Shown here one piece after another: positions 1 through 64,000 of a DNA stretch of 64,000 bases. The stretch comes from Eledone cirrhosa (lineage: Eukaryota), in assembly GCA_964016885.1 (NCBI GenBank), contig OZ024750.1, forward strand, positions 30,566,001 through 30,630,000. Direction: 5' to 3'. Numbering within the stretch: position 1 is the first letter of the stretch; the number at the start of each line of letters is the position of its first letter. The position numbers were made by a program, and so were the translations under genes. The notes under the pieces were generated by a model, which had not been told where the DNA came from, did no database searches, and was given only the letters and a program-made list of their open reading frames with translations.

Positions 1-1685
1 TCCAGTGGTCATCAGCCCTCGGGGTGAACTTTGGCATTTTCGCCTGCTACGAACGCTACTGCTTATCTTCCATGTGTCACAGTGTCTGACACAAGCAACA
101 GTACTGCATCTCAGCAGTATTTTGGAATTCAGGTTCACATGTTTTTTAATTTGGTGATCTCTATGGCTTCAGCAATACACAGCTAGCACTTCCTCTGGGC
201 CGGAGATTCAGATTTTGCATGTTTAACCAAACTCCTGTACAACCTGAATCCGGTTTGCGAGTCTTTAAGTCTCCATAAAGGTATCGTATTGCTGTAGCCG
301 TGGAGATCACCAAATTAAAAAAAGTAGTGAACCTGAATGCTGAAATACTGCTGAGCTGCCGACATGCCAGAAACACAACATTCTTGGTCCTAGCATTCAA
401 GAATACCAACCCAACAAATGCTATCTTCAATTTAAATACTATTGTTTCAATTCATTTCACTTCATATATTCACCTTATTCATCAATCCCAAACAATCACT
501 TTTCATGGATCTCACTCAATTTCACCTTATTTCATTTTATATATTTCATTCCATTCATTTTATTCCTTATCCCTTTTCATCTCATCTCACCTAACTTCAA
601 ACAGCTCCATTCCTAAAACATAAAAACTTAAACACCAATTGATACCTGCCATTCATATTCGACCTCACCATCTCTACCTTTGCCACCTACCCCTTCATCT
701 TCTACTTTACCATCACCACCATCATGATCATCACAATCTTATTCACCAAAAACAACACAACCACCACCTCTTCCCCTCACTTCTATGCTTACCATTATCC
801 TTCATACCAATATGGCACCACCTGTCATTCTACTGGCAGCAAATTCATGCTGACCACTGTTTTAAATAATTGTTTCAACTTTTGGCACAAGGCCAGTAAT
901 TAGCCAGTGCATTACTGGTACTTTATTTTATCAACCCCGTAAGGATGAAAGGCAAAGTCAACCTCGGCGGGATTTGAACTCAGATTGTAAAGGGACGTAA
1001 CTATGCTGGAAAGCATGCGTCCGACCCTCTACCGATACTGCCAATTCACATTTTAAATAATACCACAGCTGGTCCCTTTTCATTTTCCCCAATTTTGATA
1101 TTTATAATTTCATCTAAAGAAAATGTTATGCCCCTCCTAATTGCAATTCTTTCCAATTCATAACCTCTGTCACATTGAAAACCACTTTTCACCATCTACC
1201 CACTGCTGTCTCCCATCCACCCACCATAACTAAATAACTGTTTCTACTTTAGGCACAAGGCCAGCAATTATCTCAGTGCATTACTGGTACTTTATTTTAT
1301 CGACCCCGTAAGGATGAAAGGCAAAGTCAACCTCGGCGGGATTTGAACTCGGATCGTAAAGGGACGTAACTATGCTGGAAAGCATCGCGTCCGACCCTCT
1401 ACCGATACTGCCAAACTAAAAACATATACATAAAAGGAACACAAGACATATGTCAATAGTTTGGATGGGACCACCCACGTAAACTCTCATATGTGAAGAT
1501 GTGTCCATTAAGAGTCAGGATCTGATTGCATGATCAAACTCGAGCTGATTGATATGGAAACAGACTTTGAAGTAAAATATAAGAGGAAGTGAGAATCACC
1601 ATAACTTTCCAGTTGGATGTATTGCAGAAAATACTTAAAATTACATTAAAGAGGACATAAAGAAAAACCTGATAAAAAGTGTTAG

Positions 1686-2096
1686 AGAGAGTGGCAGGGT
1701 GAAGGGAGAGAGCGAGAGTGGTGAAGGAAGAGTGAGAGAGAGTGACAGTGATAAAGGGAGAGTGAGAGAGAGTGACATTGGTGAAGGGGAAAGTGAGAGA
1801 GAGAGAGTGACAATAATGAAGGCAAAGTGAGAGAGAGTGAGAGTGGTGAAGGGAGAGTGAGAGAGAGTGACAGTGGTGAAGGGAGAGTGAGAGAGAGTGA
1901 CAGCGGTGAAGGGAGAGTGAGAGAGAGTGACAGATATGAAGGGAGAGTGAGAGAGAGAGTGAGTGACAATAATGAAGGCAAAGTGAAAGAGAGTGACAGG
2001 GGTGAAGGGGAGAGTGAGTGAAAGTGACAGTGGTAAAGGGAGAGTGAGAGAGAGAGTGACAGTGAAGGGAGAGTGAGAGAGAGAGTGACAGTGAAG
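1686..2096. repeat. GA-rich ~30-bp minisatellite (second copy about 6095-6540)
   Basis: Repeats of gggagagtgagagagagtgacagtggtgaa; source of the SLSLTLP ORFs. Confidence 0.95.
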
Positions 2097-2149
2097 AAAT
2101 GCAAGTACCAAACCATGATGGTTTCTACCACAGAAATAGTAAATGATGC

Positions 2150-2735
2150 TGATTCCACCGTGGACTCTTTCGGCCTCCACCCACTTTCCTGTCGCCACAG
2201 TGCCGGCCGCATTCCACGCCATGCTGCCCTCAAAGAGGTCATTAAGCAGGGCTTGGACGCTGCAGGCTTCCCTTCCCAGCTCGAGCCGGTGGGGCTGGAT
2301 CGAGGGGACGGCAAAAGGCCAGATGGAATGACCATCTTCCCGTTCCGCGGTGGCAAACCCCTCGTCTGGGATGCCACATGCACCGACACTTTCTGCAGCC
2401 GCAACCTGGTGCAGTCTGCGACTGACGCAGGTTCTGCTGAACGTCGGGCTTAGGGGGGGGGGCAGGGGAGGAGGGCCAAACTCCTCAAATACCAGTCGCT
2501 CTCCGACAGGTTTGCGGTCGTGCCCCTGGCAGTGGAGACTTCTGGTGTCCTCGGCCCCAGGGCTACCTCCTTACTCACCACCATAGGCACTGAGCTGGCC
2601 AGCCGCAGGTGTGAGCCCTGCGAGTTGGAGTCGCTTTTCCAGCGCGTCTCGCTTGCCGTCCTTGGGGGAAATGCCTTCTCCATTCTGTCTGCCGGAGCTG
2701 TGGGTGGGCCTCATCGCATACCAATACATTAGTTA
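2150..2735 (+). mobile_element. 3' fragment of a CRE-like non-LTR retrotransposon (restriction-like endonuclease domain), disrupted
   Basis: GC-rich island; HPLSC..GRIPRH, DGKRPDG..LVWDATC, KY, PLAVETSG, FQRVSLAVLGGNA; stop and poly-G break at 2451. Confidence 0.85.
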
Positions 2736-3135
2736 AATACCATTCTTTCATCTGATATATCTCTAAGTTATATAATTGTTATTTATACAAGCAGTAACAA
2801 CTGGATCATTTGGATGTAAAGCTATGAAATAAAGGACAGCTTTAACTGTTTAACATTTAAACCAAATGTATCCGGCCAGAATTCTTTCCACTTTTTGAAA
2901 CTGACAGTAACCCAGAGCTCACACTGATGTTAAGATATCTTCTTAAAATAAACAATAACACCATGAAAATCTGGTAGACTCGAGATAATTATGTAAGATA
3001 AAATCTTTACCATGAATATACAATAGTAAATATAGAGTAATGTAAATGCTAAGCGGTTAAATAGAAAAGATAAGGACCAGTGGAAAGGTAGCTGAAATTG
3101 CCTGTAAATATATCACTTTTGATATATATATATAC

Positions 3136-3177
3136 CTGTAAATGTTGGAATTGTAGGTTTTGTATTTGGATTTACTC
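3136..3177 (-). CDS. Micro-exon B2 (identical to B1)
   Basis: Same sequence as 7576-7617, 4440 bp away. Confidence 0.65.
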
Positions 3178-3318
3178 CTGGATAAATGAAAAAATAAGTA
3201 TCATGAAATAAAAATATTTTTGACTTAGTAACTCATAACATCCTCTACCACATAAGCTACATTAACAATATTCTTGAAACATACAAAACACCACTATGAC
3301 TACATCACATTAACTCTT

Positions 3319-3733
3319 AACACCCACAAAGTTATTAACCATCTCGCCAACAACAACCCTGAGCACCTTTTTGATCTCCATGTGTCTAACACACGTGGAC
3401 ATGCCTACAAAATCAGAAAACAGCACAGCTCCCGTGACTTTCGGAAACATTTTTTCACGCTCAGAGTTGCTGAAGCATGGAACAAACTACCTGTGTCAGT
3501 TGTTAGCTGCCGAGACACTGCATCCTTTAAAACCCTCATGCTTCACAAAATTCGCCAAAACTACACCTGATGTACCCCTTCCATACACATGCACACATGT
3601 GTATATCATGACTCATGCACTGTTCATTTTCCTGATGTTTGTACATTACCCTATGTACTATACATACACTTTTTGATGAGTTGTGGTGCACCTGAGCACT
3701 GTTCACAATATTTCAATATTATTATCATTATTC
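3319..3733 (+). mobile_element. CR1-group LINE 3' fragment (copy at 7759-8173)
   Basis: TRGHAYKIRK..RKHFFTLRVAEAWNKLP C-terminus plus (ATT)n tail; absent from the homologous site near 10293. Confidence 0.85.
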
Positions 3734-4065
3734 TATACCACATGGTGTACATTAGCAAGACATTCTTGAAAAGTACAAGACCGCATTCTACATCACATTA
3801 AAAACTGAAAACTGTATTTTAGTTTACTGTAAATTTTAACAATGATCTGTACAATAGTAAATATACTATAGACATTTTTATAAACAAACCTGTTTTTAGA
3901 TACTTTATTTTCAAACATTACAGGATGTTATGAGTGAAGGAAGAGAATGTTCTACATTAACTCTGCCTCATATCTTCCATCATTTGTGAAAAAAGTTGCC
4001 AAATAACCCTTCCCTCTCTCTCTCTCTCTCCCCATATATATATAAACATTGAGCAATGTACTAAC

Positions 4066-4107
4066 CTGTAAATGGAGTTGTGGAAACCGTTGTAGTGGAG
4101 CTACTTC
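4066..4107 (-). CDS. Micro-exon A2 (identical to A1)
   Basis: Same sequence as 8506-8547, 4440 bp away. Confidence 0.7.
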
Positions 4108-6592
4108 CTTTTAATTAAAAGAAAGAATGTTAAGGTTATAAAGTAAATTAATTTGATATTACATATAAATAATAGCAATATGAAACTAATTTCAGATTAC
4201 TCTTGAAAGATATTGTAAAGGAACTGTTTAAATTGGAAATGAATAGTTGTACTTCTGCTTTTTTTACTGTATTTTTGAGATGAGAAATTATCAACAAAAT
4301 ACACTGATATATTCAGACCAGTGTCATTATTTTGGTTGTTATAGTTACACTGTTCCGACTCCTTGACTCTGGTCATCTGCATAATAAAAATGCAACCGAA
4401 TGCCACAGAACTCCAGTGGTCATCAGCCCTCGGGGTGAACTTTGGCATTTTCGCCTGCTACGAATGCTACTGCTAATCTTCCCCGTGTCACAGTGTCTGA
4501 CACAAGCAACAGTACTGCATCTCAGCAGTATTTTGGAATTCAGGTTCACATGTTTTTTAATTTGGTGATCTCTATGGCTTCAGCAATACACAGCTAGCAC
4601 TTCCTCTGGGCCGGAGATTCAGATTTTGCATGTTTAACCAAACTCCTGTACAACCTGAATCCGGTTTGCGAGTCTTTAAGTCTCCATAAAGGTATCGTAT
4701 TGCTGTAGCCGTGGAGATCACCAAATTAAAAAAAGTAGTGAACCTGAATGCTGAAATACTGCTGAGCTGCCGACATGCCAGAAACACAACATTCTTGGTC
4801 CTAGCATTCAAGAATACCAACCCAACAAATGCTATCTACAATTTAAATACTATTGTTTCAATTCATTTCACTTCATATATTCACCTTATTCATCAATCCC
4901 AAACAATCACTTTTCATGGATCTCACTCAATTTCACCTTATTTCATTTTATTTATTTCATTCCATTCATTTTATTCCTTATCCCTTTTCATCTCATCTCA
5001 CCTAACTTCAAACAGCTCCATTCCTAAAACATAAAAACTTAAACACCAATTGATACCTGCCATTCATATTCGACCTCACCATCTCTACCTTTGCCACCTA
5101 CCCCTTCATCTTCTACTTTACCATCACCACCATCATGATCATCACAATCTTATTCACCAAAAACAACACAACCACCACCTCTTTCCCTCACTTCTATGCT
5201 TACCATTATCCTTCATACCAATATGGCACCACCTGTCATTCTACTGGCAGCAAATTCATGCTGACCACTGTTTTAAATAATTGTTTCAACTTTTGGCACA
5301 AGGCCAGTAATTAGCCAGTGCATTACTGGTACTTTATTTTATCAACCCCGTAAGGATGAAAGGCAAAGTCAACCTCGGCGGGATTTGAACTCAGATCGTA
5401 AAGGGACGTAACTATGCTGGAAAGCATGCGTCCGACCCTCTACCGATACTGCCAATTCACATTTTAAATAATACCACAGCTGGTCCCTTTTCATTTTCCC
5501 CAATTTTGATATTTATAATTTCATCTAAAGAAAATGTTATGCCCCTCCTAATTGCAATTCTTTCCAATTCATAACCTCTGTCACATTGAAAACCACTTTT
5601 CACCATCTACCCACTGCAGTCTCCCATCCACCCACCATAACTAAATAACTGTTTCTACTTTAGGCACAAGGCCAGCAATTATCTCAGTGCATTACTGGTA
5701 CTTTATTTTATCGACCCCGTAAGGATGAAAGGCAAAGTCAACCTCGGCGGGATTTGAACTCGGATCGTAAAGGGACGTAACTATGCTGGAAAGCATCGCG
5801 TCCGACCCTCTACCGATACTGCCAAACTAAAAACATATACATAAAAGGAACACAAGACATATGTCAATAGTTTGGATGGGACCACCCACGTAAACTCTCA
5901 TATGTGAAGATGTGTCCATTAAGAGTCAGGATCTGATTGCATGATCAAACTCGAGCTGATTGATATGGAAACAGACTTTGAAGTAAAATATAAGAGGAAG
6001 TGAGAATCACCATAACTTTCAAGTTGGATGTATTGCAGAAAATACTTAAAATTACATTAAAGAGGACATAAAGAAAAACCTGATAAAAAGTGTTAGAGAG
6101 AGTGGCAGGGTGAAGGGAGAGAGCGAGAGTGGTGAAGGAAGAGTGAGAGAGAGTGACAGTGATAAAGGGAGAGTGAGAGAGAGTGACATTGGTGAAGGGG
6201 AAAGTGAGAGAGAGAGAGTGACAATAATGAAGGCAAAGTGAGAGAGAGTGAGAGTGGTGAAGGGAGAGTGAGAGAGAGTGACAGTGGTGAAGGGAGAGTG
6301 AGAGAGAGTGACAGCGGTGAAGGGAGAGTGAGAGAGAGAGTGACAGCGGTGAAGGGAGAGTGAGAGAGAGTGACAGATATGAAGGGAGAGTGAGAGAGAG
6401 AGTGAGTGACAATAATGAAGGCAAAGTGAAAGAGAGTGACAGGGGTGAAGGGGAGAGTGAGTGAAAGTGACAGTGGTAAAGGGAGAGTGAGAGAGAGAGT
6501 GACAGTGAAGGGAGAGTGAGAGAGAGAGTGACAGTGAAGAAATGCAAGTACCAAACCATGATGGTTTCTACCACAGAAATAGTAAATGATGC

Positions 6593-7175
6593 TGATTCCA
6601 CCGTGGACTCTTTCGGCCTCCACCCACTTTCCTGTCGCCACAGTGCCGGCCGCATTCCACACCATGCTGCCCTCAAAGAGGTCATTAAGCAGGGCTTGGA
6701 CGCTGCAGGCTTCCCTTCCCAGCTCGAGCCGGTGGGGCTGGATCGAGGGGATGGCAAAAGGCCAGATGGAATGACCATCTTCCCGTTCCGCGGTGGCAAA
6801 CCCCTCGTCTGGGATGGCACATGCACCGACACTTTCTGCAGCCGCAACCTGGTGCAGTCTGCGACTGACGCAGGTTCTGCTGAACGTCGGGCTTAGGGGG
6901 GGGGGGAGGGGAGGGCCAAACTCCTCAAATACCAGTCGCTTTCCGACAGGTTTGCGGTCGTGCCCCTGGCAGTGGAGACTTCTGGTGTCCTCGGCCCCAG
7001 GGCTACCTCCTTACTCACCACCATAGGCACTGAGCTGGCCAGCCGCAGGTGTGAGCCCTGCGAGTTGGAGTCGCTTTTCCAGCGCGTCTCGCTTGCCGTC
7101 CTTGGGGGAAATGCCTTCTCCATTCTGTCTGCCGGAGCTGTGGGTGGGCCTCATCGCATACCAATACATTAGTTA
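6593..7175 (+). mobile_element. Second copy of the CRE-like RLE fragment
   Basis: Duplicate of 2150-2735 within the tandem unit. Confidence 0.85.
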
Positions 7176-7575
7176 AATACCATTCTTTCATCTGATATAT
7201 CTCTAAGTTATATAATTGTTATTTATACAAGCAGTAACAACTGGATCATTTGGATGTAAAGCTATGAAATAAAGGACAGCTTTAACTGTTTAACATTTAA
7301 ACCAAATGTATCCGGCCAGAATTCTTTCCACTTTTTGAAACTGACAGTAACCCAGAGCTCACACTGATGTTAAGATATCTTCTTAAAATAAACAATAACA
7401 CCATGAAAATCTGGTAGACTCGAGATAATTATGTAAGATAAAATCTTTACCATGAATATACAATAGTAAATATAGAGTAATGTAAATGCTAAGCGGTTAA
7501 ATAGAAAAGATAAGGACCAGTGGAAAGGTAGCTGAAATTGCCTGTAAATATATCACTTTTGATATATATATATAC

Positions 7576-7617
7576 CTGTAAATGTTGGAATTGTAGGTTT
7601 TGTATTTGGATTTACTC
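7576..7617 (-). CDS. Pro/Thr-rich micro-exon B1 (42 nt)
   Basis: ttttttcatttatccag acceptor, CAG|gtatat donor; phase 1-1; GVNPNTKPTIPTFT; ends TTT ACA G like exon A. Confidence 0.65.
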
Positions 7618-8505
7618 CTGGATAAATGAAAAAATAAGTATCATGAAATAAAAATATTTTTGACTTAGTAACTCATAACATCCTCTACCACATAAGCTAC
7701 ATTAACAATATTCTTGAAACATACAAAACACCACTATGACTACATCACATTAACTCTTAACACCCACAAAGTTATTAACCATCTCGCCAACAACAACCCT
7801 GAGCACCTTTTTGATCTCCATGTGTCTAACACACGTGGACATGCCTACAAAATCAGAAAACAGCACAGCTCCCGTGACTTTCGGAAACATTTTTTCACGC
7901 TCAGAGTTGCTGAAGCATGGAACAAACTACCTGCGTCAGTTGTTAGCTGCCGAGACACTGCATCCTTTAAAACCCTCATGCTTCACAAAATTCGCCAAAA
8001 CTACACCTGATGTACCCCTTCCATACACATGCACACATGTGTATATCATGACTCATGCACTGTTCATTTTCCTGATGTTTGTACATTACCCTATGTACTA
8101 TACATACACTTTTTGATGAGTTGTGGTGCACCTGAGCACTGTTCACAATATTTCAATATTATTATCATTATTCTATACCACATGGTGTACATTAGCAAGA
8201 CATTCTTGAAAAGTACAAGACCGCATTCTACATCACATTAAAAACTGAAAACTGTATTTTAGTTTACTGTAAATTTTAACAATGATCTGTACAATAGTAA
8301 ATATACTATAGACATTTTTATAAACAAACCTGTTTTTAGATACTTTATTTTCAAACATTACAGGATGCTATGAGTGAAGGAAGAGAATGTTCTACATTAA
8401 CTCTGCCTCATATCTTCCATCATTTGTGAAAAAAGTTGCCAAATAACCCTTCCCTCTCTCTCTCTCTCTCCCCATATATATATAAACATTGAGCAATGTA
8501 CTAAC

Positions 8506-8547
8506 CTGTAAATGGAGTTGTGGAAACCGTTGTAGTGGAGCTACTTC
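8506..8547 (-). CDS. Ser/Thr-rich micro-exon A1 (42 nt)
   Basis: taaaag acceptor, CAG|gttagt donor; phase 1-1; GSSSTTTVSTTPFT. Confidence 0.7.
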
Positions 8548-10998
8548 CTTTTAATTAAAAGAAAGAATGTTAAGGTTATAAAGTAAATTAATTTGATATT
8601 ACATATAAATAATAGCAATATGAAACTAATTTCAGATTACTCTTGAAAGATATTGTAAAGGAACTGTTTAAATTGGAAATGAATAGTTGTACCTCTGCTT
8701 TTTTTACTGTATTTTTGAGATGAGAAATTATCAACAAAATACACTGATATATTCAGACCAGTGTCATTATTTTGGTTGTTATAGTTACACTGTTCCGACT
8801 CCTTGCCTCTGGTCATCTGCATAATAAAAATGCAACCGAATGCCACAGAACTCCAGTGGTCATCAGCCCTCGGGGTGAACTTTGGCATTTTCGCCTGCTA
8901 CGAACGCTACTGCTTATCTTCCCTGTGTCACAGTGTCTGACACAAGCAACAGTACTGCATCTCAGCAGTATTTTGGAATTCAGGTTCACATGTTTTTTAA
9001 TTTGGTGATCTCTATGGCTTCAGCAATACACAGCTAGCACTTCCTCTGGGCCGGAGATTCAGATTTTGCATGTTTAACCAAACTCCTGTACAACCTGAAT
9101 CCGGTTTGCGAGTCTTTAAGTCTCCATAAAGGTATCGTATTGCTGTAGCCGTGGAGATCACCAAATTAAAAAAAGTAGTGAACCTGAATGCTGAAATACT
9201 GCTGAGCTGCCGACATGCCAGAAACACAACATTCTTGGTCCTAGCATTCAAGAATACCAACCCAACAAATGCTATCTTCAATTTAAATACTATTGTTTCA
9301 ATTCATTTCACTTCATATATTCACCTTATTCATCAATCCCAAACAATCACTTTTCATGGATCTCACTCAATTTCACCTTATTTCATTTTATTTATTTCAT
9401 TCCATTCATTTTATTCCTTATCCCTTTTCATCTCATCTCACCTAACTTCAAACAGCTCCATTCCTAAAACATAAAAACTTAAACACCAATTGATACCTGC
9501 CATTCATATTCGACCTCACCATCTCTACCTTTGCCACCTTCCTTTTCATCTTCTACTTTACCATCACCACCATCATGATCATCACAATCTTATTCACCAA
9601 AAACAACACAACCACCACCTCTTCCCCTCACTTCTATGCTTACCATTATCCTTCATACCAATATGGCACCACCTGTCATTCTACTGGCAGCAAATTCATG
9701 CTGACCACTGTTTTAAATAATTGTTTCTACTTTTGGCAGTATTACTGGTACTTTATTTTATCGACCCCGTAAGGATGAAAGGCAAAGTCAACCTCGGCGG
9801 AATTTGAACTCAGATCGTAAAGGGACGTAACTATGCTGGAAAGCATGCGTCCGACCCTCTACCGATACTGCCAATTCACATTTTAAATAATACCACAGCT
9901 GGTCCCTTTTCATTTTCCCCAATTTTGATATTTATAATTTCATCTAAAGAAAATGTTATGCTCCTCCTAATTGCAATTCTTTCCAATTCATAACCTCTGT
10001 CACATTGAAAACCACTTTTCACCATCTACCCACTCTTGTCTCCCACCCACCCACCATAACCAAATAACCAAATAACATGTACATAAAAGGAACACAAGAC
10101 ATATGTCAATAGTTTGGATGGGACCACCCATGTAAACTCTCTGATATGAAGAAGTGTCCATTAAATACAATCACCCTTGAAATAAAAATATTTGGATTTA
10201 GTAACTCATAACATCCTCTACCACATGAGCTACATTAACACAACATTCTTGAAAAATACAAAACAGCACTATGACTACATCACATTAACTCTTCACATTC
10301 TATTCCACATGGTGTACATAACAAGACATTCTTGAAAAGTACAAAACAGTAGTATGATTATACTACATTGAACAATGAAATCTTTATTTCAGTTTACTGC
10401 AAATTTTAACAATGATCTGTACTCTAGGAAATATACTATAAACATTTTAGTTAACACACCTCATTTAAAATACTTTATGTTGAATCATTTCAGGACGTTT
10501 AGAATTGAGGATGAGAAATTTGTATGTTAACTCAGTCTTATATCTTCCATCACTTATGAAAAAAATCCCCAAATAACCCCTGCCCTTTCTGTCAATCTTT
10601 ACTCCCCACCTCTCTCTCTCTATATACATATATATATATAATAGGTTAGCGGGACTAGCATAAGGTTTCCCCGCTACTACCGGTTGCATCTCAGCGTAAT
10701 TAATATCTAAGGAGAACATGCTTTTGTTTCATCATTTGAGTCTGTTTTTGAACATCATCCATTTCATTATCATCATGGGGCTGAAGTTGTTCACCTCCAC
10801 ATGGTGGGCTCTGGAAACTGATCATTGATCCCTGATCTGAATCAGGAAAATGACAACAATCTGAGACAGGAACAGTCTCATATACAAGAAGAAGAAGAAG
10901 ATGATCACCTATTTTCTATGATTACATAGGTTAGATGGCTATCTCATGCTAAAGTTAAATTGGACAGGTAATTAGTTCCTACTAGTATACTTTATTTT

Positions 10999-11390
10999 GG
11001 CTTGGTTTCTACAGCTGGATGTCCTTTCTAACACCTACCATTTCACAGTGTATACTGAGAGCTTGGTTTCTACAGCTGGATGTCCTTCCTAGCACCAACC
11101 ACTTCACAGTGTATACTGAGAGCTTGGCTTTTACAGCTGGATGTCCTTCCTAGCACCAACCACTTCACAGTGTATACTGAGAGCTTGGCTTTTACAGCTG
11201 GATGTCCTTCCTAGCACCAACCACTTCACAGTGTATACTGAGAGCTTGGCTTTTACAGCTGAATGTCCTTCCTAGCACCAACCACTTTACAGTGTATACT
11301 GAGAGCTTGGCTTTTACAGCTGAATGTCCTTCCTAGCACCAACCACTTTACAGTGTATACTGAGAGCTTGGTTTCTACAGCTGGATGCCC
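10999..11390. repeat. 61-bp minisatellite, about 6.5 copies, derived from the SINE A / RTE 3' UTR segment
   Basis: Unit gcttggtttctacagctggatgtccttcctagcaccaaccacttcacagtgtatactgaga. Confidence 0.93.
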
Positions 11391-11740
11391 TTATACCAAC
11401 TACTTACCTATAATCTCTATCTTGTCATAAACAAACCATAAAAATATTCAGACCTCCACAGTCGATCTACTTATGTAAAAATACACCAGTTTGCGTATAG
11501 ATTCATACATAGAGACACACATACTGAGTTAGGTGTACACACACACATACTGAGATGCATGACAAGCAAAAAAACATGAAATTCAGAGGAGCAACAGGGA
11601 CTAATCTCAGCAATATTTTATCCTTGTTGGTTTTAAGTCTGTTTTCCATGCTTGCATGTGTTATATTGCTGAGATAGGAGCTGGAGCTAGCTGGATTGTA
11701 AACAGATAGCTTTGAGAAACTTAATCTCTCTCTCTCTCTA

Positions 11741-12470
11741 AATATCTATATATCTAGGGTGGGTAAAATTCCCAAGATCCAAGGACGAGTTCTCTCCAGT
11801 GGTCTCTGTCCCTCATTATTGCTGCCATGTCCTGCGTCTCCAACAGACCAGTGTCTGTCCTTAGGGCATCAACATACATTAACCTTGGTCTTCCTCTTCC
11901 AGTGTGTCCATGCAGGTACTCCCACAGGAGCACTGAGTGCAATGTCAACTCTGGATGTTGGTGAGCATGTCCAGCTAACCCCAGTCTCCTCTGTGTCACT
12001 TTTGAGCTGACTTTTGGGAGGCTCCCATACAGCTCTGAGTTTTTCATCCTCAGTGTATACAGCATTCTCGTGTAGCACCCATCCACCATCTGAGTGAGTT
12101 TCTTGGTCAGTGTCCAAGTCTCAGACCCATACAGCAGCACAGACTCCACTACAGCAATGAAGAGGCGGATCTTCAGGTCTTCACGACAAATACAGTGAAG
12201 GAGGCAGAGGATTTGATGCAGGAAGTTGAGACTGTGTCGATAAGTGTGGGGCTGAGAATGAATGAGACTAAGACAAAATGTCTGGTAGAGAATGCTGAGA
12301 AGCCAGAGGGGATTACTAATGTAGGCGGGAAGCCGCTGGAATTAGTTGAGGACTTCCTGTATTTGGGAGCAAATATTAGGAATACGGAAGATGATGTGGT
12401 TGAGAAGAAGAGCAAAGCCTGGGCGGCGTGCCACAGTTTGAGATCGGTGTTGAAGTTGAACCTTCGTGAA
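11741..12470 (-). mobile_element. RTE-group LINE 3' fragment with an inverted 5' segment (12188-12470 on +)
   Basis: Minus part REDLKIRLFIAVVESVLLYGSETW..GRPR; plus part GLRMNETKTK..FLYLG..AWAACHSL is the immediately upstream coding sequence. Confidence 0.85.
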
Positions 12471-12523
12471 ATATATATATATATATATATATACATGTTA
12501 TATACATTGAGCAATGTACTGAC

Positions 12524-12574
12524 CTATAAATGGAGTCGTTACTGAGGCCACCAGTGTAGTGAATTCTGTTGTTG
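12524..12574 (-). CDS. Thr-rich micro-exon A0 (51 nt)
   Basis: pyrimidine tract then tttaag acceptor, AG|gtcagt donor; phase 1-1; TTTEFTTLVASVTTPFI; flanks homologous to exons at 8506 and 4066. Confidence 0.7.
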
Positions 12575-12973
12575 CTTAAATGAAAAGAAAGAATGTTAAG
12601 GTTATAAAGTAAATCAATTTGAAATTACATATAAATAATAGCAATATGAAACTAATTTCAGATTACTCTTGAAAGATATTGTAAAGGAACTGTTTAAATT
12701 GGAAGTGAATAGTTGTACCTCTGCTTTTTTTACTGTATTTTTGAGATGAGAAATTATCAACATCATGCACTGATATATTCAGACCAGTGTCATTATTTTG
12801 GTTGTTATAGTTACTCTGTTACAACCCCATGACCATCTTCATCGAAATTATCAATATTTATACACTCATGAAGGCTCACTTAGTTGTTGGTTTATAATAA
12901 AAATATACATTTTAATTAATATGTTCCTACATTTACCCCCTCATTGTAGTTTTATATCTTTCATGACTATATT

Positions 12974-13290
12974 GGAGGTTCATGGCTTAGTGGTTAGAGC
13001 ATTGGCCTTGCAATCGAAAGGTTGTGAGTTCAATTCTCAGACCGGGTGATGTGTTGTTTCCTTGAGCAAGACACTTTATTTCACATTGCTCCAGTTTACT
13101 CAGCTGTAGAAATGAGATGATAGGACTGGGGTCTCTATCATTCCACTGCAACGTGGTCATGGAGGTGCCACGGCAAAAAAAGCACCCACCACTCACTGTA
13201 AATGAGGTTGGTGTTAGGAAGGGCATCCAGCTGTAGAAATCAAGCCAGAATCAGTTCCCATCCCACCCTTGCAAGCAGGTGAAATGATGA
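12974..13290 (+). mobile_element. SINE family A: tRNA-like head, CORE-like domain, RTE-type tail
   Basis: A box tggcttagtgg, B box gagttcaattc; ccttgagcaagacactt..cagtttactcagctgtagaaatg resembles the CORE domain. Confidence 0.85.
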
Positions 13291-13708
13291 TTTCTCATGA
13301 AATGCATTGATTTGATTTCAATAATTTTTCAAAATAATGAAGGATTCTAATAAAATGAAAATATAAACAAATATATACAATTATAAATATAATACAGAAA
13401 AATATATAAACAAAGTGAGAGAAAAAAACCCATCAATTCCACATAAAGTATATCAATCGGTTACATAAAACTCGTATAAGTTTCATAATTGAAATCAAGA
13501 ATTTAGAAGGTTTTAGTAAAATAACATTTTCATTAAATCATTGTTAAGAACATAAAAAGAATGTTCTTACATAAAATTATAACAGAAGGTTTTTACTTTA
13601 GTTAAGTATTGTTTTATTCCAGAACAAGGGGTGATTTCTGGTGGATGGGTATTGGAAGGGTTACATTTATTTTTGTCATTAAAAAACAAAATGAAGTTTT
13701 ATACTTAC

Positions 13709-13851
13709 TGCAGCCAGTTTCATCTGTTCCATCATGGCAATCAAAGAATCCATTACAAACTTGTGTTGAGTTGATACACATATCATCAGAACATTGAAAA
13801 CCATCAGTACAATTACATATCTTACAATCCATTTTGCCACCAGAACAAGTG
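13709..13851 (-). CDS. Exon: end of E module plus LDL-receptor class A repeat
   Basis: ttaacag / gtaagt; 143 nt, phase 2 to 1; TCSGGKMDCKICNCTDGFQCSDDMCINSTQVCNGFFDCHDGTDETGC with the DCxDGxDE motif. Confidence 0.92.
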
Positions 13852-15284
13852 CTGTTAAATTAAATAGAAACAATAAAAATATGATTGTGAAACAGTATAT
13901 TGCAGCTATGGGCTCGAGTGCCATGGGCAGTGCTGTACAAAATGTTTTCCCTTTTCATGGTTTATACATTCATGCCTGATCCTGTAACTCCTGAGGGAGT
14001 TGTAGGGGTGTGGTATTGACATACAACATTTCTAGGGCATTTTAAAACCTGGTGGAGCCCAATCCTTTCCATGTTTGAATACAGCAGATTTCTTCCAGAG
14101 AAGGATACAGGGAGTGAGAGAATGGAATTAAGAAATAGATATAGAAGGAGAATCGACTCCAGTACTGGACTGGTACTATTTTTACTGACCTTGAATAGAT
14201 GAAAGGCAAAGTTGACCTCAGTGAGATTTGAACTGAGAGTGCAGAAAGCCAGAACAAATACCACAAAGCATTCTATCTGACATTCTAATGATTCTGCCAA
14301 TATGCTGCCTTCTCCAGGGTTTACATACCTAACTTAGACTATTTTTCATAGACAAACAATATTGATGTTTCTAATTTTCAAATTAAAAAAAATATTATAT
14401 AAAACCAAAACCTATTTGATCTTGTTCAACATTAAAATATTTCTTATAAAATTCACATTATTTGAATTAATTAATAAGAAATGTGGAAGGATTTACTAAA
14501 GTTATTGATTAGTTTATTAAGTTGGTATTTCTAACATAACAAAAGGTAAAAATATATAATGGAAGGTTATAACTTAACCATTTCATGACAATATTTCTAA
14601 TGAAATACACTATATTTCAACTAATTAATGAAGAATTTTGAGGGATTTACTAAAATTATCAATTATTTCATTGCTAAGATAGTAATTTAATGTCAAGTTC
14701 TTATATAAAATTATCTTGGAAGATTTTAATTTATATTGGAAACCTTTAAAATGGGTGATTTTATTTTATAGAACCAGAGCCGGTTTTGGCCGGGTTGATA
14801 ATTAAAGGGTTTAATTGGAATCCTTTAAAATGGGTAGGCTGGTGTCAAAAGGGTTGAGAGATTCTGTACTCAAAATCTACTTTTTAAATAAATACAGAAT
14901 TTCTCATAAGCACGAATTCTGAAATTCCTGTGGGGCTACCCTAAATACTAGAATGAGGAAAAGAGGTAAGAGAACAGCAGTGAGTGTATTTTGTATTATG
15001 TCTTGGTTAACACTCAGAATAATATCAAAGTTTCTGAGAAAGTTTCCTGCAATATATATATATATATAAATGTTAGTTAGATGTGTAACGGCAGTTACAG
15101 GTGATGTGCCATTCGAAGAACTCAATGCTGTTATGAGGTCCTTTCATTTGGGTTAAGCTCACATATCTGACGAGATGTTGAAAGCGTTGGGTTGCATCAC
15201 CTTGATTGTACCTGATTGATATCGATACAATTGTAATATGGAAATAAAGTTTGTACATATTTTGCAACACTTTCTACAATTCTT

Positions 15285-15338
<54 letters not shown>

Positions 15339-15343
<5 letters not shown>

Positions 15344-15717
15344 CTTAGTGGTTAGAGCATTGGCTTTGCAATTGAAAGGTTGTGAGTTCAATTCTCAGAC
15401 CGGATGATGTGTTGTTTCCTTGAGCAAGACACTTTATTTCACATTGCTCCAGTTTACTCAGCTGTAGAAATGAGATGATAGAGACTGGGGTCCATATCAT
15501 TCCACTGCATAGTGGTCGTGGAGGTGCCACAGCAAAAAGGCACCCAGCCCACACTGTAAAGTGGGTGTGTAGGCGCCATGGAAAAAAAAGCACCAACCAC
15601 TCATTGTAAATGAGGTTGGTGTTAGGAAGGGCATCCAGCTGTAGAAATCAAGCCAGAATCAGTTCCCGTCCCACCCTTGCAAGCAGGGAAAAGTGGATGT
15701 AATATAAAATGATGATG

Positions 15718-15719
<2 letters not shown>
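15339..15719 (+). mobile_element. SINE family A copy with (GAT)n tail
   Basis: Homologous to 12974-13290, with an extra internal repeat also present in the RTE 3' UTR. Confidence 0.85.
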
Positions 15720-15759
<40 letters not shown>

Positions 15760-16680
15760 AAAGAACACAAGAGCGTCTACAACATCAAAAGATTTTTATT
15801 GGCTTACAATGTTTCTTCCTTACGTAACCATAGGATTCGTCAGAGCTATAAAAGGGGTTTGATTGGTGTTATGGACTCTACCAACCAAACATTCAAGAAC
15901 AAAGAGAGTAAAGAGCAAAAGTAGGGGACGATAAGTCTAATTTTGGTGTGGGAGGGTGGAGTGTGGGTCCTTGTTTACTAGCTACGGTCATATTCATTCC
16001 TGGGTGTCGAGTGGTTAGCTGAACCATAGATGGGGTGGCATCGATAGTAGGGTGCAGAGGGTGTGCAGAGGCTACACACACACATATATATATATATATT
16101 TAAAGTGAGTGGAATAATCCACTTGTATTTTGGTAATGTAAAAAAGAGAAATGAAAGCAGGGAGAAAGTTGATAACAAATTGTGTATATTCTTGCTAAAA
16201 TTATTTGCATATGGTTGCTAAGACATAACTGTTGTATCAGAAGAGCTATAGAAAAGGGAAATAACTTAACAAAAGTTGTAGTGTAAAGGTGTAGCTAAGT
16301 ATGTTTATGCACAGAGTGTGCCTTTGAGGGATGGGAGTTTAGAGAAACTTGGGTGGGGAGTTCAACCGGGATGATTTGGAGGTGAAGATTTACTCAAACT
16401 TTAGTCTGTATTGGTTAACCCCTGGGGGTGACTGACTCCTAACATACTTAAGTTGGTGGTGGAATGTGTGGGAGACTAAAAGTGCCAGGAGATGGGGAAA
16501 TTATAGGGGTACTCTGTGAAGCAATGAGCCAACTGGTGCCCAGTCTGGTCAATGTAAAGGGCAAAGCTCAACAAGCATGTTAGGCAGTAGATAAGGTTAG
16601 AGTGTGAAAGGTGTGGCTGTTGGGTCCAGTGGCTGTTGTAGAGTGGATAGGTATGGCAATAGGGCTGGGTTCATGAGCAA
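15760..16680 (-). mobile_element. Penelope-like element remnant: GIY-YIG endonuclease and 3' region with hammerhead
   Basis: HSNLIYCLTCLLSFALYIDQTGHQLAHCFTEY (16510-16605) and terminal LGVSHPQGL resemble PLE NLIYCITC..YIGETG..F.EH and LGTL.P.GLN. Confidence 0.75.
15794..15853 (-). ncRNA. Minimal type-I hammerhead ribozyme motif
   Basis: gct-CTGACGA-a-tcct..agga-a-GAAAC-att-GTA-agc; stem I gct/agc extended by tttat/ataaa. Confidence 0.7.
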
Positions 16681-17088
16681 GTGTATTTTAATATATATTA
16701 ACACACTGACATTTAAATAATCTGTTAGAAAAAGTAATATTAAGAACAAATTACAGAGATTTCTGTCAGGAATATAAATAGAATGACATCGATCGACATG
16801 ATCTCAGACCTCATTTGCTTACTGAGTGGAGTGGAACCCATTAAATCACACTACGAAAACAATGTTTCCATTGGTCTTGCCATTACTGACACAGTCTACT
16901 GGTTGCAACTCCTGGCAGAAAGAGTAACATGCAATAAAGTGTCTTGCTCATGGAAATAACACATCACCTGGTTTGGGAATTGAACTCGCAATCTCACAAT
17001 TGTGAATCCAATTCTCTAACCATTAAGCAACACACCTTTACAATGGGAAGGTGGAATAAAAATAATGTGAACAAAATATAAACCTCAC

Positions 17089-17185
17089 CAGTTTTTACAG
17101 TCATTGAAAATGACGACAGCATCTGAAGGATATATAATCTTTTCATACAAACATGAACAATCTTTTTGTTTAACGCATTTCTCTC
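17089..17185 (-). CDS. Exon: end of TIL plus E module
   Basis: ttttgtag / gtgagg; 97 nt, phase 1 to 2; EKCVKQKDCSCLYEKIIYPSDAVVIFNDCKN. Confidence 0.9.
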
Positions 17186-17568
17186 CTACAAAATATGAAA
17201 AGAATACACAATTATACCAAATCATAGTTTTTTTTAGCTGTTTAATTATTGGGTAACATTTATAAAGGTCAGCTGAAAGTTCATGGGCTGACTATGAAGG
17301 AGTGATGCTAGAGCTGTGAAATTTTGCATGCATTAATTTCAACTCTTTTTATTAATAACTGCATTGTTTCTTTCCAGGAACTATGTTGAAAAATAAACCT
17401 CATTTGGTCATTCCATGAGAGTATCTTAGTCAGCTTATGAACTTTTCAGCTGATCCTGATATAATAATCATATAATTTAATCAGTGTCTGGAATAATGAG
17501 TATATACTCACTTTATTCATAGAAATAACATGTATGTAAAACTTAGACATAGAACACTTCAAAATATA

Positions 17569-18082
17569 TCATCATCATCATCATCATCAACGTTTAACGT
17601 CCGTGTTCCACGCTTGCATGGGTTTGGACGGGGGTAGTCCCACTTGAGGCAAGAGTGATTGTCTTGCTCGCATAGGACTGTCTGGCAGGTTTTCTACAGT
17701 TGGATGCCCTTCCTAACACCAACCACATTTACAGTGTGGGTCTGGGAGGTTTTTACCGTGTTGCCTACACGGCCACATTACAGCGTGGACTGTGTGTTTT
17801 TTTGTCGTGACACCTACACGATCTCATTTGTTTCGGCCTCGATGGCGAGGCACCAACATAACTTTACATAGAACGGGGTGGTGTGGATCGGGTGGGGGTG
17901 GGGGTGGTGGGACGGGGTGTATTTTGTTAGAGATGCCTACTGGCTGGAGTAGGTTTTACTATATATTTAGGTAAGGCGGGTCTTCTCTGTTACTGAGTAC
18001 CGCCAAAGGTCTCGGTCCAGTGACATTGTCTTGGAGAGGTGTAAGTGTGTGATGTCGGAGTTTATCAGCTCGTCCCAGGTTT

Positions 18083-18087
<5 letters not shown>
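17569..18087 (-). mobile_element. 3' end of the same RTE subfamily as 19768-21297, with complete UTR and (GAT)n tail
   Basis: 17738-18087 is the near-exact reverse complement of 20948-21297. Confidence 0.9.
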
Positions 18088-18131
<44 letters not shown>

Positions 18132-18257
18132 GAAAAAGTTCTATTTAAATTGTTGGGATACAACAAGCAAATATTTTTATAACTGATATAAAGCACTCAA
18201 CAAGTATTTGGAGTAAACATACGATATTAACAAATGGAAACTATATTTAAAAAACCA

Positions 18258-18812
<555 letters not shown>

Positions 18813-18818
18813 AATATA

Positions 18819-18938
<120 letters not shown>

Positions 18939-19043
18939 CTGAGTAGCCCAATTTGCATATCGAGTGGATTAACGATTAACCCACTCGATATGCAAATTGG
19001 GCTACTCAGCCGTTAATATGCATAAGGTAATATAAGTATATAC

Positions 19044-19130
19044 GTTCAACAATCTGGCAGGAAGGTATACGTTGCTGACGATAGCTAATAAGCTTGAAAC
19101 TAGTACAGCGTTCCTTTGTCAGTGTTGAAC
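19044..19130 (+). ncRNA. Minimal type-I hammerhead ribozyme motif
   Basis: acgttg-CTGACGA-t-agct-aata-agct-t-GAAAC-ta-GTA-cagcgt; stem I extends via aagg/cctt and gttcaaca/tgttgaac. Confidence 0.75.
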
Positions 19131-19312
19131 AAACGAGCAACGATGGTTGCTAGACACTACGGCTTAATACGGGATGTTTGTTTACAAACACACCGAGCAT
19201 TATAATAAATGTTCGGTGAATCCATACGTACATATATATATGTGTGCATGTATGTATATATATATACATACTACTGTACGTCTGTATACATATATGTATG
19301 TACGTGTACATA

Positions 19313-19368
<56 letters not shown>

Positions 19369-19373
<5 letters not shown>

Positions 19374-19623
19374 TGTTTCCTTGAGCAAGACACTTTATTT
19401 CACATTGCTCCAGTTTACTCAGCTGTAGAAATAAGATGATAGGGACTGGTGTCCCTATCATTCCACTGCAAAGTGGTCGTGGAGGTGCCACGGCAAAAAA
19501 GCACCCAGCACTCACTGTAAATGAGGTTGGTGTTAGGAAGGGCATCCAGCTGTAGAAATCAAGCCAGCATCAGTTCCCGTCCCACCCTTGCAAGCAGGGA
19601 AAAGTGGACGTAAAATGAAATGA

Positions 19624-19627
<4 letters not shown>
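19369..19627 (+). mobile_element. SINE family A copy lacking the tRNA head (a 3' piece also lies at 53370-53505, minus)
   Basis: Starts at the CORE-like domain and ends ggacgtaaaatgaaatgatgat. Confidence 0.85.
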
Positions 19628-19669
<42 letters not shown>

Positions 19670-19767
19670 ATATATATATATATATGATGATATATATATA
19701 TATGATGATATATATATATATATGATGATATATATATATATATATATGATGATATATATATATATAT

Positions 19768-21297
19768 ATGACGCTCTTTTCATTGTACGACAACTACAGG
19801 AGAAGTACCTAGCTAAAGGTAAACCCCTCTACTTAGCTTTTGTCGACTTGGAGAAAGCCTTCGACAGAGTCCCCTGCTCCATTATCTGGTGGGCTCTTAG
19901 AAAACTAGGCGTTGACGAATGGCTTGTGAGAGCTATACAAGCCATGTATAAAGAAACAGTCAGCAAGGTTAGAATTAACAACGAATATAGTGAAGAGTTT
20001 AGCGTAAAAGTTGGCGTCCATCAGGGCTCTGTTCTCAGCCCCCTACTATTTATTATTGCCCTTCAGGCTATAACAGAGGAGTTCAAGACCGGCTGCCAAT
20101 GGGAACTCCTATACGCAGACGACCTGACACTCATAGCGGAATCAATGGCCGAGCTAGAGAAGAAATTCCAAACATGGAAGCACGGCCTAGAATCAAAAGG
20201 CCTTAAAATTAACCTGGCTAAGACTAAAGTTCTAGTTGGTAGGAAAGAAAATAAGGTGGCGGTCCCTTCTGGGAAATGGTCGTGCTCGGTGTGTAGGAAA
20301 GGCGTAGGTAGAAACTCCATTTTATGTCCTAAATGCAAAGTATGGGTGCATAAAAGATGTAGTGGGATCACAGGTAAGCTAACTAAGAACATAGATTTTA
20401 CATGTGGCCGGTGCTCTGGTGCAATAAGTAGCAGCAAGTGCCCACAAAATACTAGCTCTTTCAATTGCGCAGAGGGTTCTATAGAAATAGTGGACAGTTT
20501 CCGTTACCTGGGTGATAAAATCAGCAGTGGGGGAGGGTGCTCTGAAAGTACAGTAGCTAGAGTCAGAACTGGTTGGAAAAAGTTCAGAGAGCTTATACCA
20601 CTATTAGCTGCTAAAGGGTTCTCCCTAAAAATGAAAGGCAGGTTGTACGATGCCTGCATACGAACAGCAATGCTGCATGGCAGTGAGACCTGGGCATTGT
20701 GTGCAGAGGATATACGCAGACTAGAGAGGAACGAAGTTTGCATGCTCCGCTGGATGTGTAACAGTAATATACGTGAACGGCAAAGCATAAACGAACTAAG
20801 GAAAAAATTAGAAATAAGAGGGATCAGATGTTGTTTACTCGAGAGAAGGCTACGTTGGTATGGACACGTGATGCGCATGAAAGTCGATAGCTGTATAACA
20901 AAGTGCAGGGCAATAAAGATAGGCGGTAGCCACGGAATAGGCAGACCTAGAAAAACGTGGGACGAGCTGATAAACTCCGACCTCACACACTTACACCTCT
21001 CCAAGACAATGTCACTGGACCGAGACCTTTGGCGGTACTCAGTAACAGAGAAGACCCGCCTTACCTAAATACATAGTAAAACCTACTACAGCCAGTAGGC
21101 ATCTAACAAAATACCCCCCCCCCCCCCCGTCCCACCACCCCCAACCCATCCACGCCACCCCGTTCTATGTAAAGTTGTGTTGGTGCCACACCATCCAGGC
21201 CGAAACAAATGAGATCGTGTAGGTGTCACGACAAAAAAACACACAGTCCACGCTGTAATGTGGCCGTGTAAGCAACATGGTAAAAACCTCCCAGACC
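19768..21297 (+). mobile_element. 5'-truncated RTE of a sister subfamily; RT-PHD frame open to 21068, 3' UTR interrupted at 21297
   Basis: [19 protein letters not shown]4HC3..RLRWYGH; UTR matches the reverse complement of 17738-17965. Confidence 0.92.
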
Positions 21298-24200
21298 ATT
21301 ACCCCACCACCACTGTCCTTCTAGCCCTCAATTTTCCCACCGTTATGGATGGATGAGCTGGGAATACACGAGCAACTCTGAATCAATAGATGAAATATGA
21401 ATCGGCGAGCTACCAAGCACCCACGTGAAGCGCCAACCCAGAGACCCTCCCCTACGAGTGTCGACAAATGCCCAAAACTCCGAGTTGGTACCATCAATGT
21501 AGGCTCAATGAAAGGAAGAGCAGGAGAAATCGTAGAAATGCTAGAGCGAAAGGAAGTTGATGTATGCTGTGTGCAAGAGACTAGATGGAGAGGAGGGTCT
21601 GCTAGAGTCCTTGTAGGAAAAAGCCAGTGCTACAAATTTTTCTGGGTGGGAAATGACGATGGGATGGGTGGTGTAGGTATACTATTAGCTGACAAGTGGG
21701 TAGATAAAGTAATCTCAGTGTACAGGGTAAATGCAAGAATCATTAAACTCAGACTAGTCCTGAATAAGACAATTACCACAATAATATCAGCTTACGCACC
21801 CCAATCGGGGCTGCCAGACGAACTTAAGGATAGGTTTTACGAGTCCCTAATACACACTACTGCTCTAACAGACGACAAGGACTTCCTAATCATTGCAGGA
21901 GATTTTAACGGACACGTAGGTAAACACTGCGACGGCTTCAATAGAGTACATGGAGGCCATGGAGTTGGCACAAGGAATGAGGAAGGATTCAGACTTCTAG
22001 AATTCTGCGACGCCAATGACATGTCGATATGTAACACAAACTTTAAAAAACCCGACAACCACCTGATCACCTATAGATCAGGGGAGCACTCTAGTCAGTT
22101 AGATTTTATCCTCATCAGAGGACGTGACAGATGGACGGTCGTAAACACAAAAGCCTTCCCTAGTGAGGAATGTACATCCCAACATAGCTTAGTTGTCAGC
22201 GACCTCACGGTCAGAACTAGACGAGCCCTGAAACAGAGGCCAACCTGGAGAAGAAAGATCTGGAAGCTGAAAGTCCCCTCAACCAGTAACAGATTTAAAG
22301 ATATTTTACTCAACGCCTACGACAGTAAAGAAGAACAGATAGAGACATTTAACGTAGAAGAGAACTGGGAGTTCCTAAAAAATAACTTACTAGAGGCGAC
22401 GGATGAGGTTTGTGGCTGGAGTAAGACCTCAAGCAGGAGGAGAGTGACTTGGTGGTGGAACAATAAGGTAGATGAAGCAGTCAAGGCCAAGAGACAGGCA
22501 TGGAAAGAATGGAAGAACGGGGGGAGCAGGGTACATTACATAGAGACCAAGAGGGAAGCTAGGCGACAAGTATACTTAGCTAGGAGGGAAGCAGAGGATA
22601 GAAAATTCAAGCATGTTTTACAACGTGAGGACCAGAAACAGGAGGTATTCAAGATTGCGAGGCAGTGTGTCAGAGATAGTTGTGATGTCATTGGAGAGAA
22701 GTGTATCCGGAATGATAAAGGTGAGCTTGCCCTCACAAGTGCTGAGAAGAAAGATGCATGGAAGAGTCATTATGATAGATTACTAAATGAGGAGAATGCA
22801 TGGGAAGAAGAGACCCTACCCCACGTAGACCCTATAGAGGGACCAGCAGTACAAGTCAGCGGCAGCGTAGTAAGTAAGGCAATCAGAGATATGAAGATAG
22901 GGAAGGCAACCGGTCCATCGGGTATAGCTGCCGAGATGCTGAAGGCATCTGGGTCTGTAGGTCACACTATAACCACACGTATCGTTAACCAGGTAATACT
23001 AGAGGGGGCCATACCAAAAGATTGGTGCAGTAGCATCATTGTCAACTGCTACAAAGGTAAAGGCGATGCACTAGATAGAGGAAACTATAGAGGTATAAAG
23101 TTGATGGACCAGGTCATGAAAGTAACAGAAAGAGTTATAGCACAGCTGATTAGGGACCGGGTGAATATAGACGAGATGCAATTTGGGTTTGTTCCAGGGA
23201 AAGGCACCACTGATGCGCTCTTCCTTGTGAGGCAATTACAGGAAAAGTACCTAGCTAAAAGTAAGCCACTCTACTTGGCATTTGTCGACCTTGAGAAAGC
23301 CTTTGACAGAGTTCCACGTGCAGTAATCTGGTGGGCTCTTAGAAAACTAGGAGTAGATGAATGGCTTGTGAAAGCGGTACAAGCCATGTATAGGGGAGCA
23401 GTCAGCAAAGTTAGGATTGGCAATGAGTATAGCGAGGAATTTAGCGTACAGGTTGGGGTCCACCAGGGCTCTGTTCTTAGCCCTCTCCTGTTCATCATAG
23501 TCCTGCAGGCAATAACGGAGGAGTTTAAGACCGGATGCCCATGGGAACTCCTGTATGCTGATGACCTCGCACTCATAGCTGAATCTATGGTAGAACTAGA
23601 GAATAAATTCCAAACCTGGAAGCAGGGACTAGAGAGAAAGGGCCTCAAAGTCAACATGACAAAGACTAAGGTCCTTATAAGTAGACGAGAAAACAGAACC
23701 CAGATCCCCTCAGGGAAATGGCCTTGCTCAGTATGTAGGAAAGGTGTAGGTAGGAACTCCATTCTTTGCCCCAAATGCAAACAATGGGTACACAAGAGAT
23801 GTAGCGGGATCTCAGGAAGCTTAATTAAGAATGTAGGATTCACATGCAGCAGCTGTGCTGAAACAGCAAGCAAACAGCCACAGGAAACAAGTACCACCAA
23901 TCTCTGGGAGGGCCCTGTAGAAACAGTAGACAGCTTCTGCTACCTAGGTGACCGAATTAGCAACGGAGGTGGGTGCTCAGAAAGTACAATAACTAGGGTA
24001 AGAACGGGATGGAAGAAGTTTAGGGAACTACTACCACTGCTAGCTGCAAAAGGCTTCTCCCTCAGAATGAAAGGCAGACTGTATGATGCGTGTATCCGAA
24101 CAGCGATGTTGCATGGTAGTGAGACCTGGGCGCTGAAGGTGGAAGACTTACGTAGATTAGAGAGAAACGAAGCCTGCATGCTCCGATGGATGTGTAACAG

Positions 24201-24826
24201 TAATATACGTGAACGACAAAGCATAAATGAATTGAGAGAGAGACTGAGCATAAGAGGAATCAAATGCTGCGTGCAGGAGAGGCGGTTACGCTGGTATGGA
24301 CATGTGATGCGTATGAAGGATGACAGCTGCATAAAAAGGTGCAGAGCACTAGAAGTTGATGGAAACCGCGGAGTGGGGAGACCCAAGATGACTTGGGATG
24401 AGGTGATAAAAGCCGACCTTACCCAACTACACCTCTCAAAGTCAATGACACACGACCGTGACTTCTGGCGTCACGCAGTAATACAGGGTACCCGACCTCC
24501 CATGGGTACATGCTGAAGCATATAAACAATATGCCCCCCCCCCCCCCCCCCCCACCGCAAGGTGGTCGTGGAGGCGCCACGGCAAAAAAGCACCCAGCCC
24601 ACACTGTAAAGTGGACGTGTAGGCGCCACGAAAGAGCACCCAGCACTCACTGTAAATGAGGTTGGTGTTAGGAAGGGCATCCAGCTGTAGAAATCAAGCC
24701 AGATCAGTTCCTGTATGAGCAAGGCATGGTCAGCCGACCAGACACTGCCCACAACAGGACAACCCGTCTAACCCATGCTAGCGTGGAAGAACGGACGTAA
24801 AACGGTGATGATGATGATGATGATGA
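21298..24826 (+). mobile_element. Apparently full-length RTE-clade non-LTR retrotransposon
   Basis: Short 5' leader, single intact ORF, 3' UTR ending in (GAT)n. 5' boundary inferred from where the preceding element breaks off; no TSD identified. Confidence 0.92.
21397..24516 (+). CDS. RTE ORF, 1039 aa: AP endonuclease plus reverse transcriptase with internal PHD-type zinc finger
   Basis: APE motifs GTINV, VQETRW, AYAPQ, GDFNGH, LDFIL; RT motifs QFGF, FVDLEKAFD, GVHQGSVLSP, YADD, YLG; C4HC3 at 23724-23856. Confidence 0.95.
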   Translation: MNRRATKHPREAPTQRPSPTSVDKCPKLRVGTINVGSMKGRAGEIVEMLERKEVDVCCVQETRWRGGSARVLVGKSQCYKFFWVGNDDGMGGVGILLADKWVDKVISVYRVNARIIKLRLVLNKTITTIISAYAPQSGLPDELKDRFYESLIHTTALTDDKDFLIIAGDFNGHVGKHCDGFNRVHGGHGVGTRNEEGFRLLEFCDANDMSICNTNFKKPDNHLITYRSGEHSSQLDFILIRGRDRWTVVNTKAFPSEECTSQHSLVVSDLTVRTRRALKQRPTWRRKIWKLKVPSTSNRFKDILLNAYDSKEEQIETFNVEENWEFLKNNLLEATDEVCGWSKTSSRRRVTWWWNNKVDEAVKAKRQAWKEWKNGGSRVHYIETKREARRQVYLARREAEDRKFKHVLQREDQKQEVFKIARQCVRDSCDVIGEKCIRNDKGELALTSAEKKDAWKSHYDRLLNEENAWEEETLPHVDPIEGPAVQVSGSVVSKAIRDMKIGKATGPSGIAAEMLKASGSVGHTITTRIVNQVILEGAIPKDWCSSIIVNCYKGKGDALDRGNYRGIKLMDQVMKVTERVIAQLIRDRVNIDEMQFGFVPGKGTTDALFLVRQLQEKYLAKSKPLYLAFVDLEKAFDRVPRAVIWWALRKLGVDEWLVKAVQAMYRGAVSKVRIGNEYSEEFSVQVGVHQGSVLSPLLFIIVLQAITEEFKTGCPWELLYADDLALIAESMVELENKFQTWKQGLERKGLKVNMTKTKVLISRRENRTQIPSGKWPCSVCRKGVGRNSILCPKCKQWVHKRCSGISGSLIKNVGFTCSSCAETASKQPQETSTTNLWEGPVETVDSFCYLGDRISNGGGCSESTITRVRTGWKKFRELLPLLAAKGFSLRMKGRLYDACIRTAMLHGSETWALKVEDLRRLERNEACMLRWMCNSNIRERQSINELRERLSIRGIKCCVQERRLRWYGHVMRMKDDSCIKRCRALEVDGNRGVGRPKMTWDEVIKADLTQLHLSKSMTHDRDFWRHAVIQGTRPPMGTC

Positions 24827-25025
24827 TATATATATATATATGATGATATATATATATATCATCATATATATATATATATCATCATATATATCATCATATA
24901 TATATATATATATCATCATATATATATATATCATCATATATATATATATATCATCATATATATATATATATATAATGATATATATATATGATAATATATA
25001 TATATATATATGATGATATATATGA

Positions 25026-25093
<68 letters not shown>

Positions 25094-25629
25094 ATATATA
25101 TATATATATGATGATATATATATATGATGATATATATATATATATGATGATATATATATATGATGATATATATATATGATGATATATATATATATATATA
25201 TGATGATATATATATATATATATGATGATATATATATATATATATTAGTGGGATTGTCCCTGACCCTCACCAATGAGGATGGGAAGAGATCAGACATTAT
25301 ACATTAAAATATTTCAAATGCTTGTATTATGAATCAAATTAAGGGTAGAATCAGGAGAATGCTGGACAACATGCTTTGCAGCATATAGTTAAGGCCCTTT
25401 ACTTTCTGAGTTCAATCCCCACTGAGGTTAACTTAGCCTTGCATCTTTATAGGGGTTGATAAAATAAATTACCAATAACGCAATGAGGTTGATTTAATTG
25501 ATTATCCCTTTTCCTTCAAATTGCTGGACTTGTGCAAAAAGTCAAAACTATTATGAATCACACACTATGTTAGTGTCACTGGTAATTAATAAATAAAAAG
25601 TAAAAAAATGAAATGAAAATTTTCCATAC

Positions 25630-25776
25630 CATCCTCAACAAAACCTGGTGGACAAAAGCATCCCTCCACACAATAAGTAGAATTATCAGTAATATGAGTT
25701 TCTGATAAATCTCTACATGTTCTAGGGTTAGATGGACCGCATTCTTTATAGATTCGAGGTTCGTCACACATAATAG
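25630..25776 (-). CDS. Exon: TIL domain
   Basis: atttcag / gtatgg; 147 nt, phase 1-1; IMCDEPRIYKECGPSNPRTCRDL..CVEGCFCPPGFVED. Confidence 0.92.
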
Positions 25777-26403
25777 CTGAAATAAGACATAATAAATTTT
25801 AGTTATAATGTTTTACATATCAATGCTTGAATTATCTAATACAAAAATTTGAAGTTAACTGCACATAAAATACCAATTATGTATTATAAGAAGGATAATT
25901 ATTTCATGATTGCACTATTTATATGCACTGTACTGTATAGAAATAGTGTGTATAATTTATATACCATCATACTGTTCAAAATAAAACATGTTTTATGAAA
26001 ATCAACCAATAATTAATAAAGTTAACAATTTTAAATAAGGAGTTACAGACAAGCCAACCTCTAAAAAATTCAAACGGGGAGTATCCTGGAAAAAGTGCCC
26101 CAAAATGGGGAGATTTTACATAATGAAAGAGCTATACCTATTTTTACAAGAGAAGTATCGACCCCAAGTGGGTGGGAGATCTCCCCATCAGATGGGGAGA
26201 GTTGACAAGTCTGGTGTTACTCCCCCCCCCACCCCCCACACCTTGTAGTTATGTGTATATATGTATTTAATATCTTTGATACTAACCTGCCCCAAACCAG
26301 CTCTGGTGCTATGAAAAAAACCCACCAATTGTAAAAGTATCTAAATTACAATCTTCCGATATATCTTAATATAAAAACCTTTTGCTATGTTAGAAATGTC
26401 ATC

Positions 26404-26625
26404 TTAACCCTTTAATGTTCAAACCAGCCAAAACCGGCCAGAATTCTTTACCTCATTCTGTTGAAATTGGCTGTAACTGGTCGCTCATACCGATGTTAAG
26501 GTATTGTTCTCAAAATAAATACTTTCAAAATCTCATAGATTCGATATTATGTGAGATAATTATGTAAGCCTTTACCATGAAAATATAATACTATATTTAG
26601 TGTAATGTGAATGCTAAGGGGTTAA
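26404..26625. mobile_element. piggyBac-type MITE; related elements at 2842-3060, 7282-7500, 14574-14815, 29676-29998, 55134-55374
   Basis: ttaaccc...gggttaa ends with short terminal inverted repeats. Confidence 0.6.
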
Positions 26626-26799
26626 AAATGAAATATTAATTTTTGTAAATCCCTCCACATTCTTCATTAATTTATTGAACTACAGGGTACTATAATATAA
26701 ATATGGCCATAAAAAGGTTAAGTACACTCTCTTATACACATTCTATAACATGACATTTAAAACGTTTAGTGGAGCTGAGCCAATGACAGTGAAGTTCTT

Positions 26800-27000
26800 G
26801 TCATCGTGAGGTGTCAAGTGATGCATATAAGGGTGCCTGGTTGTTTCAGATCCTTAGCTTCTCCATCACCCAATCTTATTAAGGTGTCAGGTGATGCCTG
26901 CCATGAGGGTGCTTGGTTGTTTCAGTGCCTTAGCCTCACTATCACTCGTGGTAATGCTGCGAGCATGTTGGCTTGCCTCAAAGATTTCTGATGACCCTTG
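26800..27000 (+). mobile_element. Degraded 3' end of a CRE-like element
   Basis: WLFQCLSLTITRGNAASML resembles the FQRISLAIQRGNAASIL terminus. Confidence 0.6.
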
Positions 27001-27200
27001 TGTTGTGTGACTGATTGACGCAGTGTTGAATTGATGGGTTTTTTTTCTCGCTTTGATTATATGTATTTGTATATTATATTTATAAGGTTCTTAGCAATAA
27101 TTAATTGTATATATTATTCTATAATATGTAATAATTATGAATGTCTATGGAAATCTTGCTCTTACATACAATTATGTATATTTCTATTTTCATACATTAG

Positions 27201-27240
<40 letters not shown>

Positions 27241-27629
27241 TATCTATCTATCTATCTTAGGCGGGTAAAATTCCCGAGATCCATGGACGAGTTCTCTCCA
27301 GCGGTCTCTGTCCCTCATTATCGCTGCCATGTCCTGCATCTCCAACAGACCAGTGTCTGTCCTTAGGGCATCAACATACGTTAAGCTTGGTCTTCCTCTT
27401 CTAGTGTGTCCATGTAGGGGCTCTCAAAGGAGCACTGAGTGCAATGTCAACTCTGGATGTCGGTGAGCATGTCCAGCTAACCTCAGTCTCCTCTGTGTCA
27501 CTTTTGAGCTGACTTTTGGGATGCTCCCATACAGCTCTGAGTTTTTCATCCTCAGTGTATACTGATTAATGTTCAGAGCCATCCTCAGCATTCTCGTGTA
27601 GCACCCATCCACCATCTGAGTGAGTTTCA
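27241..27629 (-). mobile_element. 3' fragment of the same LINE family as 11741-12187, (TAGA)n tail
   Basis: DGCYTRMLRMALNI..RLRLAGH; DNA closely similar to 11755-12100. Confidence 0.85.
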
Positions 27630-28867
27630 CATATATATAGGGAAAACAGGTATAACCCTTTCATTACTATATTAAAAGAAACACTGCGTATAATTTTAAA
27701 ATCAAGAATTTGAAGTCGTTTAGTAATATAACTAAATTTCTCATTGTATATTGGGTTTTGTTACAATGTAACGAAGGTTAATTTAGATTATGATGGACAT
27801 TTTTTAGTTGAATAAATAAAGAGTTTAAATGAAACAGTTTGTATTGTAGAACTAAAGGGAATTTTATGCAGTTTGGTATCAATTATGTCAGGTCACACTC
27901 GAGTGCTACTGGTAGCGAGTGACCCAGTACAACCTGTTGCATAGTTGGGTCATCATTAAGTTTACTTGGTGAGGAGGATAATTTTGGACACCCTGCAGGA
28001 CAAAAAATAAAACCTGACAAAGGGTGGAAGAACTCATAAGAGTCAACGGCCATCTAAAAGAAAAGAAAATCCTGCCAAATCAATGGGTGGCAGTATTTCC
28101 AGCTGCACACATCGAAAGACTGGTGTAGTGGTTCTGAGAACAATGAGGCTTTGCAGTTGATCAATGCAAATTGACAATGGAAAGGTGCTCCTGCTTGAGT
28201 TAGAAGAGAACTATTGACCTTCAGGAGAAGCAGCGACCCCTGATTGTATTCAGCAACTGAAACAAATATGAAGTACACCAAATCCAATGTTCCTAGGGGC
28301 AGCCCTGGTTCTTCTTATTTGCGAGTGTAAACTTGGCCAGATTAAATTAGATTAGATGGTATCAAAACAGATAAACAAAGAATTATACATGTTGAAACAA
28401 TGAATGGTCACAAAGGCAGGGCATACTTAGTAAAAAGCATTAATCATCTGACTGTTTAATTGTTTCTCCTTATATTTTCATGATGCTATGGTCAGATCAG
28501 GCTTTTGCTTGCTACTGGTACCATGTAACCTAGTACAACCTGCTTCATGGTTGAGTCGTCAGCAACTAAAGTCGCTGCTCCACCAGACCTTGATCTGGAG
28601 AGTAGGGTAATTGGAACCCCAGCTATAAAAATGGGCAGATGAACTCCTGAAAGTCAATGGCTATCCACCCCCAACTATGGGTTAAACAGCTTCACCAACC
28701 CCCAACTGGCCAAGCATAGTGAGTATGCTCGCACCCCAGAAATGACCAAAACTAAATAGAAAGCATTGGAGGTCAATCAGGGAGGGCTTCCTCCAATAGG
28801 AATGAGAAGGCGCTGGATTGGATTGGATCTTTTGATGATAACATCTTTATTTACAAATAATACTTAC

Positions 28868-28977
28868 CACATCTATCATTGTTTCGCCACCTAACTACAA
28901 CACCAAGGTTTGTACATCTGGCGGCAAAGTTTGCAATAGAGGTACACATACATTCACAGTCTCCTCCTAAGTTGCAG
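28868..28977 (-). CDS. Exon: second half of C8 domain
   Basis: ctaatag / gtaagt; 110 nt, phase 2 to 1; CNLGGDCECMCTSIANFAARCTNLGVVVRWRNNDRC, the D3-type GGDCECxC motif. Confidence 0.93.
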
Positions 28978-29283
28978 CTATTAGAATTAGAATAAAACAC
29001 AAAAATCAAATAAGCAGCAGTATATATGACTGTATAGAATATTATATACATTATTAACAGAAGAAGACTGTTAGTTAGCTATTTATCTGTAGCCATGTAA
29101 CTATTTTAGCAGTAGTAAGATGAGATTTGAAACCGTAATACACAGAATTAAAGTAGGTACCACAAGGTATCTCTAGGAAGAGGAAAGGCAAAGTTAACAA
29201 AGTTAACCTCAAGAGGATTTGAACATAGAATGCAGGGAGCTAGAACAAATACTAAAATATATTTAATACAGTGCTTTAATGAC

Positions 29284-29640
29284 TTTACTCATTAGTCAAC
29301 TATATCTGAGAAATATTTTAAATCTTTACTAATTAGTCAATTATATGTTAGAAATATTTTAAATCTTTACTAATTAGTCAACTATATGTTACAAATATTT
29401 TAAATCCCTATTGATTAGACAGCTATATGTTAGAAATATTTTAAATCTTTACTAATTAGCCAGCTATATTTCTGACATATTTTAAATCCCTATTAATTAG
29501 TGAACTGTTAAAAATTAATCTCTAATAATTAGTGAACTCTACGTTAAAAATTAATCTCTAATAATTAGTGAACTCTATGTTAAAAATAAATCCCTATTTA
29601 TTAGTGAACTCTATGTTAAAAATTAATCTCTAATAATTAG
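29284..29640. repeat. AT-rich ~37-39-bp minisatellite
   Basis: Repeats of ctttactaattagtcaactatatgttagaaatattttaaat and variants. Confidence 0.85.
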
Positions 29641-30174
29641 CTAGCACTAAGGCAGACATTTTAAATGACTACTCTTTAACCTCTTCAATGCCATAGACGA
29701 AATAACTCGTCTTAACATGCATGCATTCCAGTGCCACGGACAAGATAACTCGTCCTAACATGTTTGAACTCAAAGTTATGAAATCGTTTCCAACAGTTCA
29801 AAGCTAGATGGGGTTACTAGTTTATTGATGTGACGTTTGTCAATCATTCAGATAAGTGTTAATAAATGTTTGTTTAAAAAAATAGTCATTTTACTGAAAG
29901 AAAACCTGGCACAGCAACTGTAGCTGTGTAAAATATACACAGCAGTCAACACAGCAACTGTAGCTGTGTAAAATATACATGGCAGTCAACAGGTTAGCTA
30001 ACTATGTCAGATATATTTTAAATCTGTAGTCTTTAGGGAACTCTATATTAAAAATATTTTAAATCTCTACCCTTTAGTGAATGTAGTATTGGATAGAATG
30101 CTTTGTTCTGTTTGTTTGTTTCTTGAATTAAAGTCTGGCCGTGGTGAACTTTGCCTTTAATCCTTTTAGTATTA

Positions 30175-31012
30175 ACTAGCAGAATGGCCCGGCGTTACTC
30201 AGGATTTGCTCTAGGGTTCTTATATATTTGATATATATTTATCCTTATCAAGCCTCGTGAAATAAATACGTTTGTTTATATTTTGTTATCGTGTATGCAA
30301 AAATATCTGTACACGAATATATAATTATGTATATATATAACAGTACAGAGAAGTGCGGAATACCTCGGCCTCAGGATGGTGTCTACATTTTGTGCTTATA
30401 AAACAATTTTGTTGTAGATTACCAGGTTTTTTTTCCATGCGAGGAAAATCAATACTTTATCGCGAAATAAATACTTTTGCTTATATTTTGTTACTGTGTA
30501 TGCCAAAATATCTGTACATGAATATATAATTATATATATATATATATTAAAATAACAGATTAAAGTTTAAGCAAAGAATCGTTGCTTTCAGCCTTAACGG
30601 GATCTCCTGAAACTAAAAAAATCAATCTGTGAACGCAGAAGTAAATATTTCGAAAAACGTTACACACTATATATATATATATATACTCACACTATATATA
30701 TATATACACACACACACACTGCATCATAATGTCGTAATGCAGACAACCAGACATTACAGACAGATATTATAAGGGCACAACGTTATATCTATGTATCTAT
30801 CTAAAAATAGAAAGACTAAGAATTATAGAGAGAGATCGCTAAATTGCCTAATGCGGTCCGTAGGGCATGGAAAATTTGAAATTTGTTTTCCTCAAAACAC
30901 TCACAGGACCATAAGTATTACATGTGTAAAGTTTGAAAACAATCGGTTGGGTGGTTCTCGAGTTTTAGTGAGCTGACAGACAGACATACATTCTTTGTTT
31001 TAGATATTTAGA
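30175..31012 (+). mobile_element. Possible non-autonomous Helitron/Helentron-like element
   Basis: 5' actagcagaatggcccggcg, internal microsatellites and duplication, 3' gacagacagaca..tttagat. Confidence 0.45.
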
Positions 31013-31329
31013 TAATTTAAGTATCTGTTCAGTACTGGAGGGAGAGGACAAAGCACAACTAACAAATTTTATATATTGTTGTGTGTGTGCATGAGAATTA
31101 CTAACACTTTCATCTGAAGACTGCCATGCTACTCCTACCCTAATATGTTGTCCGCCTCATGGTCCCAGCTGACAGTCCTGCTCATTATGGAAGTAACTGA
31201 CTGTAATCAAATCTGAAGAAGGATGAATGTTCCCTGCCAGGTTTAAAAAGCTGAAGACCACAATGGTGCTCTTTGGTTGCATTAATTAGGAGTTGAGGCC
31301 TCATCCTCATTGAAATATACCACATACTG

Positions 31330-31568
31330 GTCTCCTTTACCCAAGACAGCTTTAGAGGAGGGTTAAACGGACACATACTCATACCCTTTACCCAAAGAAG
31401 GGTGCTTTAAAGGAGGGTTAAAAGAATACATACTGGAGTCCTTTACCCACAACAGCTTTAAAGGAGGGTTAAAAACTGGTCTCTTTTACCCAAGACAGCT
31501 TTAAAGGAGGGTTAAATGGACACATACTGGAGTCCTTTACCCAAGAGAGCTTTGAAGGAGGGTTAAAA
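31330..31568. repeat. ~45-55-bp minisatellite next to an exon donor
   Basis: Five copies of tttacccaagacagctttaaaggagggttaaa-like units. Confidence 0.85.
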
Positions 31569-31589
31569 GAACAAACAAATACAACTTAC

Positions 31590-31729
31590 CCACAAGAATC
31601 CTGTAAGCAGTCATCATAATATTCCTGTACAACACTATCAGGTAACATATTTCGACAGAATGAGAATACATTGTCATATTTAATCACTTTACATGTCTCA
31701 ATAGCCCATGGTTTTCTATTTGGCTGGAT
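31590..31729 (-). CDS. Exon: first half of C8 domain
   Basis: aattcag / gtaagt; 140 nt, phase 0 to 2; IQPNRKPWAIETCKVIK..FSFCR..YYDDCLQDSCG. Confidence 0.92.
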
Positions 31730-32218
31730 CTGAATTATAGAAAGTTTTAAAAGGTGTTAGTAAAATATTGGCAGAATACATATTTAAGAATGAATAAAGT
31801 CATCCATTTGAAATATAGTCTTTCCAATGCAAATGACCATAATAATAGTTCTTCACTATAAATAGTAGATGAGAAAATCAGATAGAGAAAAAAGTGGACA
31901 GTGGTACCTCAAAGAATAAATTATGTAATTTTTAAAACTATTATTTACAGTGATCAACTATTATTATGGTTATTTACATAGGGACGACTACATTTAAAAT
32001 GTTATCAATGTTTCTTAAGTCAACCAGCTATTAATATCTTAAGAAATCTTTCTTGAAGAAAAATATAATTTTACATCTCAATATATATTAGTGTCCTAGT
32101 GTTGTAATGAGAGTTAGTGCCAAAATAAAAAGCACCTAGTATACTGGGTGATTGTTTATGGTGTAGATCACAACAACAGACAATAAAAAAATAAACAAAT
32201 AAATACGTTTCAACATAC

Positions 32219-32415
32219 CTCACACATATCTGGTAAAAATGCACGGGTTTGTGGGCAATCATAAAGTCTCCAAGAACGAGCAAATTCTGAAGGCACATTT
32301 TCTACGGAATTAGACCTTGTTTTGAAGTCATTTGTAGAATCTTGATCGAAGTTGCCACATAATCCTTTCACTTTTCCACTCCATTCATTGCTAAGCTGGA
32401 CATATACTCTAGTAC
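32219..32415 (-). CDS. Exon: end of VWD domain (D3-like)
   Basis: tatttag / gtatgt; 197 nt, phase 1 to 0; GTRVYVQLSNEWSGKVKGLCGNFDQDSTNDF...FARSWRLYDCP. Confidence 0.93.
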
Positions 32416-32616
32416 CTAAATAATAGAAATATAAACACTATTCCAATTGCAGTTTAGCTACTGATGCTCCAGTGTATGTCAATATATATATATATATATA
32501 TATATAGAAAGGTTTGAATGGATACAGTTTAGTTGAAAGGAATTTATTGACACGTGTTTCTATAACAGTTACATAACAATACATACAATATTTATATTAC
32601 AACACAACGGAAAATA

Positions 32617-32675
<59 letters not shown>

Positions 32676-32735
32676 GTATATATATGTATGTATATATATA
32701 TGAATATATATATGTATATATATCATTACATATAC

Positions 32736-32811
<76 letters not shown>

Positions 32812-32837
32812 GTATATATATACATATATATATATAC

Positions 32838-32898
<61 letters not shown>

Positions 32899-33144
32899 CA
32901 TATATAATATATATATATACATATATATATAACATATATATATATATACATATATATTTATATATATACATATATATATATATTTATATATACATATATA
33001 TACATATATATTTATATATATACATATATATAATATTTATATATATACATATATATATATATATTTATATATGTACATATATATATATATTATATATGTA
33101 CATATATATATATATTTATATATATACATATATAAATATATACA

Positions 33145-33216
<72 letters not shown>

Positions 33217-33252
33217 CATATATATATATACATATATATGCATATTTATATA

Positions 33253-33292
<40 letters not shown>

Positions 33293-33338
33293 CATATATA
33301 TATATACATATATACATATTTATATATATATGTATATA

Positions 33339-33369
<31 letters not shown>

Positions 33370-33480
33370 TATATATACATATATATATATACATATATAT
33401 GCATATTTATATATATATGTATATATATATATATATATATATAACATATATATATATACATATATATACATATTTATATA

Positions 33481-33522
<42 letters not shown>

Positions 33523-33565
33523 ATATATATACATATATATACATATTTATATATATATGTATATA

Positions 33566-33597
<32 letters not shown>

Positions 33598-33800
33598 CAT
33601 ATATATACATATTTATATATATACATATATATATATATTATATATATACATATATATACATATATATTTATATATATACATATATATATATATTTATATA
33701 TATACATATATATATATATTTATATATGTACATATATATATATATTTATATATGTACATATATATATATATTTATATATATACATATATAAATATATACA

Positions 33801-33852
<52 letters not shown>

Positions 33853-33892
33853 ATATAACATATATATATATACATATATATGCATATTTATA

Positions 33893-33946
<54 letters not shown>

Positions 33947-33968
33947 CATATATATACATATTTATATA

Positions 33969-34013
<45 letters not shown>

Positions 34014-34058
34014 TTATATATACATATATATATATACATATATATGCATATTTATATA

Positions 34059-34104
<46 letters not shown>

Positions 34105-34127
34105 CATATATATACATATTTAATATA

Positions 34128-34177
<50 letters not shown>

Positions 34178-34199
34178 CATATATATACATATTTATATA

Positions 34200-34249
<50 letters not shown>

Positions 34250-34277
34250 CATATATATACATATTTATATATATATG

Positions 34278-34326
<49 letters not shown>

Positions 34327-34342
34327 CATATATATATAATAC

Positions 34343-34373
<31 letters not shown>

Positions 34374-34423
34374 CATATATATTTATATATATACATATAT
34401 ATATATACATATATATATAAACA

Positions 34424-34457
<34 letters not shown>

Positions 34458-34462
34458 CATAC

Positions 34463-34495
<33 letters not shown>

Positions 34496-34542
34496 CATAT
34501 ATTTATATATATACATATATATATAAACATATATATATAAAC

Positions 34543-34573
<31 letters not shown>

Positions 34574-34605
34574 CATACATATATATATATATATATATAC
34601 ATATA

Positions 34606-34963
34606 TGCAGTGTAAATGTGCGTGAACGACCCAGCATAAATGTGTTGAGAGAGAAACTGTGTCTGAGAGGGATAGAATGTAGTGTACGGGAGAGGAGACT
34701 GAGGTGGTATGGACATGTGATGCGCATGGAGGATGACCGATGGGTGAAGAAGTGCCAGGAAATGCCAGTTGAAGGAAGACGTGGTAGAGATAGACCACGA
34801 AAAACATGGGCGGAGGTGGTGAGAACAGACCTCAGATCATTGAAGCTCACGGTGGAGATGACGAGGGACCGTGACGAGTGGAGAGATGCTGTGCTGAATA
34901 AGACCCGTCCCACCCTTGCAAGCAGGGAAAAGTGGACGTAAAATGATGATGATGATGATGATG
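34606..34963 (+). mobile_element. RTE 3' fragment inside the (TA)n field
   Basis: [27 protein letters not shown]; (GAT)n tail. Confidence 0.9.
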
Positions 34964-35299
34964 ATATATATATATATACACATATATATATATATACATA
35001 TATATATATACATATATATATATATACATATATATTTATACATATATATATATATACATATATATTTATATATATACATATATATTTATATATATACATA
35101 TATATTTATATATATACATATATATTTATATATATACATATATATTTATATATTACATATATATACATATATATTTATATATATACATATATATTTATAT
35201 ATATACATATATATTTATATATATACATATATATACATATATATTTATATATATACATATATATATATATAAACATACATATACATTTATATATATACA

Positions 35300-35407
<108 letters not shown>

Positions 35408-35422
35408 CAAATATATATATAC

Positions 35423-35453
<31 letters not shown>

Positions 35454-35468
35454 CAAATATATATATAC

Positions 35469-35595
<127 letters not shown>

Positions 35596-35685
35596 CATAT
35601 ATATATATACATATATATATATATACATATATATATATACATATATATACATATATATATATACATATATATATATATATTTATA

Positions 35686-35717
<32 letters not shown>

Positions 35718-35940
35718 CATACATATATATATATATACATATATATATACATACATATATATTTATATATATACATATATATTTATATATATACATATAT
35801 ATTTATATATATACATATATATATACATACATATATATTTATATATATACATATATATATATATACATACATATATATTTATATATATACATATATATAT
35901 ATTTATATATATACATATATATATATACATATATATATAC

Positions 35941-36007
<67 letters not shown>

Positions 36008-36054
36008 CATATATATATATACATATATATATGTATATACATATATATATATAC

Positions 36055-36105
<51 letters not shown>

Positions 36106-36314
36106 TACATATATATACATATATACATATATATATACATATATACATATATATAGTAATAATAATAAAATTGAAGACTAAAATCCAAAGAGGGCTCGAT
36201 ACATGTATATTTATATATATACATATATATATATAATCACATATATACATGTATATTTATATATATACATATATATATATAATCACATATATACATGTAT
36301 ATTTATATATATAC

Positions 36315-36347
<33 letters not shown>

Positions 36348-36349
36348 AG

Positions 36350-36383
<34 letters not shown>

Positions 36384-36466
36384 AACATATATATATACAT
36401 ATATATAAACATATATATAAACATATATATATACATATATATATATATATAAACATATATATATGC

Positions 36467-36498
<32 letters not shown>

Positions 36499-36600
36499 AT
36501 ATATACATATATATATACATATATATATACATATATATATACATATATATATACATATATATATACATATATATATACATATATACATATATATACATAT

Positions 36601-36645
<45 letters not shown>

Positions 36646-36696
36646 CATATATATATACATATATATATACATATATATATATACATATATATAAAC

Positions 36697-36729
<33 letters not shown>

Positions 36730-36740
36730 TAAAGATATAC

Positions 36741-36775
<35 letters not shown>

Positions 36776-36794
36776 CATATATATAAAGATATAC

Positions 36795-36825
<31 letters not shown>

Positions 36826-36844
36826 CATATATATAAAGATATAC

Positions 36845-36875
<31 letters not shown>

Positions 36876-36939
36876 CATATATATAAAGATATACATATAT
36901 ATATATACATATATATAAAGATATACATATATATATGTA

Positions 36940-36997
<58 letters not shown>

Positions 36998-37084
36998 TAA
37001 AGATATACATATATATATATAAAGATATACATATATATATACATATATATACACATATATATATATATACATATATATACACAC

Positions 37085-37115
<31 letters not shown>

Positions 37116-37191
37116 CATATATATTATACATATATACATATATATATATACATATACATATATACATATATATATATACATATACATACAC

Positions 37192-37226
<35 letters not shown>

Positions 37227-37251
37227 CATATATATATACATATATATACAC

Positions 37252-37282
<31 letters not shown>

Positions 37283-37570
37283 CATATATATACACACATA
37301 TATATATATATATACATATATATACATATATATATATACATATACATATATACATATATATATATAATACATATATATATATATATATATACATATATAT
37401 TTATATATATACATATATATATATACATACATATATATTTATATATATACATATATATATATACATACATATATATTTATATATATATACATATATATAT
37501 ATACATATATATATATTTATATATATACATATATATATATACATATATTTATATATATACATATATATAC

Positions 37571-37621
<51 letters not shown>

Positions 37622-37640
37622 CAGATATATATATATATAC

Positions 37641-37771
<131 letters not shown>

Positions 37772-37826
37772 TATATATATTTACATATATATATATATAC
37801 ATATATATATATATTTATATATATAC

Positions 37827-37859
<33 letters not shown>

Positions 37860-38345
37860 CATACATATATATATATATACATATATATATACATATACAT
37901 ATATATATATACATACATATATATTTATATATATACATATATATTTATATATATACATATATATATATATACATACATATATATTTATATATATACATAT
38001 ATATATATACATACATATATATTTATATATATACATATATATATATATACATACATATATATTTATATATATACATATATATATATATACATACATATAT
38101 ATTTATATATATACATATATATATATACATACATATATATTTATATATATACATATATATATATACATATATTTATATATATACATATATATATATACAT
38201 ATATATATACATATATTTATATATATACATATATATATATACATATATATATATACATGGAAAGTTATATTTAAAATTGTTGGGTTACAACTAGTAAATA
38301 TTTATAACTGATATAAAAGCACTCGACAAATATTTGGAGTATATT

Positions 38346-38773
38346 TACAATATTAAATAAATGGAAAACTATATTTATAAAACCATATTTATTTCATTAT
38401 ATATATTTCGGGGATATCATATTAACAATATGCTATGCCTTCATCAGACAAAATACAATATAAACAGTTTTATAGATAAATAGATTCGACATACCGTTAT
38501 AACACCGACTTCATTTGAAGAGGTTTAAGCTGGCAGTCCAGCATACCGTTATAACACCGACTTCATTTGAAGAGGTTTAAGCTGCCAGCTTAAACCTCTT
38601 CAAATGAAGTTGGGTGTTATAACGGTATGTCGAATCTATTTATCTATAAAACTGTTTATATTGTATTTTGTCTGATGAAGGCATAGCATATTGTTAATAT
38701 GATATCCCCGAAATATATACAATGAAATAAATATGGTTTTATAAATATAGTTTTCCATTTATTTAATATTGTA
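38346..38773. repeat. Long palindrome (~190-bp arms) with a degenerate hammerhead core in each arm
   Basis: 38346-38537 is the near-exact reverse complement of 38582-38773; CTGATGA at 38672 and GAAA at 38710, mirrored at 38406-38447. Confidence 0.9.
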
Positions 38774-38802
38774 TATATATATACATATATTTATATATAT
38801 AC

Positions 38803-38855
<53 letters not shown>

Positions 38856-38878
38856 CATATATACATATACATATATAC

Positions 38879-38911
<33 letters not shown>

Positions 38912-39095
38912 CATATATACATATATATACATATATACATATATATATATTTATACATATATACATATATATAGTAATAATAATAAAATTGAAGACTAAA
39001 ATCCAAAGAGGGCTCGATACATGTATATTTATATATATACATATATATATATACATATATATACATGTATATTTATATATATACATATATATATG

Positions 39096-39144
<49 letters not shown>

Positions 39145-39164
39145 ATATATATATATGTATAAAC

Positions 39165-39219
<55 letters not shown>

Positions 39220-39222
39220 AAC

Positions 39223-39289
<67 letters not shown>

Positions 39290-39304
39290 AACATATATAT
39301 ATAC

Positions 39305-39353
<49 letters not shown>

Positions 39354-39570
39354 TATATACATATATATATACATATATATATACATATATATATATACAT
39401 ATATATATACATATATATATACATATATATATACATATATATAATATACATATATATACATATATATACATATATATATACATATATATATACATATATA
39501 TATACATATATATATACATATATATATACATATATATATACATATATATATACATATATACATACATATA

Positions 39571-39618
<48 letters not shown>

Positions 39619-39671
39619 CATATATATATATATATAATATACATATATATAAAGATATACATATATATACA

Positions 39672-39703
<32 letters not shown>

Positions 39704-39716
39704 CATATATATATAC

Positions 39717-39747
<31 letters not shown>

Positions 39748-40060
39748 CATATATATATACATATATATATATAGTATATATACATATATAAAGATATACA
39801 TATATATATACATATATATACATATATATATAAAGATATACATATATATATACATATATATACATATATATATACATATATATACATATATATATATAAA
39901 GATATATATATAAAGATATATAATACATATATATACATATATATATATAAAGATATATATATAAAGATATATATATATACATATATATATATATACATAT
40001 ATATATATACATATATTATACATATATATACACATATATATATATATACATATAAGAAAC

Positions 40061-40092
<32 letters not shown>

Positions 40093-40332
40093 CATATATA
40101 TATATACATATATATATATACATATATATATATACATATACATATATACATATATTATACATATAATATATATACATATACATATATATATATACATATA
40201 TATATACATATATATATACATATATATATACATATATATACATATATATATATACATATACATATATATATATACATATACATATATATATATACATATA
40301 TATATACATATATAATACATATATATATATAC

Positions 40333-40377
<45 letters not shown>

Positions 40378-40417
40378 CATATATATATACATACATATAT
40401 ATACATATACATATACA

Positions 40418-40451
<34 letters not shown>

Positions 40452-40464
40452 CATATATATATAC

Positions 40465-40519
<55 letters not shown>

Positions 40520-40548
40520 CATATATATATACACATATATATATATAC

Positions 40549-40695
<147 letters not shown>

Positions 40696-40782
40696 CATAT
40701 ATATACATATATATATATACATATATATATATACATATACATATATATATATACATATATATATATATACATATATATATAC

Positions 40783-40832
<50 letters not shown>

Positions 40833-40896
40833 ATATACATATATATATACATATATACATATATATATATACATATATATATATATACATATATAT

Positions 40897-40944
<48 letters not shown>

Positions 40945-41019
40945 TATATACATATATATATATATACATATATATATATACATATATATATATATACATA
41001 TATACATATATATATATAC

Positions 41020-41052
<33 letters not shown>

Positions 41053-41208
41053 CATATACATACATATACATATATATACATATATATACATATACATATA
41101 CATATACATATATATACATATACATATACATATATATATATACATATATATATACATATATATATATAACATATATATACATACATATACATACATATAT
41201 ATACATAC

Positions 41209-41239
<31 letters not shown>

Positions 41240-41240
41240 C

Positions 41241-41275
<35 letters not shown>

Positions 41276-41290
41276 CATATATATACATAC

Positions 41291-41323
<33 letters not shown>

Positions 41324-41408
41324 CATATATATACATACATATATACATATATATATATATACATATATATATATACACATATATATATATACATATATAT
41401 ATATACAC

Positions 41409-41525
<117 letters not shown>

Positions 41526-41526
41526 C

Positions 41527-41571
<45 letters not shown>

Positions 41572-41615
41572 TATATACATATATATATATATTATATATA
41601 TATATACATATATAA

Positions 41616-41715
<100 letters not shown>

Positions 41716-41728
41716 CATATATATATAC

Positions 41729-41841
<113 letters not shown>

Positions 41842-41868
41842 CATATATATATATACATATATATATAC

Positions 41869-41903
<35 letters not shown>

Positions 41904-41960
41904 CATATATACATATATATATATATACATATATATATACATATATATATATATATATTC

Positions 41961-41995
<35 letters not shown>

Positions 41996-42014
41996 CATAT
42001 ATACATATATATAT

Positions 42015-42047
<33 letters not shown>

Positions 42048-42108
42048 TATATATATACATATATATATACATATATACATATATATATATATATACATAT
42101 ATATATAC

Positions 42109-42153
<45 letters not shown>

Positions 42154-42204
42154 TATATACATATATACATATATATATACATATATATATACATATATAT
42201 ATAC

Positions 42205-42273
<69 letters not shown>

Positions 42274-42277
42274 GATA

Positions 42278-42385
<108 letters not shown>

Positions 42386-42386
42386 C

Positions 42387-42429
<43 letters not shown>

Positions 42430-42480
42430 TATATACATATATATACATACATATATACATATATATACATACATATATAC

Positions 42481-42511
<31 letters not shown>

Positions 42512-42530
42512 CACATATATATATATACAC

Positions 42531-42565
<35 letters not shown>

Positions 42566-42577
42566 CATATATATACA

Positions 42578-42627
<50 letters not shown>

Positions 42628-42639
42628 CATATATATACA

Positions 42640-42689
<50 letters not shown>

Positions 42690-42759
42690 ATACATATATA
42701 TATACATATATATATATATACATATATATATACATATATATATACACATATATATATAC

Positions 42760-42790
<31 letters not shown>

Positions 42791-43220
42791 CATATATATA
42801 TATATACATATATACATATATTTATATACATATATATATACATATACATATATATATATACATATATATATATATACATATATATATATACATATATATA
42901 TATATACATATATATATACATATATACATATATATATATACATATATAATTATATACATATATATATATACATATATATATATATACATATATATATATA
43001 CATATATATATATATACATATATATACATATATATATATATACATATATATATATACTATATATATATTATATATATATATATATACATATATATACATA
43101 TACATATATATACATATATATACATATACATATACATATATATACTTATACATATACATATATATATATACATATATATACATATATATATATACATTTT
43201 ATATACATATATATACATAC

Positions 43221-43251
<31 letters not shown>

Positions 43252-43252
43252 C

Positions 43253-43287
<35 letters not shown>

Positions 43288-43302
43288 CATATATATACAT
43301 AC

Positions 43303-43335
<33 letters not shown>

Positions 43336-43468
43336 CATATATATACATACATATATACATATATATACATACATATATACATATATATATATATACATAT
43401 ATATACACATATATATATATACATATATATATATACACATATATATATATACATATATATATATACAC

Positions 43469-43541
<73 letters not shown>

Positions 43542-43542
43542 C

Positions 43543-43653
<111 letters not shown>

Positions 43654-43740
43654 CATATATATATACATATATATATACATATACATATATATATATACAT
43701 ATATATATACATATATATATACATATACATATATATATAC

Positions 43741-43841
<101 letters not shown>

Positions 43842-43899
43842 CATATATATATACATATATATAATATACATATATATATACATATATATATACATATAC

Positions 43900-44152
<253 letters not shown>

Positions 44153-44153
44153 C

Positions 44154-44284
<131 letters not shown>

Positions 44285-44295
44285 CATATATATAC

Positions 44296-44366
<71 letters not shown>

Positions 44367-44450
44367 CATATATATATACATATATATATACATTATATAT
44401 ATATATATATATACATATATACATATATATATATATACATATATATATAC

Positions 44451-44482
<32 letters not shown>

Positions 44483-44614
44483 ATACATATATACATATAC
44501 ATATATATATACATATATACATATATATATACATATATATATACATATATACATATATATATATACATATATATATACATATATATATATACATATATAT
44601 ATACATATATATAC

Positions 44615-44649
<35 letters not shown>

Positions 44650-44672
44650 CATATATATATACATATATATAT

Positions 44673-44793
<121 letters not shown>

Positions 44794-44844
44794 TATATAC
44801 ATATATATACATACATATATACATATATATACATACATATATAC

Positions 44845-44875
<31 letters not shown>

Positions 44876-44893
44876 CACATATATATATATGTG

Positions 44894-44962
<69 letters not shown>

Positions 44963-45047
44963 GTATATATATGTGTATATATATGTATATATATATGTAT
45001 ATATATGTATATATATATGTATATATATATGTATATATATGTATATA

Positions 45048-45098
<51 letters not shown>

Positions 45099-45123
45099 GT
45101 ATATATATATATATATATACATG

Positions 45124-45156
<33 letters not shown>

Positions 45157-45157
45157 G

Positions 45158-45190
<33 letters not shown>

Positions 45191-45191
45191 G

Positions 45192-45228
<37 letters not shown>

Positions 45229-45253
45229 TATATATATATATATATCATATAAC

Positions 45254-45323
<70 letters not shown>

Positions 45324-45405
45324 ATACATATATATATACATATATATACATATATATATACATATATATACATATATATATACATATATATACACATATA
45401 TATAC

Positions 45406-45492
<87 letters not shown>

Positions 45493-45503
45493 GTATACAT
45501 ATA

Positions 45504-45535
<32 letters not shown>

Positions 45536-45538
45536 CAC

Positions 45539-45623
<85 letters not shown>

Positions 45624-45636
45624 CATATATATATAT

Positions 45637-45715
<79 letters not shown>

Positions 45716-45916
45716 CATATATATCTATATATATATATATACATATATATGTATATATATATATATATATATATACATATATATATACATATATACATAT
45801 ATATATATATACATATATATACGTATTCTTAATCTCTGTCTCTCTCTTCACATTTTCCCTGTGTCTCTCTATGTATTCTTCTCTCACTCCAATAATGTTT
45901 TAAAAGTTTTCCTTAC

Positions 45917-46257
45917 CGAAATCCCATATCAGTGTAAAACCAATATTTGTATGAACTATGTAAGAAAATTCAGTTTGTTTCACAGATATAACATCTGATG
46001 TGAAACCTCTATCCGAAACGTCAATGTTATTAATGGTTGGTGCTTTTCCATCAACAAAGTGAATAGTGTGGTTGAGAATGTTTAAGTCAATATTCTTTGT
46101 ACAGACTGTAAATGGGAAGTTACATTCAATATTTCTGATATTAAGACTAATGAACCATCTGTTGCTTCAGAAAACGTATAAGCACAATCACTGCCAAAGG
46201 AGTAATGGACACCGTCAAATGTAGAGTAGTGAGAGGCTCCAGATGTCCAACATTCAC
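45917..46257 (-). CDS. Exon: VWD domain (D3-like), with an apparent 1-nt frameshift near 46130-46150
   Basis: gtttcag / gtaagg; [28 protein letters not shown].. in one frame, ..[25 protein letters not shown] in another; 341 nt where phase 1-1 requires 342. Confidence 0.85.
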
Positions 46258-46559
46258 CTGAAACAGAAACAGAATTCTTTATTAGACTTTGATCAGTAAC
46301 AATTATATGTCTCTCTCTTTCATGGAGATAGTTGCTGAATTTTTTCTTTTTTGGTCACCCCAAGCCACTAAAATGCAAAGTTTACTGAGAAGGGAGAAGG
46401 AATAGACAGAAAGAATATAATTCAAGGAGTGAGAAGATGACAAATGATATTGCTTTTGAATTTTTGCAAATTGTAGAAGCCAGAAAAGCAAAAAGCTGAA
46501 AGAGAATTTCATAGGTGAGATGTGTGAGAGAAGATGCTGAAATCTGGGGATGTAGGAGT

Positions 46560-48566
46560 CAAACTAGTCACCTGCACAACCAATCAGGTAATACATGATG
46601 GGGGTTCATAGCCAACGACTGGCATAGTAGTAGACTCATTAATTGCTTCAAGGAAAAAGGTGAGGCATTAGTAAAGAGCAATTACAGGGGCATAAAACTA
46701 ATGGACCACATAATGAAAAGTAACAGAAAGCGTTTTAATATAAATAATTAGGGAAAGAGTTAAATTAGGTGAGATGCAGTTTGATTTTGTGCCAGGGAGA
46801 AGTAGTACAGATGCCCTCTTTTTAGTAAGACAACTACAAGAAATGTTCCTAGCTAAGTGTAAGCTACTACATCTCGCTTTTGTTAATCTGGAGCAAACTT
46901 TTAACAGAGTACTATGATCTGTTACCTGTTGGTCCTTAAAGAAACTAAGTGCAAAAGCGTAAATCATGTACAGGTGCTGTCAGTAAGGTGAGTGTAGGTA
47001 ATGAGTTTAGCAAGGAATTCAAAGCGCAGTCGTAGGTGTTCATCAAGGCTAAGTCCTCAGCGCAAACCTGTTTATTATAATTCTCTAGGTGATAACAGGA
47101 ATTTAAAACGGTTGTCCATGGGAACGTCTCTGTGTTGACAACCTGGTTTTTATAGCTAAATTTATGGAAGAGAAGAAATTCTGGCTTGAAAAAAACCAAT
47201 GTTTTGGTAAGCAGGAAAGATCACATCAGGAGAGCGCCCCTACACAATATGTAGAAAAGGAATAAGTAGTAATTATATACGGTGTACACAATTTAAATCT
47301 TGAGTACACAAGAGGTCTAGTGGGGTAGTAGGCTGACTAACAGAACAGGCAAACTTTGTATGTGGCAGATGCACAGGGTTAGTCAGTAGTAAGAGCATCA
47401 GTAACATTAACATTTTCCAATCCTATAAAGGCTCCATAGAAGTGGTTGATAGCTTCTGCTAACTAGGGGATCAAATTAGTTGAGGAGGAAGTTGCATCGA
47501 AAGTATAGCAGCTAGAGTAAGAAGAGGATGGAAAAAAATTTAGGGAGTTACTACCTCTGTTAACAACAAAAGGTTTCTCTCTAAGAAAAAAAAAAAGGCT
47601 GGCTCTATGACACATGTGTATAATAATAATAAGGAAATTATTGTGTACAGTGCTCAGGTGCACTACAACTCATCAAAGGTGCATGTATAGTACATAAAAC
47701 AATGTACAAATGTCAGGAAAGTGAACAGTGTATGAGTCATGATATACATGTGTGTGTCTGTGTGTATGGAGAGGGGGGGGGGGCATCAGGTGTAGTGTTG
47801 GTGAGTTTCAGGAAGCATGGAGGTTTTAAAGGATGCAGTGTCTCGGCAGCTAACAACTGATGCAGGTAGTTTGTTCCATGCTTCAGCAACTCTGAGCGTG
47901 AAAAAATTTTCCCGAAAGTCATTGGAGCTGTGCTGTTTTCTGACTTTGTAGGCATGCCCATGTGTGTTAGACACATGGAAATCTAAAAGGTGCTCAGGGT
48001 TGTTGTTGGCAAGATGGTTAATAACTTTGTGGGTGTTCACCAAGTCAGTTGCCAGACGTCGGAGCTTCAATGTATCCATGCCCAGAGAAGCAAGGCATTC
48101 AGAGTATGGTAGATGCCTGATGGAGGGTATTGAAGTGAGATGTTGTATAGCAATGAAACATGGGCAGTGAATGTAGAGGATATGAGAAGGTTGGAGAGAA
48201 ATGTGAAATGTTAATATACATAAAATACAACACATAGATGAGCTGAGAGAAAAGATGGATATAAGAGAAATCAGATGTAGTGTGTAGGAGAGATGTTGGC
48301 AATGTTATGGTCATGTGATGCATATGGATGATGATCATTGGGTAAAGAAGTACCAAGTAGTCCCAGTGGAAAGAAGCTACAGTAGAGGGAGGCCAAGGAA
48401 GACCTGGGCAGAGGTGGTGGGATCTGATCTCAAATCACTGAATCTTTCATTCAAGTTATCAAAACACGGCAACAAATGGAGAGACGCTGTGCTGGAAAAG
48501 AAACGTCCAACACATGCAAACATGGAAAACAGACATAAAATAGTGATGATGATGATGGTGAGGATG
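46560..48566 (+). mobile_element. Degraded RTE copy (RT, PHD remnant, 3' end)
   Basis: Frameshifted remnants of NYRGIKLMD, QFDFVPG, GHVMHM and [11 protein letters not shown]; (GAT)n tail. Confidence 0.85.
47620..48131 (-). mobile_element. CR1-group LINE 3' fragment nested in a degraded RTE
   Basis: LPYSECLASLGMDTLKLRRL..FFTLRVAEAWNKLP; splits the RTE between its LYD and ETW motifs. Confidence 0.85.
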
Positions 48567-48660
48567 AAAAATATATGTTTTCCTTGACAGAATACCAGTC
48601 TACTACATGAAACATATCCAGAAGATAAATTTTATATTTTGATATAACAAAGAAACTAAC

Positions 48661-48713
48661 CTGGACAATTATTCGAAACATTTTCTTCCTTCCATATGGA
48701 ATTTATACATTCT
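48661..48713 (-). CDS. Small exon: end of E' module
   Basis: tttctttcag / gttagt; 53 nt, phase 2 to 1, exactly bridging the phases of both neighbours; ECINSIWKEENVSNNCP. Confidence 0.82.
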
Positions 48714-48883
48714 CTGAAAGAAAAAGAACATTGAAGATATTAAATTTAAGATATTGCAAATGAGATGTGGCTCTTGGCCCATCTAATAGGTCAGTAGCTC
48801 TGATTAAGTATAGGCTTCGTCTGTAACAACCTATTCAACCCTTGCTAGCAGGGAGAATGGATGTTATATGATGATGATGATTA

Positions 48884-48914
<31 letters not shown>

Positions 48915-48915
48915 A

Positions 48916-49520
48916 AGGACGGTGGATTGGCAGTATCGGTAGAGGGTCGGATCTCATGCTTTGCCGCATAGAGTTACGCCCCTTTACGGTCTGAGTGCAA
49001 ATCCAGCCGAGGTTAACTTTGCCTTTCATCCCTACGGGGTCGATAAAATAAAGTACCAGTAATGCACTGGGATAATTGCTGGCCTTGTGCCTAAAGTAGA
49101 AACAATTATTATTATTATTATAAGGGCGGTGGATTGGCAGTATCGGTAGAGGGTCGGATCTCATGCTTTTGCCGCATAGAGTTACGCCCCTTTACGGTCT
49201 GAGTTCAAATCCCGCCGAGGTTAACTTTGCCTTTCATCCCTACGGGGTCGATAAAATAAAGTACCAGTAATGCACTGGGTAATTGCTGGCCTTGTGCCTA
49301 AAGTAGAAACAATTATTATTAGGGCGGTGGATTGGCAGTATCGCTAGAAGGTCAGACGCCATGCTTTGCAGCATAGAGTTACGGCCCTTTACGCTTAACC
49401 TTGCCTTTCATCCTTAAGGGGTTGATAAAATATAGTTGCTGGTTGATAAAATATAGTTGCTGGTTGATAAAATATAGTTGCTGGCCTTGTGCCAAAAGTA
49501 GAAACAATTATTATTATTAT
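48916..49520 (+). mobile_element. Three head-to-tail copies of SINE family B (tRNA-derived, (ATT)n tail)
   Basis: A box tggcagtatcgg, B box gagttcaaatcc, central gcctttcatccctacggggtcgataaaataaagtaccag (Meta-domain-like, unconfirmed). Minus-strand copies at 868-1044, 1237-1414, 5279-5455, 5648-5825, 9719-9874, 56960-57146, 59590-59795, 59815-59985, 63237-63421. Confidence 0.85.
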
Positions 49521-49789
49521 CTTCATCTAATATGTCATTGGAAAGGATAGTCTACTTAAGCCTGCTTTGTTTTTATATTAAGTAGACTATATTATGTTGA
49601 TGAGTTCTAATATCTCTGAACCAAGACTTTAGTTGTCACTTTTTAAATTTTCATCCAATACATGAAAATTGAATTTTCTGTAATATTAATTCTTAATTTC
49701 TTGAAATTATCTCTTCTTTGCTTTGAGAATCAATAAAAATTAGGGTTAAATGGAGACTTGTCAGAATTGCTAAAACATCAAATAGGGTG

Positions 49790-50463
49790 ACTTAGCATCA
49801 CTCAGCAAGACCTTTGTCAGCCGCTCTCCAGCTATCTATTTAAAGCTGTATATAGCTATGGTGCGGCCACACTTAGCATTTGCATCACCAATCTGGAACC
49901 CCTATCTTGCCCTCCTGGACACTGTTCAGAGACGTACAACCAAGAGAATACCTTCCATCAGGCATCTACCATACTATGAATGCCTTGCTTCCCTGGGCAT
50001 GGATACATTGAAGCTCCGACATCTGGCAACTGACTTGGTAAACACCCACAAAATTATTAACAATCTTGCCAACAACAACCCTGAGCACCTTTTTGATTTC
50101 CATGTGTCTAACACACGTGGGCATACCTATTAAGTTGGAAAACAGCACAGCTCCCATGACTTTTGGAAACATTTTTTCACGCTCAGAGTTGCTGAAGCAT
50201 GGAACAAACTACCTGCATCAGTTGTTAGATGCCGAGACGAGACAATGCATCCTTTAAAACCTCCATGCTTTCTGAAATTCGCTAACACTACACCTGATGT
50301 CCCCCCCTCCCTCCATACACACAGACACACACATGTATTTCATGACTCATACACTGTTCATTTTCCTGACAGTTGCACATTATTCTATGTACTATACATG
50401 CACCTTTGATGAGTTGTAGTGCACCTGAGCACTGTACACAATAATTTCCTTATTATTATTATT
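49790..50463 (+). mobile_element. CR1-group LINE 3' fragment
   Basis: MVRPHLAFASPIWNPY..VQRRTTK..; (ATT)n tail. Confidence 0.87.
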
Positions 50464-50466
50464 TTA

Positions 50467-50858
50467 CAGCCGTTGTCGACAACATTTTGGACCTCACGGA
50501 CCACTAATTTCGTAATTTTAAATCCCGCCGACCCCTAATATGAATTTTTTAAAAAGATAAATACATTTGTAAAACACTAATCAGCGAACTTCCATTTTAT
50601 AAAACAATACTGAAGCATACGTGTGTCATATTGTCAATAGATGATACATATGTGTAAGATTCTTTCATGGATGTTAGTTCTTTACTGAGGAGAAACATTT
50701 TTTAGGGGTGTTATAAAATATATTTTAACCAAATATTATTTTTGTTTTATTATTAATAAAACATAAAAATTGCAAATAATGTCCAAATTTTTCCTCAGAC
50801 CACAAAAATTATCTCTTGGACCACCAGTGGTCCGCGGACCTTCGGTTGGCGACCACTG
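50467..50858. mobile_element. hAT-type MITE; similar CAG..CTG elements at 55567-55863 and about 62545-62837
   Basis: Degenerate termini cagccgttgtcgacaac / gttggcgaccactg with internal ggaccac subterminal motifs. Confidence 0.5.
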
Positions 50859-51635
50859 CTTTACAGTATTTGTTTTGGTTCTCTGTGCTCTGAATTCAAA
50901 ACCCACCAGAATGAACTTTGTCTTTCATCCTTTTATCCTGAGGTAGATAAAAAATACCAGTCTGGTACTGGAGTCGATTCTTCCTCTATATCCCTTTCCC
51001 ATTTCCTCTCAATCACTCTCACCTTCTCTGAAAGAACTTGGCTGTGCTCAGACATGTAGGGATGGGCTCCATTAGGTTTAACATGCCTAATATATGGTGT
51101 TTGTCAGTGTGGTGCCCCTATGACATCATCAAGAGTAATTGGTTAAGAAGTAGAACAATAACTACTATTAGGTTTTCCAGTTCTTTCTCCAACTTAGACA
51201 CAACTTTCGATTCATTATGATATTTTTATGTTTGTCATTTACTAGGTCACCAATCACATGAATTAGATAAATTCATGCTATTGGGCTTGGAAGTATAACT
51301 GCTAGGAAGTGTGGGAGACCACGGAGAGCTGGCATACAATGAGTGTGGGAGTGCCTACCTCAGCAAAGCTGGATTAAAAAGTCACAAAAGTAATCATATA
51401 CAAAGGGCTGATGCAGACTACATTGGTGTGTATAGTATAACAACCTCCTGTCAAAGTGGTAAAGTCTACCAATCAGCAAGAGGCCTGAGGTGGCACATGA
51501 AAGTACAAGGCTACCAGCCACTAATTCCTGGTGCCAAAGGGCATGTCTGTAACATCTGTAATATTCAGGTAACTGCTACACAAGAGTGTGAGGATGCTGC
51601 CATCATATATATAAACATACACACATATATATTTG

Positions 51636-52680
51636 TTTTCTAAGAGCCCACCAGATTAAGGTGTGTGGGACTCTGTCAAAGGCCTTCTCCAGGTCAACAA
51701 AAGTTAAGTAGAGGGGTTTACTGTTAGCTAGGTACTTTTCCTGTAATTGCTGTACAAGGAAAAGAGCGTCCATGCTACTTTTACCTGACACAAACCCAAA
51801 CTGCATTTCATCTAGATAAATTTGGTCTCTAATCAGTTGAATAATAACTCTTTCTGTGACTTTCATGACTTGGTCAACTAATTTAATGCCCCTATAGTTT
51901 CCTCTATCCAAGGCGTCTCCTTTTCCATTGTAACAGTTGATGATGATGCTGCTATGCCAGTCAATTGGTATGACCCCATTCTGTATTACTTGATTCACTA
52001 TCCGGGTGACCATAGTATGTCCCGCCATTCCAGATACCTTCAACATTTCAGCAACTATCCCCGAAGGCCCAGCTGCCTTGCCTGTCTTCATATTTTTGAT
52101 TGCCTTACTTACTACACTACTATTAACATGCACAGCTGGTCCTTCTGTTGGATCGATGTGGGGCAGCCAATCTTTATTCCATTCGTTCTCCACATTCAGC
52201 AGTCTCTCGTAGTGACACTTCCAAGCTACCCTATCACTGTCAGTGAGGGCAAGAACACCATCATCATTATGGACACGTCTCCCTAACAATATCACAATTC
52301 TCCTTGACACATTGCCTTGCAATCCTGAATACCTCATGTCTTTGGTCCTCTCGTAGAATATGCTTGAACGTACTATCCTCTGCTTCCCTCTTTGCAAGGT
52401 ATACTTATTGTCTAGCTTCTCTCCTATCTACCCAAGAGTTCTCTACTACTCCCATTCTTTCCAAGCCTGCTTTTTGCCCTTGATGGATTCCTCCACCTTA
52501 CTGTCTTACTGTTCCACCACCATGTCACTCTCCTCCTGCCTAACAGTCTACTCCAGCCACAGATTTCATTAGTTGCCTTCAACAGGTTAACTTTCAGGAA
52601 TTCCCACTGTTCCTCTATATCTCTAATTGCTCTTCCTTACTATCAAAAGCACCAAGTAATATGCCTTTAAATTTGTATAT
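51636..52680 (-). mobile_element. Degraded internal RTE fragment
   Basis: MKTGKAAGPSG..NYRGIKLVDQVMK..FVDLEKAFDRVP. Confidence 0.88.
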
Positions 52681-52921
52681 GAATGAAAGGATTCTCGTCC
52701 TGTAGACGTAATTTCTATATACAATGAATACCTTATATGCTCTGTTAGTAGACTAGTGGAATATTTTCTGTAGTCAATATACAGCGAAAGCTAATTCAGT
52801 TTTCAAAATACAGCGAAAGCTTCTAATTCAGTTTTCAAAATACAGTGAAAGCTTCTAATTCAGAATAATTGTTAGATGAAGTCCATTGGTGTATGGAAAT
52901 AAATAGAATGCTAATACTTAC

Positions 52922-53013
52922 AAGTTTTTACAGCCAATTGACAATTTACTACTTGGAGACATCCATGTTTCCCCATATTTGCAAGGACATTCACTTGGCG
53001 AAACGCAAGTTCC
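52922..53013 (-). CDS. Exon: end of TIL' / E' module
   Basis: aattag / gtaagt; 92 nt, phase 0 to 2; GTCVSPSECPCKYGETWMSPSSKLSIGCKN. Confidence 0.88.
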
Positions 53014-53716
53014 CTAATTTCAGAAGTTTAGAAAAACAGAATGATCAGATTAATATAATTTGGTTGTGATAGGTTAGTTAGTAGAAATACATGTGTACAA
53101 TGCTTACGATAGAGGTATGGAATATTGTGTACTCTCGTGTCTCAAATAATCAATACCACTCCTCTTATTTTTCCACTCCCTCTGCTAATTAAATTTTGCT
53201 GTTCTATCTCTGGTGAAATTTTAATTTAAGTGGAAGCATTCCTGTGACAATTTTCTTTATACTTAAAAAAACATTATACATGATAAAAGTACATTACTAG
53301 AAATCCCACATGTTATAAATAGGATGAACTTTTCAGCTGGCCCTCGAGTATATATATCATTTTTCATAATCATTTCATTTTATGTCCACTTTTCCCTGCT
53401 TGCAAGGGTGGGACGGGAACTGATTCTGGCTTGATTTCTACAGCTGGATGCCCTTCCTAACACCAACCTCATTTACAGTGAGTGCTGGGTGCTTTTTTGC
53501 CGTGGTAATATTCCCTGCATGTATCATATAGCTTCAAGACAGCTTCTTTTTATAATACTTTTCAATGTTTTGTTGTCTTTTCATTGTGATATTCTTTTGC
53601 TCTTATTCTTCAATATATTGTAACTGACACTAATAATTATAATTAGTCTTCTCAAATATAATGTATCTTAATGAATGTTCTAAGGATTAGGAATTTATTT
53701 ATTTTAACATTGTATA

Positions 53717-53763
53717 TGCTCCGATGATTCCAGACATATGTCTGGAAGAAACGATTGTTAGCA
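53717..53763 (+). ncRNA. Hammerhead-like motif with U4C core variant
   Basis: tgct-CCGATGA-ttccagaca-ta-tgtctggaa-GAAAC-gatt-GTT-agca. Confidence 0.6.
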
Positions 53764-54177
53764 ATTAAATGCATTAAACAAAAATTCGATTGTTTTCTTT
53801 GTTGTATTTCTGCTCTGTACTATATCTGATATTTTACATTGAGCTAATTTTCTTATTGGTAACTGGCAATACAAAATATTACCCTTATCTTATTTATAAT
53901 TGTATATAGATTATATCTATAAGTATAAATATTATTATTACTATTATTATATATTACTATTATTATATATATATTTATATGTGTGTGTGTATCCCGGGTT
54001 CAATCGGGGGTAACCACAGTAAGGTACTCAACACATAGTAGAGTATATAATGTTTAATATAAAAATGGCTTCTAGAGGACTAGAACTGTTTCCTTCGAAA
54101 GAAATCATCATTCCTACAAATGAAAGTTCTAGTCCTGTAGAAGCCATGTCTATATTAAACATTATATATATATATAT

Positions 54178-54568
54178 ATATTGTTATACTTTGGGAGGGT
54201 CATGTTGCCAATAAGAAACACATGCACCAGTTGCTTTCACTTCAATTTATTATAATAAATTTATAAATTTATAAATTTCTGGTTGGTTGGTTGGTTCCAC
54301 AACCAGATAGTTGTTTATATATTGTCATAGTTCTTTCGTCACACACTCTGTGACCTCTTCAGTGACTGGGGATTCTTTTCTTTGTTTTTTGTGCCTCTCC
54401 TTTGTTCTGTCCTATGCCATTTTTCAACTATCTGGTTGTGGAACCAACCAACCAACCAGAAATTTATAAATTTATAAATTTATAAATTTATTATAATAAA
54501 TTGAAGTGAAAGCAACTGGTGCGTGTGTTTCTTATTGGCAACATGACCCTCCCAAAGTATAACAATAT
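54178..54568. repeat. Long inverted repeat (arms 54178-54313 and 54425-54568)
   Basis: Arms are near-perfect reverse complements; the loop holds the hammerhead motif. Confidence 0.92.
54324..54366 (-). ncRNA. Minimal type-I hammerhead ribozyme motif
   Basis: gtca-CTGAAGA-g-gtcaca-gagtg-tgtgac-GAAAG-aa-CTA-tgac; all three stems pair. Confidence 0.72.
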
Positions 54569-54748
54569 CGGTTTCAACACACGATTTCAGATAAAGAATC
54601 TTGCTAAACAAATTCAGAAACGAAATATATATATATATATATATATATTGAATATGCAATCTCTATATATATATATATATACCATCTAACCCATGCTAGC
54701 GTGGAAGAACGGATGTAAAACGGTGATGATGATGATGATGATGATATA

Positions 54749-54870
54749 TATGAGGGTTGGCTGAAAAGTTCATAGTCTAACCAAGCCACTTTTATGGAAT
54801 GACCAAATGAGGTATATTTTTCATCATGCCATCATTGTCAGCCTATGAACCTTTCAGCCTATCCTTGCGT
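54749..54870. mobile_element. Tc1/mariner-type MITE; related copy at 17264-17460
   Basis: TIRs gagggttggctgaaaagttcatag / ctatgaacctttcagcctatcctt. Confidence 0.6.
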
Positions 54871-54888
54871 GTTTTGGGATTTACTTAC

Positions 54889-55084
54889 ATTAGGAGTTAA
54901 GACAAAATTTGAAGGACATCGACATCCTTCATATTCTTCAGCATAAAGAAGACATGGCTCAGGTTTGGATAAAGTATGACATGTCTCTTGGCAATCTGTT
55001 GCACCGACAACCCATTGTTGGTTTTTGGGACATATAACTTCTTCTTCAGTTGTTTGGCACTTCCATTGACCATCGGAGCATTCA
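54889..55084 (-). CDS. Exon: end of E module plus TIL' (D'-like)
   Basis: atttcag / gtaagt; 196 nt, phase 2 to 0; ECSDGQWKC...CPKNQQW..CQETCHTL..EGCRCPSNFVLTPN. Not in the ORF track. Confidence 0.9.
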
Positions 55085-56006
55085 CTGAAATCAGGAAATT
55101 ACATGTCATATAACATCTTTACACTATTTTACATTAACCGTATCATAACCGCATTTCTAATGAAATACACTCTATTTTAATTAATTAATGAAGAATTTTG
55201 AAGGATTTATGGAAATTAATAATTATTTCATTACTAAGATAGTAATTTAATATAAGGTTCTTATATAAAATTATCCTGGAACATTTAAATTTAAATGGGA
55301 AAACCTTTAAAATGCATGGTTTTATTTTATAGAACCAAAGCTGGTTTTGGCTAGGTTGGTAACTAAAGGGTTAAATTTTCATTTCAAATTATTTTCCAAA
55401 ATATAAAAGCATAAATATGGAAAAGCTAGTATGGAAAATGGACATTAAATGGTGATGATGATGAAGATGTATATAAATATTTCTTAAATTTATATAATTA
55501 GATTGATGATAGTAGTGTAATGCTGCCTGAGTAACATGGATGATGACAATTAGAGACCATCCACAACAGGGGTCTCAAACATATAGCCTGTAAACTACTT
55601 TTTTATGGCCTGTGGCAGAAGAATTTTCGTGATTAATATTTTCATAAAACTTAGTGATTTGTCCCCTGCTCCTTCCATACTTTTGCAGCAGCAGGGGTAG
55701 TAGCAATATTAAGTAATAAATAAATAGCAGCCTAATAGCTGTATTGCAGATTAGTATTATAACTAGTGAAAATCAGCCCCACCCCTCCACTTCACTTTTG
55801 GCCTGCTGTGCTCCTCTCGCAGGATGTAATGGTCTTTTTGAGTCCTTGAGGTCGAGACCTTTGCTTTACATGGTTACTTAGCATGTAAGAAATAACAGCT
55901 AACTCTTTCACAAATCACACCCTATCTTAAATAATTTTTAATAAGGAAAGGACACATTGCATAATGTTGTTTGGGGAACACTGTGCCTTGATTAAAGAAA
56001 CAAAAG

Positions 56007-56600
56007 CAAGATGGTAATGATTTGAACTCCTTTGACCATAGGTATACCACATGAGGCTGAGCTAGGGTTAAACAAGATGGCAATGATTTGAACTCCTTTG
56101 ACCATAGGTATACCACATGTGGTTGAGTTAGGGTTAAACAAGATGGCAATGATTTGAACTCCTTTGACCATAGGTATACCACATGAGGCTGAGCTAGGGT
56201 TAAACAAGATGGCAATGATTTGAACTCCTTTGACCATAGGTATACCACATGAAGCTGAGCTAGGGTTAAACAAGATGGCAATGATTTGAACTCCTTTGAC
56301 CATAGGTATACCACATGTGGCTGAGTTAGGGTTAAACAAGATGGCAATGATTTGAACTCCTTTGACCATAGGTATACCACATGAGGCTGAGCTAGGGTTA
56401 AACAAGATGGCAATGATTTGAACTCCTTTGACCATAGGTATACCACATGAAGCTGAGCTAGGGTTAAACAAGATGGCAATGATTAGAACTCCTTTGACCA
56501 TAGGTATACCACCTCAGGTTGACCAAGGGCTAAACAAGATGGTAATGATTAGAACTCCTTTGACCATAGGTATATCGTCTCAGGCTGATCGAGGGCTACA
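56007..56600. repeat. 66-bp minisatellite, 9 copies
   Basis: Unit caagatggcaatgatttgaactcctttgaccataggtataccacatgaggctgagctagggttaaa. Confidence 0.95.
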
Positions 56601-57280
56601 CAGCAACTCGACTGTAGAAACTGATGTTGTATCACAAATCCTCATTATTATAGTTTGGCAGTATCGGTGGAGTGTTGGACAACATGTTTTGTAGCCTAGA
56701 GTTATGACCCTTTACACTCTGAGTTCAAATCCCACCTACGTTAGCATTGCCTTTCATCCTTACGGGATTGATAAAATGTGTCATGCTTAATCTCCCTGAG
56801 AAGTATGTTAGGGGTACATGTGCTCAGCTACTTACATGTTAATTTCTTGAACAGGCAAGAGGAAGATTATGGTGATGATGGTGATGATGATGGTAGTGAT
56901 AACGTTAATGTTGATGGTTATGATGATAATGATAATGGTGATGATGATGATGATGATAATAATTGTTTCTGCTTTTGGCACAAGGCCAGCTATTACCCCA
57001 GTGTATTACTGGTACTTTATTTTATCGACCTCTGTAAGGATGAAAGGCAAAGTTAACCTCGGCGGGATTTGAACTCAGAATGGCAAGGGCCGTAACTCAA
57101 TGCGTCAAAGCATGGCGTCCGACCCTCTACCGATACTGCCAATCCACCTGGTGATTATTAAGTTATTGTGTTATATGTTGGCGCTAAGGTTTCTCACCTG
57201 ATCTAAGAGTTTGAGTTCTAGTGATAGATAAATAAATAGACAGAACAAAATAGAAAAATATCAATAAATAAACCACTTAC

Positions 57281-57533
57281 CATTCTCTTCCATGTATCAT
57301 TACCTCTTGTCCAGCATCATAATGTTTCTTATGGAATGGATCAAAGCAAGTACATTTTGAAGCTTCTACACATATTCCTTCATTATCCAATAGTGTACCA
57401 TTTGGACATTGACATCCAGATACGCAACCAAAATCACAATTATCTATTTTTTTACCTAAATCATGGCATGATGTCTGGCATGAAGATTTACAGTTCACAT
57501 ATGTTTGACCAGTACCAACAGGACAAGTTATAC
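57281..57533 (-). CDS. Exon: TIL domain plus start of E module
   Basis: gttatag / gtaagt; 253 nt, phase 1 to 2; CPVGTGQTYVNCKSSCQTSCHDL..CVSGCQCPNGTLLDNEGICVEASKCTC. Confidence 0.92.
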
Positions 57534-57985
57534 CTATAACGATAGATTGTTTAAAGATATAGTCATTTTAAACTTAAACAACAAAGATTTACAGTTCACA
57601 TATGTTTGACCAGTACCAATAGGACAAGTTTTACCTATAACGATAGATTGTTTAAAGATATAGTCATTTTAATCCTATGGTCATTCATTTGTGATCGAGG
57701 GAAGTCATTCTTTACAGACCATCTGATGAGATTCCAAACAGTACCTGTATATTCAGTTATCCTTACAAGGTCATGGCTTGACCCAAGGCTTTAGTAATTA
57801 ACATGTGAATAAGATGTCACACAGTGGGATTGAACCAGGGAACCAATAATTGTGAAGGGATTTCTTACCACTCAGTCATAATGTACTAGAAACTAATGAT
57901 AATTATAGAACTTAAAACATGATAATATTTCGATAATGAAAATCTAATGATATATTTGTAATAATTCAAAAGATAATTTACTTAC

Positions 57986-58223
57986 TACAAGCAGAATTAA
58001 TGGTATTGTTTGACAGCCAGTCAATAATTATATCCTTTTCACCACATTCTCTTGCATAAGCTTCCAAAGCAACACAAAATGCTTTTGTACTAAAAGCATT
58101 ACTGTTACACATGTCCCTCATGCAAAGTTCCTTAAACTTATTTGAAGGAACCACCTTTAAACATTCCGAAAATATTGCGTTTTCTTCAAATGCTGAGCAG
58201 TAATTTATAGCTGTTTCCAAATT
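57986..58223 (-). CDS. Exon: C8 domain
   Basis: ctttcag / gtaagt; 238 nt, phase 0 to 1; YCSAF..FSECLKVV..CMRDMC..FCVALEAYAREC..IDW matches C8. Confidence 0.92.
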
Positions 58224-58518
58224 CTGAAAGAAATATTTAAGATATTATAATCAATAAAGAGAATACGTCTATATAAAATATATAATATATATGATACTAG
58301 CTGATGTACCCAGCTTCGCCCAGGTAAACAGATGATAAGAGAAGACTGGTAGAAGAGAAAACGACTGTATTGGATACATTGCTTGGTTAACAGTATGAGG
58401 CGAGACCTTAGTGTGTGTGTGTGACATAACAAACACAGTCATAAATCTTCCAGCTACAGCAGATTCTTCGTTTTACCGTTTGTGCATAGTATATGAAAAT
58501 GTTTAGGTGTTCCATCTC

Positions 58519-59043
58519 ATTATTAACCATCTCGCCAATTGCAACCCTGAGCACCTTTTTGATCTCCATGTGTCTAACACACGTGGACATGCCTACAAAA
58601 TCAGAAAACAGCACAGCTCCCATGACTTTCGTAGACATTTTTTCAGAGTTGCTGAAGCATGGCACAAACTGCTTGCGTCAGTTGTTAGCTGCCGAGACAC
58701 TGCATCCTTTAAGACACTCATGCTTCCCGAAATACGCCAAAACTACACCTGATGTACCCCTTCCATACACATGCACACATGTGTGTATCATGACTCGTGC
58801 ACTGTTAATTTTCCTGATGTTTGTGCATTGCCCTATGTACTGTACATGCACTTTTTGATGAGTCGTGGTGCACCTGGGCACTGTACACAATATTTCATTG
58901 TTATTATTGTTGTTATTATTATATCATGACACATACACTGTTCATTTTCCTGACATTTTTACATTATTCTATGTACTATACATGCACCTTTGATGAGTTG
59001 TAGTACACCTGAGCACTGTACACAATGATTTCATTATTATTAT
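58519..59043 (+). mobile_element. CR1-group LINE 3' fragment with duplicated 3' UTR
   Basis: Same family as 3319-3733; the 3' UTR segment recurs at 58924-59043. Confidence 0.85.
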
Positions 59044-59375
59044 GAACAACCTACATATAACTGTCAATGGCGAAAAATCGATTCTCTCATATTCAATCCT
59101 ACAACTTTGAGACTCTGATCCTGAGCTTTATTTATGGTCATAGCAAAACTGGCTCTAACAGGGAACTGAAGTCTTTTCGTTTACATAGGTTTTATATATA
59201 TACAATGTTTGTGTATTTCTAGAAAAATATCATGTGATCCACATAACAGGTACAGAAGAGCCGAACTCCCACTGTCATCGCCTCCATCTCTCTCACCCTC
59301 CCCATATGCGGTATATAGCTAGATCAAAGGTTAGTAAAGTATCTAATAGTATATATCAAGAAAAAAAAAACTTAC

Positions 59376-59543
59376 AGTAGTATCTGTGGTACATGGGTTA
59401 ACCTCACTGTCGTCTCCTTGTTCTGTAAAACATGATGTGCTGAGAAATTCTTTGATAAATTGTGTTTTATGCAATTGTAAACCATTAAAGCCTGTAAATT
59501 CATTAGTTTTATCTAAATCATAGTTTCCACAGAGACCAAGGAC
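59376..59543 (-). CDS. Exon: end of VWD domain (GLCGN motif)
   Basis: ttttcag / gtaagt; 168 nt, phase 0-0; VLGLCGNYDLDKTNEF...NPCTTDTT. Confidence 0.92.
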
Positions 59544-61546
59544 CTGAAAAATGAAGTATGAATATAAATATAGTACATAATTAGTCAAATAACAGTTTCT
59601 GATTTAGGCACAAGGCCAACAAATTTTTGGGGCAGAGAGGAAAGTCAATTAAATCGACCCAGTGCTTTACTGGTACTTTATTATGTCGACTCCGCAAAGC
59701 TAACCTCGGCGGGATTTGAACGCAGAACGTAAAGGGCCGTGACTCAATGGCACAAAGTATGTTGTCCGTCGCTCTACCGATTACTGCCAATCCACACTCT
59801 TTATAATACTCAAATAATTGTTTCTACTTTTGGCACAAGGCCAGCAAATACCCAGTGTATTACTGGTACTTTATTTTATCAACCCTGTAAGGATGAAAGG
59901 CAAAGTTAACCTCGGCGGGATTTGAACTCAGGTCATAAAGAGCCAAAGCATGGCGTCCGACCCTCTACTGATACTGCCAATCCAATAATGCTACTTGTTT
60001 GGTATAGTATGGTCCTGTAAACCCTAATGGAGTCGTAGGGGCGCCGTAGTGGCATACATCATTTCTTGGGGTTTTACTGTAGTTAAGTAAATACCAGCCA
60101 TTTAACTCACGCAAAAGCTAACCGAGAATTAATAGACTTCCGTCAGTTCTGATGATAATTATTTAGGTGTTGGATTAACTGAATTGCTTACTTATTGAAT
60201 TATCATGTAACATGGTCCATTGGATGTGTAATGTTAATGTGCAGCATGAATGACGAAATATGGATGAGCTGAGAATGAGAGGAATCGGATGTTGTGTGCA
60301 GGAGAGATGATTGCACTGGTATGAACATGTAATGCATATGGATGATGATTACTGGGTTGTACAAACTGAAAAAAAAAAAAAAAAAAAGGAAAAGTCGATA
60401 AAATTGGACAAGGGAGATAACTTCTAAATGATCATAAAAGTTACTTCCCTTGGAAATTTTGTGCTTGGGATGGAGATTTTAATATGTTCAATAATATGTT
60501 CAATATTTTAATCTTTTAAAACGTGAAATTTGGCAAATTAATTCCTATATTTTTATTTTACATTTGTTTTAAAAGAATACACGAAATTAAAACTATAACA
60601 AAGTATTTGATTAAAAAAAGAATTATATCAAAAATACAATAATTTGGGAATTTATTCAGTTAATACAAAATGGAAGTTTAAATTTCTACTACTGTGTTTA
60701 TTTTATATGTAGAAATAAGACTTAGTGAATATGGTATTGTTTTATATGTAGAAATAAACTCACAGATGAGAAGACAAATGAACACTAAGAGTGGAGAAAT
60801 ATGTTGAAAAGGACCCGTCCAACACATGCAAGCATGGAAAATTGGACATAAAATGATGATGAAGACTTAGTGAGTGTGGTATGGTTTTTATATGAAGAAA
60901 TAAGGAGACTTATTGAGTATGGTATGGTTTTATATGTAGAAATATGAAGACTTGGTGAGTATTATATGGTTTTATATGTAGAAATAAGAAGACTTGGTGA
61001 ATATTGTATTACTTTTATTTGCCATCTAAAAAAAAAAAAAATTGTTGACCTCTACCTTATATGATTACAAAAGATTAGCCTCACCTAATTAAAAGAAGCC
61101 TTACCTAATTAAAAGAAATGATGTGAAATATATTTTTACTTTTCTACAATTTGGTTTCTTTTTAAATTTGAAACAACTTTCTGATATCATTAATTCTTTT
61201 GGAAAAAAACATGTTTAGAATAGAATTAGGGTGTTTGCTCCAACATAATTGTATACATATATATGTATGGTTTTTATATCTAATAATATACGATATGTTT
61301 ATGAATAAACATTTGAAAGCTTTTAGCTATGAATTTTGCTTCTGGAATTAGCTGGATGATGACAGCTACCAACTTTAAAATACATAGCTAAAGGCTTCCA
61401 AATGTTTATTCATAAGCATATTGTATATTCAATATACATGTATGTTTGTAATAATTTGTTTCATATTACCCCTACTCACAAATGATAAATTATCCTGGTT
61501 TACTATTTCAAAATGGAAGATGATAAAATATAATTTCTTCACTTAC

Positions 61547-61852
61547 CTTTGTTCTAAGAACTGCTTCCAGTTTTATATATATTGCTTCACTTAGTTCATA
61601 AGCAACATTGAAATTTTCACCTTCAATTAAGTAGAAGGAATTGGTTACTTTTTTAATAAAAATCTGCCTACTCTGGAAAAGTGTTCCGGTTTGATAAATA
61701 TTATTGACATACAATCCTTTTGATGTGATTTTGATAATGTAATTAGGTACTTCCACTAAAAGACTAGTAAAACAATTCATATCTGTTTGAATTGGAGAAG
61801 AACATGCTTCGAATTCCATTGATATTTTAAGATTCTCTGGTGCATTAATATG
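61547..61852 (-). CDS. Exon: middle of VWD domain
   Basis: poly-T-cag acceptor, gtaagt donor; 306 nt, phase 0-0; HINAPENLKISMEFEACSSP...AIYIKLEAVLRTK. Confidence 0.9.
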
Positions 61853-63016
61853 CTGAAAAAAAAAAAATATATATATATTTTATATTGTAATTAGAAAGTG
61901 TAAAAACGTATTTAAATAAATGTTTTTTTTAAGAAGTTATTAATTGGTTAATGGAATGGAGAGCAAAACCAACTGGTAGGAAACCCAGGGGTAGACCACA
62001 AGCAAGATGGTTGGATAACATACATGAGCTTGGCTGGTCTCACTTGGGGATTCAACCACTGAAGACCCCTCCCCCCTCTCACACGACCCTATATAGGGAT
62101 CGTAAGAAACTCTCAGGAGAGCTGGATAGCAGAAGGTCTTCAAAGTAGAACCCCATCCTCCTCTTCCAGCAAGGGTTTTGGCCCTTAACTTCTATACAAT
62201 ATAAATGGTAATAAGGAAATGAAAAAGAATGAGAAAGAAATTCTTAATAATTAAATCCTGCTTTTCAATGTTAATTATAATGTTGGCTTCATCAGCACCA
62301 AACATTTTACTTCATACTCTCATTCTGAAATCCATTTCATATAAAAAAGATAGTAGTAGACAAATAGATATACTGTGAGATATATTATTGCTGAACTTTC
62401 ATCAGTAATGCTGATTCATGCTTTGTGTTCCAGTTCTTTGAACAATGGAACAACCTGCTTGTGAAATTATCTTGCAAATGTCTAAGCATTCCAAAACTTG
62501 CGTAAACTGAACTTAACTTAATTTCTCAGAGAAAATCAGCATGACTAGAGCCAGATTTAATAGGGGACAAAAGGGGGCAATTGCCCCGGAACCCCTGCTG
62601 GCGGGAGGCATCAGTGATGGCCGTAGCAATTTATTTGTGCCCTAAGCTGGGCTTTTTAGTTTTAGAATGGTTAGAATTTTTGAATTTAATACTTGTATTT
62701 ATAACTTTTTAATTTCAATTACTTGCAGCAAGCTAACTTTGATATGTAAAATTGGGGGTGTTTGTTGTGTATTCTAATTTTTTATGTACGAGGGGTCCTC
62801 CAAACCTGAAGTGCCCCAGGCCCCTTTCCTAACCCTGATCATGACACAGTGTGTATAACAAGGTACATTTACAACACTTTTTATTCCAGCTGAGTGGTCT
62901 GGAGCAATAAGAAATTAAGCATCGAAAAAAAAAAAATGAAAGGGGGAAAAAGGGACATATTGTACACCTCAGTTTGAGTGGTAAAATATACATATTTTAG
63001 AACCATTTTTACTCAC

Positions 63017-63158
63017 CTGAACAAAAGTGTATCCACAAGCGACAGGTTCAATTGTATAAATTAATGAATCGAAAGTGGTCAGAGTACCCAGACCGATGAA
63101 GCTGCATGTGGAAGGGCATTTCTTGTCCTCACATACCCATTTACTATTTAAACAGTCA
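63017..63158 (-). CDS. Exon of VWF-D/SCO-spondin/mucin-like gene: start of VWD domain (D2-like)
   Basis: tttacag acceptor, gtgagt donor; 142 nt, phase 2 to 0; DCLNSKWVCEDKKCPSTCSFIGLGTLTTFDSLIYTIEPVACGYTFVQ has the VWD 'C..TFD...C.Y' start. Confidence 0.9.
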
Positions 63159-64000
63159 CTGTAAAGTAAAATAAAAAACGTAAATAAAGTATCTTACATT
63201 TGTTAATTTATTGAAGGCTTTTTAAATGATCCTTTAATAATTGTTACTACTTTTGGCACAAGGCCAGCAATTACCCAGTGCATTACTAGTACTTTATTTT
63301 ATCGACCCCGTAAGGATGAAAGGCAAAGTTAACCTCGGCGGGATTTGAACTCAAACCATAAAGGACCGTAACTCTATGCTGCAAAGCATGGTGTCCGACT
63401 CTCTACTGATACTGCCAATCCCTTTAATAATGAAGGAAAGGCACGTGGTTGAGTTGCTAGAGAATTGATTTACAATTGTGAAGTTGTGAGTTCGATTCCT
63501 GGACCAGGCAATGCATTAGGTCTTTGAGGAATAAACTTTATTTCATGTTGTTCCTTCTGCCTAGACTTGCGACTGGTAGATAGTATTAGCAATTGGAAAC
63601 ACCAATGGAAACAATGTTTCCTTGGTCCAATTTGATGAGCCCCATGCCACTTGTTAAGTGAATGAGATTTGGGATCTTCTTGATCGATTGTTATATACAT
63701 ATATTAGTCTATTTGGTTACAAGATGTTAGAATTAGGACCAAAACTCAGTATTTCAAATAAGTAAAGAGAATATTAAACATATTTCATCTTTCTTTTAAA
63801 CCTGTAACTCCTGGCGAGGTCGTATTAGTGGTGTAGTAAATTATGATGTTTCTCATGCATTTAAAACCTAATGGAGTCCATCCCGTTTCCAGGTCTGAAC
63901 ACAGTCGATTTTGAAATGCAAAGTTGGTGCCGGTGAGATTTAAACTCAGAGAACAGAGAGCCAGAAGAAAAACTTGCAAAGTAATCTATCAAATGGTCTA

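What the first reader, a model, noticed from the sequence alone, without database searches (positions are those of the whole stretch)
3136..12574. Mucin-like domain built from symmetric micro-exons that are being multiplied by a 4.4-kb tandem duplication
Seen: after the LDLa exon (ends phase 1) the only credible exons are phase 1-1 micro-exons: TTTEFTTLVASVTTPFI (51 nt), then alternating 42-nt A (GSSSTTTVSTTPFT) and B (GVNPNTKPTIPTFT), one A+B pair per 4.4-kb unit, so 84 coding nt per unit. A and B both end TTT ACA G, pointing to an older round of duplication. Known: vertebrate gel-forming mucins usually encode PTS repeats in one large exon, while arrays of symmetric micro-exons are a recognised route to variable secreted proteins (schistosome MEGs). 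Inference: the O-glycosylated spacer could be tuned both by genomic copy number and by frame-preserving exon skipping. Two A-type acceptors use the uncommon AAG, which may favour skipping.
Basis: partly seen in the sequence, partly recalled or inferred. Interest (0 to 1): 0.8.

Follow-up and report, generated by a model that had tools for sequence, protein, structure and literature searches.

The report
Octopus mucin's duplicated linker micro-exons
Eleven tiny, fast-changing stretches in a real 4.4-kb repeat of an octopus-type mucus gene likely encode a short hinge of at most 157 amino acids, while the mucin region itself lies in one predicted giant 18-kb exon just outside the window, so the design is a known one.

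Summary
The candidate exons sit at the stated coordinates. With the left flank there are 11: E0, five A, four B and one diverged B', in four full 4.4-kb units plus a partial one (0.3-0.64% apart). Short-read depth fits 4-5 copies.

They do not build the mucin domain. 4.7 kb past B' lies an 18,181-nt open frame (6,059 codons, 940 T(n)SQP repeats) with a phase-1 acceptor, then TSP1, TIL and cystine-knot-like exons. This is a gel-forming, SCO-spondin-like mucin with the usual giant PTS exon; the micro-exons add at most 157 aa (2.5%).

They are likely real exons, though splicing is inferred: they diverge 4-7 times faster than their own flanks with frame and AG/GT kept, and B' is the best of 13,219 windows for the post-LDLa linker of the neighbouring paralog and its Octopus bimaculoides counterpart.

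Multi-exon PTS repeats, and length tuning by recombination plus splicing, were described or proposed for chicken Muc13 in 2006. The scan noted a similar layout at another mucin of this genome (e1-8670757). The neighbouring paralog carries about 55 four-exon units, a larger case.

The parts
13709..13851 (-). LDLa exon, phase 2 to phase 1
   Evidence: PF00057 E 7.8e-7; translation; splice sites
12524..12574 (-). E0, 51-nt phase 1-1 candidate exon; AAG acceptor, with an in-frame CAG 9 nt inside that would give 42 nt; older paralog of A
10178..10297 (-). upstream flank of a B'-type exon whose exon has been deleted
8506..8547 (-). A1, 42-nt phase 1-1 candidate exon
7576..7617 (-). B1, 42-nt phase 1-1 candidate exon
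4066..4107 (-). A2, identical to A1
3136..3177 (-). B2, identical to B1
1..10068 (.). In-window part of the 4.4-kb tandem array. Left of the window (C10 position minus 30,566,000) the array runs on to -9661, with A3 (-304), B3 (-1234), A4 (-4741), B4 (-5671), A5 (-9150, S>I). Then come B' (-9824..-9865), the predicted giant PTS exon (-14595..-32775; 18,181 nt), six TSP1 and two TIL exons and a cystine-knot-like last exon (to -62750).
17089..64000 (-). upstream VWD, C8 and TIL exons of the same gene, which continues right of the window to about 99,930

Best explanation
The eleven segments are likely small coding exons that form a short, fast-evolving Ser/Thr/Pro hinge (at most 157 aa) between the LDLa domain and the predicted 18-kb PTS exon of an octopod gel-forming mucin, multiplied by a recent tandem duplication. 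Shown: the sequences, phases, array, giant frame and domain order. Inferred history: an ancestral E0 + B' pair, with B' related to the post-LDLa linker exon of the paralogous mucin, was duplicated (flanks now about 5% apart); the copies changed fast into A and B, B gaining Thr and Pro; the upstream B'-type copy was deleted; the A+B unit was then amplified, likely by unequal crossing-over (units 0.3-0.64% apart, with mosaic variants). All are phase 1-1 and the giant exon starts in phase 1, so any subset can be included or skipped without a frameshift; that tolerance likely lets the array grow at little cost. Inferred from known mucins: the product is secreted, O-glycosylated on the PTS, and polymerises through its VWD assemblies and cystine knot. 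Length would be set by the giant exon, not by the micro-exons.
For: (1) Giant PTS frame with a phase-1 CAG acceptor and GT donor. (2) Domain order by Pfam and collinear tblastn with O. vulgaris CAI9718654.1 from its first 20 residues to its last exon. (3) Exon over flank divergence: B/B' 12 of 42 against 16 of 213, p 3.8e-4; E0/A 7 of 34 (conservative) or 12 of 42 against 11 of 265, p 1.7e-3 or 4e-6; no 42-nt window of the upstream flanks holds more than 4 mismatches. Indels inside E0/A are 3 and 6 nt. All 12 B/B' differences fall in 9 codons that change residue (read). (4) B' matches the paralog's 120-nt phase 1-1 linker exon (shuffle p 0.0012) and the O. bimaculoides model's linker (p 0.0024); 3 of 13,219 windows reach both scores, all B' in the predicted frame. 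(5) The paralog has short phase 1-1 S/T/P exons in about 55 units, at the places where the O. bimaculoides model has S/T/P spacers. (6) A + flank matches 6 places at this locus and one 47-nt scrap elsewhere, so it is not a dispersed repeat. (7) Short-read contig depth 26-42 in the unit against 5-9 outside; ratios 4.2, 5.3, 4.8.
Against: The O. vulgaris ortholog models (CAI9718654.1, CAI9718653.1) lack LDLa, linker and PTS altogether, so no ortholog vouches for the micro-exons. Only B' matches the paralog at protein level: E0, A, B and the giant exon's start do not (8 of 10 comparisons not significant). The thresholds were set from the score of B' itself, and against the paralog linker alone three opposite-strand windows score higher. 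A has a modest AAG acceptor with out-of-frame AGs at +4 and +7; B and B' use GTATAT donors. The recent units are too alike to show selection. The depth figures come from one sample, possibly the assembled one, from the 24 longest records listed, and the tool warns that depth is not copy number.
Confidence: 0.6

Rival explanations
1. Only one or two ancestral exons (E0, B') are used, or none any longer; the A+B copies are passengers of a neutral intronic duplication and are mostly skipped.
For: LDLa can join the giant exon directly in frame. One B'-type exon has been deleted without breaking the gene. Modest splice signals on A and B. The unit is mostly repeats and intron.
Against: A and B, not only E0 and B', keep AG/GT and frame after 21-29% change while their flanks changed 4-8%. 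All ten A and B-type copies are open. The same donor hexamer as A (at 48661) and an AAG acceptor (about -41529) occur at domain exons of this gene.
Confidence: 0.27
2. One reading: the micro-exons are the mucin spacer, and its length is tuned by copy number and by regulated skipping, as in schistosome MEGs.
For: All exons are symmetric, the array is recent, and the exons evolve fast. The paralog shows the same construction at 55-fold scale.
Against: They make up 471 of 18,652 nt of linker plus PTS, 2.5%. Four of five A and all four B copies are identical, so skipping would change only length, by 14 aa a step.
Confidence: 0.1
3. The array is an assembly artefact (false duplication).
For: The assembly has local errors: two single-base gaps within 500 nt near the 13-kb TA run.
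Against: Units differ by 13-28 substitutions, many shared between units. Short-read contigs carry unit-specific variants at 689, 8693, 8923 and 9278. Depth is 4-5 fold, and the 5-copy part is deeper than the 4-copy part in 3 of 3 runs (ratios 1.17, 1.32, 1.23, table 8; 1.25 expected).
Confidence: 0.03

Closest known systems
Octopus vulgaris mucin-2-like CAI9718654.1 / CAI9718653.1; Argonauta hians mucin-2-like GAB1608828.1
   Same: Likely orthologs: collinear matches, mostly 45-75% identity per exon, from the N-terminus to the cystine-knot end.
   Different: The O. vulgaris models lack LDLa, linker, giant PTS and the first TSP1/TIL block; the Argonauta model is a 684-aa fragment. Whether this is annotation or biology could not be told.
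Invertebrate gel-forming, SCO-spondin-like mucins (Lang et al. 2016, PMC4948705, passages)
   Same: Three N-terminal VWD-C8-TIL units, PTS region, LDLa, C-terminal cystine knot.
   Different: One LDLa only; a 6,059-codon PTS exon preceded by a micro-exon hinge; orthology to SCO-spondin was not tested.
Chicken Muc13 (Lang et al. 2006, PMC1552070, passages)
   Same: Near-identical short exons each encoding an S/T/P repeat; the authors proposed length variation by recombination and by splicing.
   Different: Muc13 is a membrane mucin whose whole PTS is multi-exonic (20-aa repeats); here 97.5% of linker plus PTS is one exon.
Xenopus Otogl (PMC5789918, passages) and FIM-C.1 (PMC7177656, passages)
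   Same: Secreted mucins with a multi-exonic mucin domain (Otogl) or splicing-based polymorphism (FIM-C.1).
   Different: Different domain content and lineage; here the multi-exon part is a minor hinge.
Schistosome micro-exon genes (PMC5825161, PMC4350168, passages)
   Same: Short symmetric exons, secreted product, fast non-synonymous change, duplication among transposon-rich DNA.
   Different: MEGs have about 80% of the coding region in 6-36-bp exons; here about 2% or less, in 42-51-nt exons, most of them identical copies.

Membership tests
Gel-forming mucin (Lang 2016) | Three N-terminal VWD-C8-TIL units | tested here: met
   Second and third VWD, two C8 and four TIL by Pfam; first VWD by tblastn to the ortholog, which has three VWD
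Gel-forming mucin (Lang 2016) | Large PTS domain | tested here: met
   6,059 codons, 80% T+S+P
Gel-forming mucin (Lang 2016) | C-terminal cystine knot | tested here: inconclusive
   Cys_knot E 7.5e-4, 20.2 bits against a 24-bit cut-off; 59% identical to the ortholog's end
Gel-forming mucin (Lang 2016) | Secretion, O-glycosylation, gel formation | not testable with these tools
   First 20 residues 90% identical to the ortholog's; proteins named SCO-spondin and mucin occur in O. vulgaris skin mucus (PMC11431876, passages), not tied to this gene
Schistosome-type micro-exon gene (MEG) | About 80% of the coding region in short symmetric exons of 6-36 bp | tested here: not met
   471 nt, 2.5% of linker plus PTS alone; exons of 42-51 nt
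Schistosome-type micro-exon gene (MEG) | Protein variants made by exon skipping | not testable with these tools
   Skipping would keep the frame; not observed
Schistosome-type micro-exon gene (MEG) | Accelerated non-synonymous evolution | tested here: met
   Exon against flank, p 3.8e-4 and 1.7e-3; no formal dN/dS on 42 nt
Muc13-type multi-exon PTS domain | The PTS domain as a whole is encoded one repeat per exon | tested here: not met
   97.5% lies in one frame; true only of the hinge
SCO-spondin | Orthology; many LDLa and TSP1 repeats, no giant PTS | not tested
   One LDLa and six TSP1 seen; no tree built; the repeat counts of SCO-spondin are recalled

The most novel reading that the evidence does not exclude
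The hinge is a selected, hypervariable module: octopod mucins repeatedly amplify short symmetric exons next to LDLa (11 here, about 110 S/T/P exons with 55 discoidin-like domains in the neighbouring paralog), and the exons are driven apart 4-7 times faster than their introns, for example to escape microbial mucin-cutting proteases that would sever the polymerising head from the PTS brush. Copy number and skipping would then vary a cleavage-prone joint rather than overall length.
Probability: 0.15. Interest if true: 0.6.

Novelty: new member of a known kind. Interest (0 to 1): 0.3.

Why it matters
It completes a mucin that public octopod gene models hold only in pieces or without its middle: a protein of roughly 8,000 aa or more with an 18-kb exon. 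It also shows that exon-over-flank divergence can flag tiny exons without RNA. As a mechanism it is ordinary: multi-exon PTS repeats and the tuning idea are in print since 2006, and here they would change length by 2.5% at most. If the fast change proves adaptive, the hinge becomes a small, testable target for host-microbe pressure on mollusc mucus.

Tried and rejected
RNA: no RNA holder listed; the three runs listed are contigs of one sample and behave as DNA, so junctions could not be tested.

Homolog searches: the VWD2 exon against proteins of 180-2000 aa gave 0 of 86 candidates; the LDLa exon gave no candidate, so no protein with LDLa plus these peptides was found (weak evidence by the tools' own notes).

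A common origin of A and B: rejected as unproven; flanks do not align convincingly, and E0 and B' end differently. Likeness of the B' acceptor to the giant exon's acceptor: seen, short and AT-rich, not counted. Pseudogene: the frameshift at 46148 in a VWD exon is absent from short-read contigs in 2 of 3 runs (depth 2.6 and 3.8; the third run has no cover there), so it is likely an assembly error or a second allele.

No gene-specific splice-site score was obtained; splice strength is judged by eye and by a pyrimidine count only.

The paralog's repeated domain has no Pfam hit; Atlas hits of 0.84-0.87 point to F5/8 type C, a lead only.

Literature: five searches found no paper on this gene or on micro-exon arrays in cephalopod mucins (listings only; open-access library only; no supplements read). 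PMC3056801 passages gave nothing on multi-exon MUC19. Earlier-finding look-ups near the locus, by the paralog domain and in relatives were empty.
Full report
Coordinates are window coordinates; values of 0 or below, or above 64,000, are G000 C10 positions minus 30,566,000. The genome has 3.0 Gb; named homologs are all octopods.

Observation. The left flank extends the set to eleven: E0, five A, four B and a diverged B'. The array spans -9661 to 10068 as four units of 4409-4440 nt and one of 2033 nt; full units differ at 13-28 sites (0.30-0.64%), and the 40 variable columns are shared in a mosaic pattern. Among 633 open symmetric AG..GT segments in the non-redundant 13 kb, only E0, A and B (with its +3 variant) have 50% or more S/T/P together with a pyrimidine tract.

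The array looks real. Contigs of three short-read runs of one sample give depth 26-42 inside the unit and 5-9 outside, ratios 4.2, 5.3 and 4.8. The part present five times is deeper than the part present four times in all three runs, and unit-specific variants appear in the contigs. Limits: 24 records listed, one sample that may be the assembled one, and depth is not a copy number.

The gene. Pfam on single exons gives EGF, TIL, VWD, C8, TIL, TIL, VWD, C8, TIL, LDLa, then six TSP1 and two TIL; 20 of 27 segments had a relevant hit, two had an unrelated weak hit and five none. The last exon gives a weak cystine-knot hit. O. vulgaris CAI9718654.1 aligns collinearly from 99,930 to -62,747. The key point lies outside the window: 4.7 kb after B', a CAG acceptor in phase 1 opens 18,181 nt without a stop, 6,059 codons, 80% T+S+P (45.5% T, 17.9% S, 16.9% Q, 16.5% P), 940 T(n)SQP repeats, closed by a GT donor at -32775. 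This is the single giant PTS exon typical of gel-forming mucins. All eleven micro-exons add 471 nt, 157 aa, 2.5% of linker plus PTS. A frameshift at 46148 is absent from short-read contigs in 2 of 3 runs, so the gene is probably intact.

Are they exons? Splicing is not shown; three indirect lines favour it. First, two older duplications give internal controls. E0 and A share flanks that differ at 11 of 265 sites, while the exons differ at 7 of 34 (12 of 42 with the poorly aligned start) plus in-frame indels of 3 and 6 nt. B and B' differ at 12 of 42 against 16 of 213 in the flanks. Fisher p is 1.7e-3 (or 4e-6) and 3.8e-4. All 12 B/B' differences lie in codons that change residue. Neutral intron would not concentrate change between an AG and a GT and keep both; positive selection, or conversion that evens out the introns while selection keeps the exons apart, would. 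Second, a paralogous mucin 200-350 kb upstream has a 120-nt phase 1-1 S/T exon right after its LDLa, 50% identical to the linker in O. bimaculoides XP_052821913.1. B' matches both linkers (shuffle p 0.0012, 0.0024; the other 8 of 10 comparisons are not significant) and is the top site among 13,219 windows of both strands (thresholds set after the fact). At most differing sites B' rather than B agrees with the paralog (read), so B is likely the derived form. Third, that paralog carries about 55 tandem 2.0-2.1-kb units, each with two domain exons and two short phase 1-1 S/T/P exons, all open, placed where the O. bimaculoides model has S/T/P spacers. Against: the O. vulgaris ortholog models skip the whole middle; the splice signals of A and B are modest, although an AAG acceptor and A's donor hexamer occur at domain exons of this gene.

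Mechanism. Shown: anatomy, phases, array, giant frame. Inferred: an E0 + B' pair was duplicated and changed into A + B; the upstream B'-type copy was deleted (its flank remains at 10297-10178); the A+B unit was then amplified, likely by unequal crossing-over. Symmetry makes gain, loss or skipping harmless to the frame. The product would be a secreted polymerising mucin (by analogy with known gel-forming mucins) with a short variable hinge before a 6,000-residue brush. Tuning by these exons is possible but small: 28 aa a unit.

Known kinds. Chicken Muc13 encodes its PTS one repeat per exon, and the authors proposed length variation by recombination and by splicing (PMC1552070, passages). Xenopus Otogl has a multi-exonic mucin domain (PMC5789918, passages); FIM-C.1 is polymorphic by splicing (PMC7177656, passages). 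Invertebrate mucins close to SCO-spondin are described (PMC4948705, passages). MEGs have about 80% of their coding sequence in 6-36-bp exons (PMC5825161, passages) and evolve fast (PMC4350168, passages): this locus shares the fast evolution but fails the defining share. Five searches found no paper on this gene. Earlier scan notes on other DNA of this genome report a mucin with 46 micro-exons plus a giant exon, and micro-exon arrays more diverged than their flanks (unchecked).

Verdict: real feature, partly misread. A new member of a known kind; interest 0.3.

Noticed in passing
G000:C10:30,797,220-30,911,789 (L054-L066): The neighbouring paralogous mucin (likely ortholog of O. bimaculoides XP_052821913.1) has about 55 tandem 2.0-2.1-kb units, each with four exons: 260 + 127 nt for a domain with a weak F5/8 type C lead, a 69-nt and a roughly 70-170-nt phase 1-1 S/T/P exon. 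All are open. A 1,483-codon S/T/P frame follows at 30,796,223-30,791,775.
   Followed up: partly
window 17089 donor to -34143 acceptor: LDLa, hinge and giant exon together form a phase 2-2 block that could be skipped in frame. The O. vulgaris models lack this block and more, so a PTS-less isoform is possible, or those models are mis-annotated.
   Followed up: partly
window 46148 and 46290: Two single-base gaps in the assembly against short-read contigs; the first shifts the frame of a VWD exon.
   Followed up: yes
window 32620-45821: 13.2-kb TA-rich microsatellite inside an intron that splits the third VWD domain.
   Followed up: no
giant exon, codons 2441-2491 and 5991-6059: Only two non-repeat islands in 6,059 codons; the last 60 codons hold three cysteines and start a small domain.
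   Followed up: no
window 19770-24500, 46500-47200, 51600-52700: Decayed copies of a repeated element that look like RTE-type retrotransposon pieces (recalled likeness), matching each other at 68-77%.
   Followed up: no
G000 C5:67,559,258; C2:401,499,777 and 399,926,877; C26:13,637,555 and 13,864,204: Five more VWD3-like paralogs (40-65%) elsewhere in the genome.
   Followed up: no
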